DNA from: Akkermansia muciniphila
GTDB lineage: Bacteria > Verrucomicrobiota > Verrucomicrobiia > Limisphaerales > UBA1100
Direction of reading: 5' to 3'
Assembly: GCA_945903605.1 (NCBI GenBank)
Contig: CAMDOH010000004.1
Coordinates: 2,593 to 66,592, forward strand
Length of the DNA stretch: 64,000 bases
Part shown: positions 1-64,000 of the stretch, one piece after another
Layout: each line of letters opens with the position of its first letter
How positions within the stretch are numbered: the stretch's first letter is position 1
Notes under the pieces: model-generated
Told to the model about the DNA's origin: nothing
Database searches by the model: none
Seen by the model: only the letters and a program-made list of their open reading frames with translations
Made by a program: the position numbers and the translations under genes

Positions 1-301
1 ATTGAATGGCGCTCAGATTTGTGCTTTCGGCGGCGACTTTGTCACGGTCGCAAAGTGGCGCGCCAACAATGGCTGCCAGTGGAATGATCGCGTCGGCATT
101 CTTCACGAGCGGTCGCAGAATTTGTTCATCGCGGCAATCGCCACGGACTACTTGAAATGTGGGATACTGACAGCAATCCGTGAGCGTGGCTTGTCGAAAT
201 AGGAAATTGTCCAGCACGGTCACCTCGTGGCCGAGGGAGAGCAGGTGTGGAGCGAGTACTGAGCCGAGATAACCGGCGCCGCCAGTGATGAGTATTTTCA
301 T
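1..301 (-). CDS. NAD-dependent epimerase/dehydratase (extended SDR), N-terminal part; open at the window edge
   Basis: Reverse-strand translation from the ATG at 301 reads [33 protein letters not shown]...[29 protein letters not shown]. There is no stop down to position 1. It has a Rossmann GxxGxxG motif. It is absent from the ORF track because the ORF is open-ended. Confidence 0.8.
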
Positions 302-313
302 GGTGTTTGGTGT

Positions 314-1519
314 TTAATGATTCTGGAGTTGTCTGACAATGTCTCCGCCGATGGCCAGCGATGCTGTCGCCGCTGGGCTGGGTGCATTGAGTACGTGCAG
401 GGAATTGGGGCCGCGGACAATGTGAAAGTCTTCCACCAATCGGCCTTCGGGAGTCATCGCTTGCGCGCGAACACCGGCGCCACCGGGTTCGAGATCGTCC
501 GAGCGAATGGCGGGCACGAGGCGTTGTAACGATCGGCAGAAAAGTTTTTTGCTCACCGAACCGAGAGTTTCTTGAAAACACATTCCGGAATGTCGCAGCA
601 GAAACCGCCACAATCCCGGAAAGGTGAGCGCCTCGGCGAGGTCGCGTAGATTCACCGTGGTTTTCTTGTAGCCTTCGCGCGAAAAGGCGAGGACGGCGTT
701 GGGGCCGGCCTCGATTCCACCGCCGATGAGCCGTGTGAAATGGACGCCGAGAAATGGGAATTGGGCATCGGGCACGGGATAAATCAGGTTCCGGACGAGG
801 TGCTGCCGGTCCGCTTTGAGTTTGTAGTATTCGCCACGGAATGGAACGATGCGAGTTTGCCGAGAGTGTCCGGCAGCTTGACTGATGCGGTCGGAATACA
901 GTCCGGCACAATTGATCAGCCAATCGGATTGAAAACTGCCGGCGGTTGTTTCCACTTTCCACGATTCCGAATTTCTGTGGAGTTGAGTGACTTTCGCGCG
1001 GGTCACAATCTGGCCGCCGCGCTGGAGGATTTCGTTTTTGAGCGACTGTGCGACGGCAGGGTAATCGACAATGCCTTCCTCGGGCACATGCAGAGCAGCA
1101 ACTCCGCTGACGTTGGGTTCGATTGTGCGCATCTCGTGCGGTTCAAGCCAACGCAACCCGGTCAGCCCGTTCTGTTGGCCGCGCTCGTGCAGGAATCGGA
1201 GGCGCGGGATTTCTCCGGCGTTGGTTGCGACTACAAGTTTGCCGCAGATTTCGTGAGGCACTTTGTGCGACTGGCAAAACTCGGTCATCTCGCGAATGCC
1301 TTTTACGGCCAACTGCGCTTTTGCGGAGCCGGGTTTGTAATACAGACCACAATGCAAGACGCCGCTGTTGTGGCCGGACTGATGTTGGCCGAGGGCGGAT
1401 TCTTTTTCCAGCAAAGTGACGGCAGAGGAGGGGAATGCCTGAAGATGTTTGTAGGCGGTGGCAAGGCCGACGAGGCCGCCGCCGATGATGATGAGCTTTT
1501 GTGTGTTGAGGTTGGTCAC
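314..1519 (-). CDS. lhgO: L-2-hydroxyglutarate oxidase/dehydrogenase (FAD-dependent)
   Basis: 401-aa ORF. The N-terminal dinucleotide fold is IIIGGGLVGLA. The block LLEKES..GQHQSGHNSGVLHCGLYYKPGSAKAQL closely resembles E. coli LhgO/YgaF. Confidence 0.85.
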   Translation of the reverse strand: MTNLNTQKLIIIGGGLVGLATAYKHLQAFPSSAVTLLEKESALGQHQSGHNSGVLHCGLYYKPGSAKAQLAVKGIREMTEFCQSHKVPHEICGKLVVATNAGEIPRLRFLHERGQQNGLTGLRWLEPHEMRTIEPNVSGVAALHVPEEGIVDYPAVAQSLKNEILQRGGQIVTRAKVTQLHRNSESWKVETTAGSFQSDWLINCAGLYSDRISQAAGHSRQTRIVPFRGEYYKLKADRQHLVRNLIYPVPDAQFPFLGVHFTRLIGGGIEAGPNAVLAFSREGYKKTTVNLRDLAEALTFPGLWRFLLRHSGMCFQETLGSVSKKLFCRSLQRLVPAIRSDDLEPGGAGVRAQAMTPEGRLVEDFHIVRGPNSLHVLNAPSPAATASLAIGGDIVRQLQNH

Positions 1520-1534
1520 AGGGAAAAGCTGTTA

Positions 1535-1575
1535 GTAAAAGGAGAAGCCGGCCAGAGGGATGCTCCGGCCGGCTT
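1535..1575 (-). terminator. Candidate intrinsic terminator downstream of the flagellin gene
   Basis: On the minus strand a 10-bp GC-rich inverted repeat, GAAGCCGGCC(N13)GGCCGGCTTC, spans 1543-1575. It is followed by TCCTTTTAC. It lies between the flagellin stop (1660) and the lhgO start (1519). Confidence 0.5.
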
Positions 1576-1659
1576 CAAATCCAACCCAATCCAAACCCGA
1601 CCCAATGTTGACATACTGGCCATCCATGGCGCTGTCAAAATGAGCGGGTTGCTTCCGTG

Positions 1660-2475
1660 CTATTGACGCAACAGGGTCAGTGCCGATTGCGGCAACTGAT
1701 TGGCCTGCGTGAGCATTTGTGTGCCGGATTGCACGAGGATTTGGTATCGTGCATATTGGGTGGCCTCTTCAGCAACATCGCAATCGGCGATACGGCTGAT
1801 GGCTGAACTGAGGTTCTCACGAGTGACGACAAGCTGCTCACTGGTGAAGTTTAATCGCGCTTGGACGGCGCCGAGCTGGGCGCGATCGATGGCGATTTGT
1901 GAAATAGCTTCTTTTACGCGTGTCAGTGCTTCCGTCGCAAATGACGTGCTTCCCAGTGCGACTGTTGCGGCGTAGGCATTGGCATAACTCGTTGCATCCA
2001 AATCAATGGCTGAAACGGAGAAAGTACTGCCTTCTGCGTCAATCGTGACTGCGAAGTTACTCGTTGAGCCGAACAGCGGCACACCGTTGTATGCCTGGCC
2101 TTTGGTTGCGACGATGTAGGATTTAAGTTCCTGAAATTCCTTGTCATACAATGCGCGGTCCGCTGAAGACTTGGATTGGTCGAGCGCGAGCATGGAAAGC
2201 TCACCCATACGACGCAGGGCTTTATCCACCGTTTTCATAAAGCCGTCCTGAGTCTGAGTGAAGGAGACGGCGTTGATGACGTTACTGAGTGCAGATTCAA
2301 GACGCTTAATCTGCGCCTCCAATCGTGAACTCACGGCCAGTCCGGCAGCATCGTCGGACGGGTTGATGATTCGTGATCCAGAACTCAAGCGAGCCAATGA
2401 CTTGGACAGCTGAGTATGGCTCACATTCAAGTTGCTCGCTGTACGCTGAGCTTCTGTATTTGTGTTAATGACCAT
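1660..2475 (-). CDS. fliC: Flagellin (short form, D0/D1 domains only)
   Basis: 271 aa. The N-terminus is MVINTNTEAQRTASNLNVSHTQLSKSLARLSSGSRIINPSDDAAGLAVSSRL. The C-terminus is ...ILVQSGTQMLTQANQLPQSALTLLRQ. Both match the conserved flagellin N- and C-terminal helices. Confidence 0.95.
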   Translation of the reverse strand: MVINTNTEAQRTASNLNVSHTQLSKSLARLSSGSRIINPSDDAAGLAVSSRLEAQIKRLESALSNVINAVSFTQTQDGFMKTVDKALRRMGELSMLALDQSKSSADRALYDKEFQELKSYIVATKGQAYNGVPLFGSTSNFAVTIDAEGSTFSVSAIDLDATSYANAYAATVALGSTSFATEALTRVKEAISQIAIDRAQLGAVQARLNFTSEQLVVTRENLSSAISRIADCDVAEEATQYARYQILVQSGTQMLTQANQLPQSALTLLRQ

Positions 2476-2505
2476 AGGTCTAGTTAGGTTTGGGGTTTTG
2501 GTTGG

Positions 2506-2760
2506 TTACAGTACTGCAGGCAAAACATTTTTGGTAATCGGAAGGACCTTTGGAAGTGCACCGGGTTTGATAGGAGATGAACCGGCAGCATGTCGGTTAT
2601 TCGCGCGAATTTCGTCATACACTTCCTTGCGGAAAACGGGGATTTCAATCGGAGCATCGATGCCGATGCGCACGGTGTCGTTTTCGACTCGAAGCAGAGT
2701 GACGGTGATCCGGCCGTCAATCACGATGCTTTCGTTGGGTTTTCGGGAAAGTACAAGCAT
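2506..2760 (-). CDS. csrA: Carbon storage regulator / translational repressor CsrA (long C-terminal tail form)
   Basis: 84 aa. The start MLVLSRKPNESIVIDGRITVTLLRVENDTVRIGIDAPIEIPVFRKEVY is the canonical CsrA fold sequence. It sits directly between fliW and the flagellin gene. Confidence 0.95.
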   Translation of the reverse strand: MLVLSRKPNESIVIDGRITVTLLRVENDTVRIGIDAPIEIPVFRKEVYDEIRANNRHAAGSSPIKPGALPKVLPITKNVLPAVL

Positions 2761-2763
2761 GGC

Positions 2764-3198
2764 TCAATTACCCATCGGATGCGCCAGCGAGTGCGTGGCG
2801 GCATTGAGGGGCACCACTTGGCGGGCTACCCGCGTTTCCTTGTGATAAACAATCGGTCCTTTAAGGTTAATGGTCACGGTTTCATCCGGATGATAGGTGG
2901 CAATATTCAATATCACGGCATCATCTGGGTTACTTAGGCCGATACAGGCGACATCCTCATCCGGCAAAACGACAGAATAACTCGCCGTTACGTAGGATGG
3001 TGGGATGACCAGGAACGATTGATCGGCGTCCATGCCTTTGAGCCATTTATATGGAGCGAGTTCAGGGTCGGAGAGCAGTTGGAATTGTTTATTGTCCTCA
3101 AAACCAAGCAGGCCCGATGGGAATGATAGTTCGACAGCATCCATCACCGGGTTGGTTTCCGGCACTTGCGCGACTCTGTTTTGTTCGATAGTCAGCAT
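2764..3198 (-). CDS. fliW: Flagellar assembly factor FliW (CsrA antagonist)
   Basis: The ORF is 2764..3258. I prefer the internal ATG at 3198 (MLTIEQ...). That start places the conserved ELSFPSGLLGFEDNKQFQLL block at the usual distance from the N-terminus. The 3' end lies 3 nt from the csrA start. Confidence 0.85.
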   Translation of the reverse strand: MLTIEQNRVAQVPETNPVMDAVELSFPSGLLGFEDNKQFQLLSDPELAPYKWLKGMDADQSFLVIPPSYVTASYSVVLPDEDVACIGLSNPDDAVILNIATYHPDETVTINLKGPIVYHKETRVARQVVPLNAATHSLAHPMGN

Positions 3199-3223
3199 AT
3201 TGACACTTTCTCTGATAGGACAG

Positions 3224-3240
3224 AGCAGCGGCTGTGCCAA
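3224..3240 (-). promoter_or_regulatory. Candidate sigma-54 (-24/-12) promoter upstream of fliW
   Basis: The minus strand reads TTGGCACAGCCGCTGCT. This is GG-N10-GC with exact spacing (TGGCAC-N5-CTGC versus the consensus TGGCAC-N5-TTGC). The GC element lies 27 nt upstream of the preferred fliW ATG. If fliW actually starts at 3258 the element would be inside coding sequence. Confidence 0.25.
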
Positions 3241-3394
3241 CGGCTTGAAATGAATCAAATCTCACTGATTGAGGATCAAAAGCCTCAATTACTCGTGAAT
3301 TGGACAGAAGTAGGAAGAAAACGCCACTTGGCTACAAAATGGGGGCTGAATCCAATAACAGATTTCCAATTTGTTTATGGACAACTTGTTGAGG

Positions 3395-3703
3395 CTATTT
3401 TTTGTTTGGCTGAAGGTCGATCCGGAGCAAAGTTTCACCGATGGTGATGGTATCGCCGGACTGAATGGAGGTCGGCTGGGTAATTTTGGTCCCATTCAAG
3501 AGGGTGCCATATTTGCTTTTCAAATCCTCAATCCAGATTGCTCCATTAGATTCGTACGCTTTGGCATGAAGCCGGGATACAGTTGTATCGGGGGAGAGGT
3601 CCAAATCGACCGACACTTCTTTATTCGGGCGGCCAATAGTAACGAGAGTCTTTGTGGAGGGCAGTACCCGCCAGCTACCGGCGTAACAAATGCTAATTTG
3701 CAT
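3395..3703 (-). CDS. FHA domain-containing protein (stand-alone)
   Basis: 102 aa. The stretch TIGRPNKEVSVDLDLSPDTTVSRLHAKAYESNGAIWIEDLKSKYGTLLNGTKI carries the FHA signature (G-R ... S-R-x-H ... N-G). Confidence 0.85.
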   Translation of the reverse strand: MQISICYAGSWRVLPSTKTLVTIGRPNKEVSVDLDLSPDTTVSRLHAKAYESNGAIWIEDLKSKYGTLLNGTKITQPTSIQSGDTITIGETLLRIDLQPNKK

Positions 3704-3826
3704 CGTAATTGATTTTAGCAGAACCCGTACATAGGCTGCAGCACAAATAACACGAATAAAACTGGCAAAAAGGCAATCCCGAAATCAATCTCAGCAGACA
3801 ATTTGTTGTAATTCTGCAAGTACCCT

Positions 3827-4855
3827 GTGACGACACCGCACGATGAGCAAGTATTGGTTCCCGGCCAGTTAACGGGTAGTGGCCGCTACAACCTGCTCTG
3901 GATGCTGGGCAAAGGGGGCAGTTGCATGGTTTGGCTCGCTCAAGATGAACGGCTGAACGCTGTCGTCGCTCTCAAATTTCTCCTGCCGGAAACCAGTGCC
4001 GACCCGCAACTACTCAAGGAACTGCGCATTGAAGCCATGCGATCGCGCCCGCTGGCCCATCCCAACATCGTTCAGCTTTATGATTTGTATGAGGCGCCAG
4101 ATGAACGTCCATTCCTCATCATGGAACACGTGGATGGGAGCAGCCTGCACACGTTGCGAATGCAACAGCCCAATCAGATCCTCACTTGGGAATTCCTAAA
4201 GCCAGTCGCACTCCAGATTTGTCAGGCGCTCGACTACGCACATTCCGAGGGACTTGTTCACCGGGATTTGAAACCAGCCAACCTCATGATAGACCGTCGA
4301 GGTCGGCTCAAACTGGCTGACTTCGGCATTTCGTCAGCCATCAACGATGCTCGCGCCCGTTTATTTGATATTCGCGATTTTCGCGGCACAGCCACATTCA
4401 TGAGTCCGCAGCAAATGGACGGCGAGCCGCCGCAAGTCACCGATGACATATATGCTTTCGGTGCCACCCTGTACGAATTGTTAGCCAGCCGGCCGCCCTT
4501 TTTCGCTGGTAATATCGAGGAACAAGTCCGAACCCTTCATCCTCAACCGATTCAGGCTGCACTCCAAGAACTCGGCAAACACAATCACGTTCCGCCATAC
4601 GTCGGATCACTCATCCAAGCGTGTCTTCGCAAAGATCCGAGTGAACGGCCTCAATCCGTTCAAGAACTCATGACCAACATCGGCGGACTGACATCAGTGC
4701 CCGATTCAACCACCAGCGGCACACGCCGCAACGCAACTGGCCGAAACGAAACCGGGAACCGATTCACCCGCGAATTCGTCATCGTGATGGGCTGTTTGTT
4801 AATCCTGCTCCTCCTCGCAGTCATCACATTAATTCAGCTCAATCGTTACAAATAA
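3827..4855 (+). CDS. Ser/Thr protein kinase, C-terminally membrane-anchored
   Basis: 342 aa with a GTG start. It has Hanks-kinase motifs: GKGGSCMVW, VALK, HRDLKPANLM, DFG and SPQQ. A single C-terminal TM helix (FVIVMGCLLILLLLAVITLIQL) is followed by only 4 residues. Confidence 0.9.
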   Translation: MTTPHDEQVLVPGQLTGSGRYNLLWMLGKGGSCMVWLAQDERLNAVVALKFLLPETSADPQLLKELRIEAMRSRPLAHPNIVQLYDLYEAPDERPFLIMEHVDGSSLHTLRMQQPNQILTWEFLKPVALQICQALDYAHSEGLVHRDLKPANLMIDRRGRLKLADFGISSAINDARARLFDIRDFRGTATFMSPQQMDGEPPQVTDDIYAFGATLYELLASRPPFFAGNIEEQVRTLHPQPIQAALQELGKHNHVPPYVGSLIQACLRKDPSERPQSVQELMTNIGGLTSVPDSTTSGTRRNATGRNETGNRFTREFVIVMGCLLILLLLAVITLIQLNRYK

Positions 4856-4968
4856 GAAGAAATCATGGCGGATGATGACATGGGCTTCCCCCGATTGTCA
4901 GTCGCCGCCGCCCAAGCCAGCCTCTGATTCAACGAGAAAGACCTGCTCAAGAGCTTGCAAGGCGGTAA

Positions 4969-5193
4969 ATGAAAAAGCGGAAAAAACAGACTGTGAAAGC
5001 GCAGCGTAAAAAGTCGTCTCAGGCCACGGACTCGACGCAAAAGTCGCTCCAGAATTCGCCCCAAAAGTTTCACATCAACGGGGCGGAAATGACGAAGAAG
5101 CAGTACGACGCGGAGACGAAGCAGGCGTCGCACAATCTAGACCGATTGCTGTCACTGACGCAGGAAGAGGCGGACAGGGAGTTGGAAAGCTAG
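4969..5193 (+). CDS. Hypothetical small K/Q/S-rich protein
   Basis: 74-aa ORF in an otherwise empty 470-bp gap. It has no recognisable motif and a low-complexity basic N-terminus. Confidence 0.3.
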   Translation: MKKRKKQTVKAQRKKSSQATDSTQKSLQNSPQKFHINGAEMTKKQYDAETKQASHNLDRLLSLTQEEADRELES

Positions 5194-5324
5194 GCAACGT
5201 CCGTCACGTTCCGCCGCTCAACCGGACAATCAATGGCCAGTTAGTCCGTAGGTTGTCACTAGGTGTTATTGTCCGAATTCGTCCGGTTGACCTGCAGGGG
5301 CAAGCCAAGTAATTTCACTTTCGA

Positions 5325-6293
5325 ATGAGCCTAGTTGAATCACCCGTGCGCAGTGCTTCCAGTGGAATTGAGCCTTTGCGACAAGAAATCTTTGCCCTCA
5401 AGCGAAAGCTCAATGCGGTCATCTTGGCCCACAATTATCAGGTGGCCGAGATTCAGGATGTTGCTGACTACGTTGGGGATTCCCTCGGGCTTTCTCAACA
5501 CGCGGCGAAGACCTCAGCCGATGTCATCGTGTTTTGCGGTGTTCATTTCATGGCTGAAACGGCCAAAATCCTGAACCCCAGCAAAGTGGTTTTGTTGCCA
5601 GACAAGGATGCGGGTTGTTCGCTGGAAGAAAGTTGTCCAGCCGATAAACTCGCCGAATTTCAAAAAACAAATCCCAATTTCTACACCATTGCCTACATCA
5701 ATTGCAGTGCTGCGGTGAAAGCGCTCAGCGATGCGATTTGCACCAGCGGCAATGCAGTCAAGATTGCTCAAGCAGCTCCCAAAGAAAGAGACCTCTTATT
5801 TGTTCCCGACGAAAATCTCGGTTCTTGGGTGATGGAACAGACGCGCCGACCGATGACTTTGTGGCGTGGGAATTGTTATGTTCACGTCGAGTGGACGGCG
5901 TCGATCATCGACAGAATCCGCCGCGAACATCCTGGCGCTCCGCTCGTCGCGCATCCGGAATGTGTTCGTGCCGTTCGACTCTTGGCTGACGAAGTTTGTT
6001 CCACCGAAAAAATGGTGGATTACTGCAAGCGCACAACCGCGTCTGCAATCATCATCGCCACCGAGGCCGGCATGATTCACCGTCTGCAAAGGGAATGTCC
6101 CGACAAAAAGTTCATTCCTGCTCCGACGGAAAACTGCCGTTGCAACGAGTGCCGGTTCATGAAGCTGAACACGCTCGAAAAACTTCGCGACTGCATGGCA
6201 AACCTCCATCCACGCATCGAACTGGATCAATCGATCATTGAGCGCGCTCGGCTGCCCATCGATCGAATGCTCGAAATCTCCGCGCGCAACTAA
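5325..6293 (+). CDS. nadA: Quinolinate synthase
   Basis: 322 aa. The motifs ILAHNYQ...DVADYVGDSL, VFCGVHFMAET and three conserved Cys regions are typical of NadA. Confidence 0.9.
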   Translation: MSLVESPVRSASSGIEPLRQEIFALKRKLNAVILAHNYQVAEIQDVADYVGDSLGLSQHAAKTSADVIVFCGVHFMAETAKILNPSKVVLLPDKDAGCSLEESCPADKLAEFQKTNPNFYTIAYINCSAAVKALSDAICTSGNAVKIAQAAPKERDLLFVPDENLGSWVMEQTRRPMTLWRGNCYVHVEWTASIIDRIRREHPGAPLVAHPECVRAVRLLADEVCSTEKMVDYCKRTTASAIIIATEAGMIHRLQRECPDKKFIPAPTENCRCNECRFMKLNTLEKLRDCMANLHPRIELDQSIIERARLPIDRMLEISARN

Positions 6294-6299
6294 TCGCCT

Positions 6300-7094
6300 T
6301 CACACCGCGATGGGCGCTTTGATTGCCGGATGCGGGTCGTAACCTTCGAGCGTGAAATCTTCGTACTTGAATTCGTGAATGTCTTTCACAGCGGAGTTGA
6401 GCCGCATCATCGGCAACGGTCGTGGCTCGCGTGAAAGCTGCAGCTTGGCCTGTTCGAGATGGTTGGTGTAAAGATGCAGATCGCCGAATGTGTGGACGAA
6501 ATCGCCCGGCTTCAGTCCCGTCACTTGCGCAACCATCATCGTCAACAAAGCGTAACTGGCGATGTTGAACGGCACGCCGAGAAACAGATCCGCGCTGCGT
6601 TGGTAAAGTTGGCAACTCAACTCGCCGTCTTGCACGTAGAATTGGAAAAGAGCGTGGCAGGGCGACAGCGCCATCTGATCCAATTCGCCCGCGTTCCACG
6701 CGCTGACTATCAACCGGCGCGAATCCGGAGTGCGCTGGATGTCCGCGATGACGCGATCGATTTGGTTGATCGATTTGCCTTCAGGTGTGCGCCAATCGCA
6801 CCATTGCGCGCCGTAAATCCGTCCCAACGATCCATCTTCTTTCGCCCACTCGTTCCAGATTGATACACCTTGGTCCTGCAACCATTTCACATTCGTGTCG
6901 CCTCGAAGGAACCAGAGGAGTTCGTAGACGATACTTTTGAGATGCAGCTTTTTTGTCGTGAGCAGCGGGAATCCCCGGCGTAAATCAAAACGCACCTGCC
7001 CGCCAAAAATCGAGTACGTGCCCGTTCCGGTGCGGTCCTCCTTGTGTCGGCCCTGCTCCAAAACCAATCGCAATAAATCGTGATATTGTTTCAC
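6300..7094 (-). CDS. thyA: Thymidylate synthase (ThyA type)
   Basis: 264 aa with a GTG start. The blocks [30 protein letters not shown] and ...[12 protein letters not shown]... (catalytic Cys) and the C-terminal end AIKAPIAV are characteristic. Confidence 0.95.
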
Positions 7095-7158
7095 TCAGTC
7101 TTTCCAATCGACTGGACGTATTTGGTCAAGACGCCTGCCCACGTCAAACAAAGGTCAT

Positions 7159-8187
7159 TCACGATTGCGCCCTCTCCAATCGATCAGCGATGGCCACCCA
7201 TTCCGGCCCTTCCGGCAGTGCCTCCACCACGATCAATTCTGCGCCTTCGCTGTCACATCGGTGTAGCTCCGCGTACAATGCCCGGGCATAAGCCTCAGCA
7301 TCGTGTGGTACCACACTCACTCCGCCGAGATTCGTCCCACTCGGAATCTGCGTGTGTGCGATGACAAACGTTCCTGTCGCGTGCGCTCGATATGCAGCAA
7401 TCTGCGCATTCAAATCCTCCTCCTCTTTCCACGAGCAAACAACCAGCCTCGCCGTCGGCGCATAATGTTTTTCCAACAAGCCGGGACTTTTCAGCGCGAC
7501 CGATTCCGACAGAATCGATTCGGTGACGGCGAATGCACCCGTGCCGAGTGCGGCTGCCAATGCTTCGCTGTGAATCATTCCCGGGCGCAACACGCGCGAT
7601 GAACCGCCACTCAGATCCACCACGGTCGACTCGATGCCCACCTGCGATTGGCCCCCATCCACAATCAACGCAATCTGACCGCACAAATGATTCCGAACAT
7701 GATCGGCATTCGTCGGTGAAATCTGATTCGAAAGATTAGCGCTCGGCGCGGCCAGCGGAAATCCGCATTCGGCAATCACCGCTTGCATGAATGGATGACT
7801 TGGCCAACGGACTCCCACCGTGTCGCCGCCTGCGGTAACAATTTCTGGAATCTCCGGCGACCGAGGCAGAACCAAAGTGAGTGGCCCGGGCCAAAATGAT
7901 TTTGCCAATCGTTCCGCAGCAGGACTCCATTCACGGACACAACGCCGAGCCATTTCCAAATCCGAAACATGGACGATGATGGGGTTGTGTTTTGGTCGGC
8001 CTTTGACTTCAAAAATCTTGGCCACCGCGCGAGGGTCAAGCGCATTGGCGGCCAGCCCGTATACGGTTTCAGTCGGCAGCGCGACCAATTCACCCGCGCG
8101 CAACAATTCCGCCGCGCGACACACCGCAGCGGCAAACAGCTCCGCCGTATCTGTCGCGATGATTTTAGTGGTCGTCGAACCAGTCAT
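7159..8187 (-). CDS. tsaC: L-threonylcarbamoyladenylate synthase, long Sua5/YwlC type
   Basis: 342 aa. It has the YrdC-domain motif LPTETVYGLAANALDPRAVAKIFEVKGRPKHNPIIVHV plus a C-terminal Sua5 domain. Confidence 0.9.
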   Translation of the reverse strand: MTGSTTTKIIATDTAELFAAAVCRAAELLRAGELVALPTETVYGLAANALDPRAVAKIFEVKGRPKHNPIIVHVSDLEMARRCVREWSPAAERLAKSFWPGPLTLVLPRSPEIPEIVTAGGDTVGVRWPSHPFMQAVIAECGFPLAAPSANLSNQISPTNADHVRNHLCGQIALIVDGGQSQVGIESTVVDLSGGSSRVLRPGMIHSEALAAALGTGAFAVTESILSESVALKSPGLLEKHYAPTARLVVCSWKEEEDLNAQIAAYRAHATGTFVIAHTQIPSGTNLGGVSVVPHDAEAYARALYAELHRCDSEGAELIVVEALPEGPEWVAIADRLERAQS

Positions 8188-8268
8188 CAGGTGGGGAATT
8201 AACCGTTAAGTTGACTGAGACGCAAAGCCATTGTTGCTGCGTCTGTAAATTCTCTTGGGAGCGTATTT

Positions 8269-9375
8269 TTGCATTTTGTGCGTCGCGTTTTGAATCTATC
8301 CTCCAGCGTGCTCAACGAACTGACGAGCCAACTTAATAGCGGCGTTCCATTGAACGATGTTCAAGTACAGACCGCCGTCGCGCAACTCATCGCCGATGGA
8401 GTGGATGCTGTGGCCAAGGCAGAATTTCTCGCCGCACTGGCGCAGAAGGGCGAGACCACAGAGGAGATTGCCGCATTCGCGCGCCTCCTCAGATCCATGG
8501 CCGTGCCTTTGCCGCTCGATGAAGCCACGCGAGCTGGCGAGATTCTTGATGTGTGTGGCACTGGCGGTGACCGGCTCAATACGTTCAATATTTCCACGAC
8601 GGTTGCGCTTGTTTGCGCTGGCGCAGGAGTTGTTGTCGCCAAACACGGCAATCGCGCCATCACTTCGGCATCCGGCAGCACAGACGTTTTGGAGTCGTTG
8701 GGTATCCCCGTTGAATTATCGCCTGAGCAGGCTGCACTTGCGTTGCGCGATCAAGGATTCGCATTTCTGTGGGCACCGAAATATCACCCCGCATTCAAGC
8801 ACATCGCGCCAGCGCGAAAGCTTTGCGCAGAGCGCGGACAGAAAACGATCTTCAACTTTCTCGGCCCGTTGTTGAATCCTTCTCGGCCCACGGCGCAACT
8901 CATCGGCGTGCCGCGTCCGAATCTTTGCGAGTCGATGGCGCGCGTGCTGCAATCGCTTGGCATCCGGCGCGGCATGGTAGTTTGCGGAGAGATTGAAGGA
9001 GGGAGCTCGGGCAATTCGAGCGCGGCATTGATTGACGAACTCTCGACTCTCGGGCCAACAACGCTGGCGGAATTCTATCAGGATCGTGGATTCAATGTTT
9101 CACGATTGATGGCTGGCGATTTTCCCATTCAGCCTGCTGCGTTGCAGGATCTCGCCGGGGGCGATGCCAAGGTGAACGCGGAAATCATCATCAGGATTTT
9201 GCGAAGTGAGGATCGCGGCCCCAAACGCGATGCCGTTCTGCTGAATGCTGCGGCAGCACTTTTTGTTGTGGGGAAAAGCAAGTCCATCACGGAAGGGTGG
9301 ATGTTGGCGGCGGAGACAATTGATTCCGGTCGCGCATTCGAGAAACTAAATCAACTGCGGGGAACGCGCGGGTGA
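8269..9375 (+). CDS. trpD: Anthranilate phosphoribosyltransferase
   Basis: 368-aa ORF with a TTG start. An alternative GTG lies at 8308. The motifs DVCGTGGDRLNTFNIST and KHGNRAITSASGSTDVLE are diagnostic. Confidence 0.9.
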   Translation: MHFVRRVLNLSSSVLNELTSQLNSGVPLNDVQVQTAVAQLIADGVDAVAKAEFLAALAQKGETTEEIAAFARLLRSMAVPLPLDEATRAGEILDVCGTGGDRLNTFNISTTVALVCAGAGVVVAKHGNRAITSASGSTDVLESLGIPVELSPEQAALALRDQGFAFLWAPKYHPAFKHIAPARKLCAERGQKTIFNFLGPLLNPSRPTAQLIGVPRPNLCESMARVLQSLGIRRGMVVCGEIEGGSSGNSSAALIDELSTLGPTTLAEFYQDRGFNVSRLMAGDFPIQPAALQDLAGGDAKVNAEIIIRILRSEDRGPKRDAVLLNAAAALFVVGKSKSITEGWMLAAETIDSGRAFEKLNQLRGTRG

Positions 9376-9866
9376 ATGGCGAGATACAATCGGCGGCCAC
9401 TGTTCCGCCAATTCTGAACCGGCGACTGGATAAGAGTTCGCTCTTGGGCTATCTGGCGTTGGGCATCGCGACCGTGGCGGGAGTGATTGTTTTGTTCATG
9501 TTCAATCCCACGGAACATGGCTTTTTCCCGCGGTGCGCGTTATATGCATGGACAGGGATTGCCTGTCCGGGTTGTGGGATTCTGCGCGGGCTTCATCACT
9601 TGACGCACGGTCATTTTCTGGAGGCGTTCCAGCACAACACACTTTTCATGTTGCTCATTCCGATTGCTGTTTATTCCTACTTTCGTGTGGTGCTGAAACT
9701 GACTGGCAGAGATTGGTTGCCACCAATATTCGCGGGAGCACGGTGGATGAAGGTATTCATCACGATACTTATCGTGTTCACGGTGGTTCGAAACATCCCG
9801 GTGAAGCCGTTCAGTTTTTTCTATCCAAAGAGGCCACCGGTGAAGACGGCGCCGCTGTTGCAGTGA
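9372..9866 (+). CDS. DUF2752-like membrane protein
   Basis: 164 aa. The GTG start overlaps the trpD stop (GTGA). It carries a CPGCGILRGLHHL motif flanked by TM helices, as in DUF2752. Confidence 0.65.
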   Translation: MNGEIQSAATVPPILNRRLDKSSLLGYLALGIATVAGVIVLFMFNPTEHGFFPRCALYAWTGIACPGCGILRGLHHLTHGHFLEAFQHNTLFMLLIPIAVYSYFRVVLKLTGRDWLPPIFAGARWMKVFITILIVFTVVRNIPVKPFSFFYPKRPPVKTAPLLQ

Positions 9867-9936
9867 GTTTTTGCCTTGATTGAATGGGAAGGATGCGCGA
9901 CTAAGCACACACAATTCCAATCGGACCAAGTCGATC

Positions 9937-10833
9937 ATGTATAAAATTATTGGCGGCGACGGCAAAGTGTACGGTCCGGTCTCGAAAGACCAAATCCAAC
10001 AATGGGTGCTGGGCAATCGAGCCAATTCCCATTCAAAGGTTTCACTGGCAAGCGAAGAATCGTGGAGACCGCTGGGGGAATTTCCTGAATTAGCCACACT
10101 GCTGCCCGGTGCCGCGCCTGTGACAACGCCAGCGAGTTTGCCGGCCACCTCATCTTTGCCGCCGATCCCCGCAGCAGTGACGAGCACATTCACACCGATT
10201 CGAGGAGCGACCAGTGGAGCGACGGGCGCGGCATTTGCCAGCAGCATTGAAAATCGCGACTACGAATTGCATGTGGTCGATTACATTGGCCGAGCGTGGA
10301 CTTTGGTGTTTTCAGATTTCTGGCTGTTGGTTGGCGGTATGTTTGTGGGTTCGTTGGTGATGGGCACCTGCGGCCTATTGTTGGCAGGCCCTATGATGGG
10401 CGGTTTTTACTGGATGTTCCTGCAGAAAATCCGAGGCAATCCGGTGTCGTTCGGTGACATTTTCAAAGGGTTTGATTTGTTTCTTCCACTGTTTCTGACA
10501 AGTTTGGTGTCTTCATTGTTGATCTTTCTTGGAGGCATCTGCTGTCTGATTCCGGGGATTTATCTGGCGGTTTGTTGGACATTTTCCGTGCCGCTCGTGA
10601 TAGACAAGAAGATGGATTTCTGGGACGCGATGGAGTTGAGCCGCAAGACAGTGAGCAAGCATTGGTTCCACTGTCTCTGGCTTGTCATTTGTGTCGGGTT
10701 GGTTTCAATCCTTGGGATATTAGGTTGTTTTGTCGGAATCTTCATTTCGATTCCAATCGGATTTGCGATGTACGCATTTGCCTACGAAGACATGTTCAAT
10801 TCTGCGCCGAATTCGCTGCGCAAACCCCGGTAG
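9937..10833 (+). CDS. GYF_2 (DUF4339)-domain protein with a C-terminal multi-TM domain
   Basis: I prefer the ATG at 9937. The N-terminus MYKIIGGDGKVYGPVSKDQIQQWVLGNRANSHSKVSLASEESWRPLGEFPEL is GYF-like. A P/A/T-rich linker follows, then about 5 TM helices. Confidence 0.7.
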   Translation: MYKIIGGDGKVYGPVSKDQIQQWVLGNRANSHSKVSLASEESWRPLGEFPELATLLPGAAPVTTPASLPATSSLPPIPAAVTSTFTPIRGATSGATGAAFASSIENRDYELHVVDYIGRAWTLVFSDFWLLVGGMFVGSLVMGTCGLLLAGPMMGGFYWMFLQKIRGNPVSFGDIFKGFDLFLPLFLTSLVSSLLIFLGGICCLIPGIYLAVCWTFSVPLVIDKKMDFWDAMELSRKTVSKHWFHCLWLVICVGLVSILGILGCFVGIFISIPIGFAMYAFAYEDMFNSAPNSLRKPR

Positions 10834-10842
10834 TAAACAATC

Positions 10843-11463
10843 ATGAGTGGCTACTACATGCAGGGTGGGGATGGCCGCGAGTACGGCCCGATTGCCGTTG
10901 AGCAACTCAAGCGTTGGCAACGCGAAGGACGTGCGGATGCGAATACTCAGGTTCGACCTGAACACGAATTGAACTGGCGCGCGTTGGGAACGGTCCCCGA
11001 ATTGGCTGTGATACGGATTGCGTCGGGGCCGCCACCGCTGGATCAAGCTGGATCGCAGCCGAATCGTGAACTCGCCAGTGGACTGGTTTCCGGCCCTGCC
11101 ATCTTCATAATGATCAGCACTGGGCTGAATGTTTTGTTTTCACTCTTTTCGATTGCTATCAATCTTCTGCAAATTGGCGTTGGCTCAATTATGGGTGGGA
11201 GTGGATCGGGTGGCGCATTGGGATTCTTGTTTCAAGGGACATTGGGTTTGGTGATGAATCTCATCGGGCTTGTAATCCCCATCATGATTTTTATTGGCGC
11301 CATCAAGATGATGAAGTTGAAAAGCCATGGTTGGGCGATGGCCGCGAGCATTCTGTGTCTGCTCTGTTCCAACCCGTGTTGCTGTCCGCTTGGGTTGGCA
11401 GCGGGTATTTGGTCGTTGGTCGTTTTGGGTAAGCCCGAGGTCAAGGCCGCGTTTGAATCATGA
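10843..11463 (+). CDS. GYF_2 (DUF4339)-domain membrane protein with a CD225-like Cys motif
   Basis: 206 aa. The N-terminus YYMQGGDGREYGPIAVEQLKRWQREGRADANTQVRPEHELNWRALGTVPEL is GYF-like. TM helices follow. The C-terminus reads LLCSNPCCCPLGLAAGIWSLVVLGKPEVKAAF. Confidence 0.65.
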   Translation: MSGYYMQGGDGREYGPIAVEQLKRWQREGRADANTQVRPEHELNWRALGTVPELAVIRIASGPPPLDQAGSQPNRELASGLVSGPAIFIMISTGLNVLFSLFSIAINLLQIGVGSIMGGSGSGGALGFLFQGTLGLVMNLIGLVIPIMIFIGAIKMMKLKSHGWAMAASILCLLCSNPCCCPLGLAAGIWSLVVLGKPEVKAAFES

Positions 11464-11879
11464 GCGATGTTGCGCCCAAGGCTGCCGTTCAAGCGGCGTC
11501 GACGGCACTGGCGACAGGTGTAACTCGAGGTAGAGCCTGGGCTTGTTTATTGAGCAACGCTTTCTTTCTGCCGGGCGCAGGCAGCCTCCTCGCAGGCCGA
11601 AAGCGATCTGGAGTTGTTCAATTGATTTTTTCATTGGTTGGATTGGGACTGAGTGCGCTGGTTATTTTCCCATTGATGGATTTCTTCCGCGACTACATGC
11701 AGTTGCTCGACACCGCAGGGCACTCCACGGATGTGGCCTCTTTCTCCACTTTTAAGGATCGCATGTGGGCACACGTGCAGCGCTGGAGGAATCCAGTAGG
11801 CGCGGGTTTTGTCCTGTTCACCCTCTCGTGGCTTTGGGCCATCGGCACGAGCATCAGCGTGTTTAGATCGGCGCGCTGA
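11460..11879 (+). CDS. Hypothetical membrane protein
   Basis: 139 aa. The ATG overlaps the upstream stop (ATGA). There are three predicted TM segments and no recognisable motif. Confidence 0.55.
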   Translation: MSDVAPKAAVQAASTALATGVTRGRAWACLLSNAFFLPGAGSLLAGRKRSGVVQLIFSLVGLGLSALVIFPLMDFFRDYMQLLDTAGHSTDVASFSTFKDRMWAHVQRWRNPVGAGFVLFTLSWLWAIGTSISVFRSAR

Positions 11880-11892
11880 AGCGGTGTTCACT

Positions 11893-12435
11893 TCAATTTC
11901 CGCCGCCGCCGGTATACTGGACGAATTGGTGATAGATGTACTGGGCGACTTCTTTCATCGTTCGCTGTTCCGTATTCGCGATGATGTCGGCTCGTTTATA
12001 ATGCGGCTCACGTTCGGTGAGCAGCCGCTTGATTGTGCCCAATGGATCGGGACCGCGCAGTAGCGGCCGTTTCGAATTGTGACTTGTCCGTTCCAAAATC
12101 GTTTCCGCAGTGGCCCACAAGCAGACAATCAACGAGTGAGATTGGAGGCTGGCGAAGTTGTCGGGATTGGTCACCAGTCCGCCACCCGTGGAGATAATGA
12201 TCCTGCTGCGCGAAGCCAGTTCAGCGACCACTTCGCTTTCGAGTTTGCGAAAGGCCGGCTCACCCAACTCATCGAATAACTGGGAAATGGCCTTGCCAGT
12301 GCGCTGCTCGATCAATTGATCTGTATCGGCCAATTCAAATTGCAGTCGCTGCGACAGGAGGCGGCCCACGGAGGATTTGCCGCAACCCATGAATCCCACC
12401 AACGTCAGATTCCTTACTTTTCGAGCCGCATCCAC
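11893..12435 (-). CDS. aroK: Shikimate kinase
   Basis: 180 aa. It has the Walker A motif GFMGCGKSSVGRLL followed by D-T-D ... G ... FR..E, the shikimate kinase pattern. Confidence 0.9.
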   Translation of the reverse strand: MDAARKVRNLTLVGFMGCGKSSVGRLLSQRLQFELADTDQLIEQRTGKAISQLFDELGEPAFRKLESEVVAELASRSRIIISTGGGLVTNPDNFASLQSHSLIVCLWATAETILERTSHNSKRPLLRGPDPLGTIKRLLTEREPHYKRADIIANTEQRTMKEVAQYIYHQFVQYTGGGGN

Positions 12436-12526
12436 GGGCTGTTGATAGCGGAATCAGCGCGATGAATCACGGTGATTCTGTAAATATGCTTGAGGTGCGA
12501 CGGATTCGACACCCATCATCGGGGCT

Positions 12527-14317
12527 GTGCCGGCGAATCGAATCCAGATTGAAACCTTCTTCCGAGGCATCGCCGTTTCGCCGGGAGTCTGCCGTGGCAA
12601 GGTGCTCATCCTCGAACGCGGGCATGAGGAAGAGCCGCCGCGCCGTCCCATCGCTGCTGAAAGAGTGGAGGAGGAACTGGCTAGATTTCAGCGCTCACAC
12701 GCAGCTATCCGGCATCAGATCTTGCAGATTCAAGAGGAGGTGCGCGGGAAAATGCAATCGAAGGAACTGGAGATTTTCGATGCGCATATCTCGATCCTCG
12801 ATGATCCCGTGGTTCTCGAGGAGACCGTGCGCATGGTTCGCGAGCAGTTGATGAATGTGGAATTTGCGTACCATGCGGTGGTGGAACGCTACGCGGAGGC
12901 GCTCGCAGAAGTTGGCGACGATTATTTGCGCGAGCGCGCTGCGGATTTGCGCGATGTTTGCCTGCGCGTGTTGAACCATCTGCTTGGACGTGATCAGCAG
13001 GTGGATCTGCAACATCTGACCGAGCCGTGTATTCTCGTCAGCCACGATCTGGCCCCGACTCAAACGGCACAGTTGGATCGCAACATGGTGCTGGGCTTGG
13101 CAACGGATGTGGGCGGAAAAACTTCGCACACGGCGATTCTCGCCGGCTCACTCCGGATTCCAGCGGTGGTCGGTTTGCAAAATATCAGCTTGGAGTTGAC
13201 CAGTGGCGATTACGTTTTGCTCGATGGTTTCAACGGGATCATCGTCGTCAATCCGACGGACCAAACGCTTTACGAGTACGGAGAAATTGTCCGAAAGCGC
13301 GAGGATTTGCAGGCGGGATTATTGGAGAGCAAAGATTCGCCAGCGGTGACGTTGGACGGCACGCGCATCATCGTCGCCGCCAACATCGAGCATTTGAGCG
13401 ACATCCTGGCTGTGCACGAATGTGGTGCGGAAGGCATCGGGCTGTTTCGCACGGAATATCTTTTTCTCGAACGCGAGACGTTGCCGACAGAAGAGGAGCA
13501 GTTCAATTCGTATCAACGCGTGGCCAAGGCGATGAAGCCGCAGAGCGTCATCCTTCGCACGCTGGATGTGGGAGGAGACAAGATTTCTGGCGTGTTCGGA
13601 ATGACGGCGGAGGAGAATCCGTTTCTGGGATTGCGGGCGATTCGGTTCTGCCTGCAGAAACCCGAAATCTTCTGCACGCAGTTGCGAGCGATTCTGCGCG
13701 CCAGTATTGTTGGGAACATCAAGTTGATGTACCCGATGATCTCGGGCGTTGATGAAATCGACGAGGCCAACCGTCTGCTCGAATCTTGCAAAGAAGAGCT
13801 GCGAAGCAAAGGAGTGCCCTTCGATGAATCAATCGAGGTGGGAATGATGATGGAGATTCCATCGGCGGTGTTGATGGCGGATGCGCTGGGTCGGCGCGCC
13901 AAGTTTTTTAGCATCGGCACCAATGATCTCATCCAATACACGCTGGCGGTGGATCGGCTCAATGAGAGGATTGCACATTTGTATGATCCGGCGCATCCGG
14001 GATTGCTGCGTTTGATTCAGATGACTGTGGAATCGGGAAATCGCAACAAGATTTGGACGGGAGTTTGCGGCGAGATGGCGGCGGATCCGGCTTTGGTGCC
14101 ACTGTTGTTGGGCTTGGGCGTGACGAAGCTGAGTATATCGCCCATCGCTGTGCCGGCAGTGAAGCATTTGATTCGTTGCCTGAAATTATCCGAGGCGCGA
14201 GAGCTGGCCGAGTTTGCACTTTCAGCGGAGTCGAGCGTGGAAGTGTTGGCGCGGTCGCGTGCGCTGGTGCAGCGGATCGCGCCAGGTTTTTTGGAGAATC
14301 ACAGCGCGTCAATATGA
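12527..14317 (+). CDS. ptsI: Phosphoenolpyruvate-protein phosphotransferase (PTS Enzyme I)
   Basis: 596 aa with a GTG start. The motifs GGKTSHTAILA (active-site His), GLFRTEYLF and IGTNDLIQYTLAVDR are present. No ptsH or EII gene is adjacent. Confidence 0.9.
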   Translation: MPANRIQIETFFRGIAVSPGVCRGKVLILERGHEEEPPRRPIAAERVEEELARFQRSHAAIRHQILQIQEEVRGKMQSKELEIFDAHISILDDPVVLEETVRMVREQLMNVEFAYHAVVERYAEALAEVGDDYLRERAADLRDVCLRVLNHLLGRDQQVDLQHLTEPCILVSHDLAPTQTAQLDRNMVLGLATDVGGKTSHTAILAGSLRIPAVVGLQNISLELTSGDYVLLDGFNGIIVVNPTDQTLYEYGEIVRKREDLQAGLLESKDSPAVTLDGTRIIVAANIEHLSDILAVHECGAEGIGLFRTEYLFLERETLPTEEEQFNSYQRVAKAMKPQSVILRTLDVGGDKISGVFGMTAEENPFLGLRAIRFCLQKPEIFCTQLRAILRASIVGNIKLMYPMISGVDEIDEANRLLESCKEELRSKGVPFDESIEVGMMMEIPSAVLMADALGRRAKFFSIGTNDLIQYTLAVDRLNERIAHLYDPAHPGLLRLIQMTVESGNRNKIWTGVCGEMAADPALVPLLLGLGVTKLSISPIAVPAVKHLIRCLKLSEARELAEFALSAESSVEVLARSRALVQRIAPGFLENHSASI

Positions 14318-15054
14318 AGTTGGTCATCCTTGCTGCCGGATATGCGACTCGGCTTTATCCGTTGACGTTGACGACGCCCAAACCGTTGTTGCCAGTGGGT
14401 GGCAGGCCGATGATCGAGCGGGTATTGGAAAGTCTCGCGCCCGTGCAGGGCATCGACCATGTGTACGTGGTGACGAATGCGAAGTTCGCTTCTGCTTTTG
14501 AAGTTTGGAATCAAAGCCGGAACGGACAGGGAATTCCTTGCACCATTATCAACGACGGCACGACGGATGAATCGAATCGTCTCGGAGCCATCGGCGATCT
14601 TGGATTGGTGATTCGCAATCAGAAAATCGCTGACGATCTGTTGGTGATCGCCGGCGACAATCTGTTCACGGAGCCGCTCCATGGATTTGATGAGTTTTGT
14701 CACAGTCGAAATTCGCCGGTGCTCGGTGTGTACGATGTGGGCAGCATTGATGAAGCCAGAAAATATGGCGTGGTGGAAGTGGATGGAGACGGAAGGCTGA
14801 TTCATTTCGAGGAAAAGCCGGCGCAACCACGCAGCACGCTTTTGGGAGTGGCGCTTTATTTTTATCCGAGTGCGGTGGTGCCGTCGGTGCTCGATTATTT
14901 GGCGGCGGGAAATAACCCGGATCAACCGGGACGATTGGTGCAATGGCTTTATCCGCACCAAACGGTTTTCACCTGGCTGGTGAAAGGAGCATGGCTGGAT
15001 ATTGGCTCGAAGGAATCCCTCGAGGAAGCCAACAAACTATTCGCGGTCGACTGA
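14314..15054 (+). CDS. Sugar-phosphate nucleotidyltransferase (NTP_transferase family)
   Basis: The ATG at 14314 overlaps the ptsI stop (ATGA). The start MKLVILAAGYATRLYPLTLTTPKPLLPVGGRPMI is the G-x-G-T-R-L nucleotidyltransferase signature. The upstream part of ORF 14053..15054 is out-of-frame ptsI sequence. Confidence 0.85.
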   Translation: MKLVILAAGYATRLYPLTLTTPKPLLPVGGRPMIERVLESLAPVQGIDHVYVVTNAKFASAFEVWNQSRNGQGIPCTIINDGTTDESNRLGAIGDLGLVIRNQKIADDLLVIAGDNLFTEPLHGFDEFCHSRNSPVLGVYDVGSIDEARKYGVVEVDGDGRLIHFEEKPAQPRSTLLGVALYFYPSAVVPSVLDYLAAGNNPDQPGRLVQWLYPHQTVFTWLVKGAWLDIGSKESLEEANKLFAVD

Positions 15055-15060
15055 CGCCGA

Positions 15061-15210
15061 CTAGTTTGTCTTCGGGCCGTCTGTGCCGGGCTTTGGGGGC
15101 GGTTCAGATGGCGTGTTCGGTTTCTTCTCGGGAGTAGAATCGCCACAACCCATCACTGAAACAGCGAGAAATGCCACGGCAACCAACGTGAGAACAGATC
15201 GAATAATCAT
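15061..15210 (-). CDS. Small putative lipoprotein (49 aa)
   Basis: Hand translation gives MIIRSVLTLVAVAFLAVSVMGCGDSTPEKKPNTPSEPPPKPGTDGPKTN*. It has a signal peptide with a lipobox (VMGC) and a Pro-rich tail. At 49 aa it falls below the 60-aa ORF-track cutoff. Confidence 0.45.
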   Translation of the reverse strand: MIIRSVLTLVAVAFLAVSVMGCGDSTPEKKPNTPSEPPPKPGTDGPKTN

Positions 15211-15232
15211 TACCAAACGATAGTAGCTGGAA

Positions 15233-15967
15233 TTACTGGATTGGCAAGGTCGGCAACGGCGTCGGATTCGCCCACAGCTTGTGCCATCTCAATGTCCAAA
15301 GCTTCTGATGTTCGACCACGCCTGTGTGACCATCGTTGAAGACGACGTTAATTTTGCCTTCGTGACGATTGACAACCACGCGTGCCATGCCCGAATTATT
15401 GGCTCCATTGAGCGTCGGCGGCGGAGCATCCGTGGGCAGGCACCATGTATCCACCCAGTTTCCATCTGAAAAGGCGGGGTGATCGGTCGGAATACCATCG
15501 CTGGGATCTTGCATGCGCTGTTCAAAACTTCCCCCATCATGATGGTTCCAGCCGTTGAACGTATATGAGCCTGGAATGGGGTTGCCACCATTGATCCGTT
15601 TATCGTCATTCCAACCGCCCCAAGAATCCTGCGATCCACCCCAACGAACGGTCGTGCCATTGACGCAACGCGGACAAAAAAGGATTTTGTGGTCATCGCT
15701 GCAATAACGGACGATTTTGTGGAACCAAAAGTTATTGTTCCAATTGACTCCGCCGTATGCTGGATGGAAACCCGCCTTGTCATCGTGCGAGTACATATGC
15801 AGCGCCTTGACCATTTGGCTGAGGTTGCTGGTGCACTTGATGGATTGGGTCTTGGTCTTCGCCTTCGCCAATGCGGGGAGGAGCATCGACGCCAAAATGC
15901 CGATGATGGCAATTACGACCAAAAGCTCGATTAAGGTGAAACCCTTGCGCGATGTCTGTAAACTCAT
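15233..15967 (-). CDS. Prepilin-type N-terminal cleavage/methylation protein, H-X9-DG/DUF1559-like pseudopilin
   Basis: I prefer the ATG at 15967. The start is [33 protein letters not shown]. The C-terminal block [12 protein letters not shown] is typical of this PVC-expanded family. Confidence 0.85.
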
Positions 15968-16151
15968 AGCGGTATTATCTAGCAAATCCAGTGCCAACGG
16001 CAAATTGTAATTATCCCAAAGAAATACACCTGTAGTCATTTGGCATTGAGCCAACATCACGCAATTCTCGCGTGAATTTGACGCGAAATTCGTCCTGATG
16101 GATTCCCAATCACAGTTGAATTCGTTTTCGGAATCGTTAGCCTTTCGCTCC

Positions 16152-17714
16152 ATGAGTTTTCAGGTCACTACAGAATCGGTCAACGTGCCATTGATTGGTG
16201 AACGCCGACGCGTCGATCCCTGTACCATCGTGATTTTTGGTGCCAGTGGCGACCTGACAGCCCGCAAACTCATTCCCGCTCTGTATCACTTGTTTGAATC
16301 AGGCCAGTTGCCGACTCCGTTCCGAGTGGTTGGTTTTGCTCGGCGCGAAAAGAGTCACGATTCCTGGCGGGAAGAATTGCGTGCAGCGCTTGAGCAATTG
16401 TCGCGAACGAAGTCTGTCGACGCTGCGGTGTGGCAGCGGTTCGCCGGCAACCTCTTTTATTGCAGCGGCGATTTCAATGATTCCGCAGCGTATGGTCGAT
16501 TGAAACTGTTGCTCGAAGGATTTGGCGACGAGTCCTTGAAGCAAAATCTGCTGCTGTATCTGGCCACCGGTCCGAGCCAGTTCGCAGTGGTTGCAGAAAA
16601 TGTTTTCCAAGTAGGACTCCTTCATAAATGGGAAGATGGAGCCGATCATTGGCAGCGGCTTGTCGTGGAGAAACCTTTCGGCCGCGATTTGCAATCCGCT
16701 CGCCTGCTGAACAACGATTTGACACGGCACATCCGCGAGCGACAAGTGCTCCGAATCGATCACTATCTCGGCAAGGAAACCGTCCAGAACATTCTTATGT
16801 TCCGATTCTCCAACGCCATTTTCGAGCGGCTTTGGCAGCGCGAGACTATCGACAACGTGCAAATCACGGTGAGCGAAAAACTCGGGGTCGGTTCGCGTGG
16901 CGGCTATTACGAGGAAGCGGGCGCACTTCGTGACATGCTGCAGAATCATTTGCTCCAGGTTCTTTCGCTCGTGGCGATGGAACCGCCGGTTTCTCTTGAA
17001 GCCGAAGCCATCCGAAATGAAAAGGTCAAGCTGCTGCAATCCATCCGCCCATTGCGACCCGAAGATGTCGCGCGCCAGGTTGTGCGCGGTCAATATTTCG
17101 CCGGTGCGATCGGCGGCGAGCCTCGCATCGGTTACCGGCAGGAAATCAAAGTGCGCCCCGATTCCAATGTGGAGACCTACGTGGCGGTGAATCTGTTCGT
17201 CGACAACTGGCGCTGGTCGGGTGTTCCATTTTATTTGCGCACGGGCAAGAGTCTCCCATTGAGTGCGAGCGAGGTTCGCATCGAATTCCGTCCCACGCCG
17301 CACGTGCTGTTTGCCGCGCGCGAAGAAGCTTCGATGATGCCCAACGTACTCACATTGCGTGTGCAGCCCAACGAGGGAATTTCACTCGCATTCAACGGCA
17401 AAGTACCCGGAACCAACAGCGCGCTGCGTCAGGTTCAAATGCAGTTCAACTACACTTCTGAATTTGGCGCTTACACTCCCGAGGCATATGAACGGCTTCT
17501 GCTCGAGGCGATGGCTGGCAATGCGACGTTGTTCATTCGTCGCGATGAAGTTGAGTCGGCATGGAAAATTGCCGATGCCATTCGCGAGGGTTGGGGAGCC
17601 AAGCCGTTGACCAATCGCGAATTTTATTCCGCAGGATCTTGGGGGCCTGTTGCAGCCGAAGATCTGCTGGCCCGTTCTGGTCATGCTTGGCACGACCCTC
17701 AGCCGAGCGTCTGA
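16152..17714 (+). CDS. zwf: Glucose-6-phosphate 1-dehydrogenase
   Basis: I prefer the ATG at 16152. Motifs present are [26 protein letters not shown] and EKPFG. Confidence 0.95.
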
Positions 17715-18424
17715 TGCCCTTGACCATTCATCGTTGCTCAAGGCCGCAAGAACTCGCGAGTGACGCCGCGCGCATGTGGCTTGACCTGTTGCGAATTCAT
17801 CCGCAGGGCAAAACTTTCACAGTCGCCCTTTCCGGTGGGCGCATTCCAAATTTGTTGTACGCAGCATTATTAGCATCCGATGAAAGACGATTGCTCGATC
17901 AAGTCGATTTCTTTTGGGGTGATGAGCGGTGCGTCCCGCCCAATCACGAAGAAAGTAATTACAAGCTGGCGGCCGAGAATCTATTGGTCCGGTTGCCATC
18001 GAGCAAGGAGAGGGTTCACAGATTGCGTGTCGAGCAAGGCGAAGAAATCGCGCTGGCGGAGGGAGAATCGGAACTGCGCCGGTCTGCAGATGAGAGTCCA
18101 TCGGGACAACCGATCTTCGATTTGATCCTGCTGGGGATGGGTGAAGATGGTCATGTCGCTTCCTTGTTTCCAAACGAGGACGAGTTGCTCGCTGGCAGTC
18201 CCGCAGTGTATCGCGCAGTGACGGGGCCGAAGCCGCCACCCCGCCGGATCACGCTCGGTTACGCGACCATTTCCAGTGCGCGGCGAGTGTGGGTGTTGGC
18301 GTCGGGTTCGGGCAAAGAAAATGCGCTTAGAAAATCCATTGCCGGTGATGGAAACACGCCACTGGCGCGAGTGCTGCGGTCGAGGGAGAACACGGACATT
18401 TTCACCGACATTGCACTGGCTTGA
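17714..18424 (+). CDS. pgl: 6-phosphogluconolactonase
   Basis: The ATG at 17714 overlaps the zwf stop (ATGA). The motifs ALSGGRIP, FWGDERCVP and LLGMGEDGHVASLFP are present. Confidence 0.9.
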   Translation: MPLTIHRCSRPQELASDAARMWLDLLRIHPQGKTFTVALSGGRIPNLLYAALLASDERRLLDQVDFFWGDERCVPPNHEESNYKLAAENLLVRLPSSKERVHRLRVEQGEEIALAEGESELRRSADESPSGQPIFDLILLGMGEDGHVASLFPNEDELLAGSPAVYRAVTGPKPPPRRITLGYATISSARRVWVLASGSGKENALRKSIAGDGNTPLARVLRSRENTDIFTDIALA

Positions 18425-18446
18425 TCGCGAGTAATGCGCTGGGTGA

Positions 18447-20054
18447 TCAGCGGCGGATGAGCTTGAGCGATTCGAGGTCGAACCAAGCCTCGCCTGTGCT
18501 GGAGATCAACTCGCAAACCAAGGAAACTTCCTGCATGCCGCCAACTGATATTTCGTATCGGAACGGTTGCCAGTCTTTCGAGCCGTCAATCTTCAGAGCG
18601 CGTTTTTGACCGGAGATTCGCAGGCCAGCGGCGGTGGAAAGATCGTCGGTTCCTTTGACATTGGCCGTGCGAACGCGGCCTTCAAAAAAGTAATTGCCCG
18701 GTGCGAGCAGTACATTTTTTCGCCACGAAACATTCGCTTCGCCCTCGACGCGAACATACAGTACGCCGCGTCCTTCAATCGAGCGTTTCGCATGAGTGGC
18801 GGTGCCGCTGACTATTTTGGGTTCCCAACCATTGGAAACGCGGGCTTGATTGTTATCGAACTTCAACGCGGCTGGCGGCGGTACGCCAAGCTGGTTTGCG
18901 ATCACATTGGCGCGCGCGGTGATGCGCTGTTTCAATCCTGCTGCATGACCGCGAAAATCACCGTGAGGCGCCAGTTTTTCCGCCATCTCGTCGATGCGTT
19001 CGCCGAGTATTTCAGGTCTGAAAACGTTGGTGTAAAGGCTGCCGACGACTTGCCGGTAGCGCGTTTTCCCCTCGGGCGTATTGAGGAGTTGGTTGGCCAC
19101 TGTGCCGCCGACGCCGCCAAATAAATTGAAGTTGGGATCGCCAAACATCTGGTCCATTCCCGAGGGCATCAAGTATGTCTTCTTCGCTACGGTGTCGGTG
19201 TAGATCCGATAATTGTTTCGGTTCTGACAGTAACCGTCCCAATGGGCCGTCATCAATTCGAGCGCGATGAATTTCAGGAAATGATCGATGTCGACGAGCG
19301 TGCTGATTTTCTCGAACCGCTTCTTCACATCGGGTTCATGGGCGGCCTGCCAAAGTGCTTTGAGTTCGGGTTGACCGAGATGGGGTGTGTTTGAAATCAC
19401 CTTCTTCTGGCCATCAAGATCCTGGCAAAATCCGCCATCGTACAAGATGCCATCGGGATTCTTGTAATGCCGCTTCACAAACGTGTGGTCAAATCCTTCG
19501 GTCAATGTGTAGAGGCCGAGGTTACGTCCGTTGAGGATGACGATGGCGTGGCTACCCCGACCCGCTGCAATTCCCGCATCGTTGAAGATGCTCCGACAAA
19601 TGGCTTCGTTGAGATAAGTGCCATCTTGAACAGAATTGTTCAGATGAATTTTATCCATGCCGTGGAAAACCTGGTTCTTGCGAAACTTGTCGAAGTTGAG
19701 CGAGAGCGCAGGCCGATCGTCCAATCCCCGGAAACTGCCGGCCGCTCCTTTAAGGTGCACGCCGACAAAATCGTAAACGCGCTTGTCATCCTCGCGCACG
19801 GTGCAGCGAACGTAGGCGCGGTTGTTCGCGCGCAGGTCATTCAAATCTTTGCCGGTAATCTCGATGACGATTTTCGGCACATGCCTCGCCGCAAAGAAGA
19901 TATCGCTCTCATCTGGTTTCGCGATTCCGATGGCGCCAGCGGCGAATGTCGAAAGGAGAAATGCAGTGGCCGTCGCTGCGCAGAGTGTGCGCATTTTATT
20001 CGGGCGCGTCGTTGTCATCACATTCAACATCGCCACAATCTTTCCAACTCGCAA
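18447..20054 (-). CDS. CotH kinase family protein, secreted, with a C-terminal beta-sandwich-like domain
   Basis: The maximal ORF starts at a TTG at 20054. In-frame ATGs at 20030, 20018 and 19994 precede the signal peptide MRTLCAATATAFLLSTFAAGA. CotH blocks seen are HLNNSVQDGTYLNEAICRSIFNDAGIAAGRGSHAIVILNGRNLGLYTLTEGFD and NNYRIYTD...PSGMDQMFG. Confidence 0.8.
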   Translation of the reverse strand: MRVGKIVAMLNVMTTTRPNKMRTLCAATATAFLLSTFAAGAIGIAKPDESDIFFAARHVPKIVIEITGKDLNDLRANNRAYVRCTVREDDKRVYDFVGVHLKGAAGSFRGLDDRPALSLNFDKFRKNQVFHGMDKIHLNNSVQDGTYLNEAICRSIFNDAGIAAGRGSHAIVILNGRNLGLYTLTEGFDHTFVKRHYKNPDGILYDGGFCQDLDGQKKVISNTPHLGQPELKALWQAAHEPDVKKRFEKISTLVDIDHFLKFIALELMTAHWDGYCQNRNNYRIYTDTVAKKTYLMPSGMDQMFGDPNFNLFGGVGGTVANQLLNTPEGKTRYRQVVGSLYTNVFRPEILGERIDEMAEKLAPHGDFRGHAAGLKQRITARANVIANQLGVPPPAALKFDNNQARVSNGWEPKIVSGTATHAKRSIEGRGVLYVRVEGEANVSWRKNVLLAPGNYFFEGRVRTANVKGTDDLSTAAGLRISGQKRALKIDGSKDWQPFRYEISVGGMQEVSLVCELISSTGEAWFDLESLKLIRR

Positions 20055-20057
20055 TGG

Positions 20058-20747
20058 TCAGAGTTCGGATTCGTCTTCAGCGCGGATGGTGGAGACTTGG
20101 GCCACTCCCTCCATGCCGTTCAATTCCGCCACCATTTCGGCGGCGCGATTCGGGTCTCGCATCAACAGTCGGTACGAGAGATCGGTTGCCTGATATCCAT
20201 CGTAACCCCGCTGGCTGGCAGTTTGAATCTTTCGTGCGTGCCGTCGGAGCAGCCCCATCAAGCCCGGCAGATCTTCGATCGGTCGTTGCCATTGCAGATT
20301 CACAATCAGGTCGTACCGATGCCGAGTGCCGAATCCACAGCTCCACAAATAGAACAGCACGGTCGCGACGGTCATCGTACCGATGAGCGCCGTGGAAAAT
20401 CGCTGTGTGCCGCAAGCCATGCCCACGACGATTCCAAGCAGCACGTAGGAAGTGTCCAATGTGTCGCGAAGGACGTTTCTGAATCGCACGATGGCGAACA
20501 CCGCCAACAGGCCAAACGCTGTGATCATGTTGTTCGCCAGCACCACCATCACCACCGAAACGATGATGGGTGTGACGACGAGCGAGTTCACGAACGAGCG
20601 GGAATAGGAAAGCCCTGTGTGCGTGAGCATGTACACCCAAGCGACCAGTTGGCCGAGCAGGAAGGAGAGCAGCATGCCGAGCAGCAAGGCCGACAAATTG
20701 ACTGGCGCGAGGGTGTGGTCGCCACGAAATAAGAACCATTCATTCAT
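20058..20747 (-). CDS. DUF4956-like integral membrane protein
   Basis: 229 aa. There are 4-5 TM helices, including the RFRN motif (AIVRFRNVLRDTLDTSYVL). The soluble C-terminal domain is ACT-like. The start overlaps the upstream VTC gene stop (ATGA). Confidence 0.7.
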   Translation of the reverse strand: MNEWFLFRGDHTLAPVNLSALLLGMLLSFLLGQLVAWVYMLTHTGLSYSRSFVNSLVVTPIIVSVVMVVLANNMITAFGLLAVFAIVRFRNVLRDTLDTSYVLLGIVVGMACGTQRFSTALIGTMTVATVLFYLWSCGFGTRHRYDLIVNLQWQRPIEDLPGLMGLLRRHARKIQTASQRGYDGYQATDLSYRLLMRDPNRAAEMVAELNGMEGVAQVSTIRAEDESEL

Positions 20748-21553
20748 GATAAAATCTCTTTAGGTTGGAGTAGTTGATCGAGTGAGCGTTGCCGCGCTTC
20801 AGCCGCCGGACTGAATGGAGCTTCACCGAGCGCTGTAAGGCCGTCCACATATTTCGCCGCTGAACATTGGCGGAAACCGTGGGCGCGCGCCAGTTCCGCG
20901 AACCACAACGGGAACCGCCCGGTGTATTTCAATTCGACCACGCAGAATTTGCCGAAGACGTGAATGGCGCGGCGCGGTGTCGTGTCCAGCGCGAGCGAAG
21001 AATGCGGGGCGCAAGTCACATTGCGATCGATGGTCACGCGCAGGCCATTGTTTTCCGGATGAATCCACGCCTCGCGCAAATAGGAGACGCGCGCTTTGGG
21101 TTGCAAACAGCGCTCTTTGGTGAGGCGTACAAATTGTCTCAGTGCGGCGACATGTTTGGGTTCGTTCAACACGAGCAAATCATCCGATGGCAATGCGCCG
21201 GCCATGACCAGCGCAACGGTCTCGCGTTTCACGGCTCCGCGTTGTTTGAGGATGGCGTCGTTCTGCCGACGCTTGATTTCAAAAAAAACTGGCGACCCCG
21301 GCAAATCGTCGTAATAGCGCAGCCGAAGTTTGAATCGGTTTTTGTTGCCGTTGACAGTCTCCCAGTACAATCCGAGTTGAGGCGAGTCGAGGTACAGGCT
21401 GTGGATGGGGTAGGAAAAATTCGGCTTGTTCAATCCGTTCGGGTCGAGTTTGAGAATGGAACTGACGAACTTGCGCACGCCTTCCGCCGTCCGTTCGGAG
21501 ACAAGGTACTTCAGCTCAAAGCGCTGGGTTTGCAACTGATCAGTAATCTTCAT
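20744..21553 (-). CDS. VTC-domain (polyphosphate polymerase / triphosphate-tunnel) protein
   Basis: 269 aa. The start QRFELKYLVSE..., then SLYLDSPQLGLYWETVNGNKNRFKLRLRYY and VELKYTG strands, resemble the Vtc4-type catalytic tunnel domain (PF09359-like). Confidence 0.7.
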   Translation of the reverse strand: MKITDQLQTQRFELKYLVSERTAEGVRKFVSSILKLDPNGLNKPNFSYPIHSLYLDSPQLGLYWETVNGNKNRFKLRLRYYDDLPGSPVFFEIKRRQNDAILKQRGAVKRETVALVMAGALPSDDLLVLNEPKHVAALRQFVRLTKERCLQPKARVSYLREAWIHPENNGLRVTIDRNVTCAPHSSLALDTTPRRAIHVFGKFCVVELKYTGRFPLWFAELARAHGFRQCSAAKYVDGLTALGEAPFSPAAEARQRSLDQLLQPKEILS

Positions 21554-21689
21554 CTATTAATTCAGAAACGCCGACGCAGCGACGAGATTCATCATTCAAT
21601 AAAAACTATCTCAACTGAGTTTAGAATCCACTTAATTTATATCGAACAAGCTTGTAATGACTTTTGCGTGCTCCTAAATTCTGCGCCCA

Positions 21690-22439
21690 ATGTCCGACGT
21701 ACTTGAACCCATTCCAACGCCACCAGGCCGATTAGTGCGCGACATCGTTCAGCGAGTCGTGCCGCCGCTCGTGTTCTTTCTGGTTTTCATTATCGTCATC
21801 AAACTTTGGACTGGGCGGATGGGGCCGACGACCATCCCTGTGGAAGTGGACACGATTAAAGCCGTGATCACTGCGCCGCAACCGGGACTTGTGTTGTCGA
21901 TGCGCGTGCGCGATTTGCAGGAAGTCGAGCAGAACGACATTCTTGGGCAAATCATTCTCGCCGACCAAAAGACCGTTGTTGAATTCAAGGCGCCGATGAA
22001 AGGGCGGGTCGGAATCTTGAACAAGGGCGCTGGCGAAACCGTTCAGGCGGGCGACGACTTGATGACCATCGCCGCGCCGAAAGCCGATCGCATGATCGGT
22101 TATCTGCGTCAGCCGATTTCCGTCGAGATTCAGACAAACCAATTCGTCAGCGTCCGCTCCCGCTCGCTCGGGCAACAAATGGGGACTGCGCGCATCACCA
22201 AGATTGGAACGGAATTATTGCCCATCCGGAAATCACTCCTGCCGACGGCACACGATCGCGATGAGGTGGGACTGCCAATTTTCTTCACCGTGCCGACAAA
22301 TCTCGTGCTCTATCCGGGTGAGATTGTGGACGTCACATTTCTACCGGTCGAACCACCGAAGGCATCGTCCGACGAAGTGCCGGGGAAACCTCCTGCCGGT
22401 ACAAACGCACCGGCGACCAACAAGCCCGCCGGCAAATAG
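21690..22439 (+). CDS. Membrane-anchored HlyD/barrel-sandwich-like protein (no coiled-coil hairpin)
   Basis: 249 aa with an N-terminal TM helix. A lipoyl-like hairpin is present (ITAPQPGLVLSMRV...FKAPMKGRVGILNKGAGETVQAGDDLMTIA). A beta-barrel-like segment and a Pro-rich tail follow. Confidence 0.55.
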   Translation: MSDVLEPIPTPPGRLVRDIVQRVVPPLVFFLVFIIVIKLWTGRMGPTTIPVEVDTIKAVITAPQPGLVLSMRVRDLQEVEQNDILGQIILADQKTVVEFKAPMKGRVGILNKGAGETVQAGDDLMTIAAPKADRMIGYLRQPISVEIQTNQFVSVRSRSLGQQMGTARITKIGTELLPIRKSLLPTAHDRDEVGLPIFFTVPTNLVLYPGEIVDVTFLPVEPPKASSDEVPGKPPAGTNAPATNKPAGK

Positions 22440-22450
22440 CAGTCGCCCTG

Positions 22451-25400
22451 TCACTTCATTTTTGTGATCCATTCCACGAGGAGTTGGATCCAATCCGCAT
22501 CAAGTCCTTGCGCGCCCACTGGGGGCATTTTGCCCACTCCCGTGCCGGCGATGCGCTGAAACATCACAGAATTTTCCACATGGCCTGGAGCGATGATGCG
22601 CGGATCGGGCAGGTTGTAATTATTGTGGATGGGCGGAACATTGATGGTGCGTGTCTTTGAAAGCAGAGTGCGGAACTCCAATTCCATCGCGGCATTGCCT
22701 CCGCCCGCTTCAACGTGGCAATGGCTGCAGTTGGCATGCAAGTAGGAGCGCACGCGCGCGGTGAGGTCCTGCGTGGCGTCGTACGGATTGACGAGTCGCC
22801 GCATGTTTTCCGGATTGCGCGGGAGGAACGACCGTGTCTCCGGCGATGAACGCTGGCCATTGACTTGGCCGATCTTATTCCAGGCGGCGTCGATGTCGGC
22901 CGTCCCCTTCGCAGTTTGTTCCTCGCCGAACCGTTCGCGTTCATAACTTTTCCAGTCACCTCGGAAGACACCGAGTTTTTCCAGCACTTCAAGTTGGTTG
23001 GCTTTGTAGCCGCCGTAATCGTGTTCCTTGTTGAACTGCCATTCATTGAATCCGAGAGCGTAAATGGCGGCGCGGCTATGGCAGACCATGCAATCGGCTC
23101 GCGAGGGAATGCGCCACGGAGTGCGTTGTGGGTTGCCTGCGGCGTCGGCGAGCATGAGTTCGCGGTCTGCTCCCGCCTTGTCCACGAGAGTGGCATCGGT
23201 TTGCGCGGCGTTCCATTCATACGAATAACCCGCCCATTCATTTTGTTGTTTTGCGAGAATGCGCGATTCGATGCGTCGTGATTTGCCGCCAGAGGGCAGG
23301 CTGAGTGTTTGAAGAATCACGGTGCCTTCGGGAAGGTTCCAGCCACGGAAATGTGTGAATTCGATGAGGCCGTTGGTGCCCGGTGGCAATGCCAGATATT
23401 GCTCCTTCGTGGCACCATCGACCCAGTGCGGTGCGTTGACAGAGTACGGAATGAGCGCTGGTTGCAGCTGGTGATCGGCCACGGAAGTGAAGAGGCCCGT
23501 CTCGCTCAACTTGCGCGGGAATTTGGCCGTGTCCGATTTCTCGGTGTTCGGGCGCAGATAATGGAAACCACTGTTGTCGTCGATGACGAGCAGGTTTCCG
23601 CGTGTGTCTTGACCGAATCCAGTGATGGCAAAAGGCGTGTCGACCAATTCACGGTGTTGGAGAAGTTTTTTTCCGTCGTGGAGCGCGCCCCAAATCTTGC
23701 CGGTGGAATAATCGCCATAGGTGTAATGGCCGTTCAAATCGGGCAGGTTTTTCCCGTAGTAAACAACGCCGCCCGTCAGAGAGCGCGACTCGGAATGATT
23801 ATGTTCAAGCGTCGGTTTGGTGAGTTTGCCCGGCCCGAGTTTGCGGTTCTCGTAGAAAGGGTGGCTGCCCTCGTACACGCTCCATCCGTAGTTCGCGCCA
23901 CGTTCGACCTGCTTTACCGATTCCCAAAGATCCTGTCCATTTTCGCCGACCCAGATTTGGCCGGTCTTCGCATCGCAAGTGATTCGCCATGGATTGCGGA
24001 AGCCGTGCGCCCAAGTTTCCGGCCGGGCATTGGGAGTATCGAGAAACGGATTATCCTTCGGCACGCTGTAGAATTTTCCCGTCGGCGGGTTGTCGACATC
24101 AATGCGCAACACTTTGGAGAGTAATAAATCGATGCGCTGGCCGGTCACATTCGTATCCGAATCGCTCGTGCCATCGCCGGAAGTGATGTAGAGCATTCCG
24201 TCATTCCCGAAAATGGCGTCGGCACCGTTGTGTCCGTCCGATTCCCATTCGATAATGAGCTGGCGCGATTGGGGGGCGACCGTGTACGGCTCCTTCCGAT
24301 CCATCGTCCATCGCGTGACACGCGTGTGTTTTTTTCCATTCGCACCCGCTCCATTGCCGGCGATGTAGATGTGCCCATTCGCATCAAACTTCGGATGAAA
24401 AGCCATTCCGTACGAAAGTTCGTTGGTGAGAGCGAGTGCCAGTTTTTTCTGTGTGACGCCGGGGTCATCCTTGAAAATCCAGAATTGGCTGGAACCTGAT
24501 GGCGACGCGCGGTCGATGTAAACCAGATGATCTGTGCCGGGCAACTGGCGCAGCAACATGGCGTTTTTGATTTCCAATTTTGGAAACGCACGTTCAGTTT
24601 TATAGGGCGAGGGAGGCTCGGGTGAGCCGGCGATTTTTGATGTCGTCAGTGGCAGTCGTCGCAACGGGCCTGCGGCACCGATTTGTTGGCCGACGAATTT
24701 GATCGGCGCGTAATTTTCGTGTTGGTGATAATCCACGCGCGAGAGCGGCGCGGTTGTCGAGAGGTCGGGGTTTTCCCATTCCACAGAATAGTCGTATCGG
24801 CAGAGAGCAAACCGCCACTCTTCGTTGGTGGCGGGGCGTCCGCCAGTCGGCATAAAATCGCGCCACGGTATTCGACCTTCGACAGACCAACCCGTGTCGC
24901 GGTCCCGCCATTGATTGAGCGTGCCGCGATGAACGACTTTCGATTCGATGTGAAACTCCTGATCGTTGCGGAGGCGATCCACGAGCCACGAGGCGCGTCG
25001 CGGCAGAAACAGATCGAACTGCGTATTGGCGGCGTTGACCTGAAATTCATAATAGCCGGGCTTGTCCAATGCGGGCTTGAAGAACAATTCGAACACATCG
25101 TTGTTCCATGTGTTGCCGTCTTTGGTGGTGATGTCGGCGTAGAGATCGCGGTCCTCCATCTCGGCGTGGAAATAGAGAAACTCGCGATCCCAAAGCAGGC
25201 GTGCGGTGGTGCGAGTTTTCGCGGGTGGAGAATTGGTGGCCCATGGAGCGAGGAACCGAGTGATTGTCTGCGCGTTTTTCCAGGCGGGTTCGTCAGCATT
25301 GCCGTCCACAGTGATGCGGCCTTCGGCCCAACGACATTCGACGGCAGGCGGCAAGACAAGTGGTTTGGCGGGTGCTGGCTCCGTTTTCGCCGCTGGCTTC

Positions 25401-25519
25401 GGCTTCTTTTCGTCCACCGATTCGCAGGCGGTGATCAAGAAAACAGCTGCGGCGATAACGGCGAGGGTGGAAGTGGCGGTCGAGAAATAGTGGGGTGGAG
25501 TCGTACGAGATGATCTCAT
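22451..25519 (-). CDS. Multidomain lipoprotein: CBM9/DOMON-like + PQQ-dependent sugar dehydrogenase beta-propeller + cytochrome c-like domains
   Basis: I prefer the ATG at 25519, which gives the signal STLAVIAAAVFLITAC. The CBM9-like block is DGNADEPAWKNA...LLWDREFLYF. The SGDH-like blocks are HNGADAIFGNDGMLYITSGDG and WAHGFRNPWRITCDAKTGQIWVGENGQD...GANYGWS. The heme motifs are CMVCH and CSHCH. Confidence 0.8.
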   Translation of the reverse strand: MRSSRTTPPHYFSTATSTLAVIAAAVFLITACESVDEKKPKPAAKTEPAPAKPLVLPPAVECRWAEGRITVDGNADEPAWKNAQTITRFLAPWATNSPPAKTRTTARLLWDREFLYFHAEMEDRDLYADITTKDGNTWNNDVFELFFKPALDKPGYYEFQVNAANTQFDLFLPRRASWLVDRLRNDQEFHIESKVVHRGTLNQWRDRDTGWSVEGRIPWRDFMPTGGRPATNEEWRFALCRYDYSVEWENPDLSTTAPLSRVDYHQHENYAPIKFVGQQIGAAGPLRRLPLTTSKIAGSPEPPSPYKTERAFPKLEIKNAMLLRQLPGTDHLVYIDRASPSGSSQFWIFKDDPGVTQKKLALALTNELSYGMAFHPKFDANGHIYIAGNGAGANGKKHTRVTRWTMDRKEPYTVAPQSRQLIIEWESDGHNGADAIFGNDGMLYITSGDGTSDSDTNVTGQRIDLLLSKVLRIDVDNPPTGKFYSVPKDNPFLDTPNARPETWAHGFRNPWRITCDAKTGQIWVGENGQDLWESVKQVERGANYGWSVYEGSHPFYENRKLGPGKLTKPTLEHNHSESRSLTGGVVYYGKNLPDLNGHYTYGDYSTGKIWGALHDGKKLLQHRELVDTPFAITGFGQDTRGNLLVIDDNSGFHYLRPNTEKSDTAKFPRKLSETGLFTSVADHQLQPALIPYSVNAPHWVDGATKEQYLALPPGTNGLIEFTHFRGWNLPEGTVILQTLSLPSGGKSRRIESRILAKQQNEWAGYSYEWNAAQTDATLVDKAGADRELMLADAAGNPQRTPWRIPSRADCMVCHSRAAIYALGFNEWQFNKEHDYGGYKANQLEVLEKLGVFRGDWKSYERERFGEEQTAKGTADIDAAWNKIGQVNGQRSSPETRSFLPRNPENMRRLVNPYDATQDLTARVRSYLHANCSHCHVEAGGGNAAMELEFRTLLSKTRTINVPPIHNNYNLPDPRIIAPGHVENSVMFQRIAGTGVGKMPPVGAQGLDADWIQLLVEWITKMK

Positions 25520-25644
25520 GGAGTGCGCGAATTCTACGAGGCTGCGGCGCGGGCAGCAATCCCATTCGCGTGAGAGTGAAGTGTGTGGCACAACGCTTTC
25601 ACTTGCGTCCATCGGCAGGGGACATATCTTCAGCCGAACCCGAT

Positions 25645-26556
25645 ATGAAAAAGCCGATTCACTTCGCATTGTTTCCACTATTATTTGTAGCCTGCGTGTC
25701 TCCGACGGGGAGCGATTCAAAGGATGTGTTGTACAAGGCGCGTCCGCACACACCGCCCAAATCATTCACGCCCGGTATCGAAGGGCCGGGATGCGACAAG
25801 GCTGGGAATGTTTACGCCGTCAATTTTGCCAGGCAACAGACCATCGGCAAAACTGCGCCGAACGGGAAGTCGGAGGTCTTCGTTGTGTTGCCCGGAAAAA
25901 GCACTGGCAACGGCATCGTGTTCGATCCAGCCGGTTGGATGTACGTGGCCGATTATGTCGGGCACAACGTCCTGCGAGTGGACATGAAGACGAAAGTAGT
26001 GGAGGTGTACGCTCATAATCCGGCGATGAATCAGCCCAACGATCTGACCATTGCGCCCGACGGAACATTATTTGCGAGCGATCCGAATTGGGGAAACAAC
26101 ACCGGCCAACTCTGGCGCATCGACCCCAATGGATTGACCACGCGCTTGGCGGAGAACATGGGAACGACCAATGGCATCGAAGTCAGTCCCGATGGCCGCA
26201 CGTTGTACGTCAATGAAAGCAGACAGCTCAATCTTTGGGCCTTCGATATCACGGCCGAAAAGACCCTCGCTAACAAGCGGCTGCTGCGAAAATTTGAGGA
26301 TCACGGATTCGACGGGATGCGCTGCGACGTCGCAGGCAACCTGTATATCACGCGGTACGGAAAAGGAGTTGTGGCCGTGGTTTCGCCGAAGGGAGAATTG
26401 CTGCGCGAGATTGATGTGCTCGGCAAACAGCCATCGAACATTTGTTTTGGCGGGCCAGATGGGCGTACCGTTTATGTCACCGAAGTCGAACACGCCCGTC
26501 TGGTTTCATTCCGCGTCGAGACGCCCGGACTCGCTTGGAAACGCTGGCAGAAGTGA
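25645..26556 (+). CDS. SMP-30/gluconolactonase/LRE family lipoprotein
   Basis: I prefer the ATG at 25645, which gives MKKPIHFALFPLLFVACVS. Six-bladed propeller blocks include PNDLTIAPDGTLFASDP, TNGIEVSPDGRTLYV and PSNICFGGPDGRTVYVT. Confidence 0.85.
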   Translation: MKKPIHFALFPLLFVACVSPTGSDSKDVLYKARPHTPPKSFTPGIEGPGCDKAGNVYAVNFARQQTIGKTAPNGKSEVFVVLPGKSTGNGIVFDPAGWMYVADYVGHNVLRVDMKTKVVEVYAHNPAMNQPNDLTIAPDGTLFASDPNWGNNTGQLWRIDPNGLTTRLAENMGTTNGIEVSPDGRTLYVNESRQLNLWAFDITAEKTLANKRLLRKFEDHGFDGMRCDVAGNLYITRYGKGVVAVVSPKGELLREIDVLGKQPSNICFGGPDGRTVYVTEVEHARLVSFRVETPGLAWKRWQK

Positions 26557-26928
26557 TCACGCCGTTGGCGCCGTGCAAAGCTCGATGGTGTGGCCATCGG
26601 GGTCTTTGACGTAGATTTGAAACGCGCCGTCTGGCCGCAGTCGGCGCGGCAGATATTCCTGACCGATGGATTGCAGGTGTTTTTCCCACGCGTCCATGTC
26701 GTCGATCAATAGCGCGTAATGATTCCCACGATTGCCGGAATGGACGGATTCTTTTCGCCCGCCGATCAGGTGCAATTCCTGTGCGGTGCCGAGCCGATAC
26801 CACGCGCCGGGAAAAGTAAATGTCGGCCGTGTCATCGAGCGCAGATGCAACACGTGTTCGTAAAAACGACAGCTCGCGTCCACATCCGCCACATGAAGCG
26901 CCACATGATTCAGGTCGCGATGTTCCAT
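26557..26928 (-). CDS. VOC family protein (glyoxalase/bleomycin resistance/dioxygenase fold)
   Basis: 123 aa. The blocks LNHVALHVADVDASCRFYEHVL and HYALLIDDMDAWEKHL...VKDPDGHTIEL are characteristic. Confidence 0.85.
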   Translation of the reverse strand: MEHRDLNHVALHVADVDASCRFYEHVLHLRSMTRPTFTFPGAWYRLGTAQELHLIGGRKESVHSGNRGNHYALLIDDMDAWEKHLQSIGQEYLPRRLRPDGAFQIYVKDPDGHTIELCTAPTA

Positions 26929-27013
26929 TCGCGAATTGAACGTGGGCGGTCACCGCAATGCCAGCCCAAAGTCGCGTGCTTGCTCTGGGTGTCGTGAAGC
27001 GGCATATTGCTGC

Positions 27014-27604
27014 ATGGATTTCTGGTCGGCGACCCTCATGCTGCTGTTCATCATGGATCCGCTCGGCAACATCCCCATGTTTCATTCTGTATTGATCGAG
27101 GTGAATGAAGCGGATCGGCGAAAGGTCATGATCCGCGAATTGTTGATCGCGTTTGTGGTGCTCTTGGGATGCCTCATCGCGGGCAAATCAATTCTGGGCG
27201 CTTTAGGTTTGCAGCAATCCACCTTGAGCATTGCCGGCGGATTGATGCTGCTGCTCATCGCGCTGCACATGGTTTTCCCACAACATGGATTAAAAACAGA
27301 TGTGGAGAGTAAAGATCCATTCATCGTGCCACTGGCTATTCCTCTCATCGCCGGTCCCTCGGCGATCGCCACGCTGCTGCTGCTCGCGAGCCGCGAACCG
27401 GATCGGATGCGGGAATGGACTTTAGCATTGGTGCTAGCTTGGGGTACAACGGCGGCGATACTACTGGCATCCAATCGACTGATGCGTGTGATCGGCCAGC
27501 GCGGATTGCGTGCCTGTGAAAAATTGATGGGAATGTTGCTGATTCTAATGGCCGTGCAGATGTTTTTGGATGGCGTGAAAGAATACGTGAAGGGCGTGAA
27601 CTAA
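27014..27604 (+). CDS. MarC/UPF0056 family inner membrane protein
   Basis: I prefer the ATG at 27014. The start MDFWSATLMLLFIMDPLGNIPMF is the typical MarC N-terminus. There are 6 TM helices. Confidence 0.8.
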   Translation: MDFWSATLMLLFIMDPLGNIPMFHSVLIEVNEADRRKVMIRELLIAFVVLLGCLIAGKSILGALGLQQSTLSIAGGLMLLLIALHMVFPQHGLKTDVESKDPFIVPLAIPLIAGPSAIATLLLLASREPDRMREWTLALVLAWGTTAAILLASNRLMRVIGQRGLRACEKLMGMLLILMAVQMFLDGVKEYVKGVN

Positions 27605-27608
27605 TTTT

Positions 27609-28592
27609 GTGACAGAGCAACTTCAGCGTCACTGGTTTTTAGGCGGACTCTTCGCAGTGATCTTTGCCGGAATGATGTGGCCCGAAGGCGGGACACAGAT
27701 CCGGGAGCACAATTGGGTTACGCCCATGCTCATCGCGGTGATCATGTTCATCGCCGGATTCAGTCTGCAAATCAGCAATCTGGCCAGACAGGTAACCAAT
27801 CTGCGCGCGGTCGGCGCTGTGATTGCGACCGTGTTTCTCGTCGCGCCATTACTGGCCTTTGGGTTGGCGAAACTTCTAGCGCCGACGAAGGATGCGAATC
27901 ACGAATTTCTTGTTGGGATGATGTTGATGAGCGCGCAGGCAGGGAGCCTGGCTTCGGCAGTGGCGATGACGATGCTGGCGAGAGCTGACACAGAACTCGC
28001 GCTCATTCTCACACTCGTCACCAATCTTCTCACCTCGCTCCTCACGCCGTGGGTGCTCGATTTCTCCATCGGTACCGATGTCAAATTCCCAGTGACCGAA
28101 ATGATGTCGCGTATGGTCCTTGTGATGTTGCTTCCGGTGGTGATTGGCCAATTTGTCCGCTGGAAATTCTGGCCGAAGGACAAAGCGACCCCGAAACTAT
28201 TCCGTTATGCGCCGCAACTGATCATCCTCGTTTTCGTTTACACCGGCTTTTCAGCGGCCGCCGACAAATTGCTCGATCGCTGGGAATGGATTCTGCGTTT
28301 TTCTGTCGCATGCGCTTTATTGCACCTGGCGCTGCTGTGGTTCACCAAATTACTGGGTGAACAATTGAAGCTCGATGAGGGATCGTCCAGAGCGCTGATG
28401 TTCTGCGGTTCGCAAAAAACACTGCCGAATGGCATCTATCTTTGGGATAAATATTTCAGTGCGCAGCAACCCTATGCGGCCGTACCGCTGGTGCTCTATC
28501 ACCTCTTTCAACTGGTGCTGGACACGATCATCGCCACGCGAATCGGGGCGCGCGCAACGAAGTCGGTTGATAGCACCAAAAGCGCCGGTTAA
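27609..28592 (+). CDS. Bile acid:sodium symporter (BASS/SBF-like) family transporter
   Basis: 327 aa with a GTG start. There are about 9-10 TM helices. The conserved block ALMFCGSQKTLPNG is typical of SBF-like permeases. Confidence 0.7.
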   Translation: MTEQLQRHWFLGGLFAVIFAGMMWPEGGTQIREHNWVTPMLIAVIMFIAGFSLQISNLARQVTNLRAVGAVIATVFLVAPLLAFGLAKLLAPTKDANHEFLVGMMLMSAQAGSLASAVAMTMLARADTELALILTLVTNLLTSLLTPWVLDFSIGTDVKFPVTEMMSRMVLVMLLPVVIGQFVRWKFWPKDKATPKLFRYAPQLIILVFVYTGFSAAADKLLDRWEWILRFSVACALLHLALLWFTKLLGEQLKLDEGSSRALMFCGSQKTLPNGIYLWDKYFSAQQPYAAVPLVLYHLFQLVLDTIIATRIGARATKSVDSTKSAG

Positions 28593-29170
28593 CTCTGCGC
28601 GCGATTGGAATCGAGTAGTTTCATGAATGCGCCGAAGTAATGTCCGTTGTCATGAAACGTGCGACCAGAGACGAGGTTGCCATCCACTACGCAGGGTTCG
28701 TTCACATAAATCCCGCCGCAGATTTCGAGGTCAAACTTGCATTTCCCCACGGTCGCCATCCGACGGCCTTTCACGCAGCCGGCTCGCGCGGGAATCTCCA
28801 CTCCGTGACAGACGCTGGCGATGGGCAGATTTTTCTCAAAGAAATATCGCGTGACGATCAACAGTGACTCGTCCTCGCGGATGTATTCAGGTGCGCGGCC
28901 ACCGCTAAAAAAGATCCCAGCGTAATTCGCCGGCTGGATGTCCTTGAAGGCGATGTCGGCCTCGATGCTGTAGCCTTCCCATTCTTTGGTGATCGTCCAT
29001 CCCGGCTTCACTTCGTGCAGCACCATCTGGTATCGGCGCAATTCTGGCGCGGCGACGATGGGTTGGTAACCGCCCTCAATGAGCCTGTAGTACGGGTAAA
29101 GCGTGTCCACAGTCTCCGTGGCGTCGCCAATGATGATGAGGACTTTGGGGCGATGAGTCGGTTCGTTCAT
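28589..29170 (-). CDS. DJ-1/PfpI family protein
   Basis: I prefer the ATG at 29170. The blocks KVLIIIGDATETVDTLYPYYRL and the nucleophile-elbow motif IASVCHG are present. Its stop codon overlaps the BASS gene stop (TTAA). Confidence 0.85.
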   Translation of the reverse strand: MNEPTHRPKVLIIIGDATETVDTLYPYYRLIEGGYQPIVAAPELRRYQMVLHEVKPGWTITKEWEGYSIEADIAFKDIQPANYAGIFFSGGRAPEYIREDESLLIVTRYFFEKNLPIASVCHGVEIPARAGCVKGRRMATVGKCKFDLEICGGIYVNEPCVVDGNLVSGRTFHDNGHYFGAFMKLLDSNRAQS

Positions 29171-29320
29171 GTCAATGGATGTGGATACGTTGTAGGGGAG
29201 CGTCTTGCGTTGCGCCAACTTTATTTGACCCGACCCCTTGCGCACAGGGGCGACTGGGGACATGTTTTGTTGAGGGCTAAACAAAGCCCTTTCTCAGTAC
29301 AAACCAACCAGTGAGGTAAT

Positions 29321-30118
29321 ATGAAACGAATCATCCTTCTAGCCTTTGGCTTGCTCGCCGGGGTCGGAACGATGCCAGCGGGTGAAAATCCGTTCGGCAA
29401 TATCATGGGCAGTTTACCAAACTACCCGGTCTCGTTTGCCTTCAACCAGAAATATTCTATCGATGGTTATTGGCGACCTGAAATGCCTGCATCGGAAAAA
29501 TCCGGGCAGAATCAGTACGCCTGCCTCAACGGCCAAAACAAAGTCGGGAGTGGCAATAAATCCGAGGGACTCAATCGAGTGCAGGGGAATAAAGGGTACG
29601 GCGAAGGTTACGGCAATCAAGGAGGGAAATCCGGCTATCAATCGCAAGGCACCAAGCAAGGTGGATTTGGCATCGGACAAGGCATGGGAAATAAAGTCGG
29701 TGGTCAGATGGGCGGCGGCCAAGGCATGGGAAATAAAGTCGGTGGCCAGATGGGTGGCGGCCAAGGCATGGGAAATAAAGTCGGTGGCCAGATGGGTGGT
29801 GGACAAAGCATGGGAAATAAAGTCGGTGGCCAGATGGGCGGCGGACAAGGCATGGGAAAACAAATGGGTGGAAATACACGGCAACAATCAGGTGGATTCC
29901 AGCAATCCGGAAACCAGATGAATCAGAATAACAGTCGAATGAACACGCGCGGAGCGCAGACATTGAACACTGGGCGTGGACAATCTGGTGCTGGCCAGAC
30001 GGGATCTGGCCAAATGGGCAACGGTAATGGGCAAGGTGCTGGATCGAGACAGGCAGTAGGTCAACAGCGCGGTGGGCAGGTGAACCAAGGTGGGGCAAGA
30101 CGCACCAACATGCGCTGA
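29321..30118 (+). CDS. Secreted low-complexity G/Q/M/N-rich repeat protein
   Basis: 265 aa. The signal peptide is MKRIILLAFGLLAGVGT. Five tandem G(Q/K)(G/S)MGNKVGGQMGG units are followed by a Q/N/G-rich tail. Confidence 0.7.
   Translation: MKRIILLAFGLLAGVGTMPAGENPFGNIMGSLPNYPVSFAFNQKYSIDGYWRPEMPASEKSGQNQYACLNGQNKVGSGNKSEGLNRVQGNKGYGEGYGNQGGKSGYQSQGTKQGGFGIGQGMGNKVGGQMGGGQGMGNKVGGQMGGGQGMGNKVGGQMGGGQSMGNKVGGQMGGGQGMGKQMGGNTRQQSGGFQQSGNQMNQNNSRMNTRGAQTLNTGRGQSGAGQTGSGQMGNGNGQGAGSRQAVGQQRGGQVNQGGARRTNMR
29681..29871 (+). repeat. 42-bp in-frame tandem repeat, 4 full copies plus a partial fifth
   Basis: The unit is ggcatgggaaataaagtcggtggccagatgggtggcggccaa. Copies start at 29681, 29723, 29765, 29807 and 29849 (partial). 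The copies differ by only 1-4 substitutions. Confidence 0.9.
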
Positions 30119-30129
30119 AAGGAGGTGTG

Positions 30130-30167
30130 CAAAGGCCCGGATCCAAGCTGGGCCTTTGCCTTTTTTT
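30130..30167 (+). terminator. Rho-independent terminator
   Basis: The sequence CAAAGGCCC-ggatccaagct-GGGCCTTTG is followed by CCTTTTTTT. It lies 12 nt after the stop of the repeat-protein gene. Confidence 0.85.
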
Positions 30168-30218
30168 CACACGCAAGGAACTTGTCGGAACCGCTCATCA
30201 TCGATTATTGTCAGCCGC

Positions 30219-30686
30219 GTGAATTGTAAATTGCTTTGGGTTGCGACGATTGTTGGACTGACAATTCTTGGCTGTGCTGGCTCGGCGATGAAAGGAGGGT
30301 TGGTGAAAGGCGAGTCGCAGTTGGTGGCCAAACTCAAATCCGTCGGCGGCGAAATTCGTGTGGATGAACGCGGCCGCGTCATTGAAGTGAACTGGGCTGG
30401 GGTTGGTGTTGGCGACGCCGATTTGATTTTATTGAAAGGTCAATACGAGATTGTCTCATTGTTCCTCTCCAACACGCGCGTGACGGATGCCGGGCTGGAT
30501 CATCTGCGCGGATTGCCAAATCTCCGGACACTTGGACTTGCGCAAACTCAAGTGTCCGATGCGGGGCTGGTCGTATTGCGTGAGGTCAAAAGCCTGAGAA
30601 AAGTTTACTTGTTTCGCGCGCGTGTGACCGAAGCCGGCGTGAAGGATTTTCAGAAAGCCGTGCCGGGTTGTGCCGTGGAATATTGA
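30219..30686 (+). CDS. Leucine-rich-repeat lipoprotein (TDAGL-type LRR)
   Basis: A GTG at 30219 gives VNCKLLWVATIVGLTILGCAG, a lipobox signal. The LRR units are LSNTRVTDAGLDHLRGLPNLRTLGLAQTQVSDAGLVVL. The start choice is uncertain (maximal ORF 30090..30686). Confidence 0.6.
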   Translation: MNCKLLWVATIVGLTILGCAGSAMKGGLVKGESQLVAKLKSVGGEIRVDERGRVIEVNWAGVGVGDADLILLKGQYEIVSLFLSNTRVTDAGLDHLRGLPNLRTLGLAQTQVSDAGLVVLREVKSLRKVYLFRARVTEAGVKDFQKAVPGCAVEY

Positions 30687-30707
30687 GGAAGCCCGGCGGA
30701 ATTCGGC

Positions 30708-30914
30708 TTGCGCAGAATCCGTGAAGCGGTAAATAAAAGGCGTATGGTTTTTTTCAAAGCATTTGCGGCGCTCTCGTTCATGGCCATCTTGGTCGGTGTG
30801 AGCATCTTGATTATGGCCAAGGGCAGCGGGCTGATTGCGTTCGTTCCAATCATCGTTACGACAGCGGTCGGCATTTGTGCCTTCGCCAAATACGGCTGTC
30901 TGGATCAGCACTGA
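30708..30914 (+). CDS. Hypothetical small two-TM membrane protein
   Basis: 68-aa ORF with an alternative ATG at 30744. It has two hydrophobic helices and no recognisable motif. Confidence 0.35.
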   Translation: MRRIREAVNKRRMVFFKAFAALSFMAILVGVSILIMAKGSGLIAFVPIIVTTAVGICAFAKYGCLDQH

Positions 30915-30928
30915 TTCCAGTCGTCACT

Positions 30929-33900
30929 TCATTTTTTCGGATTCGACTTCAAAAACGCCAGTAGATCTGCGAGGTCTTTTGGCATGAGAGCGGCCTCCAA
31001 TCCTTCGGGCATCAATGAAAGTCCGCCGCCTGTGATGGACTGAATATCCTTTCGCAGCAGCGTTTCTTCCGTTCCCAGTGCGGTGCGCACAGTCACGCTT
31101 GTTTCCGTTTCAGTTGTGATGACGCCGGCCAGCTCATTGTTGTTTTTCAAAACCACAGTGTAGCTGATGTACCGTTGTTCCAGCGCGCGGTTGGGATCAA
31201 AGATGGCCACAATCAGTTCCTCGATCGGTTTCGTCGCCGCTGCGCCGAGGTCCGGCCCCACCTCTTTTCCTTCAGCTCGAAAACGATGGCATACGGCGCA
31301 ATGCTGCTTGTACAACGCAGCACCCAATTGTGGGTCGCCGGTCAATCGCGACACTGCAGCAAATTGTTGGATGACCTTTGCGCGATCGGCGTTCACCCGG
31401 GCGAATAGTTTTTCCGCGCGTGATCGGATGGCTGCGTCCGGATTTGCCAATATCTGTTGTCGCGCCGGCAGCGCAATTTCTCCCACACCAATCGTGCCTT
31501 GCTCAATCGCGCCAAGCGTCGCCGGAATCCATTCGGTGCGGCCGATGAGTGTGGCCAGTAATTCGGTTCGTATGGCGGGGCTGTATTTGCGCCAGCCACC
31601 GGCCAGCACTGTGCCAGCCGCCGCGCTGCGCAGATTCCGGATTGCTCGCAACGCCGCACGCTGCAGTCCATCGGGATGTTGAGCCTGCAACAATACGGCG
31701 AGCAACTTTGCATCGAAACTGGACTTCGCCGGTTCGCGGCCGAGAAGTTGTGCCGCTTCGATCCGGACGGCCAGTGGCACGCGTGAATCTTCGGCCTGAG
31801 TTCGTGCTCGGGCGATGTGTCCGTCGATTTGACTTAAAGCCAGCCGCAGCTCGGCTGATGCCTTTGCCTGGATCCGATTGTAAGCGGCGTCATTCTTGTG
31901 CAGTACATCCAGGAGACCCGAAAGGAGTTTGAAACGTTCCTGTTCGTCTGGTTTTTGAAAAGCATCGTGTAGGACCTGAAGCAGCGCGTTGTGGTCGCCT
32001 TGTTCCAGTGTCAGGTCGAGCAGATGAGTGATGAAGGCGGCGGGTGCTTGCGCTGCGCCGTGTCGGCAGAGTTCGCGCAGCATCGGTGCAGCGTGTGGCA
32101 CAGCGGAACTGAGCACGGCCTGTTGAATGAAGGGATTGTCTGCATCGCGAATGGCGATTTCCACCAGTACGGTTGCTGCTTGCGGGTTTTTCCATTCGCC
32201 CAGTGAAAAGGCGAGTTGGTAGCGGACGCGCACATCGGCGTCATTCGCGCGAGGAAGTGCGAGTTCGAGCGGGCCGTTTTCGCAGAGTCGGATGGCGTGG
32301 GCGCGGATGATGGGATTCGTGTCGTTCAACGCGCCACGAAGTACGACTGGGTCAATCGCGCCAATTCCATCAAGTGAACAGAGAGCTTGGAGGCGCACTT
32401 TCGGATCTTTGGAATTTGCGATGATCGCGGCCAGTGGTTTGCGAGCGGAAGGATCTGCGCGTTCAAAAAGTAATCGCTGGACGGTGTCGCGCTGCCAGCC
32501 GTTGGGACTTTCAATCGCAGCTACGAGTGCGGGAGTGTCGAGTGTGTCGAGCCGGGGAATGGGACGGAGCGGAATCGATTTCGGATATACACGGTAGATG
32601 CGGCCCATGTCGTGGCCGGCGCGGAGGTCGAGTCGCTGCTGCATTTCGGGTGAAATCCACTCGGGATGTTCGATGACGAATCGGTACATGTCGGCGATGT
32701 ACAACGCGCCGTCGGGGCCGGTCTTGATCATTGTTGGCCGAAACCAGTTGTCGGCGGAGGCGAGAAATTCACGGCCATTTTCCTTGTCCGCACGATGGCT
32801 TGTGAAGGTGAGTCCTGTTGGTGTGAGCACTTCGCGGTGGACGAGGTTGTGAACGGGTTCGCTGATGAAAATGCTGTTTTCAAATGCCGCGCCGAACAAG
32901 GAGTCGCGGTATGGGGAAGGACTGTTGGCACTGGTCAGATAGTTGACCGACTGCGGTGTGTTGAATCGTTGGATGGATGGGCTGATTGGGAAGACACGGC
33001 GCGAATCGGTGTATTCGCCAAGCATCTGTTTGTTGCTGCGGGTGAGCAGGTGTGTGTTGCGTGCGAGATAATGTTCGGGGAGAAAATAGTGCCAGAGCCA
33101 GTTGGGATTGTTGTTGCCGAACCAGTTTCCCCAGTCGTCTCGATAGCGGCCAAATTGGGTCTGGCCGGATTGTCGTTGAAACTGTCCTGTATCGGGCCGG
33201 AACCGAAAATCGTGGCCGTTGATGACGGTGTTGGAACCGTTGGCGATGGATGTGATGGTGCCGCCGCTGTCGCCATTGGCTCCGTAAATCCAGTTGTCCA
33301 ATCCGTATTGGAATCCGTTGACTCGATGCTGCTGGTTGCCCTCGCTGAAACCCGTGAAAAGGGTTTTACGCAAGTCGGCTTTTCCATCGCCGTCGGTATC
33401 TTCGGCGTAAAAGATTTCGGGCGCAGCGGAGATGATGGCGCCTTTGCGCCACGGCATCACGCCTGTTGGAAAGTTGAGGCCATCGAGAAAGAGCGTGTAT
33501 TTGTCGTAACGTCCGTCGCCATTGATGTCTTCCAAGATGCGAATCTGGCCACCGGGTTTTCCTTTGCCATCCACGCCTTTGGGATAATCGCCCATTTCGA
33601 CAACCCACAATCGACCATCAGCACCCCAATCAAATGCGATGGGATCCAACACGAGCGGTTCGTGTGCGACTAATTGGACTGCGAATCCTTCAGGAACACG
33701 AATGGCATCGAGTGAATCCTGCGGCGATTTCGGCGGCGGAGCAGGGAAGGCGATGAGTTCCTTGAATGTTCTGTACTCAACATTCGCGTTCAGATGCGCG
33801 GTGTCCTCGTTTTGGACGAAGAGTCGGTTGCTATGAAACCACGCGCCATTGTCCCGGTGCGGCCCGGAACGAACGAAGGGCGGGATGGAGTTGGGTTCGC

Positions 33901-35698
33901 CGCGTTTGCCCGAGCGGACGAGATGTGACCAGCCGAGATTCCATCCCCAGCCAAGCTGCAGGACTTTGTTCCAAAGATGAATGGACCACGCTTTATCGTT
34001 CGAGAAAATCAGGTCGTCGTAGCCATCGGAGTTGATATCGATGAAGCGCAGTCCGTTGTCACGGCCTTGATCATCGACGAGTGAGATTGCAGCGGGAATT
34101 TTGAATGGCGATGCGACCCACTGGGATACGGATTTGTTCCAAGCATAAATACCGTTCTGTTGCGGGTTGCTGACGATGAGTTCGCACTGGCCGTCGTTGT
34201 CGATGTCGCGCAGTCGCGCGCCGGCATCGAAGGCGGAGTTGAGTGCGACGGGTCTGCCGCCGACGTTGGGGAGTGCGAGGTTGTTGTCTTCGACCCATTT
34301 GTTCTCGATAAATCGCCAAGCACCGGAGCGGGTGATGAGGATGGTCTGGCGGTTGAGAATTCCGATGAGCGAGTTCATCGCATGCGGAGATTCTTTCGAG
34401 CCGGCCAATGTGACTGGAAATGTTGTGTCGTTCCATTTGCGCTGCGCAGGATCCCAAATCCGGGTGCGGCGAAGCTTTTCGTTGGCGATGATGACATCCA
34501 TCTGGCCGTCGTCGTTCAGATCGAGTAGTCGAACGCCGTTGTCGCCGCCGTTGATCGGGTTGCGGAGTGGCTGGCCAGCGAGCAGGTGTTGATCGATGCG
34601 TTGCTGCGCTTCAGCAAAAGTGAGGAACTTCACTCGATTGCCGTGTTGGGTGACGGTGTGATTGATGAACTCCACGATTTGTTCAGCCTTGATCCAACCG
34701 TGCGGATGAAAGATCCAAGGGAAGACGCCTTGTTTGATGACGATGGCGTCCATCGCCGCTTTCCAATCGGCGAGCGTGGTGGGGTTGTTGGGGCTGTGCA
34801 GATTGTTTGCTTCCCAATCGCTGGGGGCGATGGGAGGGAATTCCCAGCAGAGGCGGTTGATCACATACGGGTACGGATAATCCTCAATGGTTGTGCCGAA
34901 GAGTTCCATGGATCGCTTCACGATGGTGTTGGTTGCGATGGGGAGATATTTGCGGAATCGGTCTCGGCCATCTTTGTCGAGGACCAGTTCGCGCGGCAAT
35001 GTGGCATCGTTCGCGGTGAGCAGGCACATGATGGATGAATCGATGGACAAGAATTTTCCTGCGCGACTGGTGGAGTTGAAAATCTCGGAATAGAAGCGCG
35101 GGCTGGGCGAATTCATCGAGTCGCAACAAGGCATGCGAAAGGCGACAGGTCGGCCGACGGGCAATTGGTTCAGCAGATCAACTCCGCCATGATAGGTATC
35201 GAGTGCATTGGTGAAGCTGCCTTTTTGGAGCAGTGGGCAGGGATGCGCGAGCGTGTGGTTTTCCATCGAGAGTCCTTCCTTGAGCCACGAATGAATCTGC
35301 GTATTGGTCGGCGCGATGGCATTGCAAAAGATGCTGACGGGTGCGCGGCCGTCGATTTTCTTGAGTCTGGCGAGTATCGGCCGAAGAAAAGTTTCATATC
35401 GCGCGGGGTCGCGCATGTCGTCGATGGAAAGGATGACGACGGCTTCGACGCCGCTTTCGCCGACCCACTGAGGCGTGGTCAGTTTGGGGTGCGAGAGTCG
35501 GGCATGAAACGGATCGGATTCGTGCAGAAATACGTGTCGGTTGCCGGAGCCAGTAGCGGCGAACGCTGGGATTGATGTGAGTAGAGCGAAGATGATGGCG
35601 ATGGAACTGAATCGAGGTGGCACGGGGTAATCGTAAATGCGGTGTGAGTTCTGGCGAGGAAAAATTAGGGCGCTTGCAACCGATTGAGGTTCGCTCAC
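30929..35698 (-). CDS. Giant PVC-type heme-binding fusion protein: CE4 polysaccharide-deacetylase-like + FG-GAP/VCBS repeats + membrane-bound-dehydrogenase domain + HEAT repeats + C-terminal cytochrome c
   Basis: The maximal ORF is 1589 aa. A GTG at 35623 gives a better signal peptide (PPRFSSIAIIFALLTSIPAFAA). NodB-like motifs are SIDDM and NHTLAHP. FG-GAP units are DLNDDGQMDVII, DIDNDGQCELIV and DINSDGYDDLIF. The dehydrogenase-domain block is PEGFAVQLVAHEPLVLDPIAFDWGADGRLWVVEM. HEAT units follow. The heme motif is CAVCH. Confidence 0.85.
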   Translation of the reverse strand: MSEPQSVASALIFPRQNSHRIYDYPVPPRFSSIAIIFALLTSIPAFAATGSGNRHVFLHESDPFHARLSHPKLTTPQWVGESGVEAVVILSIDDMRDPARYETFLRPILARLKKIDGRAPVSIFCNAIAPTNTQIHSWLKEGLSMENHTLAHPCPLLQKGSFTNALDTYHGGVDLLNQLPVGRPVAFRMPCCDSMNSPSPRFYSEIFNSTSRAGKFLSIDSSIMCLLTANDATLPRELVLDKDGRDRFRKYLPIATNTIVKRSMELFGTTIEDYPYPYVINRLCWEFPPIAPSDWEANNLHSPNNPTTLADWKAAMDAIVIKQGVFPWIFHPHGWIKAEQIVEFINHTVTQHGNRVKFLTFAEAQQRIDQHLLAGQPLRNPINGGDNGVRLLDLNDDGQMDVIIANEKLRRTRIWDPAQRKWNDTTFPVTLAGSKESPHAMNSLIGILNRQTILITRSGAWRFIENKWVEDNNLALPNVGGRPVALNSAFDAGARLRDIDNDGQCELIVSNPQQNGIYAWNKSVSQWVASPFKIPAAISLVDDQGRDNGLRFIDINSDGYDDLIFSNDKAWSIHLWNKVLQLGWGWNLGWSHLVRSGKRGEPNSIPPFVRSGPHRDNGAWFHSNRLFVQNEDTAHLNANVEYRTFKELIAFPAPPPKSPQDSLDAIRVPEGFAVQLVAHEPLVLDPIAFDWGADGRLWVVEMGDYPKGVDGKGKPGGQIRILEDINGDGRYDKYTLFLDGLNFPTGVMPWRKGAIISAAPEIFYAEDTDGDGKADLRKTLFTGFSEGNQQHRVNGFQYGLDNWIYGANGDSGGTITSIANGSNTVINGHDFRFRPDTGQFQRQSGQTQFGRYRDDWGNWFGNNNPNWLWHYFLPEHYLARNTHLLTRSNKQMLGEYTDSRRVFPISPSIQRFNTPQSVNYLTSANSPSPYRDSLFGAAFENSIFISEPVHNLVHREVLTPTGLTFTSHRADKENGREFLASADNWFRPTMIKTGPDGALYIADMYRFVIEHPEWISPEMQQRLDLRAGHDMGRIYRVYPKSIPLRPIPRLDTLDTPALVAAIESPNGWQRDTVQRLLFERADPSARKPLAAIIANSKDPKVRLQALCSLDGIGAIDPVVLRGALNDTNPIIRAHAIRLCENGPLELALPRANDADVRVRYQLAFSLGEWKNPQAATVLVEIAIRDADNPFIQQAVLSSAVPHAAPMLRELCRHGAAQAPAAFITHLLDLTLEQGDHNALLQVLHDAFQKPDEQERFKLLSGLLDVLHKNDAAYNRIQAKASAELRLALSQIDGHIARARTQAEDSRVPLAVRIEAAQLLGREPAKSSFDAKLLAVLLQAQHPDGLQRAALRAIRNLRSAAAGTVLAGGWRKYSPAIRTELLATLIGRTEWIPATLGAIEQGTIGVGEIALPARQQILANPDAAIRSRAEKLFARVNADRAKVIQQFAAVSRLTGDPQLGAALYKQHCAVCHRFRAEGKEVGPDLGAAATKPIEELIVAIFDPNRALEQRYISYTVVLKNNNELAGVITTETETSVTVRTALGTEETLLRKDIQSITGGGLSLMPEGLEAALMPKDLADLLAFLKSNPKK

Positions 35699-35707
35699 AA
35701 TGGGTGG

Positions 35708-36613
35708 ATGGAAACCCTTTCACGCCGAAAATTCGTTCGACTTTGTACTGCTGCGAGTGTGGGCGTCTCGGCCGCCCCGCTCCTGATGGCCAAAGACAAA
35801 ACACCACGAAACAAATTCACGCTGTTCACCAAGCAGCTCGAAGCGTTGAGTTACGATCGGCTGGCTGAGGCAGTCGCAGAGATGGGTTTCGATGGTATCG
35901 AGGGCACGATTCGTCCGGGTGGACACGTGACGCCTGAACGAGTTCCGGACGATCTGCCGAAGTTTGTGGAGGCATTGAAGAAGCGTGGGCTGGAATTGAC
36001 GATCATGGCTTCGGGGATCAACAACGCAAAAGATCCGCTCAACGTGCAACAGTTGCGGGTGGCGGCGAAGCTCGGTGTGAAGCGGTATCGGATGAAGTAT
36101 TTTATGTACGATCTGAAGAAACCGGTGGCGAAACAGTTGGATGAGATTCGGCCAGCGCTGAAGGACTTGGTGGCATTGAATCGCGAATTGGGATTGCAGG
36201 CGATTTATCAGAATCATTCCGGGCGCGATTATGTGGGCGCTCCGCTGTGGGATTTGGTGGAACTTTTCAAGACGCATGATCCGAAGCATCTGGCCATCGC
36301 TTTCGATGTCGGGCATGCCACTTTGGAAGGCACCCACACGCATGTATTACAGGGAAATTTGGTGCGGCCTCATCTGGGATCGATTTATGTGAAGAGCTTC
36401 CGTCGCGAGGGAAACAAGATTGAATGGTGCGGTTTGTCTCAGGGCGTGGTGGAAGGGCAATGGGTGCGCGCGTTGGTGGAGGCGGATGTGACAGTGCCCG
36501 TGAATATGCACGAGGAATACATCGACCATCGCGATCCGAAGTTAGTGCCCGAACACTTGAAGGCGATGCGCAAAGATATGGCCACGCTCAAGGAATGGCT
36601 GGGCTGGGTGTAA
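35708..36613 (+). CDS. Sugar phosphate isomerase/epimerase (xylose isomerase-like TIM barrel) with a Tat signal
   Basis: I prefer the ATG at 35708. The start METLSRRKFVRLCTAASVGVSAAPLLMA carries a twin-arginine-type signal. A TIM-barrel body follows (FDGIEGTIRPGG, ...QNHSG..., FDVGHA). Confidence 0.8.
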   Translation: METLSRRKFVRLCTAASVGVSAAPLLMAKDKTPRNKFTLFTKQLEALSYDRLAEAVAEMGFDGIEGTIRPGGHVTPERVPDDLPKFVEALKKRGLELTIMASGINNAKDPLNVQQLRVAAKLGVKRYRMKYFMYDLKKPVAKQLDEIRPALKDLVALNRELGLQAIYQNHSGRDYVGAPLWDLVELFKTHDPKHLAIAFDVGHATLEGTHTHVLQGNLVRPHLGSIYVKSFRREGNKIEWCGLSQGVVEGQWVRALVEADVTVPVNMHEEYIDHRDPKLVPEHLKAMRKDMATLKEWLGWV

Positions 36614-36614
36614 T

Positions 36615-36895
36615 ATGGTGACGGTGCTCCAGCGTGTCAGCGAAGGGCGAGTGACAGTGAAGGGTCGTGTGACGGGATCCATCCACGATGGCTTGGTGAT
36701 TATCGAAAGGGGCGTCGGCCAAGTTTTGACAATGCAGCTTCGCCAACGGAAGCGTGCAGACTCTACGATTATTTTTGTGCTCGGTTGAGCGCGCAAGGGA
36801 TACGAGTGGAAACGGGCGAATTCGGTGCAGCCATGGCGGTGAGCTTGGTAAACGATGGCCCAGTGACTTTCGTATTGGACAGTGCAGGCAGGTGA
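36615..36895 (+). pseudogene. dtd: D-aminoacyl-tRNA deacylase remnant with an internal deletion and frameshift
   Basis: The frame from the ATG at 36615 gives [30 protein letters not shown], matching the Dtd N-terminus (compare E. coli [31 protein letters not shown]). It then reads into nonsense and stops after 57 aa. A different frame gives [62 protein letters not shown], matching the Dtd C-terminus (compare [23 protein letters not shown]...[17 protein letters not shown]). The locus is 281 nt, against about 440 nt for an intact dtd. Confidence 0.75.
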
Positions 36896-37031
36896 ATTCC
36901 GTTTTTCCCGAGTCAAGACTCGAATGCCACGACCTGATATTTTCTGAAAAATAAGAATTGAATGGAATATCAACTAGTGTCATGAGTCAGCACGAATTCT
37001 TTAGAGAGCAATCACGTCTGAATTTTACTAT

Positions 37032-37604
37032 ATGAAACCAGAGCAATGCAGAAAAAATAAAGCGTTCACGTTGATCGAACTCTTGGTGGTCATCACCATA
37101 TTGGGAATTTTGATGTCATTGATGCTGCCAGTGATGGGGCGATCGAAGGAGAAGGCCCGAGCGATGGTGAAGTACCTCAACAACAGGCAGCAGTTGATGA
37201 CACTTTGCAGCGGTTTCGAGGATAACAAGAATGACCCGCCGCTGTTGGTTTCGCTGGATTTTGATGGTACCAGCATCAGTAATAGCGACCTCTTTTTGCT
37301 ACAGGAACTCCTGAAGTCAGAGTTCTTTAAACTACAGCCCATGCCTCAGATGGATTATTTCCGCAAACTCTCTTTCCGCGATACGGCCTTTCAAGATGGT
37401 TGGCTGGCGAATTTCGTAATGGCCCCGAATTTGGAGGTGTTGTATCTCGACAACACCGCGTTGACCGACGCTGGGCTGCTGGTGATTCAGAACAACTGCA
37501 AACGGCTCATAGAATTGACGATTACTCAGTGCAAAGCGCTGACTCCGGCTGCAATCGCAGCCTACAAAACTGCAATGCCTGCTTGCGTAGTCCAGCACGA
37601 TTAA
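37032..37604 (+). CDS. Prepilin-type N-terminal methylation-domain protein fused to an LRR-like C-terminal domain
   Basis: 190 aa. The start is [33 protein letters not shown]. The C-terminal part NLEVLYLDNTALTDAGLLVIQNNCKRLIELTI...YKTAMPACVV resembles the 30219-30686 protein. GC content is visibly lower than in the flanking genes. Confidence 0.75.
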   Translation: MKPEQCRKNKAFTLIELLVVITILGILMSLMLPVMGRSKEKARAMVKYLNNRQQLMTLCSGFEDNKNDPPLLVSLDFDGTSISNSDLFLLQELLKSEFFKLQPMPQMDYFRKLSFRDTAFQDGWLANFVMAPNLEVLYLDNTALTDAGLLVIQNNCKRLIELTITQCKALTPAAIAAYKTAMPACVVQHD

Positions 37605-37727
37605 CGTCGCGGGGCCGTTGGTGATGCGGCCGCTGTGTTGAAATCTGCGTCCGGACTATTTCCTTGCCACAAGGCAGGGGCGGTGGGAATTTCTTCCCAG
37701 TTCCACAAACCACAAATAATTCCAATT

Positions 37728-39086
37728 ATGGCAAAGAAAACGATCATGACCCTCTCACGCCGGAAATTCATCGGCGCCAGCGCAGTCTCCGCTTTTACTC
37801 TCACCTATTTACCGAGCCACGTTTTCGGCGCCAATGAACGTCTGCGCATCGCCGGTGTCGGCGTGGGTGGAAAAGGTTCCAGCGACATCGATCACGCTGG
37901 CCAATTCGGTGACGTCGTCGCGTTGTGCGATGCCGATTCGCGCCATCTCGATGCCAAGGCGACGAAGTTCAATGCCGCGAAAAAGTTCAGCGATTTCCGT
38001 CAAATGTTCGAGCAGATGGGCAAAGGAATTGACGCCGTCACCATCAGCACTCCCGATCATACGCACGCACCGGCGGCGATGATGGCCATGAAACTGGGAA
38101 TGCACGTCTATTGCCAGAAGCCACTGACGCACTCCGTGTACGAGGCGAGGTTGTTGCGCGACACGGCTCGCAAATTCAAAGTCTGTACGCAGATGGGTAA
38201 TCAGGGCACAGCCGAAAATGGTTTGCGCGAGGCAGTAGAAGTGATTCGCTCCGGAGCCATCGGCCCCGTTCGTGAAGTCCATGTTTGGACCAACCGCCCC
38301 GTCTGGCCGCAGTCGCCAGGAATCGTGGCTCGCCCAACGGAAACTCCCGCTGTGCCCGAATTTGTGAATTGGGACGCGTTTATTGGGCCAGCACCCGAAC
38401 GTCCGTATCATCCGGCCTATCACCCGTTCAAATGGCGCGGTTGGTGGGATTTCGGTACGGGTGCGTTGGGCGACATGGCTTGTCACACGACCAACATGGC
38501 ATTCATGGCGCTGAAGCTCGGTCATCCTGATTCGATTCAGGCAGTCAGCGGAGAGATCAATCGCGAGACATTCCCAGCTTGGGCCACGATCACCTACCAA
38601 TTCCCTGCGCGCGGCGAATTGCCACCGGTGAAACTGGTCTGGTACGAAGGCAAGACTCCCGATGGCAAAAAGAATCTGCCACCGGCAGATTTGTTGCACG
38701 GCGAAATTCCGCCCGGGAGCGGTTCGTTGCTTGTGGGTGATAAAGGGATTCTCTATTCGCCCAACGATTACGGTGCCGCCTACAAATTGTTGCCCAAGGA
38801 AAAATTTGAAGGATACGTGAAGCCCGAACCCACGCTTGCCCGCAACGGTAAAGGGGACAGTGGCCAGAAGGAAGAATGGATCAAAGCGATCAAAGAAAAC
38901 AAACCTTCCATCGCCTTCTCCAACTTTGATTATGCGGCCATGTTCACCGAAACGATTCTGCTGGGGAATGTCGCCATGCGCGTCGGCAAGAAAATCAACT
39001 GGGACGGCCCGAACCTCAAAGTCACCAACGCCCCCGAGGCGGCTCAATACATCAAGCGCCCGTATCGGAAGGGTTGGGAGATCTGA
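37728..39086 (+). CDS. Gfo/Idh/MocA family oxidoreductase with a Tat signal
   Basis: I prefer the ATG at 37728. The start MAKKTIMTLSRRKFIGASAVSAFTLTYLPSHVFG carries the signal. The Rossmann motif is LRIAGVGVGGKGSSD, followed by the conserved ISTPDHTHA and YCQKPL blocks. Confidence 0.85.
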   Translation: MAKKTIMTLSRRKFIGASAVSAFTLTYLPSHVFGANERLRIAGVGVGGKGSSDIDHAGQFGDVVALCDADSRHLDAKATKFNAAKKFSDFRQMFEQMGKGIDAVTISTPDHTHAPAAMMAMKLGMHVYCQKPLTHSVYEARLLRDTARKFKVCTQMGNQGTAENGLREAVEVIRSGAIGPVREVHVWTNRPVWPQSPGIVARPTETPAVPEFVNWDAFIGPAPERPYHPAYHPFKWRGWWDFGTGALGDMACHTTNMAFMALKLGHPDSIQAVSGEINRETFPAWATITYQFPARGELPPVKLVWYEGKTPDGKKNLPPADLLHGEIPPGSGSLLVGDKGILYSPNDYGAAYKLLPKEKFEGYVKPEPTLARNGKGDSGQKEEWIKAIKENKPSIAFSNFDYAAMFTETILLGNVAMRVGKKINWDGPNLKVTNAPEAAQYIKRPYRKGWEI

Positions 39087-39088
39087 TT

Positions 39089-39733
39089 ATGATCCGGACA
39101 TTCCTTTTTTTGCTGGTGGTCGTCGCGACACTTGGCGCCGCCGAACCCGCCAAGCTGGCTGGAAAATACGAAGGTCAGGTAGACGGAAAGACGATTCGCA
39201 TCGAATTGCGCGATGATGGGTCGCTCTCGCTCCAGCCCAATATTGACGAGGCCACGGTGGTGAAAGGGTCGTGGAAGTCCGATCGGAATGAACTCAAACT
39301 GCGCGTCAGCGATCCTGATGGCGGCGAACACGTCGTCCATCTCAGATTACAGGGCGTGGATTTGCTTCTGTTGAAGCATGTGAAACCCGGCGGCGATGAG
39401 AAGTCATTTGAGCCGCCGCAGTTCAAATCCGCCAAGCCCGTGGGCAAGGATATGGTCGGTGTGTTTCGAGGGGAAGTGGAAGGCAAAAAAATCGAGTTGG
39501 AATTGATGGAAGAAGGAAAATGTAAAGTGTCCATCGATGACGGCGAAAAAGAAGAGCGTCGGCCAGGCAGTTGGACGATTAAGAACGCAACGGTCTCGTT
39601 GGAAATTAAAGCCAAGGAAGGCGCGGCGAAGATTCGTCTCCATCTCTCGGATGGCGGACTTTCGTTGATGGAATTAACCATGCCGGATGGCAACCAGAAA
39701 ATCTTCCAAGTGCGATTCGGCAAGCAGCCTTAA
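39089..39733 (+). CDS. Secreted hypothetical protein with two copies of a ~95-aa module
   Basis: I prefer the ATG at 39089, 3 nt after the oxidoreductase stop. The signal peptide is MIRTFLFLLVVVATLGAA. The internal duplication is visible: LAGKYEGQVDGKTIRIELRDDGSLSL...GSWKSDRNELKLRV against MVGVFRGEVEGKKIELELMEEGKCKV...GSWTIKNATVSLEI. Confidence 0.7.
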   Translation: MIRTFLFLLVVVATLGAAEPAKLAGKYEGQVDGKTIRIELRDDGSLSLQPNIDEATVVKGSWKSDRNELKLRVSDPDGGEHVVHLRLQGVDLLLLKHVKPGGDEKSFEPPQFKSAKPVGKDMVGVFRGEVEGKKIELELMEEGKCKVSIDDGEKEERRPGSWTIKNATVSLEIKAKEGAAKIRLHLSDGGLSLMELTMPDGNQKIFQVRFGKQP

Positions 39734-39766
39734 ACGCGCGCGACGGATATTGCCGGCGGTGTTTCC

Positions 39767-40513
39767 ATGAGAAATAATTTCCCATTGCTGTTCCTATTGC
39801 TGGGGTTCATGAGCGGTTGTTCCAAAGCCCCAACGACTCCCGGTAACGCCAGCCCTCAACATGTTCCTCTGCCAACGCTCATCACAAACGCGGTCTCCAC
39901 ATCAACAATGGCTGGAGAATATATCGGTCTCATGGATCGAACTCCCATGCGATTCAAACTCAAAGTTGACCGGACCGCCATGCTCATGGCCGAAGCAGAA
40001 AAAGGCGGCATCAAAGCCACCGGTGAATGGACGGTGGACGGTACAAATGTGGTTGCGAATCTTTTCCCGAGCAACGCAGAAGGTCTCAAAGGCCCCGAAA
40101 TGACCGTGTGGTTACACATCGACGGCGAAGATTTGGTTTTGTTCAAGCAACAGTCAGCCGAAGGTCAGACATATCAAATCGGCCCGCCGTTTTTGACCAA
40201 GTCAGGCGAAGTCGAAGGCCAGCCGCTGTTGGGAATTTATTCCGGTCGCGTGAAGGGCAATCAGTTTTCGATTGAGATCAAGGCCGACGCAAAGTTTGAG
40301 ACACAGATCACACGGCCGAACGGAAGCAAAGGCGGGTTTACCGGAATCTGGAAACAAGAAGGTGTGATGATCGTGTCTGAATCTCAGAGCGGCAAGCTGG
40401 GATCAAAAGCCTATTTGAAAATTGTCGAAAAGGGACTTTTGTTGATCAAGACAGCCGACAGCGATGGCAGCGAAGAAAGATACGAGCCGAGGCTAAAGAA
40501 AGTCCGGAATTGA
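39767..40513 (+). CDS. Lipoprotein paralog of the 39089-39733 protein (two copies of the same module)
   Basis: 248 aa. The signal is MRNNFPLLFLLLGFMSGC (lipobox). Module copies are MAGEYIGLMDRTPMRFKLKVD...GEWTVDGTNVVANL and LLGIYSGRVKGNQFSIEIKAD...GIWKQEGVMIV. Confidence 0.7.
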   Translation: MRNNFPLLFLLLGFMSGCSKAPTTPGNASPQHVPLPTLITNAVSTSTMAGEYIGLMDRTPMRFKLKVDRTAMLMAEAEKGGIKATGEWTVDGTNVVANLFPSNAEGLKGPEMTVWLHIDGEDLVLFKQQSAEGQTYQIGPPFLTKSGEVEGQPLLGIYSGRVKGNQFSIEIKADAKFETQITRPNGSKGGFTGIWKQEGVMIVSESQSGKLGSKAYLKIVEKGLLLIKTADSDGSEERYEPRLKKVRN

Positions 40514-40528
40514 CCGATACTATGTGGG

Positions 40529-40568
40529 AAGGCTGCCGTGCCCGCGTGGGGTCCTGCAGCCTTTTTTT
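40529..40568 (+). terminator. Rho-independent terminator
   Basis: The sequence AAGGCTGC-(19 nt with an inner CCC/GGG pairing)-GCAGCCTT runs into TTTTTTT. It lies 16 nt after the stop at 40513. Confidence 0.7.
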
Positions 40569-40698
40569 ATGGCCGGTGTGAAATTCCGGCCAAAACGCCA
40601 TGGCGCATCACCAATTACGGTTGGGAGAAATGGGCAAGCCGATCGCATCGGCTTTGGATGCGATTGTCAGTCTGTTTTATCATTTGGGGTGATGACCA

Positions 40699-42519
40699 AT
40701 GTCGACACCCAAGCCATCCAATCCGCAACTCGCACCGTCTGCTGACGCGGCCAACTCGGAGCCGGCCAAGCCGCTCACATTTTCCGAGCTACTCGAACTA
40801 GCTGAGGAAGGCCGCCCTTCGGCGCAATTCCGTGTCGCTGTCAAATACGATGAGGGCGACGGCGTTCCGCAGAACGACAAGGCAGCCTTCTATTGGTACA
40901 AGAAAGCGGCAGACCGCAATTATCGTTGGGCACTCAACAATCTCGGCGTGATGTACGCCACTGGCCGCGGCACAAAACAGAATCAGCGCAAGGCAGCCGA
41001 ATTGTATCGGCGTGGCGCGGAGCGAGGCTGCTCGCAGGCGCAATGCAATTTCGGGTGGGTCTGCGCAACCGGTCGCGGTGTGAAACGCGACGCTGTCCAA
41101 GCGGTGAAATGGTATCGGATCGCCGCAGCGCAGGGCGACGTTCAGGCGCAGAATAATCTTGGTGTGATGATGCAGGCTGGTGATGGCACTGAGCACGATG
41201 AATCCGAAGCGGTAAAATTATTCCGACAAGCTGCGGAGAAGGGAAATCGATTTGGTCTCTCCAATCTCGGCATTGCTTTGTCAGAAGGCAGGGGAGTTGA
41301 GGCCAACATACCAGAAGGAATCAAATCGCTTCGCGAGGCCGCGAAACAGAGCGAAGTGCAGGCGAGTTATTATCTCGGTTGCCTGTTCGCATCGGGAAAC
41401 GGGGTTGGAGCCGACCCGATCGAGGCAGAACGATTATTCCGGTTAGCTGCAGCGGAAGATCACGCAGGCGCACAAAATAATTTGGGAATATTGCTGGCGT
41501 CCGCTGGCAGCTCCGTTGCCGATCCTGCAGAGGTCGCAAAGTGGTATCGGCGAGCTGCAGATCAAGGACTGGTATCGGCGCAGTACAATCTGGCGATGCG
41601 GCTGAAGACAGGCAACGGAGTTGGAGAAGACAGGAAAGAGGCAGCGGTTTGGTTTAGGAAAGCAGCGGAGCAGGGGCATGTGGGAGCGGCGTATGAGTTG
41701 GGGCAATGGTTGGAGAGAGAGGACGGAACAAATTTAGAAGTGTGGAGATGGTACGGAGAAGCGGCTGGGGGAGGAGTATTGGCGGCGCAAGTGAAGTATG
41801 CGGATTGGTTGGTGAGGAGCGGGAAAGTGAAAGAATCGATTGAGTGGTACGAGAAGGGAGCGCGGAGTGGGGATGCGCATTCGCAGATGAATCTGGCGAC
41901 GTACATGGAAGGGGGGATGGCGAAGGCAGATGATCTGGGAGCAGCAGGATGGTATCGGAAAGCAGCGGAGCAGGGAGTTGCCAAAGCGCAGTTGAGGATG
42001 GGCGAGATGTTAGAGAGTGGAGAAGGAGCTGGGCAAGATTTGGCGGGAGCGGTGAATTGGTATCGGAAGGCGATGGAGAACGGGGTGATGGAAGCGAGGA
42101 TGAATTTGGCGCGTGGCTTATTGAGTTCGGAACGAACTGCGGGCAACTTGCTTGAAGCGGTGAAATTGCTGAGGCCATTTGCGGAGGAGGGAGATGTGGA
42201 ATTGCAGATGACATTGGGACAGTTGTACCGAGACGAGGCTGAACCAGTGCGCGACGACATCCAATCGATCAAGTTCCTGAAACTGGCGGCCGAACAAGGT
42301 CACGCGGGGGCGCAGTTGCTTTTGGCGGACATGTACCAGACGGGGCGCGGAACGGATTCGAGTTTGCCGAAGGCTTATTGGTGGTACCAATTGGTCTCCC
42401 TTCGTGGAGTGGAATTGGCTCGTCACAATTCAGCCGTGATTCTGCGAATGATGTCTAAAGAGGAAATGGTGGAAGCGCAGGCGTTGTTATTGCAATCGAC
42501 TGGGCTGACGCCTGCCTGA
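40699..42519 (+). CDS. Sel1-repeat (TPR-like) protein, about 14-15 repeats
   Basis: 606 aa. It contains iterated units such as A..WYRKAAEQG...AQ.NLG.M...G.GV..D. No signal peptide is evident. Confidence 0.85.
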   Translation: MSTPKPSNPQLAPSADAANSEPAKPLTFSELLELAEEGRPSAQFRVAVKYDEGDGVPQNDKAAFYWYKKAADRNYRWALNNLGVMYATGRGTKQNQRKAAELYRRGAERGCSQAQCNFGWVCATGRGVKRDAVQAVKWYRIAAAQGDVQAQNNLGVMMQAGDGTEHDESEAVKLFRQAAEKGNRFGLSNLGIALSEGRGVEANIPEGIKSLREAAKQSEVQASYYLGCLFASGNGVGADPIEAERLFRLAAAEDHAGAQNNLGILLASAGSSVADPAEVAKWYRRAADQGLVSAQYNLAMRLKTGNGVGEDRKEAAVWFRKAAEQGHVGAAYELGQWLEREDGTNLEVWRWYGEAAGGGVLAAQVKYADWLVRSGKVKESIEWYEKGARSGDAHSQMNLATYMEGGMAKADDLGAAGWYRKAAEQGVAKAQLRMGEMLESGEGAGQDLAGAVNWYRKAMENGVMEARMNLARGLLSSERTAGNLLEAVKLLRPFAEEGDVELQMTLGQLYRDEAEPVRDDIQSIKFLKLAAEQGHAGAQLLLADMYQTGRGTDSSLPKAYWWYQLVSLRGVELARHNSAVILRMMSKEEMVEAQALLLQSTGLTPA

Positions 42520-42563
42520 TGGCTTGCGTTGACGGAGTGGGTTGCTAGGATTTCTGAAACCTC

Positions 42564-43898
42564 ATGAACTCACCCCATCGCATCTCCATACTCACATCTC
42601 TAGCGCTGTTTATTTCAGTGGCGCTCAATGCGGCGATGGTTCCGCAGGCAGCGATCAAAGAAATGATCGCCAAGGAAAACGCATCGCTGGTCGATCTGTA
42701 CAAACATTTCCACGCCACGCCCGAGCTGTCTTTTCGTGAGACGAAATCGGCCGAGCGAATCGCCTCCGAGTTGAAGCTGGCCGGATTTGAAGTGACGACC
42801 AAAGTGGGGGGGCACGGCGTCGTTGCCGTGATGCGCAATGGTCGTGGGCCGACGGTTCTCGTGCGTGCGGATCTCGATGGATTGCCGGTGAAAGAAGAGA
42901 CGGGGCTGCCGTATGCCAGCAAACACACGATGCTTGATGAAGCGGGCAATCTGGTTTCGACGATGCACGCTTGTGGCCACGACGCGCACATGGCGTGTTT
43001 GATCGGCACCGCGAGGATGCTGAGCCGGCTCAAGGAAAATTGGCAGGGGACGTTGGTGATGATTGGCCAGCCTGCTGAGGAAAGGGGTGGCGGCGCAAAG
43101 GCGATGCTCGAAGATGGCTTGTACAAACGGTTCCCCGTTCCGGACTACGGATTGGCACTGCATGTCGCCGCCGATTTGCCCACGGGCACCATCGGTTATG
43201 TGGAAGGGTTCGCCATGGCAAATGTGGATTCGGTGGACATCATCGTGCGCGGTATTGGCGGACACGGCGCTCAACCGCAATCGGCAAAAGATCCGATCGT
43301 GCTTTCAGCGCAAATTATTCTCGCGCTCCAAACCATTCGCAGTCGCGAGATTCATCCTCTTGAGCCGGCGGTGGTAACGGTCGGCTCCATTCACGGCGGA
43401 ACGAAACACAACATTATTTCCGACGAAGTCCGCATGCAGCTCACGTTGCGTTCATACAACGATGAGGTGCGAAAACAGATGATCGATGCCATCAGCCGGA
43501 TCACGCGCGGACTGGGACAGGCCGCAGGACTTCCCGACGACAAATTACCGATCGTCGAATTGAAGAACGAGCACACACCGGCTGCGTACAACGACCCAAA
43601 GCTGGCCAAGCGCGCGCGTGTCGTGTTCGAAGAATGGCTCGGGCCGGGAACGGTGCTGGATCGAAAACCTTCCATGGGCGGCGAAGACTTCGGTCAATTT
43701 GGACGGACAGAACACAAGGTGCCGGTGTTTTTGTTTTTCGTCGGGTCGATCAATTCCGCGCGATTCAAAGAGAGTCTGCGATTGGGGAAAGCTCTGCCGT
43801 CGGCACATTCAAGCCGCTACGCACCCGATCCCGATCCGACGATCAAGACAGGCGTCACCGCGATGACGGCGGCAGTACTGGAATTGATGCGCCGTTGA
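42564..43898 (+). CDS. M20D family amidohydrolase (N-acyl-amino acid / hippurate hydrolase-like), secreted
   Basis: 444 aa. The signal peptide is SILTSLALFISVALNA. The motifs MHACGHDAH, GQPAEE and GGEDF are present. Confidence 0.85.
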   Translation: MNSPHRISILTSLALFISVALNAAMVPQAAIKEMIAKENASLVDLYKHFHATPELSFRETKSAERIASELKLAGFEVTTKVGGHGVVAVMRNGRGPTVLVRADLDGLPVKEETGLPYASKHTMLDEAGNLVSTMHACGHDAHMACLIGTARMLSRLKENWQGTLVMIGQPAEERGGGAKAMLEDGLYKRFPVPDYGLALHVAADLPTGTIGYVEGFAMANVDSVDIIVRGIGGHGAQPQSAKDPIVLSAQIILALQTIRSREIHPLEPAVVTVGSIHGGTKHNIISDEVRMQLTLRSYNDEVRKQMIDAISRITRGLGQAAGLPDDKLPIVELKNEHTPAAYNDPKLAKRARVVFEEWLGPGTVLDRKPSMGGEDFGQFGRTEHKVPVFLFFVGSINSARFKESLRLGKALPSAHSSRYAPDPDPTIKTGVTAMTAAVLELMRR

Positions 43899-43931
43899 TG
43901 CCGTTGCGATTCCGGGTTTGCCACTTGCCGG

Positions 43932-46235
43932 ATGAAGCCTTACAAGCGCGCCGTGCCGAATCCGTTTCTGCGATACCCGATCCCCTCGCTGGGTGTGCTC
44001 TTGGCGATTGTCGCCGCAGCACTGCTGTTCGGTCGGATCGAAGTGGATTCAGAAATGCGGGCATTGCTGGAGGGCGATCAACGAAACTTGGACAGTTACG
44101 AGAAGGTAAATCGCATTCTTGGCGATGACATCGCGGTCATCGTTAGCATCGATTGTCCTGAAGTTTTTTCTCCCGACAACATCGCCGTATTGAGGCAAGT
44201 CACTGCCGAGTTGAAGCAGCTCAAGGGTTACACGGGAATCAGCGCAGTGACAGATGCCTTCCGTCCATTCCGTGCAGGATTTGGCATCCGATGGGATCCG
44301 CTCATACCCACCGAGGGCAATGTGGATTATGCGAAGCTCAAGGAATGGGCCATCGCTCATCCGCTGGTGCGGAACATCATGATCGCGCCCGATGGCCGGC
44401 ACACCATCGTGATGGCCAACTTTAACAGGCCATTTGAGACGACCCTGCAAATCCGAAAGTTCCGTTCCGAAGTGGACGCCGCCCTGGCTCCATTGAACGC
44501 CGCGAAACTTCCTTTTCACTTGCTGGCATTTCCATTCATCGAGCAGGAGATTCTCGACACGTTGCGCGTGGATATGAAGCAGTTCATTCCATTGGCATTT
44601 TTGCTGGCTGTATCAGTTTTGGCTGTGACATTCCGATATTCCAAACGACTCGTCATCTGGGTGCTTGCCAATCAAGTGGCCGGTTTATTATTACTCCCCG
44701 GTCTGCTTCAGATCACCGGGCTGAGTGTGAGTGTGTTCACAGTCATTCTGCTTCCCTTGCTCGCCGCTGTTCATCTGGCACTGCTCTCGCATGCAGGCAC
44801 CGCTTTTCAACGCGCGCTAAAAACAGGCGTTGCCGGAACGGAAGGGATCGGGCAGATGCTGCGCGAATCGTTCAAGCCGTGCGTGTATTCGGCGGTGACG
44901 ACGGCCGTCGGCCTCGCTTCATTTGCCTCCAGTGACATGGCTCAATTACGGGACTTTGGATTATTGGGCGCGCTGGGAGTATTGATGTTGTTGGTGCTCA
45001 CGTTTGGTCCCGGGATTTCTTTGCTTCAATTGATGTTCAAATCGCACGATGGTTCCAAATTGCAGTCATCCGAAACTGCGACCAACATTGGATGGAGCGT
45101 GCGTTGGACAGATATTCTCGTCCGGAACACACGCTGGATTTGGATGGGGATGCTGGGTTGCGTGTTGCTGGCATCCGTGGGGGTGGGGCGAATCCGGACC
45201 GACATCCGCGCGGTGGAATTTTTAAGCCCGAAAAGTCCGTCGCGGCTGGCGTTTGAAGAGATGGACCGCGTTTATGGCGGCATCAACGTGGTTCAAATCC
45301 AGTTTGATTCAGGCAAATCCAACGGGGTCATCAGCCCGGAATTTCTGAAATACATGGCGCGCATCGAACGGCACGCTTCCGAGAAAACAGGCGTCACCGG
45401 AGTATTTTCCTACGGCCAATTATTGGCGGCGCTCAATGAAGTGTGGGAAGGATATCGTCCCGGAACCTTGCAGTTGCCAGAGAATCCGATTCTCATCGCG
45501 ACGCTCTCGTATCTTGTCCGGGCTTCAGAGGAATCACTCCCATTCATCAGGACGCTTTGCGACGAATCCTTCCGTGTAGCCCACTTGACCGTGCGCACGC
45601 GCGACATGCCCGCCGATGAATATCTGAACTTCGTGCGCGAGCTGGAACAATTCGCCAACCAAGGCAAGCCTCCGCAAGTGACAGTGTCTGCGCAGGAAGG
45701 CATCCACTCGATACTCGAGGCGGACCGGCGGATTTTGCGCAGCTTGCAGCGCAGCTCGATGGTGACCTTCGGAGTCGTCGGCGTGGTGTTGCTGCTTTTG
45801 TGGCGGTCGCCGTTGCTCGTGCTGTTGGCATTGGCTGCCAATGCTGTGCCAATCGGTTTAGTCGTCGCTCTGCAAGGATTCGCAGGAGTGCCGCTCAACT
45901 CCATCACCATCATGGTTGGATCAATCGCCTTCGGTGTGGTGATGGATGACACGATTCATTTCATCACGCATTGGCGGGAGGAACGGCTAGCCGGCAAAAC
46001 GGCCATCGCCGCCGCGCGCGCCGCGCTCGAGGCAAAGGGCAGGGCGATGGTTTGCACGAGCCTTGTGTTGATCGCGATTGTTGGCGTTTTCCTGCTCTCC
46101 TCATTTCCGCCGGTGGTTCATTTCGGACTACTTTCTGTCATGGGCTATACAGCGACACTCGGTGCGGCACTGATATTATTACCCGCTGTACTGGGCAGTT
46201 GGATTGAACCAAGAACTCGGAACGACTCTCATTGA
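43932..46235 (+). CDS. MMPL/RND superfamily transporter (HpnN-like lipid exporter architecture)
   Basis: 767 aa. The layout is two blocks, each a TM helix, a large periplasmic loop and a 5-TM bundle. This is typical of MMPL/hopanoid-type RND proteins. Confidence 0.8.
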   Translation: MKPYKRAVPNPFLRYPIPSLGVLLAIVAAALLFGRIEVDSEMRALLEGDQRNLDSYEKVNRILGDDIAVIVSIDCPEVFSPDNIAVLRQVTAELKQLKGYTGISAVTDAFRPFRAGFGIRWDPLIPTEGNVDYAKLKEWAIAHPLVRNIMIAPDGRHTIVMANFNRPFETTLQIRKFRSEVDAALAPLNAAKLPFHLLAFPFIEQEILDTLRVDMKQFIPLAFLLAVSVLAVTFRYSKRLVIWVLANQVAGLLLLPGLLQITGLSVSVFTVILLPLLAAVHLALLSHAGTAFQRALKTGVAGTEGIGQMLRESFKPCVYSAVTTAVGLASFASSDMAQLRDFGLLGALGVLMLLVLTFGPGISLLQLMFKSHDGSKLQSSETATNIGWSVRWTDILVRNTRWIWMGMLGCVLLASVGVGRIRTDIRAVEFLSPKSPSRLAFEEMDRVYGGINVVQIQFDSGKSNGVISPEFLKYMARIERHASEKTGVTGVFSYGQLLAALNEVWEGYRPGTLQLPENPILIATLSYLVRASEESLPFIRTLCDESFRVAHLTVRTRDMPADEYLNFVRELEQFANQGKPPQVTVSAQEGIHSILEADRRILRSLQRSSMVTFGVVGVVLLLLWRSPLLVLLALAANAVPIGLVVALQGFAGVPLNSITIMVGSIAFGVVMDDTIHFITHWREERLAGKTAIAAARAALEAKGRAMVCTSLVLIAIVGVFLLSSFPPVVHFGLLSVMGYTATLGAALILLPAVLGSWIEPRTRNDSH

Positions 46236-47506
46236 ATAATCTCGACGCGCCCGACGCCAGCGATAGGATGACTTGCGTAGCGCAGAGGCGCATGAACACA
46301 ACCGTGCTTTCCCAAACAAGCGGAGAAACCGCATTGCCAAAAAGTTCCGGCAACCACTCCAAACTCACCCCGCCGCGTGGCTACGCCTTGGAAGACATGG
46401 CGGCTCGTCGCGCTTGGCTGGAAGAAAAAATCGGTCGGCCCCTGCCTGAATTCAAGCTCGATTCGCCCGAGGATTTTCAAGGACTGCTCGAGAATCAAGT
46501 CGGTTACCTCGGCCTTCCGTTATCCGTGGCCGGACCGCTCAAAATCGAAGGCACCTACGCACGCGGGGAATTCCAAGTGCCGCTCTGCACTGTGGAAGGC
46601 ACGCTGTCCCTTTCGATGACGCGCGGTTTATATCTCGCCCATCTTTCCGGTGGATTCAAATCGCAGCATCTGCGGCAGGAACTTTCTCGCAGCCCCATTT
46701 TTATCTTCGATGAGATCGAAGACGCCGCTGCGTTTGCCACTTGGATAGATCGTCAATTTGCGCCGATCAAAGCCGCTGCTGAGACTTCCACACGACACGG
46801 CAAACTTCTGCGCATCGAAAAACAGATCGTCCACAACCGGGTGATTCTCAATCTGGTTTATTCCACGGGCGAGGCTGCCGGGCAGAACATGGTGACCGTC
46901 GCCACAGAACACGCCTGCAACCACATCGCAGCAACAGCGCGCGACCTCAAGCTGAAGCGTTGGCTGATCGAGAGTAATTATTGTGGCGACAAAAATGCCG
47001 CCACCGGCACGATGATGCGCGGTCGCGGACATCACGTCATTTGCAGTGCGCTCATCGAGGAGCGTTTTCTGCGCAAACTTTTTCGAACCACTCCCGAGGC
47101 AATGCTCGCCAGTTGTGTCGATAAACATTTGGGTTCCCAACTCGGTGGCGTGCTCGGGATGAACATGCACAATGCCAATGCGCTCGCGGCGATTTACATC
47201 GCCACGGGGCAGGACGCCGCTTGCGTGGCCGAAAACTGTGTGGGCATCACCACTTATGAGGCACGCGGCAACGACCTGTATTGCACGTTGACGATGCCTT
47301 CGATCACCGTGGGCACAGTTGGCGGCGCCACGCGGCTTCATCAACAGCGCGCCAATCTGGATATGCTCGGTTGTTCCGGTCCGGACTCTTCTAAAAAACT
47401 TGCTGAAATCATCTGCGCGGCAAGCCTCGGGCTGGAACTTTCGTTGGGCGGAGCGATCGTCAGTCACGAGTTCGCCACGGCCCACGCACAATTCGGGAGG
47501 CGGTGA
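46232..47506 (+). CDS. HMG-CoA reductase family (class I-like) protein, divergent
   Basis: The maximal ORF starts at a TTG at 46232, overlapping the MMPL stop. Alternative ATGs lie at 46268 and 46292. Motifs seen are ENQVGYLGLPLSVAGP, TVEGTLSLS, TGEAAGQNM (compare DAMGMNM), CGDKNAA, ATGQDAACVAEN and GTVGGAT. Confidence 0.8.
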   Translation: MNNLDAPDASDRMTCVAQRRMNTTVLSQTSGETALPKSSGNHSKLTPPRGYALEDMAARRAWLEEKIGRPLPEFKLDSPEDFQGLLENQVGYLGLPLSVAGPLKIEGTYARGEFQVPLCTVEGTLSLSMTRGLYLAHLSGGFKSQHLRQELSRSPIFIFDEIEDAAAFATWIDRQFAPIKAAAETSTRHGKLLRIEKQIVHNRVILNLVYSTGEAAGQNMVTVATEHACNHIAATARDLKLKRWLIESNYCGDKNAATGTMMRGRGHHVICSALIEERFLRKLFRTTPEAMLASCVDKHLGSQLGGVLGMNMHNANALAAIYIATGQDAACVAENCVGITTYEARGNDLYCTLTMPSITVGTVGGATRLHQQRANLDMLGCSGPDSSKKLAEIICAASLGLELSLGGAIVSHEFATAHAQFGRR

Positions 47507-48232
47507 GTGTCCGCATTTTCCGAACTACTCGAACGTACTCCGCTCGAGCCTGAATACGCCTATTTGACGGAGGATCCATCCGCCACCGCGCGATGGCTTC
47601 GCGTGGGATTCAACGGCTTCTGCTGGTCGCTTTTCAATCTCTGGTGTCCGCTCACTGCCGTGGGACGCGAACGTCTCCCCAAACCGCCCTTTGTCCTCTG
47701 CAGCAATCACAGCAGCCACATGGACAGCGCCGCGCTCATGTGGGCTTCAGGTTTGGGCATCGATCGGTTTGGCATGCTGGCCGCCAAGGATTATTTCTTT
47801 GATAACAAACGTCGGAAAAGTTTTCTGCCACTGCTGATGAATCTGATTCCCGCCGAGCGCCAAACCAACCGCCACGCCATCACGCGGTTCCTCGTCGCCT
47901 GTCGCGCTTTCGTTCGCTTTCGAGAACGGTGCCTGATTATTTATCCCGAGGGAACGCGTTCTGTGACTGGGCAGATGGCTCCCTTCAGGCGCGGCGCGGC
48001 GATGCTCGCAGTCGAATTGGGATTGCCGCTCGTGCCTGCTTATGTGTGCGGCACATTCAAGGCGATTCCCAAAGGCAGCAACCTTGTTCGCCCCACGCGA
48101 TTGACTGTCACATTTGGCGACCCCGTCGATTACAAACAATTTTCTGCAGCTACCGCCAGCGCGCAATACGACGCGGTGAACGCCGAGCTGGAGCGACGTG
48201 TCCATCAACTTGCATCCACACATGCCCATTGA
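47507..48232 (+). CDS. PlsC-family (lysophospholipid/DHAP-type) acyltransferase
   Basis: 241 aa. The GTG start lies immediately after the upstream stop. The HX4D motif is NHSSHMD. The block IIYPEGTRS is present. Confidence 0.85.
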   Translation: MSAFSELLERTPLEPEYAYLTEDPSATARWLRVGFNGFCWSLFNLWCPLTAVGRERLPKPPFVLCSNHSSHMDSAALMWASGLGIDRFGMLAAKDYFFDNKRRKSFLPLLMNLIPAERQTNRHAITRFLVACRAFVRFRERCLIIYPEGTRSVTGQMAPFRRGAAMLAVELGLPLVPAYVCGTFKAIPKGSNLVRPTRLTVTFGDPVDYKQFSAATASAQYDAVNAELERRVHQLASTHAH

Positions 48233-49958
48233 AGTGCCGCACATGAAATGGTGGGGTTGGGGAGTCGAAGGTTCCTCCTTCGAGATCTCCGGAAAACCCG
48301 GCCTCTTTCCCTATCTCAAACGAGAATTGGGCGTCACCGATGAACAGGTCACCACTCCGCCGGTTCCACTTGCTGATGTGCGCATGCCTGAACGCAAACT
48401 CAACGGTCCATTCGAAGCTGCACTCGAGAAAGTGTTGCGGGCCGACCAGATTCGGAACGACCGCCACGAGCGTCTCATTCACGCCTTCGGCAAAAGCTAT
48501 CGCGACTTGTGGCGTGTCCGTCGCGGAGAAGTTGAACGCGCACCCGACCTCATCATCTACCCCGAGTCGGAACAGGATGTCGTCGCTGTGATGGCTGCCG
48601 CATTGGAGCACAGCGCCGTCATCATCCCATTCGGTGGCGGATCTAACATCGCCGGTTGCCTGGAGCCTCGCGACAAGTCCGGCCGTTACATCGTTTCGCT
48701 CGACATGGGGAGGATGGACCGCGTGCTGTCCGTCGACAAAGACTCGCTCATCGCGCGCATCCAACCCGGCGGTTGGGGAATGCGGATGGAGAATCAGCTT
48801 CGCGAGCACGACGTGACACTCGGCCATTTCCCGGACTCGTTTCTTTACTCGACACTCGGCGGTTGGATCGCCACGCGTTCGGCAGGTATGCAGAGCGATG
48901 TGTACGGCAAGATTGAGGACATGGTTGTCGCACTCCGGATGGTGACACCCGCTGGCACGATCATCACGCGCACGGTCCCGAAATGTTCCAATGGCATCGA
49001 CGTGAAACAGCTTTGTATCGGGAGCGAAGGGATACTTGGCGTGATCACCGAGGCGACCATGCGCGTCCACCCACTGCCTGAGAGCCGCAAGATTTACGGA
49101 TATCTATTTCCAGATTTTGAGAGCGGCGCAGCGGCGCTCAAAGAATGCACCCGGCTCAATATCTGGCCGGTGATTGCGCGGCTCAATGACCCGAAAAAAA
49201 CCGCACTCTCATTTGCATTCAAGGGCACAAAGACTCCCTTCAAAGCACTGCTCACCCAAGTTGTGAAGTGGTGGATCCACCATGTGAAGGGAATCGATTT
49301 CACGAAATGTTGCATGATGATTGTCGCGTTCGAAGGCGACAGCGCAACGGTCGAGCGCACGCGTTTGCTGGCCGATGGAGTGTATTGCAAACATGGGGCC
49401 GCCGGACTGGGCACCGAACCCGGCCGTGGATTCGAGAAGGCCAAATTTGATTTCCCGCACCTGCGCGATTTTGTCATGGACCGCAACATCATGGCCGATG
49501 TGAGCGAGACCGCCACCACTTGGGCGAATCTGCTTCCATTTTATCGTGACACCAAACGTTCGATCGAACAGGCGATCACCGATACCGGCAGCCTGCCGTG
49601 GGTCGGCTGTCACATCAGCCACAACTACCATACCGGCGCGAGTCTCTATTTTACATTCGGTTGTCGGCAATGTCCCGGCCGCGAAATGGAGCAATATCTG
49701 TATGTGAAAAAAGCGGCTGAAGATGCGTTCATGCGCAATGGCGGAACCCTTTCGCATCATCACGCCGTTGGCACTGAGCATCTGCCATGGGTCGAGGCTG
49801 ATATTTCACCCGCAGGTGTCCGTGCTGTGCGAGCGCTCAAGGATGGGATTGACCCCAAAAACATCATGAACCCCGGCAAGATAATTCCATCCGATCAGCC
49901 ACTGGCCGATTGGGGGTTGTCCGGCGACTCTTCCAAACTTTTTTCCGCTGGCAAATGA
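48222..49958 (+). CDS. FAD-linked oxidase of the alkyldihydroxyacetonephosphate synthase (AGPS) type
   Basis: The maximal ORF is 48198..49958. Candidate ATGs are at 48222 and 48243. The N-terminal MKWWGWG resembles the AGPS KWNGWG motif. The PCMH FAD domain block is IIPFGGGSNIAGC. The C-terminal GGTLSHHHAVG matches the AGPS HHH loop. Confidence 0.8.
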   Translation: MPIEVPHMKWWGWGVEGSSFEISGKPGLFPYLKRELGVTDEQVTTPPVPLADVRMPERKLNGPFEAALEKVLRADQIRNDRHERLIHAFGKSYRDLWRVRRGEVERAPDLIIYPESEQDVVAVMAAALEHSAVIIPFGGGSNIAGCLEPRDKSGRYIVSLDMGRMDRVLSVDKDSLIARIQPGGWGMRMENQLREHDVTLGHFPDSFLYSTLGGWIATRSAGMQSDVYGKIEDMVVALRMVTPAGTIITRTVPKCSNGIDVKQLCIGSEGILGVITEATMRVHPLPESRKIYGYLFPDFESGAAALKECTRLNIWPVIARLNDPKKTALSFAFKGTKTPFKALLTQVVKWWIHHVKGIDFTKCCMMIVAFEGDSATVERTRLLADGVYCKHGAAGLGTEPGRGFEKAKFDFPHLRDFVMDRNIMADVSETATTWANLLPFYRDTKRSIEQAITDTGSLPWVGCHISHNYHTGASLYFTFGCRQCPGREMEQYLYVKKAAEDAFMRNGGTLSHHHAVGTEHLPWVEADISPAGVRAVRALKDGIDPKNIMNPGKIIPSDQPLADWGLSGDSSKLFSAGK

Positions 49959-49961
49959 TCC

Positions 49962-50756
49962 ATGAGTTTTCCTGCGACAGCAGTCATCACCGGCGCCTCG
50001 GCTGGTTTGGGCCGAGAGATGGCCATTGAGCTGGCTCGGCGCGGAACTCGCCTCGCACTCGTGGCGCGTGGCGAAGAAGGACTGCGCGAGACGGCACGAT
50101 TGTGCGTGGCTGCGGGCGCGGTGGAGCCCATCATTGTGACTGCCGATGTGACACGCGCTGAAGACTGCGTTCGCCTCGTGAACGAATCTGCCGCGGGACT
50201 CGGCACGATCGATTGCCTCATCAACAATGCGGGTCAAAGCATGTGGGCCCCCTTTGAGTCGGTGGATGACCCGGCGATCTTTCAACGGCTCATGGCTGTG
50301 AATTATCTCGGTCCAGTGTGGTGTGCGCATGCGTCTTTACCTCACTTGCGTCGCAGTGGCGGGATGCTCGTGATGATCGCCTCCGTTCAATCCAAAATCG
50401 GCGCGCCCTATCACACTGGCTACACGGCCGCCAAACATGCGTTGGAGGGATTCACGGAGTCGTTGAGGATGGACCTCGATGGTAGCGGCGTTGGGATTCT
50501 CACCGTGTATCCATCGTGGATTAGCGGCACGCGATTGCGGCATTCCTCGGAAGGTAAAAATGGTAATGGGAGTGACAAAGGAAGCGACGCCGTTTCATCC
50601 ATGGATTGTGCCAGACGCATCGTTGGCGCCATCGAGCGCCGTGCGACCAGTTTGTTTATACCTCGCTGGATGGCGTTGCTGCCGTTCTTCCGGTGGGCAT
50701 TTCCTAGTCTGCTGAGGCATTTCGTGCTACGTAAGGTGAAACGGTACCACGAATAA
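49962..50756 (+). CDS. Classical short-chain dehydrogenase/reductase
   Basis: 264 aa, beginning 3 nt after the upstream stop. The motifs are TGASAGLG, NNAG, and S...YTAAK (the catalytic Ser/Tyr/Lys). Confidence 0.9.
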   Translation: MSFPATAVITGASAGLGREMAIELARRGTRLALVARGEEGLRETARLCVAAGAVEPIIVTADVTRAEDCVRLVNESAAGLGTIDCLINNAGQSMWAPFESVDDPAIFQRLMAVNYLGPVWCAHASLPHLRRSGGMLVMIASVQSKIGAPYHTGYTAAKHALEGFTESLRMDLDGSGVGILTVYPSWISGTRLRHSSEGKNGNGSDKGSDAVSSMDCARRIVGAIERRATSLFIPRWMALLPFFRWAFPSLLRHFVLRKVKRYHE

Positions 50757-51416
50757 ATGAGTGAACCATCACACATGCGATTGGGTTACCGCTTCGCGTG
50801 GCTGATGGGGCGGGCCGCTTGCAGCACCTATTTTCGTTGGCGAGTCGTGCAACGCGAACGCGTGCCGGCCACCGGCGGCGTGGTCCTCGCCACCAACCAT
50901 GCCAGCTATTTCGACCCCGTTTTCGTTGGTTCCGCCTTACCTCGCCCAGTTTATTATCTCAGCAGGTACACGGCATTTGAATTCCCGCTCGGGAATTTCT
51001 TGCGGCGCGTGCTCAATATTGTTCCTGTAGATTTGCAGGGTGGTGCCAGCCGTGGATTTCGGACGATTCTAAGTCGACTGGAAGGCGGCGCGGCGATCCT
51101 CATTTTTCCTGAAGGGACGAGGACCTACGATGGAAAGTTGCAAAGCCCCAAAGCGGGCATCGGGTTTACCATCATCAAAACCAGCGTGCCTGTGGTTCCC
51201 GTGTGTATCATCGGCAATTATGATGCCTACGGTCGGCACCGCCGATTTCCATTGCCCCGCCGAGTCGTCATCAAATTCGGACAACCCCTGTTGTTCAGTG
51301 ATGAGCGTGAGCGTGCCAAAACAGCCTCGAAGGAAGAACTGCGCGAACTTTACCAATCCGTCGCAACCCAAATGATGGATGCCATTGGGCGATTGCAGTC
51401 CGATTCAATTCCTTGA
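50757..51416 (+). CDS. PlsC-family 1-acyl/alkyl-glycerol-3-phosphate acyltransferase
   Basis: 219 aa. The ATG lies immediately after the upstream TAA. The motifs NHASYFD, IFPEGTRT and VPVVPV are present. Confidence 0.85.
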   Translation: MSEPSHMRLGYRFAWLMGRAACSTYFRWRVVQRERVPATGGVVLATNHASYFDPVFVGSALPRPVYYLSRYTAFEFPLGNFLRRVLNIVPVDLQGGASRGFRTILSRLEGGAAILIFPEGTRTYDGKLQSPKAGIGFTIIKTSVPVVPVCIIGNYDAYGRHRRFPLPRRVVIKFGQPLLFSDERERAKTASKEELRELYQSVATQMMDAIGRLQSDSIP

Positions 51417-51447
51417 AACCAATCGGTGCCGCACAGCCCATCCACAA

Positions 51448-52905
51448 ATGAACATCACCCAACACACCAAAGGAACTCCGACGGCTGCTGTCGATTGCGC
51501 CGTTGTTTTTCTGCGCGATGGACAACGTCCGCCGAAGGCCATTGACGCCGCCACCGACGGGTTGATCTCCGACCTCATTGAAAAGAAAGAATGGAACGGT
51601 CGACCGGGAGAATCGCTCATCCTCCATCGGCCACACGGACTGAAGGCGCCCCGGCTCATGCTCGTGGGCGGCGCGAAGAAATGGGATCCTCGCACCGCAT
51701 TCGAGTCCGCTGCTCATGCGGCGCGTGCGGCTGTTCGTTGCGGCAAACACATCTCGCTCGAAATAGAAAACACCGCACTGACCCGTCCCATCGTCGAGGG
51801 ATTCATTTTTGGCAATGGCAATTCCGATGAACACAAAACCGCCGGGCAACGCCCCTCCATCGAGTCGCTCACCGTGTGCGTGACAGCGCGATCGACTAAA
51901 ATCGCACGCGACATCGACCGTGCGCGAATTTCTGCCGAGGCTACGAATCAGGCTCGCCGCGTGATTAATCTGCCGCCCAATTCTCTCGGTCCAGTGGAGT
52001 TGGCTGACCTCGCCACCGACTTGGGAACCAAAGCTGGAATGGATGTGGAAGTATTCGATGAACACCGCCTGCGCGAATTGGGATTCGGTGCGCACTTGGC
52101 TGTGGGACAGGGGTCGCTGCGCCCGCCGCGACTCGTTCGCCTGTCATGGTCGCCCAATCGAGCTGATGCCCAACGCCATCTTTTTCTCGTCGGCAAAGGA
52201 ATTACTTTCGATTCCGGCGGACTCTCGCTCAAAACAGCATCGCAAATGGAGACGATGAAATATGACATGGCAGGAGCCGCCACGATGCTCGCCGCCATGA
52301 TTGCCATCGCTCAACTCCGCCTGCCGATGCGAGTGACGGCTCTGCTCGCACTCGCAGAGAACATGCCGTCGGGCACAGCCATGCGGCCGGGAGACATCGT
52401 TCGCGCGCTGAACGGAAAGACGATTGAGATTTTGAACACCGACGCCGAAGGTCGGCTCGTTTTGGCAGACGCTCTGGCACATGCCGTTAATCTGGGGGCG
52501 ACGCACATCATCGACGCGGCGACTCTCACAGGCGCGGTGAGTGTAGCGCTCGGCGATGTGAATGCGGGGCTGCTCACGAATTCCGTGCCATTTGCAAATG
52601 GACTTGTCGCAGCGGGCACTCAGGCAGGCGAACGTTACTGGCGCTTGCCGATGGATGATGATTATCTTGCGCCGATGCGCGGCGAGTTTTCCGATTTGCG
52701 GAATTCTTCTGCAAACCGCAAGGCGGGCACGATCACGGCCGCAAAGTTTCTTGAGCAATTCGTAGGTGGCGTGCCTTGGATCCACTTGGACATTGCTGGA
52801 GTGGGATGGGCCGAGAAGAATCGCGCCGACCGTTGTTCCGGTGCCACTGGCCACAGCGTGCGCACGCTCATCCGGTTCGTCGAGGCGTTGAGTGGACGGA
52901 GTTAG
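51448..52905 (+). CDS. pepA: Leucyl aminopeptidase (M17)
   Basis: I prefer the ATG at 51448. The motifs VGKGITFDSGG, NTDAEGRLVLAD and HLDIAG are present. Confidence 0.9.
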   Translation: MNITQHTKGTPTAAVDCAVVFLRDGQRPPKAIDAATDGLISDLIEKKEWNGRPGESLILHRPHGLKAPRLMLVGGAKKWDPRTAFESAAHAARAAVRCGKHISLEIENTALTRPIVEGFIFGNGNSDEHKTAGQRPSIESLTVCVTARSTKIARDIDRARISAEATNQARRVINLPPNSLGPVELADLATDLGTKAGMDVEVFDEHRLRELGFGAHLAVGQGSLRPPRLVRLSWSPNRADAQRHLFLVGKGITFDSGGLSLKTASQMETMKYDMAGAATMLAAMIAIAQLRLPMRVTALLALAENMPSGTAMRPGDIVRALNGKTIEILNTDAEGRLVLADALAHAVNLGATHIIDAATLTGAVSVALGDVNAGLLTNSVPFANGLVAAGTQAGERYWRLPMDDDYLAPMRGEFSDLRNSSANRKAGTITAAKFLEQFVGGVPWIHLDIAGVGWAEKNRADRCSGATGHSVRTLIRFVEALSGRS

Positions 52906-52951
52906 CCCGATACGAGTTGTCAATCCGCGCGCATAAAGCCATCTTGGATTC

Positions 52952-54079
52952 ATGACAACTCCCCGAATCGTCGCGCTGCGCGCATTTCTATCCTCATTCA
53001 TTTTGTCCACGGTTTTTCTTTTCGCTGAATCGATTCCCAAGCCATCACCCGCGCATTTCTCACCGCCAGCCGAATTTGTTGGCAAGTTGGGCGACTACCG
53101 TTCTCCACTGAGATTCAACGATGACAGACTGGTGAAGACTTCTGCCGATTGGGCGAAGCGGCGTGAAGAAATCCTTCGTCAATGGAACGGGTTGATGGGC
53201 GATTGGCCAAAGCTGCTGGAAAAACCGAAGCTGGAATTGGTCGGGAAATCGCAGCGGGAAGGGATCACGCAACACAAGGTCCGGGTTGAAATTGCCGCCG
53301 GTCAGATGTTGTCCGGAATCTTGCTTGTGCCCGAAGGAAAAGGGCCGTTTCCTGCCGTGCTCGTTCCGTTTTATGATGCTGAGACGGGCGCGGGACTCGG
53401 CAAACCGTTGCGAGATTTTGGCTGGCAACTTTCCAAACGAGGCTTCGTCACGCTCTCGATCGGTTCACCCGGCGGCGATGCGCGCAAACCTGAATCCGGC
53501 AAACCGCAATGGCAACCGCTCTCCTATCTGGCCTATGTCGCCGCCAATTGTCACACGGCCTTGGCACAGTCGGGATATGTGGATGCCTCGCGCATCGGTG
53601 TGGCTGGCCATTCCTACGGTGGCAAATGGGCGATGTTCGCCGCGTGTTTTTATGACAAATTTGCCTGCGGTGTTTGGAGTGATCCGGGAATCATGTTCGA
53701 TGAGACTCGGTCGAACATCAATTATTGGGAGCCGTGGTATCTCGGTCGCGATGAGAAAATGACGCGCAAGCCGGGCGTTGTCACCGCCGCCAATCCACGC
53801 ACCGGCGCCTACAAAATGATGGTGGAGCAGGGACGCGATCTGCATGAGGTGCAGGCGTTGATGTCTCCGAGGCCGTTCCTCGTCTCCGGTGGCGCTGAGG
53901 ATTCTGCCAAGCGCTGGATCGCCCTCAATCATATCGTGGCTGTGAACACGCTGCTCGGTCATTCTAATCGTGTGGCGATGACCAATCGGCCGATGCACGA
54001 TCCGACAGAAGAATCCAACGCTGTGCTCGTCGGGTTTTTTGAACAGTTTCTGAAGCCGTCGTTGCGGCGTGTTGAATGA
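52952..54079 (+). CDS. Secreted alpha/beta hydrolase (acetyl-xylan-esterase / dienelactone-hydrolase-like)
   Basis: 375 aa with a signal peptide. The nucleophile elbow is GHSYGG. The N-terminal lid region is typical of AXE1-like esterases. Confidence 0.7.
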   Translation: MTTPRIVALRAFLSSFILSTVFLFAESIPKPSPAHFSPPAEFVGKLGDYRSPLRFNDDRLVKTSADWAKRREEILRQWNGLMGDWPKLLEKPKLELVGKSQREGITQHKVRVEIAAGQMLSGILLVPEGKGPFPAVLVPFYDAETGAGLGKPLRDFGWQLSKRGFVTLSIGSPGGDARKPESGKPQWQPLSYLAYVAANCHTALAQSGYVDASRIGVAGHSYGGKWAMFAACFYDKFACGVWSDPGIMFDETRSNINYWEPWYLGRDEKMTRKPGVVTAANPRTGAYKMMVEQGRDLHEVQALMSPRPFLVSGGAEDSAKRWIALNHIVAVNTLLGHSNRVAMTNRPMHDPTEESNAVLVGFFEQFLKPSLRRVE

Positions 54080-55572
54080 TGGAGTCGCCGTCGGATAATC
54101 TTCGACAGCGCGTGGGTCTGATTCTGTCGCCACTTGTTTGCGCGTGTGTTTGGTTTGTTCCCTTGTCCGGATTGAATCCGGCGGCGCATCATCTCCTCGC
54201 GATACTCGCAGCGGTCGTCACGCTGTGGGTCACCGAGGCAATTCCACTGGCGGTGACCGCTTTGCTCGGTCCGACACTGTGCGTTGTCGTCGGAGTTTCC
54301 GAAGCGAAAGTAGCCTACAAAGGATTCGCCGATCCGATCATCTTTCTTTTTCTCGGCAGCTTTCTGCTGGCCGAAGCGATGATTCACCACGGACTGAATC
54401 GCCGAATCGCATTCACCCTGCTAGGGATGCCGGCCTTCGGGAAAAATCCGGCGCGTGTGCTTCTCGGATTCGGTCTGGTGACAGCGCTCATCTCGATGTG
54501 GGTTTCGAACACAGCGACAACGGCGATGATGTTTCCCGTTGGCGTCGCGATCCTGACGGAGATGGCGCGACAGGCATCGCGCCAAGCGGGACGAGAGATT
54601 GATTATACGCAACTGCGTTTTGGAACAGGACTGATGCTGATGGCTGCATTCGCATCCTCCATCGGCGGGTTGGCAACACCGGTGGGGACACCGCCGAATC
54701 TCATCGGCATCGGCCTTATCGAAAAACATCTCGGAACAAAGATCTCATTTTTCCAATGGGTCAGTTTCGGATTGCCACTGGCGCTGGTGTTGCTCGCGTT
54801 TCTGGTGGTCCACTTAAAAAGGGCGTGTCCAGCCGATGCAGGTTTGACGACTGGCGGCGACTGGATCGAACTGGAGAAAGCCAAGTTGGGGCCGATCCGA
54901 CGTGGCGAATGGAATGTGCTCTTCGCATTTTGTTTTATGGTTTCTCTCTGGTTGCTGCCCGGCGTGGTGGTGCTGATCACCGGTTCCGATTCTCACTATG
55001 CCAAACTGTTGAACACCCATTTGCCCGAAGCCACAGTGGCGTTGCTGGGAGCGACGTTGCTCTTTGTGCTTCCAATCAATTTCGCTCGCGGCGAATTCAC
55101 GTTGAGCTGGCGCAATGCCGAACGAATTGACTGGGGTACGATTCTTCTTTTTGGCGGCGGGTTGGCGCTGGGTGAGATGATGTTTTCCACGGGATTGGCC
55201 ACTTGGATTGGTGAAGGGCTGGCTCATTTGCTAAATGCGAAAACAAGTTTGGGCCTGGTGATTTTGTTCACGGTGATTGCCGTGCTTGTTTCTGAAACTA
55301 CTTCTAATGCTGCCTCCGCCACGATGGTGGTGCCCGTGGCCATCGCGGTGGCGCAAGCTGCTGGGGTGGATCCACTGCGTCCTGCGTTGGCGGCGTGTCT
55401 CGGTGCGTCGATGGGTTTCATGCTGCCGGTTTCAACGCCGCCGAATGCCATTGTTTACGGCTCGCGCTGCATCCCTCTCTCGAAGATGATCACTCAGGGT
55501 GCCGCACTGGATGCGGCGGGAATTGTCGCCGTTGTGGCTGTCGTGGAATGGCTCGTGCCGTTGGTTTTTTGA
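54076..55572 (+). CDS. DASS/SLC13 family sodium-coupled anion (di/tricarboxylate or sulfate) symporter
   Basis: 498 aa. The ATG overlaps the upstream stop (ATGA). The two hairpin SNT-type motifs are VSNTATTAMMFP and TSNAASATMVVP. Confidence 0.85.
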   Translation: MMESPSDNLRQRVGLILSPLVCACVWFVPLSGLNPAAHHLLAILAAVVTLWVTEAIPLAVTALLGPTLCVVVGVSEAKVAYKGFADPIIFLFLGSFLLAEAMIHHGLNRRIAFTLLGMPAFGKNPARVLLGFGLVTALISMWVSNTATTAMMFPVGVAILTEMARQASRQAGREIDYTQLRFGTGLMLMAAFASSIGGLATPVGTPPNLIGIGLIEKHLGTKISFFQWVSFGLPLALVLLAFLVVHLKRACPADAGLTTGGDWIELEKAKLGPIRRGEWNVLFAFCFMVSLWLLPGVVVLITGSDSHYAKLLNTHLPEATVALLGATLLFVLPINFARGEFTLSWRNAERIDWGTILLFGGGLALGEMMFSTGLATWIGEGLAHLLNAKTSLGLVILFTVIAVLVSETTSNAASATMVVPVAIAVAQAAGVDPLRPALAACLGASMGFMLPVSTPPNAIVYGSRCIPLSKMITQGAALDAAGIVAVVAVVEWLVPLVF

Positions 55573-55578
55573 GGACAC

Positions 55579-55791
55579 ATGGAAGATACAAATGAAGGAC
55601 GGTTGGTACGGATTGAATCGCACGTTGCCGTTTTGGAACGGCTCGTTGAGGAGTTGAATGGAGTGATTGTGGAACAGCAGAAGCAGATCGCGAAACTCCA
55701 AACGCAGGCGACCAATATCAGTCAGGTGATCGATGCTCAGGAATTCGAGCGGATGAAGGAGACACAATCCAAGCCGCCGCATTACCAGTGA
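55579..55791 (+). CDS. slyX: SlyX family coiled-coil protein
   Basis: 70 aa. The stretch RLVRIESHVAVLERLVEELNGVIVEQQKQIAKLQ... ends with the characteristic PPHY. Confidence 0.75.
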   Translation: MEDTNEGRLVRIESHVAVLERLVEELNGVIVEQQKQIAKLQTQATNISQVIDAQEFERMKETQSKPPHYQ

Positions 55792-56976
55792 TCAACTTTG
55801 GCTGAGTCGCGGCTTGGGTGTATCGAACATCATCTCGTGAGACTGCTGGAGGATTTCTGGAATCCGCGCGGCAAATGGACTCTTGGCGATAGATTTCGGC
55901 AACTGCGACCAGTCCAGCTTCGCCACGTTTTCGCCGGGGAACCAGTGGTCGGCCTGGCCGAGCAGGTTGTAGCGCATCTTTCCCCAGTCCACGAGGTCGA
56001 GGCTTTTTGCATACGTCCACAGGCGCAGGATTTCCATCACGTTCACCTGGCTGGGCACGTCGATGTAGTGCGGCAAGCCCTCGTGCCAACGGGCGCACCA
56101 ATCGGCCCCGAGCACGCGGTCCATCTCGGAGCGCAGGCGCGCTTCGATGGGCGCGATGATTTCCGCCGCGCGGGCGTAGTGTTTTAAGCCGGCCAGGTGA
56201 TCGTCAAAATCGCTCGGACGCGCGGCGCCACAACTGAGCGTATGCACCTGCGGCCGCGCCAGACAATAGAGGCTGTTAAATTGCATCGGCGTGAGCGGCG
56301 CGCAGAGTTCCACCAACTTTTTCGGTGGCGCATAAAGTTTGCCGCCCTTGTCGTTGGGGCTGATGATAAAGATGCCCATGTCCAGCCGCGCGGCTTCTTC
56401 GATGGCGGTCCAGTTGAGATCGTTCACGAAGTACCAGTGGACATTGAAATAATCAAAGGCATCGCTGCGCACGGCTTCGAGAATGATGTCGGTGGTGGCG
56501 TGGGTGGAGAAGCCGACGTGGCGCACGCGGCCTTCGCGTTGAAGCTGCCGCGCCGCTTCGACGCAGCCGCCTTTGCGCAGGCTCCAGTCCAGCAATTGCC
56601 GGTTGTTGATGCCGTGCATCGAGAGCAGGTCCACGTGGTCCAGTTGCAGAAGGCGCATGGATTTATTGAACGTGTCGATGAATTCGCGCGCGGTGGCGAA
56701 GGGCGCGACCTTCGTTTGCACGATTAACTTTTCGCGCGGCAGTTTGGGCAGCACCCAGCCAAGCTGCATCTCGCTTGAGCCATAGCCGCGCGCGGTTTCA
56801 ATGTGGTTGATGCCCAACTCGAGTGCGCGATGGATCGTGGCCTCCAGATTCGCCTGACCATCGGTGGGCACTTCCTTGGGATCGATGTCCTGCCACTTGT
56901 GTTGATAGCGCATGCCGCCGCAGGAGAACACGGGCATCTGCAATTCAGTGCGGCCAAATCGTCGGTATTGCATCAT
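55792..56976 (-). CDS. Aldo/keto reductase with a C-terminal extension
   Basis: 394 aa. The start is [23 protein letters not shown]. The blocks [14 protein letters not shown] and VDLLSMHG are present. Confidence 0.85.
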
Positions 56977-56991
56977 GAGAAAGGGGGCGGG

Positions 56992-57849
56992 TTAAACAAA
57001 CTCCAGTTCCGGCAGGCGCGGCAGAAGTCCAGCGGCGTGGGCCTGGCCGAGGAAACGGCGGATGGTCTCGCGGCCGCGATCGCCATAGTCGAGCGTCCAG
57101 TGATTGACATACATGCCCACAAATCGGTCGGCCAATTCATGGCCCATGTCGCGCGCATATTGCAAGGCGTGCGCCACTGCTGGTTCGCGGTGATCAAGAC
57201 TGTACTGGATGCTCTCGGTGAGAAGCGCGGCGATCACGCGACGATCCGCTTCGGCGATGCGCTTGTGAATCACGTTGCCGCCGAGGGGCAGCGGCAGGCC
57301 ATCGTTCTCCTGTCCCCACCACACGCCCAAGTCGGCGCAGCAAACGAGACCCTCGTTTTGAAAAGTAAGCTGGCCTTCGTGGATGATGAGTCCCACATCG
57401 GCTTGTCCGGCGCGCACGGTTTTGAAAATCTCGTCGAAGGGCACGACCACCAGATCCAGCGCCGACGCAGATTTGCCCAGCCAGAGTTGCAGCGCGAGAA
57501 ACGCGCTCGTCAAGAGACCGGGCACCGCGATTTTTTTATGGCGGATTTCCTCGCGAGAATAATTGGATTGGGCCACGAGCATCGGCCCGTAGCCATCGCC
57601 CATGCTCGCGCCGCTGGGCAGGAGGGCGTACTGATCGCAGACGTGCGCGTAGGCGTGAATGCTGATGGCGGAGATGTCCAGTTCGCCGCGAGTGGCACGT
57701 TCGTTGAGCGTCTGGATGTCCTGCAGGATGTGCTGAAAACGAAAGCCGTGCGTGTCCAGCCGATCCTTCGCCAGCGCATAAAACATGAAGGCGTCATCGG
57801 GATCCGGAGAGTGGCCGAGCGTCAAAGTCTGTGCCGACATGCGCGGCAT
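56992..57849 (-). CDS. mqnD: 1,4-dihydroxy-6-naphthoate synthase (futalosine pathway)
   Basis: 285 aa. The stretch LTLGHSPDPDDAFMFYALAKDRL...DISAISIHAYAHVCDQYALLPSGASMGDGYGPMLVA closely resembles MqnD (compare Thermus LGYSPCPNDTFIFY...). Confidence 0.8.
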   Translation of the reverse strand: MPRMSAQTLTLGHSPDPDDAFMFYALAKDRLDTHGFRFQHILQDIQTLNERATRGELDISAISIHAYAHVCDQYALLPSGASMGDGYGPMLVAQSNYSREEIRHKKIAVPGLLTSAFLALQLWLGKSASALDLVVVPFDEIFKTVRAGQADVGLIIHEGQLTFQNEGLVCCADLGVWWGQENDGLPLPLGGNVIHKRIAEADRRVIAALLTESIQYSLDHREPAVAHALQYARDMGHELADRFVGMYVNHWTLDYGDRGRETIRRFLGQAHAAGLLPRLPELEFV

Positions 57850-57944
57850 TGTGGGAGTGAGCCTGTAAATGTCGAATTGAATTTGCGCGTTTGAGAGGTG
57901 TTTTCACTGGTCAAAAGGAAGGCCGTCCCACACATTTCGCGGGG

Positions 57945-59006
57945 ATGGGACAGTTTCTAATCAAGCGGGTGCTTCACATGATTCCCATCCTGTTGGGTGT
58001 TTCACTTCTGACATTTCTGCTGCTGGATTTGACGCCGGGGGATTATTTCACCGCGCTCGAAAACAATCCCCAAATCACCAAGGAGAGGCTCGACCAACTG
58101 CGCGCGAAGTGGCACTTGGATGAGTCTTGGTACGTGCAGTACGGGTACTGGATCAAAAACCTTTGGTTTGCCAATGGCAAGTTGGGCGACTTGAAAAGCC
58201 AATGGAACAAGGAAGCGGATGGCCGTGTCTGGCGAGTGATTAAACACGCTGTGATGCCCGACTTTGGCGATTCGCTGCAATACAAGCAGCCTTCCTCGCA
58301 ACTGATCACCCTGCGCCTTTGGAACACATTCATGCTTTCACTCATGGCGATGATCCTCGCGTGGGGCATCGCCTTGCCGCTCGGCATTTGGGCGGCTGTA
58401 AAAAAGGATTCATGGGTGGATCGCTCCTGTTCTGGCATCGCATTTCTGGGCCTATCGATCCCAGAAATCCTGCTCGGGCTGCTTGCATTGATGTTCGCGT
58501 ATTCCACCGGCTGGTTCCCCATTGGCGGTGTTGAGTCCGACATGTATTACGGCGTGGACGAGTGGTCGATTCCCAGATTGATGGATCGGTTTCACCACTT
58601 GCTGTTGCCGGCAGCGGTGTTGGCGGCCAGTTCACTGGCGGGGTTGATGCGCCAGATGCGATCCAATCTGCTGGACACATTGCGTGCCGAATACGTGACC
58701 ACGGCGCGAGCCAAAGGACTGGGTGAAGGCTGGGTGATTTACAAACACGCGTTGCGCAACGCTATCAACCCGCTGCTCACCATTTTTGGTTATTCGCTCG
58801 CGCACCTGCTCAGCGGAGCGTTCATCGTTGAAAACGTGATGTCCTGGCCGGGACTCGGCCGACTCACGCTTGAAGCTCTGCAACAACAGGATTATCCGCT
58901 CGTGGTCGCGGCTGTCCTGATGGCCACGGCTTTGTTGATGGCGGGAAATTTCGTGGCGGATCTGCTTTTGGCTTGGAGCGACCCTCGTATTCGGCTTGAA
59001 AAATGA
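57945..59006 (+). CDS. Peptide/nickel (PepT family) ABC transporter permease, DppB/OppB-like
   Basis: I prefer the ATG at 57945. The start is MGQFLIKRVLHMIPILLGVSLLTFLL. The EAA-like block is TARAKGL. Confidence 0.9.
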   Translation: MGQFLIKRVLHMIPILLGVSLLTFLLLDLTPGDYFTALENNPQITKERLDQLRAKWHLDESWYVQYGYWIKNLWFANGKLGDLKSQWNKEADGRVWRVIKHAVMPDFGDSLQYKQPSSQLITLRLWNTFMLSLMAMILAWGIALPLGIWAAVKKDSWVDRSCSGIAFLGLSIPEILLGLLALMFAYSTGWFPIGGVESDMYYGVDEWSIPRLMDRFHHLLLPAAVLAASSLAGLMRQMRSNLLDTLRAEYVTTARAKGLGEGWVIYKHALRNAINPLLTIFGYSLAHLLSGAFIVENVMSWPGLGRLTLEALQQQDYPLVVAAVLMATALLMAGNFVADLLLAWSDPRIRLEK

Positions 59007-60100
59007 ACGAGGCAATCGATCCAACCAATAATCCCAACGCGCGCATCCCGCGCACGCCGTGGCGGCTATTTTGGGATCGGCTGCGCCGTCGCCGGCTCGC
59101 CCTCACAGGCGGCATCATTTTGGTATTCTTGTATGCGGTGACGTTGCTGGCAGGTTTTGTTTCGCCGTACCATTTCGAGCGCGAAGACCGTGAGCGGTTT
59201 TTTCATCCCCCCATCCGGCCCATGTTCGATGGATTCCGATTGGTGGTACCTCGATTCAAACCTGTGGAAGGTCAGCTTGCAAAATATGAGCGCGTGCAGG
59301 GTGAAACCCGTTCGCTTCGATTCTTCGTCCAAGGCGACAAATACAAACTCGCTGGGTTGATTCCCTGCCAGACGCATCTGCTGGGCACCGGTGACGAACA
59401 GATTCCCGTGTACTTGCTGGGCACCGATCAGTTGGGTCGCGATGTTTTCTCGCGCCTGCTGTACGGTTCGCAAATCTCGCTCTCGATCGGGTTGATAGGC
59501 ATTCTGCTGACGTTTTCAATGGGCATGTTGGTGGGTGGCATTTCAGGATATTTCGGAGGCTGGGCGGATACGATCATCATGCGGTTGTGCGAGTTGATCA
59601 TGTCCGTGCCCGGACTGTATCTGATTCTGACACTGCGATCGGTTTTCCCAGCGGGAATGTCCTCCACCCACGTCTATCTGCTCATCATTGTGATCCTCAG
59701 CTTCATCGGTTGGGCGAGCATGGCGCGAGTGATTCGAGGGATGACGCTTTCGTTGCGCGAGCGGCAATTTGTTTTGGCGGCGCGCGTGCTGGGGCAGACT
59801 CGGCTAAAAATCATCGCACGCCACATTCTTCCGAACACATTTTCCTACGTCATCGTCGCCGCGACACTCAGCGTGCCGTACTACATTTTGGGCGAGGTGA
59901 TTTTGAGTTATCTGGCCGTGGGCATTCAGGAACCGCAGGCGAGCTGGGGGCTGATGCTCAAGGACGCGTATGTGAACCGCCAAAACCTGACGTTGTATCC
60001 GTGGCTGTTGGCGCCCGGCGCAGCGATCTTCATCACCGTTCTGGCTTTCAACTTTCTCGGCGATGGTTTAAGAGACGCCGCCGACACCAAATCCACCTAA
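59003..60100 (+). CDS. Peptide ABC transporter permease, DppC/OppC-like
   Basis: 365 aa. The start overlaps the upstream stop. The blocks LGTDQLGRDVFSRLLYG and the EAA-like AARVLG are present. Confidence 0.9.
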   Translation: MNEAIDPTNNPNARIPRTPWRLFWDRLRRRRLALTGGIILVFLYAVTLLAGFVSPYHFEREDRERFFHPPIRPMFDGFRLVVPRFKPVEGQLAKYERVQGETRSLRFFVQGDKYKLAGLIPCQTHLLGTGDEQIPVYLLGTDQLGRDVFSRLLYGSQISLSIGLIGILLTFSMGMLVGGISGYFGGWADTIIMRLCELIMSVPGLYLILTLRSVFPAGMSSTHVYLLIIVILSFIGWASMARVIRGMTLSLRERQFVLAARVLGQTRLKIIARHILPNTFSYVIVAATLSVPYYILGEVILSYLAVGIQEPQASWGLMLKDAYVNRQNLTLYPWLLAPGAAIFITVLAFNFLGDGLRDAADTKST

Positions 60101-61068
60101 TGCCACTGCTCGATATTCAAGACCTGCATCTGGAATTTGGCACCGGAGCCGATGCGGTGCGCGCTGTGGACGGACTTTCGTTGACCATCGCTGAGGGCGA
60201 AACTCTCGGCCTCGTCGGCGAGAGCGGCTGCGGCAAAAGTGTCACAGCGCTTTCCATCACGCGTCTGGTGCCCGCTCCGCCAGCGCGATACACGAGCGGA
60301 CGCATCCTGCTCGATGGCAAAGATGTCCTCAAAATGGAGCAGTCGAAGCTGCGACACATCCGCGGCAAAATGGTCAGCTACATTTTTCAAGAGCCCGGGT
60401 CATCGTTGAATCCGGTCTTTCGTGTGGGCAGCCAGATCAAAGAATCACTCCAACTACACCGTCCCGAGATGGCGACCGATTCCGAAGTCATTCGCCTGCT
60501 CAAACTCGTCGGCATCCCCGCGCCGGAACTTCGCATCAAGGATTATCCGCACCAGATGTCCGGCGGGATGCAGCAACGCATCATGATCGCGATGGCACTG
60601 GCCAGTGAGCCTCGACTGCTGGTTGCCGATGAACCGACCACCGCGCTCGATGTGACCATTCAGGCGCAGATACTCGATCTTCTGCGCGATCTGAAACAGC
60701 GGTTGCGCATGAGCATTCTGCTCATCACCCACAATCTGGGAATCGTGGGCGACATTGCCGATCGCGTGGCGGTGATGTATGCCGGCCAAGTGGTGGAGCT
60801 TGCGCCCGCGCGCGATTTATTGCAGCGCCCACTGCATCCTTACACGCAGGCACTCATGAATTCGGTGCCGAAACTCGGACGCGAGGCTGGGCGGTTGCAA
60901 TCGATTCCCGGCACAGTCCCCGCCGTGGGCGCGTTCCCAAGTGGATGCCGGTTTCATCCGCGCTGTCCGAAGGCGCAACCGGATTGCTCGAAGAAAGTGC
61001 CCGAGTTGATTGAAGTTGAGCCGAGCCGTTTCGTGCGGTGCCCGTATTGGAGCCATGGCAAACTGTGA
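60100..61068 (+). CDS. Peptide ABC transporter ATP-binding protein (DppD/OppD-like)
   Basis: The ATG at 60100 overlaps the upstream TAA (TAATG). The start is [13 protein letters not shown]. Walker A is GESGCGKS. The signature is MSGGMQQR. Walker B is LLVADEPT. The upstream part of ORF 59587..61068 is out-of-frame permease sequence. Confidence 0.9.
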
Positions 61069-61081
61069 AACACCACGCACA

Positions 61082-62047
61082 ATGAGCCTGCTCAAAGTCA
61101 ATAATCTCAAGGTCTACTTTCCGGTGAAGCACGGGCTGTTCAGCCGTGTGAAGGCGCATGTGAAGGCGGTGGATGGGGTGAGTCTGCACATCGAGCCGGG
61201 CGAGACGCTGGGGCTTGTCGGCGAGAGCGGCTGCGGCAAAACGACGCTCGGCCGATCGATCATCCGGCTCATCGAGCCGACGTCGGGTACTGTGGAATTC
61301 GATGGCGAACAGATCACAGAACTCAGCGGGGGCGAATTGCGGTCGAGTCGGCGTAAGTTCCAGATGATTTTTCAGGATCCGTACAGTTCGCTGAATCCGC
61401 GGATGACGGTCGGCCAGATTATCGGCGAGGCGATAGACATCCACCATCTCGCGGCCAATAGCGTTGCAAAAGAAGCGCGAGTGCAAGAGCTGTTGAAGGC
61501 GGTGGGACTCGATCCGATTTACGCGCAGCGGTACCCGCACGAATTCAGCGGTGGGCAACGGCAGCGAATCGGCATTGCGCGGGCGCTGGCGGTGGAGCCG
61601 AAGTTGATTGTGTGCGACGAGCCGGTGAGCGCGCTCGATGTCTCTGTGCAGGCGCAAATCATCAATCTGCTGAAAGATTTGCAGGTGCAAAAGGGGTTGG
61701 CGTATCTGTTCATCGCGCATGATTTGGCGGTGGTGGAGCACATCAGCCAGCGGGTGATGGTGATGTACTTGGGCAAGGTGGTGGAATTGGCGGACTCACA
61801 AAAAGTCTGTCGCGAGCCGAAGCATCCGTACTCGCAAGCGCTGATTTCGGCGGTGCCGGTGGTGGATCCGGACAGCAAACGTCAGCGGATCATCTTGCCG
61901 GGTGATGTGCCTTCGCCGATCGATCCGCCCACGGGCTGTGTTTTCCATCCGCGTTGTCCGGTGGCCGAAGCGCGTTGCAAAGTGGAGTCGCCGGCATTGC
62001 GGGAAATCACGCCTGGTCACTGGGCGGCGTGTCATCTGGCAAAGTAG
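61082..62047 (+). CDS. Peptide ABC transporter ATP-binding protein (DppF/OppF-like)
   Basis: The ATG at 61082 gives [13 protein letters not shown]. An alternative ATG lies at 61055. Walker A is GESGCGKT. The signature is FSGGQRQR. Walker B is LIVCDEPV. Confidence 0.9.
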
Positions 62048-62088
62048 AATCGTTTGCTTCGGTCCGTGTTTTCGTTAAACTCCGGCGC

Positions 62089-63870
62089 ATGAGAATCCCC
62101 TCGGTTTGTTTCTTGTTTTCGTTGGCGTGTCTTTTGGGCTGCGGCAAACCGGGAATCAAAACACCCGTCAACAAACCTGCCTCTGCGTTGACGGAGCCGC
62201 CTTTGGTTTCCACGTGTGAGCCGGGGATCTCCGGAGGGCGGTTACGAATTGCGACGTTTGGCGATCCCAAGACGTTTAATCCAATCACGGAAAACGAGTC
62301 GTCTTCTCAGGACATCATCCGGTTGCTTTTCAGCGGTCTGATTAATTTGGATGTGCCTACGCAGAAAGTTCAGCCGGGGCTGGCGCACGCTTGGGAAGTG
62401 GCAGCGGATCAAAAGACGTGGATCTTCAAATTGCGCAAAGGGCTGCTTTGGAGCGATGGGAAACCGTTGACGGCCGATGACGTGATTTTCACGTGGGAGG
62501 TGATTTACCATCCGAAGATCAACAACGTGACTTCGGACTTGTTCAAGATCGACGGCAAGAATTTCGAGGTGACAATGGTGGATGAGTTGACTGTGAAAGT
62601 GGTGACGCCCGAACCGTACGCACCCTTCATCGAGTACTTCGGCAGCGTGCCGATTCTTCCGCGCCACACGTTGGAGGGCATGGTGAAGAAGGGCGAATTC
62701 GAGTCGGCCTACGGCATCAACACTCCGCCGGCCGAGCTGGTTTCCTGCGGGCCATTTGTATTGAAAATGTTTAAGCCGGGCGAATTCACATTGTTGGAAC
62801 GGAACCCGAAGTTTTACGCCGTGGACAGAAATCGCACGCGATTGCCGTATCTGGACAGCGCCATTTACGTGGTGATGCCGGACCAAAATTCGATGTCGCT
62901 CCGATTTCTGAAAGGTGAGGCGGATATTCAAGAGGTCGTGCGTCCTGATGAGTTCGATGAATTCAAAAAAGCTTCCACAACCGGCAGCGCCAAGTTTGAT
63001 CTTGTGGACTTGGGTGTCGGATTGGAGCGCGGTTTTCTCTGGTTCAATTTGAATCCGAACAAGGATGAAAAGTCGGGCAAACCGTTGGTCGCACCGGAAA
63101 AACTCGCGTGGTTCAGCCAGACTAAATTCCGACAGGCCATTTCCTACGCGCTCGATCGGGAGACAATCAGCAAATCCATTTTCGCCGGTCGCGCCACGCC
63201 GAATTACACTTACATCTCCAGCGCCAACACGAAGTGGTACAATCCCAACACGCCGCAATATCCGATGGACCTCGCCAAGTCGAAGGCATTGCTGAAGGAG
63301 ATCGGCATCGAAGATCGCAACAATGACGGACAATTGGAGGACGCCGCCGGAAAGCCGATCGAAGTCATCCTCAACACCAATACCGGCAATCCACTGCGCG
63401 AACGCACGGCGTTGCTGATGGTGAGCGACCTGAAAAAACTCGGCATCAAAGTCGTTTATCAGCCCATCGAATTCAATTCACTCGTCGCGAAAATCAACAA
63501 CACAAAAGATTACGACTGCATCCTGCTCGGACTCGGCGGCGGCGGACTCGATCCCGCTTCCAGCATGAACGTGCTGCGGTCCGACGGGTTCACGCACCAA
63601 TGGAATCCGCGTCAGAAAACTCCCGCCACGCCTTGGGAAGCGAAGATCGATGAATTGATGAACGAGCAAATCAAGACCATCGACCCTGTGAAGCGGAAAC
63701 AACTTTTCGACGAAGTGCAGCAAATCCTCGGCGAGCAGATGCCGATGATCTACACCGTCGCGCCGAAAGTTTACTCGGCCTACCGCAGTAACTTGGGCAA
63801 TGTGCGCCCCACGCCACTGAGCAGTTACCGCATCTCTTGGAATGCCGAAGAAATCTATTTCAAGAAGTGA
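62089..63870 (+). CDS. ABC transporter substrate-binding lipoprotein, family 5 (peptide/nickel)
   Basis: I prefer the ATG at 62089, which gives MRIPSVCFLFSLACLLGC (lipobox). The SBP_bac_5-like body is 593 aa. Confidence 0.9.
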   Translation: MRIPSVCFLFSLACLLGCGKPGIKTPVNKPASALTEPPLVSTCEPGISGGRLRIATFGDPKTFNPITENESSSQDIIRLLFSGLINLDVPTQKVQPGLAHAWEVAADQKTWIFKLRKGLLWSDGKPLTADDVIFTWEVIYHPKINNVTSDLFKIDGKNFEVTMVDELTVKVVTPEPYAPFIEYFGSVPILPRHTLEGMVKKGEFESAYGINTPPAELVSCGPFVLKMFKPGEFTLLERNPKFYAVDRNRTRLPYLDSAIYVVMPDQNSMSLRFLKGEADIQEVVRPDEFDEFKKASTTGSAKFDLVDLGVGLERGFLWFNLNPNKDEKSGKPLVAPEKLAWFSQTKFRQAISYALDRETISKSIFAGRATPNYTYISSANTKWYNPNTPQYPMDLAKSKALLKEIGIEDRNNDGQLEDAAGKPIEVILNTNTGNPLRERTALLMVSDLKKLGIKVVYQPIEFNSLVAKINNTKDYDCILLGLGGGGLDPASSMNVLRSDGFTHQWNPRQKTPATPWEAKIDELMNEQIKTIDPVKRKQLFDEVQQILGEQMPMIYTVAPKVYSAYRSNLGNVRPTPLSSYRISWNAEEIYFKK

Positions 63871-63932
63871 AGGCGCAAAAAGGAAGTAACGCGTTGAACT
63901 CAACCTGCGTCTGTGCTACTGAAATGACAGCT

Positions 63933-64000
63933 ATGAAACGCGCTCAAGTCAGAGGATTCACACTCGTCGAGATCATGATCGTGGTGGCCATCATCGGTCT
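63933..64000 (+). CDS. Prepilin-type N-terminal cleavage/methylation protein, 5' end only
   Basis: The start is MKRAQVRGFTLVEIMIVVAIIG... and it runs off the window. An in-frame ATG also exists at 63924. Confidence 0.7.
   Translation, partial: MKRAQVRGFTLVEIMIVVAIIG

Follow-up and report, generated by a model that had tools for sequence, protein, structure and literature searches.

Layout of the locus

The window, that is, the whole stretch of 64,000 nucleotides analysed, was observed to carry three co-directional minus-strand genes in the order VTC, DUF4956 and CotH. Their ORF coordinates, checked in the window, agree with those given in a sequence-only reading of this DNA, as does the ATGA start/stop overlap that joins VTC and DUF4956 (20744–20747). 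The gene for a HlyD-like adaptor, divergent from the trio, had been overlooked in that reading. The cluster is a four-gene envelope module rather than a trio (Table 1).

The CotH ORF (18447–20054) encodes 535 aa if a TTG start is used, while the public gene calls begin at the ATG at 20030 and give 527 aa. The gap between DUF4956 and CotH varies with this choice, as had been noted: 3 nt with the TTG start, 27 nt with ATG 20030, and 63 nt (hand count) with the in-frame ATG 19994. The intergenic region between the HlyD-like gene and VTC is a candidate shared promoter or regulatory region for these two divergent genes; neither a sigma-70 consensus site nor an Rfam element was found within its 136 nt.

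Table 1. Features of the module, in window coordinates
Feature	Position	Strand	Details
HlyD-family membrane-fusion-like protein, short form	21690..22439	+	249 aa; Pfam HlyD_3 and Biotin_lipoyl
HlyD-like/VTC intergenic region, AT-rich	21554..21689	.	136 nt; GC 0.382 against 0.553 for the window
Stand-alone VTC (Vtc4-like triphosphate-tunnel) protein, putative polyphosphate polymerase	20744..21553	-	269 aa; PF09359
DUF4956 inner-membrane protein	20058..20747	-	229 aa; PF16316; AF2 model
CotH signal-peptide-like N-terminus, aa 1-37	19920..20030	-	hydrophobicity pattern; low pLDDT
CotH kinase-fold domain, aa ~41-385	18876..19910	-	PF08757; superposition on 5jda
CotH CBM-like beta-sandwich, aa ~395-527, and stop codon	18447..18848	-	Foldseek and profile match

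Domain identities of the four proteins

The families originally proposed for the trio, PF09359, DUF4956 (PF16316) and PF08757, all scored above their Pfam gathering cut-offs. For the VTC protein the score was 137 bits (cut-off 23), and the VTC family profile matched the Vtc4 catalytic domain (3g3q) with an E-value of 3e-18, covering the whole domain. Eight of the nine Vtc4 catalytic residues are kept. As mapped from HMMER alignments, K200, R264, R266 and K281 of Vtc4 correspond to K15, R77, R79 and K94 in the window, and Y359, R361, E426 and K458 to Y158, R160, E207 and K234. The roles of these active-site residues have been described, and K458 is the one that tells active Vtc4 from inactive Vtc2/Vtc3, where the position is Ile/Leu (bioRxiv 10.1101/2023.01.27.525886). 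The triple R264/R266/E426, which served to inactivate yeast VTC, has R77/R79/E207 as its counterpart. Thr198 of Vtc4 is replaced by an invariant Glu (E13) in the bacterial VTC proteins, and S457 by Ala in the window protein. With E13, the FELK motif comes closer than the Thr-containing Vtc4 sequence to the motif that binds metal in hydrolytic tunnel enzymes. We found no hydrophobic segment in the window VTC protein, which is predicted to be cytoplasmic. The alignments support its assignment as a credible Vtc4-type catalytic domain. The function of the trio had been described as not established experimentally, and this agrees with the literature searched, where we came across no bacterial VTC protein that had been assayed biochemically.

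The DUF4956 protein scored 45.6 bits (cut-off 30.6), the match covering profile positions 17–107 of 169 only. Its AF2 model (pLDDT 80) has five predicted TM helices (18–42, 50–69, 74–88, 96–113 and 117–136), followed at 147–222 by an ACT-like beta-alpha-beta-beta-alpha-beta domain. The PDB fold matches were limited to this C-terminal domain and were all ACT domains. An invariant motif, F84–D98 (FAIVRFRNxLRDTxD), also occurs in annotated Gram-positive DUF4956 proteins, and the invariant Arg-rich loop and the ACT-like domain are both predicted to face the cytoplasm. Comparisons of sequence and of fold did not connect DUF4956 with the Vtc1/3/4 channel, and the PDB comparison yielded no similar fold among solved transporters, so that a channel role is one we only infer. 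The proposal of a bacterial analogue of the yeast polyphosphate translocase can therefore refer to function only, since any resemblance of the membrane part would not be by descent. The match to MgtC was marginal (E 0.61; 10.9 bits against a threshold of 31.4); the membrane part was taken as MgtC-like in a Streptococcus intermedius study (PMC12345266).

The CotH protein (117.8 bits; cut-off 23.8) begins with a basic n-region, a hydrophobic core of ~20 aa (aa 16–37) and an AXA-like site, a signal-peptide-like N-terminus in line with the signal peptide reported earlier; residues 1–36 have a pLDDT below 50. Its model superposed on Bacillus cereus CotH (5jda) with an E-value of 2.8e-19 and a TM-score of 0.79 normalised to the target. 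The suggestion that it is a kinase was borne out as far as the family, the fold and the catalytic-loop Asp are concerned (D265, equivalent to D228 of B. subtilis). At the metal-binding motif, where G291 and D293 sit, the essential D251 of B. subtilis is however matched by an invariant Gly in the window subfamily, with an invariant Asp two residues on; the motif reads SGMD in the window and WDxD in CotH of Gram-positive pel loci. Kinase activity is therefore not to be assumed. The extra C-terminal ~130 aa (~395–527), previously described as beta-sandwich-like, are all-beta in the model. Foldseek matched this domain to a hyaluronan-binding module (4d0q, E 1e-7), CBM4-2 (1k42), CBM61 (2xom), a porphyran CBM (8xmz) and CBM16/6/22/35, and its profile matched an endoglucanase N-terminal module (8ag9, residues 25–163; E 2.9e-6).

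The adaptor scored 31 bits with HlyD_3 (cut-off 22.2) and 29.2 bits with Biotin_lipoyl. Its N-terminal TM anchor (~aa 16–46, a hydrophobic segment) is followed by lipoyl-like and beta-barrel domains, and its tail is rich in Pro, Ala and Thr. The protein shares 38% identity (E 2e-21) with the ~360-aa product of the third gene in the VTC–DUF4956 operons of relatives, a long form that exceeds the Pfam cut-offs of both HlyD_3 and HlyD_D23, and an alignment-defined internal deletion removes the ~140-aa helical hairpin of that form. The helical hairpin of HlyD-family adaptors touches the outer-membrane channel in known pumps. The comparison suggests that in the lineage of the window the hairpin was lost and the gene moved upstream, the adaptor being full length in most Verrucomicrobiota.

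Gene neighbourhoods of VTC, DUF4956 and CotH

Across 80 genome loci, VTC–DUF4956–HlyD-like was observed to be the conserved cassette of Verrucomicrobiota. DUF4956 adjoins VTC in 73 of 78 loci as a tight, translationally coupled pair (4-nt overlap in loci with called genes), and the two are adjacent in 5/5 Actinomycetota/Bacillota records examined. The HlyD-like gene adjoins in 62 of 69 Verrucomicrobiota loci, in 59 of them downstream. No other recurrent neighbour of VTC–DUF4956 was seen among the Verrucomicrobiota loci compared, and no outer-membrane partner linked to these loci was found. CotH adjoins VTC in only 1 of the 80 Verrucomicrobiota VTC loci; counted from the CotH side, VTC-linked loci number 3/80. 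The conserved third partner in this phylum is thus the adaptor and not CotH, which corrects the trio of the sequence-only reading, whereas VTC–CotH linkage does recur across phyla in varied arrangements. CotH is a lineage-specific addition to VTC–DUF4956.

The four-gene module is kept, with its gene order unchanged, where CotH is 83% identical and also where it is ~55% identical. In the latter lineage the flanking genes differ and the reading frames of DUF4956 and CotH overlap; retention at both distances, with these different flanks, indicates an arrangement beyond chance. The closest relatives hold CotH alone, unlinked to VTC, or flanked by a sulfatase and a sulfotransferase. Independent VTC–CotH linkages were found at loci L116, L119 and L147, in an Armatimonadota locus (VTC–ABC exporter–CotH, the exporter being complete), and on Planococcus and Pseudobutyrivibrio plasmids within glycosyltransferase clusters; the Gram-positive pel loci and Clostridium perfringens NELoc-2 described below count as further cases. 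The linkage occurs in at least five arrangements in four phyla and is, by a rough estimate, far above the expectation for a random pair (3/80 loci against roughly 0.2). PhoX adjoins the four-gene module in two lineages. There are no pel or glycosyltransferase genes within ±10 kb of the window module, and no homologues of the genes accompanying the Gram-positive trio in the 64-kb window.

The reading we favour, with a probability of about 0.4, is a core acting as polyphosphate synthase/exporter, to which CotH would be a periplasmic accessory particular to this lineage. On the cytoplasmic side of the membrane VTC would build the polymer, drawing phosphate from a nucleoside triphosphate, and the polyanionic product would be handed to a DUF4956 oligomer and released on the periplasmic side, the HlyD-family periplasmic adaptor accompanying the VTC–DUF4956 core. 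Such a core would be a functional analogue of the yeast VTC complex with unrelated membrane parts. The presumably Sec-exported CotH-fold protein with its CBM would have been gained as the last operon gene in this lineage and may sit on an envelope or extracellular glycan. There, in a compartment that lacks ATP, it could either obtain phosphoryl groups from the exported phosphate polymer or modify a target together with that polymer. We counted for the synthase/exporter the Vtc4 identity and residues, the VTC–DUF4956 and HlyD-like adjacencies, the TM helices, ACT-like domain and basic loop of DUF4956, the retention of the module, the independent VTC–CotH linkages, the CotH fold and CBM, and the S. 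intermedius DUF4956 and CotH deletion phenotypes (see below). We counted against it E13 in place of Thr198, the S457-to-Ala change, the lack of channel similarity and of an outer-membrane partner, the rare adjacency of CotH and its unlinked copies in relatives, the Gly at the D251 position, the S. intermedius VTC deletion without phenotype, the opposite effects of the DUF4956 and CotH deletions, and the absence of bacterial VTC biochemistry from the literature searched.

VTC could instead be a triphosphate-tunnel phosphohydrolase, the cytoplasmic subunit that supplies energy to, or gates, a new kind of tripartite transporter (VTC, DUF4956 and HlyD-like) with a MacAB/HlyBD-like layout that exports another substrate, e.g. 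an exopolymer or peptide, CotH being cargo-related or unrelated. This is unlikely. The layout of cytoplasmic NTP-binding, membrane and membrane-fusion proteins kept in 62/69 loci, the resemblance of invariant E13 in FELK (Thr in Vtc4) to the hydrolytic enzymes' motif, and the location of the Gram-positive VTC–DUF4956 pair within polysaccharide-synthesis clusters are consistent with it. However, the Vtc4 residues binding triphosphate and the growing chain are kept, including K458, which is absent from the non-polymerising Vtc2/3; the Armatimonadota VTC co-occurs with a complete ABC exporter and so is not simply a substitute ATPase; and DUF4956 showed no known transporter fold. It is equally improbable that VTC–DUF4956 makes or regulates intracellular polyphosphate, as membrane-anchored granules or in phosphate/ATP homeostasis through an MgtC-like, ACT-regulated protein, with no export and with separate envelope roles for the HlyD-like protein and CotH. 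A membrane-fusion-type third operon gene (downstream in 59/69 loci) is hard to square with a purely cytoplasmic process, and VTC–DUF4956 recurs beside secreted CotH and exopolysaccharide genes. The ACT-like domain, a typical small-molecule regulatory module, would suit such a role, as would PhoX beside the module in two lineages, pointing to phosphate economy, and the unaltered aggregation of the S. intermedius VTC deletion; the MgtC resemblance (E 0.61), also read so in the S. intermedius paper, lies far under the threshold.

The accessory role of CotH has its own alternative, which is compatible with any reading of the VTC–DUF4956 core. CotH may be a passenger that works independently of this core: a secreted enzyme or adhesin associated with glycans, perhaps a pseudokinase, whose gene became inserted downstream of VTC–DUF4956 in one Pedosphaera-like lineage. 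We regard this as possible but doubtful. The scarcity of the adjacency from either side (1/80 and 3/80), the CotH genes lying elsewhere alone or between sulfatase and sulfotransferase in the closest relatives, and the subfamily-wide Gly at the D251-equivalent position argue for it; the module kept at ~55% identity in a new genomic context with overlapping DUF4956/CotH frames, and a linkage seen in at least five arrangements and four phyla (3/80 against roughly 0.2 expected), argue against it.

Comparison with known systems

The yeast VTC complex (Vtc4/Vtc3/Vtc1; PDB 7ytj, 8i6v; catalytic domain 3g3q) has a catalytic domain homologous to the window VTC, and in both a cytoplasmic tunnel enzyme is tied, genetically or physically, to a membrane component. 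The window protein, however, lacks the SPX sensor domain and the fused Vtc-type 3-TM domain, its partner is an unrelated 5-TM and ACT protein, and the module adds a periplasmic HlyD-like adaptor. T198 has given way to an invariant Glu and S457 to Ala. Polymerase activity of the window protein is putative. The module resembles MacAB-TolC and HlyBD-TolC in that the operon of its N-terminally anchored lipoyl/beta-barrel adaptor also encodes a membrane protein and an NTP-binding protein of the cytoplasm. These inner parts are DUF4956 and VTC in the module, and ABC, RND or MFS proteins in tripartite exporters; the module also differs in having no linked outer-membrane factor and an adaptor without the helical hairpin. 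The product proposed here is identical to that of PPK1/PPK2, polyphosphate from nucleoside triphosphate. PPK folds and mechanisms are unrelated to VTC, and PPKs are cytoplasmic and uncoupled from any membrane or periplasmic apparatus. PPK1/2 are the enzymes named as prokaryotic polyphosphate enzymes (bioRxiv 10.1101/2023.01.27.525886).

The Bacillus spore-coat kinase CotH (PDB 5jd9/5jda) belongs to the same Pfam family as the window CotH and has the same fold. Bacillus CotH acts in the mother cell, whereas the window protein is predicted to be exported and carries a CBM-like domain. Since Verrucomicrobiota are not known to form spores, SKR-repeat coat substrates are not expected for it.

The trio itself is already known. 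Accessory genes for cotH, a 'poly-phosphate polymerase' and DUF4956 have been reported at Gram-positive pel loci (S. intermedius SIR_1594-1592; bioRxiv 10.1101/768473; PMC12345266), and Clostridium perfringens NELoc-2 holds a VTC–membrane protein–CotH cluster (PMC2879425). In S. intermedius, Pel levels and aggregation change when the DUF4956 gene or the CotH gene is deleted, with Pel shifting in opposite directions in the two mutants, while deletion of VTC has no phenotype, aggregation included. The same three families are adjacent in these loci and in the window; in both, CotH starts with an export signal (signal-peptide-like in the window) and ends in an additional domain, and DUF4956 combines TM helices with an ACT-like domain. 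The window differs in its diderm host, its HlyD-like fourth gene and a CotH C-terminal domain that is CBM-like, compared with FN3 described for S. intermedius (PMC12345266). The synteny of the trio was not found outside pel loci in the mBio 2025 paper (PMC12345266); it does occur outside them, in the window and in the plasmid loci.

Gene order and neighbours of the module

The sequence-only reading had described three minus-strand genes in the order VTC, DUF4956 and CotH, and ORF calling recovered them at the same positions, with an ATGA common to the VTC stop and the DUF4956 start. The gap between DUF4956 and CotH depends on the CotH start. A TTG start leaves 3 nt, and the ATG at 20030, where CotH begins in the public gene calls for three identical metagenome contigs, leaves 27 nt; for the next in-frame ATG a hand count gives 63 nt. 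The domain assignments proposed earlier all passed the curated Pfam cut-offs: 137 bits for VTC (cut-off 23; residues 11-241 on profile positions 2-233 of 235), 117.8 bits for CotH (cut-off 23.8) and 45.6 bits for DUF4956 (cut-off 30.6), the last being a partial match to profile positions 17-107 of 169. NCBIfam has no model for any of these three proteins.

A fourth gene, divergent from VTC, encodes a HlyD-like adaptor that matched HlyD_3 with 31 bits (cut-off 22.2) and Biotin_lipoyl with 29.2 bits, and has an N-terminal membrane anchor (hydrophobic segment 16-46). Between 17500 and 23000, including the AT-rich stretch that separates adaptor and VTC, we found no usable promoter or terminator consensus and no Rfam element. 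The nearest named relatives of the locus are Pedosphaera-like Verrucomicrobiota. The large-protein gene next to the module is also found beside it in the lineage whose CotH is 83% identical to that of the window (L175), and not in more distant lineages. The zwf and pgl genes are ordinary housekeeping neighbours and are not kept beside the module in other lineages.

Features of the window and of comparison loci (L-numbers) discussed in the text
Feature	Position	Strand	Remarks
VTC	20744-21553	-	269 aa; PF09359
DUF4956	20058-20747	-	229 aa; PF16316
CotH	18447-20054 from TTG	-	527 aa from the ATG at 20030 in public gene calls; PF08757
HlyD-like adaptor, short form	21690-22439	+	249 aa; HlyD_3 and lipoyl-like matches
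Intergenic region adaptor/VTC	21554-21689	.	136 nt; 38% GC vs 55% in the window
Large protein	22451-25765	-	1053-1104 aa; CBM9-like, glucose/sorbosone dehydrogenase beta-propeller, weak cytochrome c match
zwf (glucose-6-phosphate dehydrogenase) and pgl (6-phosphogluconolactonase)	16098-18424	+	converge on CotH 3' end
Sulfatase-CotH-Sulfotransferase_3 loci	L088 491-4891; L096, L097, L098, L101, L105, L107, L117; partly L103, L135, L150
ABC exporter (ABC_membrane + ABC_tran) directly beside CotH	L089 4379-8749; L114 5644-9620; L112 1986-5650

Active-site residues of the VTC protein and features of the neighbouring proteins

The VTC protein of the window consists of the VTC domain only; SPX and Vtc-type membrane domains are missing, as are hydrophobic segments. 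Its large family falls into 4,662 clusters (50% identity, E <= 0.001), and the bacterial family profile matched yeast Vtc4 (3g3q) across the whole catalytic domain with an E-value of 3e-18. In the cryo-EM structure of the yeast complex, triphosphate is bound by K200, R264, R266, K281, R361, K458, S457 and Y359 of Vtc4, and Mn2+ by E426. Mutating these residues lowers polyphosphate (polyP) in yeast, and of the binding residues K458 alone is replaced in the inactive proteins, by Ile in Vtc2 and by Leu in Vtc3 (bioRxiv 10.1101/2023.01.27.525886). R264A/R266A/E426N is the standard inactive mutant of yeast VTC.

We mapped these positions onto the window protein through HMMER alignments. Vtc4 K200, R264, R266 and K281 correspond to K15, R77, R79 and K94, and Y359, R361, E426, S457 and K458 to Y158, R160, E207, A233 and K234, respectively. 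Eight of the nine residues are therefore kept, the Vtc4-specific Lys (K458) included, and S457 is replaced by Ala. Among 60 diverse bacterial VTC homologues, E13, R77, R79, K94, R160 and D176 were invariant in the alignment, Y158, E207, K209 and K234 were kept in >=90%, and K15 was the majority residue. The invariant E13 takes the place of T198 of Vtc4. At the level of these residues, the bacterial VTC protein appears to resemble the active Vtc4. Two apparent VTC fusions, P0222 (4352 aa) and P0248 (2278 aa), were set aside, as they look like run-together gene calls carrying unrelated domains (GlnD, Rce1-like, CofD, TPR). In a Methylacidimicrobium MAG the cassette VTC is followed ~2.5 kb downstream, on the opposite strand, by another and more divergent VTC copy (L035 6157-6969, minus strand).

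The AlphaFold model of the DUF4956 protein (pLDDT 80) has five transmembrane (TM) helices (18-42, 50-69, 74-88, 96-113 and 117-136) and, C-terminal to them, a beta-alpha-beta-beta-alpha-beta domain that spans 147-222. In Foldseek searches with this model only the C-terminal domain gave matches, to ACT domains (IlvN and Rel ACT; TM-score <= ~0.69, target-normalised). No similar structure was returned for the membrane part, the yeast VTC chains (7ytj/8i6v) were absent from the matches, and a sequence search against the PDB gave noise only. Homology to MgtC or Vtc1 found no support: the MgtC profile (PF02308) stayed at 10.9 bits (E 0.61), far below the cut-off of 31.4, and Foldseek did not point to it either. 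The most conserved stretch runs from F84 to D98 (FAIVRFRNxLRDTxD), and Gram-positive DUF4956 proteins carry the same motif as IVRFRTAIKDxxD; the form IVRFRxxx[KR]DxxD covers the window protein as well as the DUF4956 proteins that NCBI annotates in Planococcus and Pseudobutyrivibrio. Because of the positive-inside rule, we infer that the invariant Arg-rich loop and the ACT-like domain of the model would lie on the cytoplasmic side of the membrane, as VTC would. DUF4956 was rarely mentioned in the literature searched, and no biochemistry on it was found there. In an iron-response data set, the DUF4956 and DUF2490 genes of B. thetaiotaomicron (BT3498-BT3499) form one co-regulated pair (PMC10434189); DUF2490 could be another diderm partner for DUF4956.

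In related loci a HlyD-family gene of ~360 aa directly follows VTC-DUF4956, and one such long form matched HlyD_3 with 37.4 bits and HlyD_D23 with 36.1 bits (cut-off 30). The window adaptor is homologous to the long form (38% identity, E 2e-21). The alignment showed that the short forms of the window and its closest relatives lack a helical, charged segment of ~140 residues (~98-235 in the long-form relative L006) and have gained a Pro/Ala/Thr-rich tail. The missing segment can be read as the helical hairpin of the lipoyl domain.

The model of CotH (pLDDT 87.7, residues 1-36 disordered) matched the B. cereus CotH kinase 5jda over 370 columns (E 2.8e-19, TM-score 0.79, target-normalised). The extra C-terminal domain noticed in the sequence-only reading matched carbohydrate-binding modules both by fold (hyaluronan-binding module, CBM4-2, CBM61, porphyran CBM and CBM16/6/22/35) and by profile, the CotH family profile matching the N-terminal module of an endoglucanase (8ag9, E 2.9e-6). 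In B. subtilis CotH, D228 is catalytic and the D251A mutant is inactive (PMC7821199). The equivalent of D228, D265, was invariant in 40 subfamily members and also when the B. cereus and Gram-positive CotHs were aligned. At the equivalent of D251, placed in sequence and profile alignments by its 23-residue spacing from D228, the subfamily has Gly throughout (G291) and, two positions further on, an equally invariant Asp (D293). The CotHs of B. cereus and of Gram-positive VTC-linked loci have WDx[D/N] at this metal-binding site.

Conservation of the cassette and the position of CotH

We scanned one genome per GTDB species, and obtained 248 genomes with close VTC relatives, of which 80 loci were analysed by phmmer searches of the window proteins against six-frame ORFs. 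DUF4956 was immediately downstream of VTC in 73 of the 78 loci with room for it. A HlyD-like gene was adjacent in 62 of 69 loci, downstream in 59 and divergent upstream in three, the latter being the nearest relatives of the window. CotH was present in one of the 80, and clustering of all neighbours revealed no further recurrent family and no linked outer-membrane factor; an unlinked one is conceivable. From the adjacency counts and the lack of any other recurrent neighbour, we conclude that what Verrucomicrobiota conserve is the unit VTC-DUF4956-adaptor, a cassette complete in itself whose surroundings vary. Cassettes of the Verrucomicrobiota type also occurred in MAGs titled Akkermansia muciniphila (L007, L011, L016 and L027), Bifidobacterium sp. 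(L060), Lysobacteraceae (L081) and Methylomirabilota (L013); such titles from unrelated taxa are probably binning or labelling errors.

Seen from the CotH side, the whole-query architecture (515-600 aa) occurs widely among Verrucomicrobiota, Gemmataceae, Armatimonadota and Binatia. Among 80 metagenomic CotH loci, VTC-DUF4956 was nearby in three, each in a different arrangement (divergent in L116, 3 kb apart in L119 and co-linear in L147). These counts, together with the single CotH among the VTC loci, ruled out CotH as an obligate third partner. About 11 of the same 80 loci, as well as a Gemmataceae genome, had a Sulfatase-CotH-Sulfotransferase_3 triad, and the conservation of this triad suggests that sulfated glycans are a further setting in which the CotH subfamily works. 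A few had an adjacent ABC exporter; in these, the secreted CotH stands beside an export device of another type in the membrane. In the Armatimonadota locus L089 the order is VTC, ABC exporter, CotH; no VTC was detected near the exporter-CotH pair of L114.

Among the close relatives of the window, the lineage at 83% identity does not differ from it in the locus. Two lineages with CotH identity of ~55% keep the short adaptor, VTC, DUF4956 and CotH in a different context, with the alkaline phosphatase PhoX on the upstream side and, downstream, a gene of the Sulfatase/Phosphodiest family (L177 2211-9319 and the locus of P0274); these flanks hint at a link to periplasmic phosphate economy. Two other close relatives have CotH alone, elsewhere in the genome, and in one of these cases the same assembly has a VTC-DUF4956-adaptor locus devoid of CotH.

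As the genome scan returned Verrucomicrobiota-type loci only, synteny across phyla was taken from plasmid records and the literature. By tblastn, five VTC genes were found in plasmid records (Nonomuraea, Paenibacillus, Enterococcus, Planococcus and Pseudobutyrivibrio). DUF4956 came next after VTC in all five, and an annotated CotH kinase family protein adjoined the pair in two of the five, within glycosyltransferase-rich clusters. The order in Planococcus (VTC, DUF4956, CotH, 689-aa protein, HEAT-repeat protein, glycosyltransferase) is that of the NELoc-2 table of C. perfringens (PMC2879425). The trio as such has been published before, as an accessory module of uncharacterised function: DUF4956, cotH and a gene for a poly-phosphate polymerase are contiguous with Gram-positive pel operons (Whitfield et al., bioRxiv 10.1101/768473). 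In S. intermedius, deletion of the DUF4956-type SIR_1592, whose product was described as an ACT domain joined to TM segments, or of the CotH gene SIR_1594 changed Pel levels and cut aggregation, and deletion of the VTC gene changed neither; the three-gene synteny was reported to be absent outside pel loci (mBio 2025, PMC12345266). Within +-10 kb of the window module there are no pel or glycosyltransferase genes, and none of the genes that accompany the trio in Gram-positives (GT2, GT4, HEAT, 689-aa protein) has a homologue in the 64-kb window. This shows that the three-gene synteny does occur outside pel loci, and a role of the window cluster as a Pel accessory module was ruled out on the same ground.

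Proposed polymer export, its alternatives and the yeast VTC complex

There is strong support for a joint role of VTC and DUF4956 at the inner membrane, shared in the diderm Verrucomicrobiota by the periplasmic adaptor. The coupling between the putative polymerase and the membrane protein is seen as a genetic one only, namely in the overlap of the two genes and in their adjacency across loci. The most economical mechanism is synthesis-coupled export, in which VTC, DUF4956 and the adaptor would make a phosphate polymer and export it in one process. The hairpin-less adaptor and the added secreted CotH-CBM protein suggest that in the lineage of the window the polymer would be delivered into the periplasm, where CotH may use it or act alongside it.

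Several observations speak against polymer export. E13 resembles a motif of hydrolytic tunnel enzymes, and VTC might accordingly be a phosphohydrolase that drives a transporter; with the retained Vtc4 residues on the other side of the balance, we hold this to be unlikely. The deletion phenotypes in S. intermedius do not fit a simple linear pathway. They leave some room for an intracellular or regulatory role of VTC-DUF4956, which we likewise judge improbable; the ACT-like domain, a typical regulatory module, speaks for such a role, and the recurrence of an anchored adaptor in the Verrucomicrobiota cassettes speaks against it. CotH is seldom adjacent and its metal-binding motif is altered. It is possible, if doubtful, that CotH is an unrelated passenger; its retention beside the cassette in the ~55% lineages, under changed flanks, is to be set against its solitary occurrence elsewhere. 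In the literature searched, no polyP-synthesis assay or other biochemical test of any bacterial VTC protein was found, in agreement with the earlier remark that the function of the trio lacks experimental proof.

Synthesis-coupled export may be carried further for the diderm machine. A Vtc4-like tunnel polymerase, a DUF4956 pore and a HlyD-like adaptor would thread polyP to the periplasm or beyond, and in the lineage of the window an enzyme of the CotH fold, Sec-exported and docked on glycan, would take its phosphoryl groups from the exported polymer. We consider this extended scheme a long shot. If true, a polyP donor would explain how a kinase can work in a compartment without ATP, and the altered motif G291/D293 could reflect a switch of phosphoryl donor.

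In the literature read for this analysis, bacterial polyP synthesis is credited to PPK1/PPK2. A working Vtc4-type polymerase in bacteria, if true, would be an additional route, in a family of ~4,660 clusters at 50% identity, and if coupled to DUF4956 and a HlyD-like adaptor it would make up an envelope export system of a new kind and supply periplasmic or surface polyP. The recurrent linkage of VTC-DUF4956 to secreted CotH and to exopolysaccharide loci suggests a so far unrecognised phosphate modification of the cell surface or biofilm matrix, an idea that extends to necrotic-enteritis strains of C. perfringens and to Streptococcus intermedius. The conserved residues offer ready mutants (K15, R77/R79/E207 and K234 in VTC; D265 and D293 in CotH). 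New in this analysis are the HlyD-like fourth component, VTC-DUF4956-adaptor as a conserved cassette of a diderm phylum, the residue-level resemblance of bacterial VTC to active Vtc4, the CBM and variant motif of CotH, and the occurrence of the module outside polysaccharide loci.

Overall, the observations of the sequence-only reading held and its interpretation did so in part. Of the proposed analogue of the yeast synthesis-coupled translocase, the VTC domain was borne out, and it keeps most of the Vtc4 residues. The yeast VTC complex has an SPX regulatory domain and a Vtc-type three-helix membrane domain that forms a pentameric channel; the window has neither, but a 269-aa protein with the VTC domain only and a separate DUF4956 protein with five TM helices and an ACT-like domain. 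An adaptor of the HlyD type is typical of bacterial tripartite exporters. In function the proposed bacterial system would resemble the yeast VTC complex, its membrane part being unrelated by descent.

Follow-up and report, generated by a model that had tools for sequence, protein, structure and literature searches.

We describe a gene cluster that probably encodes an AGPS (alkyl-dihydroxyacetonephosphate synthase)-dependent pathway to 1-O-alkyl glycerolipids, located in a 64,000-nucleotide stretch of Akkermansia muciniphila DNA (GCA_945903605.1, contig CAMDOH010000004.1; hereafter, the window, whose numbering is used throughout). Judged by its sequence, this Verrucomicrobial cluster looks like an animal-type ether-lipid route in which the usual fatty-alcohol enzyme has been replaced by a repurposed relative of HMG-CoA reductase (HMGR). 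Four of its genes form a core that spans at least six bacterial phyla and provides testable candidates for natural makers of alkyl-glycerol lipids.

Table 1 Genes of the putative ether-lipid cluster in the window
Product	Coordinates	Strand	Length	Predicted role or remark
MMPL/RND (HAE3-like) membrane transporter	43932..46235	+	767 aa	Candidate lipid exporter; lineage-specific accessory
FcrA-type fatty acyl-CoA reductase (putative), class-I HMGR homologue	46232..47506	+	424 aa from TTG	
AT1, PlsC-superfamily acyltransferase (HX4D, YPEGTRS)	47507..48232	+	241 aa	Putative DHAP acyltransferase, GNPAT equivalent
AGPS orthologue	48198..49958	+	586 aa	
Classical SDR	49962..50756	+	264 aa	Putative 1-alkyl-DHAP (acyl/alkyl-DHAP) reductase
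AT2, second PlsC-superfamily acyltransferase	50757..51416	+	219 aa	Putative sn-2 acylation of 1-alkyl-G3P; lineage-specific accessory

The first-pass annotation had described these genes as a six-gene operon for a complete ether-lipid pathway with its own exporter. All six ORFs were present on the forward strand between 43932 and 51416, packed as annotated: the HMGR-like gene overlaps the MMPL gene by 4 nt when read from its TTG start, AT1 overlaps AGPS, 3 nt separate AGPS from the SDR gene, and the HMGR-like/AT1 and SDR/AT2 junctions are 0 nt. Pfam upheld the family of every product, and each annotated motif was found in the translations (NHSSHMD and YPEGTRS in AT1; NHASYFD and FPEGTRT in AT2; TGASAGLG, NNAG, and YTAAK in the SDR; KWWGWG and LSHHHAVG in AGPS). 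On 99%-identical contigs, gene callers placed three starts differently: 46268 or 46292 for the HMGR-like gene, 48222 for AGPS, and 50775 for AT2. Because HMGR-like homologues are mostly ~383 aa long, the TTG codon probably lies too far upstream to be the true start, which is probably the ATG at 46268 or 46292; AGPS likely starts at 48222, giving 578 aa. The co-directional array exceeds six genes, with an M20 peptidase gene ending 33 nt upstream of the MMPL gene and an M17 aminopeptidase ORF overlapping the end of AT2, and a promoter/terminator scan of the locus gave no signal above background. Thus—while sequence cannot fix the limits of the operon—the six genes are no more than a plausible transcription unit.

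The order HMGR-like/AT/AGPS/SDR recurred in at least 25 independent genomes from several phyla, arguing that it reflects more than chance. This core was colinear in Verrucomicrobiota, Ignavibacteria/Bacteroidota, Planctomycetia, Gemmatimonadales, Caldithrix, and Gammaproteobacteria, between unrelated flanks; the neighborhood, whose loss in relatives had been named as an argument against the annotation, is hence conserved across phyla. The six-gene cassette as annotated held for these four genes, whereas MMPL and AT2 are Verrucomicrobial additions. Acidobacteriota retain AT1–AGPS alone of the four core genes, so the four are not always required together in cis. In a Coxiellaceae locus (L038), a fusion of a FAR domain (PF07993) with an acyltransferase lies together with SDR and AGPS genes but without an HMGR homologue; the fusion stands in for FcrA and AT1, a case of non-orthologous displacement.

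The 586-aa oxidase carries FAD_binding_4 and FAD-oxidase_C domains (Pfam) and matched the solved Dictyostelium enzyme (PDB 2uuu) with E = 3.9e-139 and a second solved AGPS (4bby) with 3.7e-89, compared with 9e-26 for its best non-AGPS match, a D-lactate dehydrogenase. It shares 41% identity with Dictyostelium ADPS across 536 aa, and its Y484, R328, and H520–522, equivalent to the catalytic Tyr578, Arg419, and His615–617, are invariant in the alignment. Grouping with lactate or glycolate oxidases, the outcome that would have spoken against the annotated AGPS type, was rejected on these grounds. The protein is a true AGPS orthologue, with substrates predicted by homology.

The HMGR-like protein has HMG-CoA_red (PF00368, 3e-103) as its sole detected Pfam domain, and it scored 282.5 bits against the HMGR equivalog model TIGR00533 (NCBIfam), under the cutoff of 441.8. 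FcrA, an HMGR-derived fatty acyl-CoA reductase, was characterized in 2025 from Ca. Promineifilum and Natronomonas (Grossi et al., ISME J, PMC11948995); its signature comprises Ser684→Glu, Leu862→bulky aromatic, and absence of the conserved lysine that forms a salt bridge with HMG, with catalytic residues retained. Equivalents of E559/K691/N755/D767/H866 are retained in the window protein and in all 27 AGPS-linked homologues, which uniformly carry S684→E, L862→F, and K692→N, while K735 is not conserved among them. In a neighbor-joining tree, the protein falls outside the canonical HMGRs, within a monophyletic AGPS-linked subclade of a non-canonical group; every subclade member sampled (6/6, down to 41% identity) adjoins AT and/or AGPS. 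A canonical mevalonate HMGR identity was rejected given the signature, the equivalog score, and this tree position. The protein thus carries the published FcrA signature, providing the annotated alcohol-supply step with a candidate whose activity we predict from these residues and the separation from canonical HMGRs. Of note, K692→N is specific to the AGPS-linked subclade, and R590 is kept; the substrate could therefore differ from plain fatty acyl-CoA.

Both acyltransferases matched Acyltransferase PF01553 (Pfam; 6e-18 for AT1, 8e-23 for AT2), yet they are only 24% identical to each other. AT1 aligned to the acyltransferase domain of the L038 fusion with 45% identity (3e-57), AT2 with 25%, and the acyltransferase half of FAR-AT fusions is regarded as a GNPAT module (PMC13012113). 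This orthology to an AGPS-adjacent fusion bears out AT1 as the candidate DHAP acyltransferase, the presumptive GNPAT equivalent. Among non-acidobacterial loci, 30 of 31 have AT1 immediately before AGPS, as do 40 of 52 acidobacterial-type loci. AT1–AGPS is the best conserved pair of the cassette, as expected if AT1 makes the AGPS substrate. AT2 follows the SDR gene in nine Verrucomicrobial loci, is absent from the L016–L021 group and outside Verrucomicrobia, and probably acylates sn-2 of 1-alkyl-G3P; the roles of the two acyltransferases could be swapped or different. The SDR matched adh_short (Pfam, 1e-45) and NF004825 (NCBIfam; 239.7 bits, over the cutoff of 215). Its gene comes next after AGPS in most loci (25, from several phyla), and L038 has an SDR gene as well, which agrees with the annotated ketone reductase and points to a 1-alkyl-DHAP (acyl/alkyl-DHAP) reductase.

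The transporter matched Pfam MMPL (3.3e-20), HAE3 (143.5 bits, cutoff 351.9), and an HpnN-like model (3e-20; 72 vs 752 bits; NCBIfam). Annotated as having 12 transmembrane segments, it showed ten strong hydrophobic segments in a two-fold RND layout by a crude hydropathy scan. MMPL/HpnN relatives are exporters of specialized envelope lipids, and like hpnN/mmpL the window gene adjoins lipid-biosynthesis genes, although its product scores far under every curated cutoff and falls outside all named subfamilies. An MMPL gene also occurs in another FcrA-type cluster (L092). The claim of a dedicated exporter finds weak support, because the homologue lies directly upstream of the cassette only in nine Verrucomicrobial loci, where the unrelated M20 and M17 flanks are conserved as well.

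From family membership, retained catalytic residues, and gene order, we infer the substrates, step order, and end product as follows. The FcrA-type protein would reduce long-chain acyl-CoA with two NADPH to a fatty alcohol, AT1 would convert dihydroxyacetone phosphate to 1-acyl-DHAP, the flavoenzyme AGPS would swap the acyl group for the alcohol to give 1-O-alkyl-DHAP, and the SDR would reduce the C2 ketone, yielding 1-O-alkyl-sn-glycerol-3-phosphate. As Verrucomicrobial additions, AT2 would acylate sn-2, producing a 1-alkyl-2-acyl-G3P able to enter normal head-group synthesis, and the MMPL transporter may carry the product to the outer membrane or through it. We found no published account of Verrucomicrobiota containing ether lipids. 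Ether lipids were absent from Pontiella isolates that carry elbD homologues (isolates treated there as Verrucomicrobia; PMC11868695), which calls for caution when inferring from homology.

The same enzymology might instead yield an ether lipid that is neutral or exported and not a bulk membrane phospholipid, with the MMPL protein as dedicated exporter. Such a product could be an alkyl-diacylglycerol, a lipid of the surface or outer membrane, or a signal comparable to the ether lipids of Myxococcus. The adjacent MMPL gene and its precedents, including L092, and the second acyltransferase favor such a product, but most cassette loci lack both MMPL and AT2, and export is thus no inherent part of the pathway; moreover, the cluster has no head-group or triacylglycerol-forming gene, and synteny of unrelated flanks within the phylum weakens the functional link. 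We therefore regard an exported product as unlikely, if still worth considering. A reassignment of the acyltransferases appears rather more doubtful: AT1 could act on sn-2 of 1-alkyl-G3P or on G3P, with 1-acyl-DHAP coming from housekeeping enzymes and AT2 playing an unrelated role. In its favor, the two proteins are small and of a generic PlsC type, and annotations everywhere call them 1-acyl-G3P acyltransferases, but the kinship of AT1, not AT2, with the fusion and the persistence of the AT1–AGPS pair alone in Acidobacteriota speak against this.

It is highly improbable that the HMGR homologue makes mevalonate, or serves wax-ester or free fatty alcohol formation, beside AGPS without pathway meaning. 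Public annotation of the whole clade reads 'hydroxymethylglutaryl-CoA reductase', all catalytic residues and R590 are retained, and FcrA was first found in a wax-ester context. Set against this are the sub-cutoff equivalog score, the lost or variable HMG-carboxylate contacts (S684, K692, K735) together with the FcrA-like L862→F, the adjacency to AT/AGPS in every sampled subclade member across phyla, and the FAR domain filling the homologue's place in L038. The scanned window ORFs, most but not all of those present, included no gene of the mevalonate pathway and no WS/DGAT gene.

Returning to the AGPS-dependent pathway, its parts are known, and the annotation somewhat overstated its novelty: a Myxococcus AGPS–FAR/AT–NAD operon has been described (PMC13012113), a published tally of AGPS homologues includes Verrucomicrobiota MAGs (PMC11868695), and it was proposed in passing that some FcrA may supply ether-lipid synthesis, citing a PlsC-like neighbor of fcrA in Coxiella and an AGPS located nine genes away from Pb-fcrA (PMC11948995). 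The tight fcrA–AT–agps–SDR cassette is absent from the latter account, and we found no description of it in the literature. The window protein shares with FcrA the fold, the catalytic Glu/Lys/Asp/His, and the diagnostic substitutions; however, the characterized enzyme helps to make wax esters and carries a lipid-binding Lad domain at its N terminus, whereas the window protein lacks Lad and belongs to the separate subclade with the extra invariant K692→N.

Like the window cluster, the Myxococcus operon is bacterial, co-directional, and AGPS-centered, and joins a reductase that forms alcohol from acyl-CoA with an acyltransferase of the PlsC superfamily and a reductase dependent on NAD(P); the four ether-specific activities predicted for the window cluster are those of this operon and of the eukaryotic pathway (PMC13012113). 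The operon differs in that its alcohol-forming domain is FAR/NAD_binding_4 rather than an HMGR-fold FcrA-type protein, and is fused to the acyltransferase rather than separately encoded. Gene order is another difference, with reductase–AT–AGPS–SDR in the window; the ketoreductase there is a classical SDR, and the Verrucomicrobial version adds AT2 and the MMPL transporter. None of the scanned window ORFs was a carF/PEDS1 desaturase. ElbD of the myxobacterial elbABCDE cluster is an acyl-CoA ligase–ACP–FAR–AGPAT multidomain enzyme. That system is likewise a bacterial, aerobic ether-lipid cluster with a thioester reductase and a PlsC-like acyltransferase, but it is AGPS-independent and tethers its substrate to a carrier protein, whereas the window cluster is AGPS-centered, without adenylation or ACP domains. 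The eukaryotic peroxisomal enzymes are FAR1/2, GNPAT, AGPS, the acyl/alkyl-DHAP reductase DHRS7B/Ayr1, and AGPAT. Common to that pathway and the window cluster are the reaction logic, a central AGPS with conserved active-site residues, an HX4D acyltransferase, and an SDR ketoreductase; in the window, however, a non-homologous HMGR-fold protein stands in for the Rossmann-fold FAR as alcohol supplier, a 241-aa minimal PlsC-type protein for the large GNPAT, and all genes are clustered, with no peroxisome.

The six plus-strand ORFs that the first-pass annotation had grouped were recovered by an ORF check (see table), and all sequence motifs it described were found in the encoded proteins. The junctions measure, in order, −4 nt, 0 nt, an overlap, +3 nt, and 0 nt. 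In 99%-identical metagenome contigs, gene callers placed the start of the HMGR-like gene at 46268 or 46292, that of AGPS (alkyl-DHAP synthase) at 48222, and that of AT2 (the second acyltransferase gene) at 50775. Given the first two of these positions and the length of HMGR-like homologues (mostly ~383 aa), the TTG start of the HMGR-like gene—and with it the −4 overlap with the MMPL gene—is doubtful. The co-directional gene array runs well past the six genes: the end of an M20 peptidase gene lies 33 nt upstream of the MMPL gene, and the AT2 stop is overlapped by an M17 aminopeptidase ORF, followed by an S9 hydrolase and a Na/sulfate-type symporter. A consensus scan of 39000–56500 for promoters and terminators returned counts at or near shuffle background and no usable operon boundary. 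Because of the extended array and the uninformative scan, transcription of the six genes as one operon is plausible only.

Genes of the candidate ether-lipid cluster
Gene	Coordinates	Strand	Pfam match	Remark
MMPL	43932-46235	+	MMPL	
HMGR-like (FcrA-like)	46232-47506	+	HMG-CoA_red, 3e-103 (PF00368)	
AT1	47507-48232	+	Acyltransferase	241 aa, stand-alone
AGPS	48198-49958	+	FAD_binding_4 + FAD-oxidase_C	
SDR	49962-50756	+	adh_short	
AT2	50757-51416	+	Acyltransferase	

GC content is uniform across the cluster region. The window is a Verrucomicrobiota metagenome contig; the genomes closest to it are MAGs of Pedosphaera, Limisphaerales, and Verrucomicrobiales type, with AGPS identities to the window of only 63–68%. 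One MAG labelled Akkermansia muciniphila (L005; CAMASG010000034.1) carries the cassette with an AGPS 67% identical to that of the window and, upstream, a 777-aa ORF that has no Pfam match at 1e-5; its taxonomic label looks doubtful. Differing gene calls in the homologous locus L001 had suggested an inversion downstream of the cluster, which was ruled out, L001 being colinear with the window at 99% identity. Upstream of the cluster, a Sel1-repeat protein (40699–42519) measures 606, 706, or 842 aa among the 99%-identical contigs, a variation that reflects tandem duplication of a ~336-bp unit (about 41641–41976): one population is polymorphic in repeat number. Also upstream are two minus-strand ORFs of very large size, 30929–35698 (1589 aa) and 22451–25765 (1104 aa), the latter with CBM9 and glucose/sorbosone-dehydrogenase (GSDH) domains.

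FcrA, an HMGR-derived fatty acyl-CoA reductase, is a class-I HMGR homologue that uses NADPH to turn long-chain acyl-CoA into fatty alcohol (Grossi et al. 2025, PMC11948995). HMG-CoA is not reduced and statins do not inhibit the enzyme, which is marked by a kept catalytic tetrad, Ser684 replaced by Glu, Leu862 replaced by a bulky aromatic residue, and loss of the Lys that salt-bridges HMG (PMC11948995; human HMGR numbering here and below). We aligned the window's HMGR-like protein and 26 homologues from AGPS loci with 149 representatives drawn from the nearest 50%-identity clusters, human HMGR, and the Methanothermococcus enzyme. Equivalents of Glu559, Lys691, Asn755, Asp767, and His866 were kept in 27/27 AGPS-linked reductases, window included, and the same 27 uniformly carried Glu for Ser684, Phe for Leu862, and Asn for Lys692, a position occupied by Lys in 137 of 145 other FcrA-like/HMGR representatives. 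A true HMGR function had been read from R590, which the window protein keeps, and from K735, where it has a Lys one position off and its alignment, alone among these proteins, is ambiguous. That reading was dropped after the 26-homologue alignment and the FcrA paper: the region of Lys735 holds no conserved Lys across the AGPS-linked clade, and this, together with the S684→E and K692→N replacements (all three positions contact the HMG carboxylate in canonical enzymes) and a score of 282.5 bits on TIGR00533 (the HMGR(NADPH) equivalog model) vs a cutoff of 441.8, speaks against a canonical HMGR (EC 1.1.1.34).

The fold, catalytic residues, and pocket substitutions of the window protein instead agree with the FcrA signature in the alignment. 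In a neighbour-joining tree drawn without the characterised Pb-FcrA and N. pharaonis FcrA, five canonical S/K/K/L sequences (human, M. thermolithotrophicus, and three representatives) stood apart from all others, and the AGPS-linked reductases, window included, formed one subclade inside the non-canonical group. From signature and topology, the HMGR-like protein is a putative member of the FcrA clade and a predicted FcrA-type fatty acyl-CoA reductase. The subclade-specific K692→N change and the kept R590 could point to an altered substrate. Among its nearest relatives outside the subclade are several domain fusions, of AMP-binding/ACP/HMGR-domain and HMGR-domain/kinase type; fusions to ACP (carrier protein) have also been reported for bacterial FcrA. 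In the fusion-type proteins P0244, P0245, P0251, P0252, P0256, P0287, P0255, P0268, and P0272, the FcrA/HMGR domain sits behind AMP-binding and ACP domains, in some cases followed by an EcKL/APH-type kinase or preceded by DUF3419. A fusion-type gene at locus L092 (7001–17015) is accompanied by a formyltransferase, a UbiA prenyltransferase, a PEP-utilising enzyme, and an MMPL/Patched-type transporter, in what looks like a different, uncharacterised lipid cluster.

The 586-aa oxidase had been proposed to be AGPS, and neither clustering with lactate/glycolate oxidases nor loss of active-site residues was seen. Searched against all PDB sequences, it matched the alkyl-DHAP synthases of Dictyostelium (3.9e-139; 41% identity across 536 aa) and guinea pig (3.7e-89) best, the top non-AGPS flavoenzyme being D-lactate dehydrogenase at 8.8e-26. 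Residue-by-residue alignment placed the catalytic Tyr578, Arg419, and His615-His616-His617 (guinea-pig numbering) at Y484, R328, and H520–H522 of the window protein, positions that were invariant in a 12-sequence bacterial alignment. NCBIfam, which holds no AGPS model, returned sub-threshold GlcD matches only. D-lactate, glycolate, and 2-hydroxyglutarate dehydrogenases are all more distant from this VAO-type two-domain flavoprotein than AGPS is; homology and active-site conservation identify it as an AGPS orthologue (EC 2.5.1.26).

AT1, the first PlsC-type acyltransferase, carries the HX4D motif NHSSHMD and the (F/Y)PEGTR motif YPEGTRS. While a search for its homologues returned stand-alone close relatives only, a fusion to a fatty acyl-CoA reductase (FAR) came to light via L038, a locus in a Coxiellaceae MAG. 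To the acyltransferase domain of this FAR-AT protein, AT1 is 45% identical (3e-57), vs 25% (1e-17) for AT2; the two window proteins share 24% identity. AT1 thus combines both motifs of a GNPAT equivalent with orthology to a FAR-fused domain; DHAP is its predicted acyl acceptor. The SDR is classical (TGxxxGxG, NNAG, YxxxK), with generic SDRs such as 11-beta-HSD1 and clavaldehyde dehydrogenase as its best solved relatives. It is genetically coupled to AGPS, which it directly follows in 25 loci among the best 80 of 574 relatives, and is a candidate acyl/alkyl-DHAP reductase with DHRS7B/Ayr1-like function. The MMPL protein passed the Pfam MMPL cutoff, scored far below the cutoffs for HAE3, actII, HpnN, and MmpL3, and showed ten hydrophobic segments in a crude scan. 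Its link to the pathway and the role of AT2 are the weakest parts of the assignment.

Considering these protein families and residues, we regard an AGPS-dependent route to 1-alkyl glycerolipids, with substrates as predicted, as the likely function of the core cassette. The FcrA-type enzyme would convert acyl-CoA to fatty alcohol, AT1 would acylate DHAP, AGPS would exchange the acyl group for the alkyl chain, and the SDR would reduce 1-alkyl-DHAP to 1-alkyl-G3P. In the lineage of the window, AT2 probably performs sn-2 acylation, and lipid export or relocation may fall to the MMPL protein. The window ORFs scanned, which were most of those of at least 200 aa (the 1589-aa one excepted) and part of the shorter ones, yielded no carF/PEDS1-type desaturase, no wax synthase, and no gene of the mevalonate pathway. 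Given that no desaturase was found among them, we predict a saturated (plasmanyl-type) ether as the product, provided that no desaturase gene lies elsewhere.

The reading of these genes as a pathway fits their neighbourhood, as the order was found in relatives across several phyla. An AGPS profile run on one genome per species yielded 574 relatives; we retained the best 80 and compared their loci by tblastn of the window proteins and clustering of locus ORFs. Among these 80, the order HMGR-like/AT1/AGPS/SDR, usually abutting, was present at 18 Verrucomicrobial loci. It recurred in Bacteroidota/Ignavibacteria (L023, L025, L026, L028, and L031), Planctomycetia (L027), Gemmatimonadales (L030), Caldithrix (L032), and an unclassified bacterium (L029). 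Three Gammaproteobacteria (Porifericomitaceae L024, Halothiobacillaceae L055, and Legionellales L047, the last in the order AT1-AGPS-HMGR) carry HMGR-like, AT1, and AGPS genes, with no SDR detected within the locus stretch compared. The flanks of the non-Verrucomicrobial cassettes are unrelated to one another (peptidase S46, WelO5-like, Kazal, PQQ propeller, DNA methylase, arginine deiminase, GSDH), and no extra conserved neighbour such as a desaturase or head-group enzyme lies beside them.

Sampling from the reductase side gave the same picture, with HMGR-AT-AGPS-SDR at P0199, P0241, and P0247, HMGR-AGPS at P0242, HMGR-AT at a contig end (P0243), and, at P0246, HMGR ahead of an AGPS homologue that shares only 28% identity with that of the window. 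An acyltransferase and/or AGPS gene adjoins every sampled member of the reductase subclade, down to 41% identity. MMPL and AT2 were each found at nine loci among the best 80 of 574, all in Verrucomicrobia, where the unrelated M20 and M17 flanks are conserved as well; one Verrucomicrobial group (L016–L021) lacks both genes. In that group a GSDH-domain protein follows the cassette, a probably coincidental parallel with the window's 1104-aa ORF. Some 50 Acidobacteriota loci (L033–L084; AGPS at about 10001–11700 in each) have the AT1-AGPS pair only, and no further partner, reductase and SDR included, was conserved in 52 acidobacterial-type loci. Apparent minus-strand families in these loci proved to be shadow ORFs inside AGPS or AT1. 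Where these bacteria obtain their fatty alcohol and ketoreductase matters to the debate over how acidobacterial ether lipids arose.

The L038 locus (5831–11653) encodes, in order, the FAR-AT fusion, the SDR, a cNMP-binding/Rce1-like membrane protein, and AGPS; it has no HMGR homologue. The 708-aa fusion joins a FAR domain (NAD_binding_4, 1e-54) to the acyltransferase domain, and the gene inserted between SDR and AGPS is of a cyclic-nucleotide-binding, CAAX-protease-like type. Such fusions (‘FARAT’), combining FAR with a GNPAT module, are known from Myxococcus (MXAN_1675) and many protists, and that of Tetrahymena is experimentally bifunctional (PMC13012113). In the simplest reading, the FcrA-like protein and AT1 would do the job of FAR and GNPAT, FcrA having displaced FAR inside an otherwise conserved gene set.

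Across phyla, the cassette would cover all four ether-specific steps. Non-isoprenoid alkyl glycerol ethers find wide use as environmental biomarkers; to our knowledge, little has been established outside Myxococcus about the aerobic bacteria that produce them and the biosynthetic genes involved. We tentatively entertain the broader possibility—somewhat short of even—that the cassette is a self-sufficient, horizontally spread module and a main aerobic route to 1-O-alkyl glycerolipids outside myxobacteria. If so, the non-isoprenoid alkyl glycerol ethers of waters and sediments would have unrecognised producers in Verrucomicrobiota, Ignavibacteria, Planctomycetia, Gemmatimonadales, and several Gammaproteobacteria. 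The FAR-for-FcrA swap would then be a clean non-orthologous displacement, with FAR and FcrA interchanging within one pathway, and would bear on the unresolved origin of eukaryotic AGPS. The FcrA family would gain a second, genetically well-supported physiological role. Being a compact set of four steps, the cassette makes agps screens a testable, higher-confidence marker through gene set and order; it also points to cultivable or MAG lineages for lipidomics, and a four-gene construct of ~4.5 kb might allow ether-lipid production in heterologous hosts.

Myxococcus is the only bacterium for which experiments have established the AGPS route; its operon joins a FAR-AT fusion and an NAD-dependent protein to AGPS (PMC13012113). 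Whereas FAR (PF07993) is fused to the acyltransferase in operons of this type, none of the six window proteins contains PF07993 and AT1 stands alone. BLAST surveys have tallied AGPS homologues in many phyla, among them Verrucomicrobiota (43 of 270 MAGs from the Black Sea; PMC11868695), and in sponge symbionts, and metagenome screens treat ‘agps’ as a stand-alone gene (PMC11868695; bioRxiv 10.64898/2026.06.23.733905). Ether lipids were not detected in Pontiella isolates that carry elbD homologues, which advises caution when lipids are deduced from homologues (PMC11868695). According to the FcrA paper, certain FcrA enzymes may provide alcohols for ether lipids; its examples are a PlsC-like neighbour of fcrA in Coxiella and an AGPS gene nine genes away from Pb-fcrA (PMC11948995). 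Apart from that paper, to which we found no follow-up, our search—which missed most subscription-journal literature—returned nothing joining HMGR with AGPS or ether lipids, and no description of a conserved fcrA-AT-agps-SDR cassette or its Verrucomicrobial six-gene form. We therefore rate the enzymes and their chemistry as known, and the widely distributed, not yet described gene arrangement as what is new.

Follow-up and report, generated by a model that had tools for sequence, protein, structure and literature searches.

A candidate fatty acyl-thioester reductase of the class-I HMG-CoA reductase fold in a putative AGPS-type ether-lipid operon

The gene at 46232–47506 (forward strand) of the 64-kb stretch of DNA analysed here (the window) is very likely to encode an FcrA-family reductase that forms primary fatty alcohol from long-chain fatty acyl thioesters within an AGPS-type ether-lipid operon, as judged from sequence. 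The original prediction, that this HMG-CoA reductase (HMGR)-like protein supplies the adjacent AGPS with alcohol and is not a mevalonate enzyme, is supported by the biochemistry of a homologue, by pocket residues together with a score below the HMGR cut-off, by operon content, and by a cross-phylum linkage found only in one clade. Its suggestion that the HMGR fold would thereby gain a new function has been overtaken: the activity of FcrA has been in the literature since February 2025 (Grossi et al. 2025, ISME J 19:wraf035; PMC11948995). The present analysis adds a clade of operon-linked FcrA-like reductases with an acyltransferase and AGPS encoded directly downstream.

The genes of the cluster and the one preceding it are as follows.

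42564–43898, forward strand: M20 amidohydrolase/peptidase (Pfam Peptidase_M20, E 2e-31)
43932–46235, forward strand: MMPL/RND (HAE3-type) membrane transporter (Pfam MMPL, E 3e-20)
46232–47506, forward strand: FcrA-like reductase of the class-I HMGR fold (PF00368, PDB alignments, residue tables, model)
47507–48232, forward strand: PlsC-family acyltransferase AT1 (Pfam PF01553, E 6e-18; PlsC 5kym, E 3e-16)
48198–49958, forward strand: AGPS, alkylglycerone-phosphate (alkyl-DHAP) synthase (2uuu and 4bby; Pfam FAD_binding_4 and FAD-oxidase_C)
49962–50756, forward strand: SDR, short-chain dehydrogenase/reductase (Pfam adh_short, E 1e-45)
50757–51416, forward strand: PlsC-family acyltransferase AT2 (Pfam PF01553, E 8e-23)

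From the MMPL gene to AT2 the cluster is tightly packed. Overlaps and gaps between the genes range from -35 to +33 nt, and the MMPL stop codon overlaps the reductase TTG at 46232. The adjacent AGPS-type enzyme proved to be real: its product matches Dictyostelium ADPS (2uuu) over the full length with an E-value of 3.9e-139 and mammalian AGPS (4bby) with 4e-89, and the HHH motif is aligned. On identical contigs (L090), a gene caller placed the AGPS start at the equivalent of 48222. The translations of both acyltransferases contain HX4D and PEGTR motifs (the HX4D motif reads NHSSHMD in AT1 and NHASYFD in AT2), and the best NCBIfam match of AT2 is an acyl-ACP-dependent acyltransferase. The SDR scored 239.7 bits against NCBIfam PRK06181, above the cut-off of 215. 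In NCBIfam, the MMPL protein matched HAE3 (E 6.5e-42) as well as an HpnN-like model, with all scores below the cut-offs. None of the 49 ORFs scanned across the window proved to be a mevalonate, MEP or conventional FAR gene, in agreement with the earlier statement that the window holds no other mevalonate-pathway gene. Candidates for all the remaining steps of the AGPS route are encoded in the operon; a FAR alone is missing.

The product of 46232–47506 is covered end to end by Pfam HMG-CoA_red (PF00368, E 3e-103, profile positions 3–368 of 368) and aligns with archaeal HMGR 6hr7 (E 3e-78) and with human HMGR (E 1e-56). An AlphaFold2 model (pLDDT 83.9) was superimposed by Foldseek onto class-I HMGR structures with TM-scores of 0.77–0.84. 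The enzyme therefore has the full-length class-I HMGR fold, as had been predicted, and all the motifs listed for it (ENQVGYLGLPLSVAGP, TVEGTLSLS, CGDKN, ATGQDAA, GTVGGAT, EAAGQN and VSHEF) are present in the translation. Its score against the HMGR equivalog TIGR00533 is 282 bits, which fails the cut-off of 441.8. Relatives of the reductase are publicly annotated as 'hydroxymethylglutaryl-CoA reductase'. The true start is probably the ATG at 46292, which is preceded by AGAGG, rather than the TTG at 46232. When the ORF is read from the TTG, its residues 1–42 are modelled as disordered, and most homologues lack them.

The catalytic residues expected for this fold are retained. Human E559, K691 and D767 correspond by alignment to E122, K254 and D328, as anticipated, and H866 corresponds to H418 in 'EFATAHAQFGR'. 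All four are conserved in 100% of 121 relatives, and the tetrad was also seen in all 80+ genome loci aligned across those positions. Since H418 aligns with the catalytic H866 and is invariant, the catalytic His is retained, although not where it had been placed: the His of VSHEF (H412) aligns with human G860, is replaced by Asn in 61% and Asp in 25% of relatives (His in 14%), and was rejected.

The replacements of DAMGMN by EAAGQN and of DKK by DKN were upheld by proper alignment. In the pocket, E247, N255, H267 and F414 occupy the positions of human S684, K692, K704 and L862. Within the operon-linked clade, Glu at 684 and Phe at 862 are 100% conserved, and L862F and K692N are invariant or nearly so, while a bona fide Streptomyces HMGR from a mevalonate cluster keeps Ser, Lys and Leu at 684, 692 and 862. 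By homology, the HMG pocket appears remodelled, with Glu for Ser684, Phe for Leu862 and Asn for Lys692. The changes at S684 and L862 are two of the three substitutions that explain FcrA specificity according to Grossi et al. (PMC11948995), and the window protein has both. The third is loss of Lys735; here a Lys is found (K298 by ungapped alignment, with MAFFT and hmmalign placing the register one residue off), and in the clade this column holds Lys in 49% of members and otherwise Cys, Leu, Ile, Met or Ser. The equivalent of human R590 is retained. The clade has further invariant substitutions of its own (A556C, V583H, D586Q, K704H, S774N and G849L), which other FcrA-like proteins lack or show only rarely (<5%), and K692N and D653E are likewise clade-specific against these.

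The gene order is conserved far beyond the window. The clade loci retrieved are all metagenomic contigs or metagenome-assembled genomes. In 12 distinct loci the reductase shows 54% identity or more and the downstream region is readable; AT1 and AGPS follow immediately in 11 of these (L001–L003 and L008–L015). The 11 belong to Verrucomicrobiales, Ignavibacteria, Porifericomitaceae, Halothiobacillaceae, Neomarinimicrobiota, Planctomycetota and Gemmatimonadales and span at least six phyla. The exception, a Planctomycetota MAG (L004), is without acyltransferase and AGPS neighbours and adjoins a transposase. None of 72 FcrA-like loci at 45% identity or less had AGPS within 10 kb. Linkage is still seen in representatives with 48% identity, where AGPS comes next, and with 46%, where an acyltransferase does. 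Reductases at least 54% identical were monophyletic in 100 of 100 neighbour-joining (NJ) bootstraps, so the operon-linked homologues do form the separate clade that had been envisaged.

In related loci the gene between the reductase and AGPS is always AT1, and an SDR follows AGPS in L001, L003, L008, L013 and L014. The MMPL gene is equally placed in the Verrucomicrobiales loci L001 and L002 and in L090 and L091. An AT2 orthologue occurs only in L001 and L002, which have the Verrucomicrobiales-type version of the operon; an M20 orthologue, 61% identical, occupies the same place in both. M20 and M17 peptidase genes flank the cluster in Verrucomicrobiales loci, and this conservation is confined to them and not kept in the other clade loci.

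Clade members share 30–42% identity (mean 36%) with other FcrA-like proteins, and they are no further from archaeal HMGR (40%) than from a subgroup (35–38%) bearing Trp at human position 862 (e.g. Anaerolineales L074), which appears to contain the characterised FcrA, Pb-FcrA itself being outside the alignment. In the NJ tree the reductase lies apart from the canonical enzymes, and its placement within FcrA has 83% bootstrap support with three canonical outgroups only and with Pb-FcrA (CUS01882.1) and the Natronomonas pharaonis sequence outside the tree. In the wider family, the reductase domain is also found fused to AMP-binding and PP-binding (FadD-ACP) modules, as expected if it is an acyl-thioester reductase.

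FcrA of Ca. Promineifilum breve (Pb-FcrA) uses NADPH to reduce C14+ acyl-CoA, is inactive on HMG-CoA and free aldehyde and is insensitive to statins, and FcrA of N. pharaonis was described in the same study (PMC11948995). Grossi et al. also noted co-occurrence with AGPS, suggested that some FcrA feed it, and found that bacteria with only an FcrA-type homologue have no mevalonate pathway (PMC11948995). On this basis, the reductase, presumably co-transcribed with the other genes of the putative AGPS-type pathway, would carry out a four-electron, NAD(P)H-dependent reduction of an acyl thioester by means of the tetrad E122/K254/D328/H418. We propose that AT1 is the DHAP acyltransferase (the GNPAT role) and would provide 1-acyl-DHAP, in which AGPS would exchange the acyl group for the reductase-made alcohol to give 1-O-alkyl-DHAP. 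The SDR, proposed from its position in the pathway to be the acyl/alkyl-DHAP reductase, would convert this to 1-O-alkyl-glycerol-3-phosphate, and AT2 is proposed to acylate the sn-2 position. A possible role of the MMPL transporter is to export or flip the resulting lipid.

It is possible, but unlikely, that the enzyme works in the same pathway on a different substrate or to a different product, namely acyl-ACP, an unusual chain (branched, hydroxy or dicarboxylic), or an aldehyde that is released and finished elsewhere. Such a role would fit the substitutions peculiar to the clade, the lack of the accessory domains (Lad or ACP) present in the characterised subgroup, and the Lys at position 735 in half of the members; acyl-ACP is moreover common for bacterial lipid enzymes and agrees with the best match of AT2. 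However, AGPS needs a free primary fatty alcohol, the conserved reductase–AT1–AGPS core holds no other candidate reductase, and the four-electron catalytic set is intact, with the thiolate-protonating His among its residues. The inactivity of Pb-FcrA on free aldehyde also disfavours aldehyde release and argues that both steps are done in one enzyme (PMC11948995).

Very improbable is a function outside membrane ether lipids, with the AGPS-like flavoenzyme and a mainly oxidative reductase acting on a secondary metabolite or in alkylglycerol or wax-ester catabolism. Some class-II HMGRs are degradative, the clade loci are all metagenomic, and peptidase genes flank the Verrucomicrobiales clusters; against this, the alignment of AGPS with its eukaryotic counterpart covers the whole length, each of the five known biosynthetic steps has its match in the gene set, and the peptidases are not conserved further. 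That the protein is a genuine HMGR making mevalonate for isoprenoids beside lipid genes by chance is scarcely credible: its fold, intact tetrad, approximately 40% identity to a characterised archaeal HMGR, retained R590, Lys at or beside position 735 and the annotation of its relatives would allow it, but the equivalog score, a Glu684 that would repel the HMG carboxylate, the changes at 862 and 692 (true HMGRs keep Ser at 684, Leu at 862 and Lys at 692), the lack of mevalonate genes in the 64-kb window, the cross-phylum AGPS linkage and the properties of FcrA and its hosts (PMC11948995) all speak against it.

The preferred reading, an FcrA-type supplier of fatty alcohol, can be set beside known systems. 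Like FcrA, the window protein combines the class-I fold and E/K/D/H tetrad with Ser684→Glu (E360 in N. pharaonis), a bulky aromatic residue for Leu862, DA[AS]GQN for DAMGMN and host bacteria not expected to use mevalonate, and alcohol supply to AGPS was already suggested for FcrA (PMC11948995). It differs in its low identity (~35–38%) to the Trp-862 subgroup that probably holds the characterised enzyme, in having Phe rather than Trp at 862, in lacking Lad or ACP accessory domains, in keeping Lys at the 735 equivalent and in the clade-specific K692N, K704H and D653E; furthermore, its gene lies inside an acyltransferase–AGPS operon, whereas FcrA genes stand beside WS/DGAT or nine genes from AGPS. 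With canonical class-I HMGR (EC 1.1.1.34; human 1dq8/1dqa and Methanothermococcus thermolithotrophicus 6hr7) it shares the fold, 37–40% identity, the catalytic residues, the C-terminal helix with its His and presumably the two-step hydride transfer, but not the residues at the HMG contacts (S684E, K692N, L862F), the cofactor-loop motif, the equivalog score, a mevalonate neighbourhood or the position in the tree.

As in the eukaryotic and myxobacterial AGPS pathway (FAR, GNPAT, AGPS, acyl/alkyl-DHAP reductase and AGPAT; PMC13012113), an orthologous AGPS adjoins a PlsC-family acyltransferase, the SDR and second acyltransferase suit the remaining steps, and the genes are clustered, as in M. xanthus MXAN_1676-1675-1674 (PMC13012113). 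Unlike there, an MMPL transporter is attached and alcohol formation is attributed to a reductase of the HMGR fold, which would thus stand in for the Rossmann-type FAR of animals and Myxococcus (the FAR-acyltransferase fusion 'FARAT', MXAN_1675). Since the window has no PEDS1/CarF desaturase, alkyl (plasmanyl) lipids rather than plasmalogens are the expected products. Myxococcus ElbD, as described in papers citing Lorenzen et al. (2014), likewise supplies the reduced fatty acyl group of bacterial alkyl-glycerol ether lipids. ElbD is an AGPS-independent, single multidomain protein that combines acyl activation, carrier, FAR-type reductase and PlsC-like functions, whereas in the window these tasks would fall to separate genes and a different reductase fold.

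In the window, an M20 peptidase, an MMPL/RND transporter, the reductase, the acyltransferase AT1, AGPS, the dehydrogenase SDR, a second acyltransferase (AT2) and an M17 aminopeptidase follow one another on the forward strand. Intergenic gaps and overlaps in this row range from -35 to +33 nt. The lipid genes are:

43932-46235, forward strand: MMPL/RND transporter
46232-47506, forward strand: FcrA-like reductase
47507-48232, forward strand: AT1, PlsC-family acyltransferase with intact HX4D and PEGTR motifs
48198-49958, forward strand: AGPS, matching Dictyostelium alkyl-DHAP synthase (2uuu) over its full length (E 3.9e-139), with the HHH motif aligned
49962-50756, forward strand: SDR, short-chain dehydrogenase/reductase
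50757-51416, forward strand: AT2, second PlsC-family acyltransferase

The identity of the AGPS-type neighbour, on which the original prediction had relied, was thus borne out. Between 39.5 and 55.8 kb, promoter-like sites occurred at no more than chance level, and a terminator scan of the same region returned only weak sites that gave no operon boundary. The M20 amidohydrolase (42564-43898) and the M17 leucyl aminopeptidase (51379-52905) bracket the lipid genes; they occupy the same positions in two Verrucomicrobiales contigs (61% and 50% identity, respectively), an arrangement that other phyla do not share. Further upstream, two genes from MMPL, a 606-aa protein (40699-42519, forward strand) is built of Sel1 repeats over nearly its whole length (Pfam E 1e-78). 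On the reverse strand, the window encodes a 1589-aa protein with DUF7133, HEAT, FG-GAP and cytochrome c domains (30929-35698) and a 1104-aa protein with GSDH, CBM9 and cytochrome c domains (22451-25765), and several proteins with an N-terminal methylation motif are found elsewhere in it. Such very large cytochrome c proteins and N-terminal-methylation-motif proteins are typical of PVC-group bacteria; taken with the gene order that the window shares with Verrucomicrobiales contigs, they point to a Verrucomicrobiota-like source.

The reductase gene translates into 424 amino acids, which contain every class-I HMGR motif quoted in the original prediction. The protein covers the whole Pfam profile HMG-CoA_red (PF00368, E 3e-103), and the closest solved structures are class-I HMGRs, namely 6hr7 from Methanothermococcus thermolithotrophicus (E 3e-78) and the human enzyme (E 1e-56). 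An AlphaFold2 model built with 88 relatives reached a pLDDT of 83.9, and Foldseek aligned it to the class-I structures 6hr7 and 1dqa with TM scores of 0.77-0.84; the model is a monomer, and the substrate pocket sits at the subunit interface. Residues 1-42 are disordered in the model and missing from most homologues. The annotated TTG start overlaps the stop codon of the MMPL gene (TTGA, within 46232-46295), and an AGAGG sequence lies three bases 5' of the ATG at 46292. The disordered N-terminus, the shorter homologues and this AGAGG together suggest that the ATG at 46292 is a likelier start than the TTG at 46232.

We then compared the residues of the reductase with those of human HMGR, with equivalences anchored at the human C-terminus (S872/M867), and tabulated them in 121 relatives. 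The catalytic tetrad is retained: human E559, K691, D767 and H866 correspond to E122, K254, D328 and H418, each present in 121 of 121 clade relatives and in all of the 80+ genome loci aligned across those positions. The catalytic residues had been predicted to be kept, with the His placed in the VSHEF motif; the retention holds, but the catalytic His is H418, and H412 of VSHEF aligns with human G860, a position occupied by N, D or H in relatives. A reading in which the catalytic His is lost or replaced by Glu was ruled out, as H866 corresponds to H418 and L862 to F414.

The substrate region differs from that of canonical HMGR, which has S684, K692, L862 and a DAMGMN loop where the window protein has E247, N255, F414 and EAAGQN. 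Both the change of this loop and the loss of the Lys following the catalytic Lys, noted earlier by eye, were confirmed by alignment. Glu at the 684 position and Phe at the 862 position, four residues before H418, are found in all 121 clade members. Across nearly all FcrA-like loci the 684 column holds E or D, and the 862 column holds F or W in all of them, whereas the canonical enzymes have S (human, archaeal and Streptomyces HMGR) and L. Asn at the 692 position is conserved in 98% of the clade, and human K704 (in GRGK) is replaced by an invariant His. Human K735, in NINKNL, is matched by K298 both in a HMMER pairwise alignment and when positions are counted without gaps (+44 relative to the catalytic Lys, the same distance as in the human and N. 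pharaonis enzymes), with a register that is ambiguous by one residue, since MAFFT and hmmalign place D297 in this column. Although Lys is present in the window protein, the column is K in 49% of the clade and C, L, I, M or S in 51%; Lys is therefore not required in the clade. The HMGR catalytic apparatus is thus intact, and the HMG pocket is remodelled.

One alternative, which we consider very unlikely, is that the protein is a genuine HMG-CoA reductase (EC 1.1.1.34), as its relatives are publicly annotated; taken at face value, this annotation would wrongly imply that PVC, FCB and Gemmatimonadota genomes encode mevalonate metabolism. The shared fold and catalytic tetrad fit this assignment, but the score against the HMGR equivalog model (NCBIfam TIGR00533) was 282.5 bits, below the cut-off of 441.8. 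As originally noted, no other mevalonate gene was found among the 49 ORFs scanned across the 64-kb window, nor were any MEP or FAR-type (Rossmann-type fatty acyl reductase) genes. HMG-CoA synthase and mevalonate-kinase families were likewise absent among the called neighbours of related loci.

A fatty acyl-CoA reductase of this fold has already been described. Grossi et al. (2025) reported that a class-I HMGR homologue, FcrA, has this activity (PMC11948995). The enzyme purified from Ca. Promineifilum breve (Pb-FcrA, CUS01882.1), the only family member assayed, uses NADPH and is active on acyl-CoAs of C14 and longer; HMG-CoA is not a substrate, and simvastatin does not inhibit the enzyme (PMC11948995). 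Its specificity was put down to substitutions at three positions, namely Ser684 (Glu in N. pharaonis), Lys735 (printed as 'Lys795', and generally replaced by a small residue) and Leu862 (replaced by a bulky residue); a further trait given was that, in the modelled tetramer, the substrate pocket is elongated and hydrophobic (PMC11948995). According to the same study, most bacterial 'class-I HMGRs' are FcrA enzymes in genomes without a mevalonate pathway, and some were proposed to supply AGPS; the distance to AGPS in Ca. Promineifilum breve is nine genes (PMC11948995).

Judged by its signature residues, the window protein is most likely a member of this family. When 88 sequences were placed in a neighbour-joining tree, the window clade fell within the FcrA-like group, and the canonical trio (human, archaeal and the Streptomyces mevalonate cluster) splits off in 83 of 100 bootstraps; this is a distance tree with few outgroups, drawn without CUS01882.1 and the N. 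pharaonis FcrA. Family membership therefore rests on the signature residues given by Grossi et al. and on a subgroup of loci that have Trp at human position 862 and N-terminal extensions (e.g. a locus from Anaerolineales), which we infer to contain the characterised enzyme. In a tblastn search of plasmids for FcrA, all matches were distant HMGR/FcrA-like genes, from Vibrio, Streptomyces and Sinorhizobium. Sinorhizobium meliloti plasmid pMl1 (CP140923.1, 109720-110964) carries a divergent 'HMG-CoA reductase' (33% identical) in which R590 is replaced by K and position 862 is F. Its gene is flanked by those for acyl-CoA carboxylase beta and for biotin carboxylase/BCCP, and genes for an indolepyruvate ferredoxin oxidoreductase and for an MmgE/PrpD protein are also adjacent.

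Relatives with 54-65% identity were found in Verrucomicrobiota, Planctomycetota, Ignavibacteria, Ca. Porifericomitaceae, Halothiobacillaceae, Neomarinimicrobiota and Gemmatimonadales. Counting distinct loci with a reductase at least 54% identical and readable downstream sequence, AT1 and AGPS directly follow the reductase in 11 of 12; the lone exception adjoins a transposase. SDR is also present in five of these 11 loci, and AT2 and MMPL occur only in Verrucomicrobiales-type loci. In contrast, none of the 72 loci with a reductase at most 45% identical has AGPS within 10 kb. Among more distant representatives of 50% clusters, a 48%-identical reductase is followed by AGPS and a 46%-identical one by an acyltransferase. 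The linked reductases form a single clade in 100 of 100 neighbour-joining bootstraps. They are 50-74% identical to one another, compared with 30-42% to other FcrA-like proteins, and have their own invariant substitutions. The operonic linkage of the reductase to AT1 and AGPS is conserved.

FcrA-like genes outside this clade (L016-L087, including loci from Coxiellaceae and Luteolibacter, e.g. L059:10001-14617 and L018:10001-16799) have a different conserved neighbourhood. The genes directly downstream encode first a UbiA-family membrane protein (28 loci) and second an approximately 800-aa protein that combines PPDK_N with a PEP-utilizers swivel domain (40 loci; blastp with single references gave 28 and 37 loci, respectively); next, there is often a polytopic membrane protein of some 440 aa without a Pfam match (19 loci). 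This arrangement suggests that there is a second route, apparently not described so far, with phosphorylation of the reductase product and its transfer by a UbiA-type enzyme; nothing on such a route was found in the literature searched. C-terminal fusions to APH/EcKL-type kinase domains occur in many of the FcrA-like proteins (among P0135, P0148, P0155, P0160 and P0167), which echoes the PPDK_N dikinase neighbour. P0167 (1454 aa) carries N-terminal AMP-binding and PP-binding modules in addition to the kinase, and P0125 and P0131 have N-terminal AMP-binding without a kinase. Single fusions to PilZ and to DUF3419 were also seen. In the wider family, fusion of the reductase domain to AMP-binding and PP-binding modules fits an acyl-thioester reductase.

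Signature residues, the HMGR score below cut-off and the conserved linkage to AGPS all support the original view of a fatty acyl reductase supplying AGPS rather than a mevalonate enzyme. We consider it likely that the reductase forms the fatty alcohol that feeds AGPS, with most of the remaining probability on variants in substrate or carrier. The reductase would bind a long-chain acyl-CoA (or acyl-ACP) and transfer two hydrides from NAD(P)H, passing through a thiohemiacetal and an aldehyde that stays bound; from the C-terminal helix, H418 would protonate the leaving thiolate, and the fatty alcohol would be released. AT1, SDR and AT2 belong to the right superfamilies for DHAP acyltransferase, alkyl-DHAP reductase and sn-2 acyltransferase, and their motifs are intact. 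In the proposed pathway, AT1 would form 1-acyl-DHAP and AGPS would exchange its acyl group for the alcohol from the reductase. SDR would then reduce the ketone, AT2 would acylate sn-2, and translocation of the lipid may fall to the MMPL protein. No CarF/PEDS1-type desaturase family was found among the 49 window ORFs, so that alkyl rather than alkenyl ethers would be expected.

On balance, we favour a broader interpretation, if with less assurance: the window probably holds a self-contained, FAR-independent operon for plasmanyl (1-O-alkyl-2-acyl) glycerolipids, in which a dedicated, previously undelimited HMGR-fold clade, marked by K692N, K704H and D653E, supplies the alcohol to AGPS. Verrucomicrobiota, Planctomycetota, Ignavibacteria, Marinisomatota, Gemmatimonadota and Gammaproteobacteria would share the reductase-acyltransferase-AGPS set as one block, passed on by inheritance or transfer. 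If so, these uncultured groups would be candidate sources of non-isoprenoid alkyl-glycerol ethers in marine and sediment lipid records. The compact five-gene cassette could be used for testing or for heterologous ether-lipid production. The linked reductase clade would also be a more specific marker of alkyl ether-lipid potential, because surveys based on agps, elbD or ger alone cannot reveal the alcohol supply.

The original idea was right in kind, but the 'new function for the HMGR fold' it proposed is not new, because Grossi et al. had described FcrA in 2025 (PMC11948995). The advance is therefore incremental, and of moderate to low interest to specialists who know that paper; the new elements are a distinct clade linked to AGPS operons, delimited here, and genomic evidence that ties FcrA to AGPS much more closely. 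Beyond the remark by Grossi et al., the literature searched contained no prior description of a reductase-acyltransferase-AGPS operon. Metagenomic surveys found agps homologues in Verrucomicrobiota, Marinisomatota and other phyla and did not address the source of the alcohol (PMC11868695).

Compared with known systems, the locus differs from the HMGR gene of Streptomyces, which sits in an mvk-mvaD-pmk-fni-HMGR-HMGS cluster. The predicted gene set instead has a counterpart for every step of the AGPS pathway (GNPAT, AGPS, acyl/alkyl-DHAP reductase, AGPAT), with FAR alone missing, and an FcrA-type assignment of the reductase would fill this sole missing step of the bacterial pathway. In the AGPS operon of Myxococcus, a FAR-acyltransferase fusion stands in place of the HMGR-fold reductase (PMC13012113).
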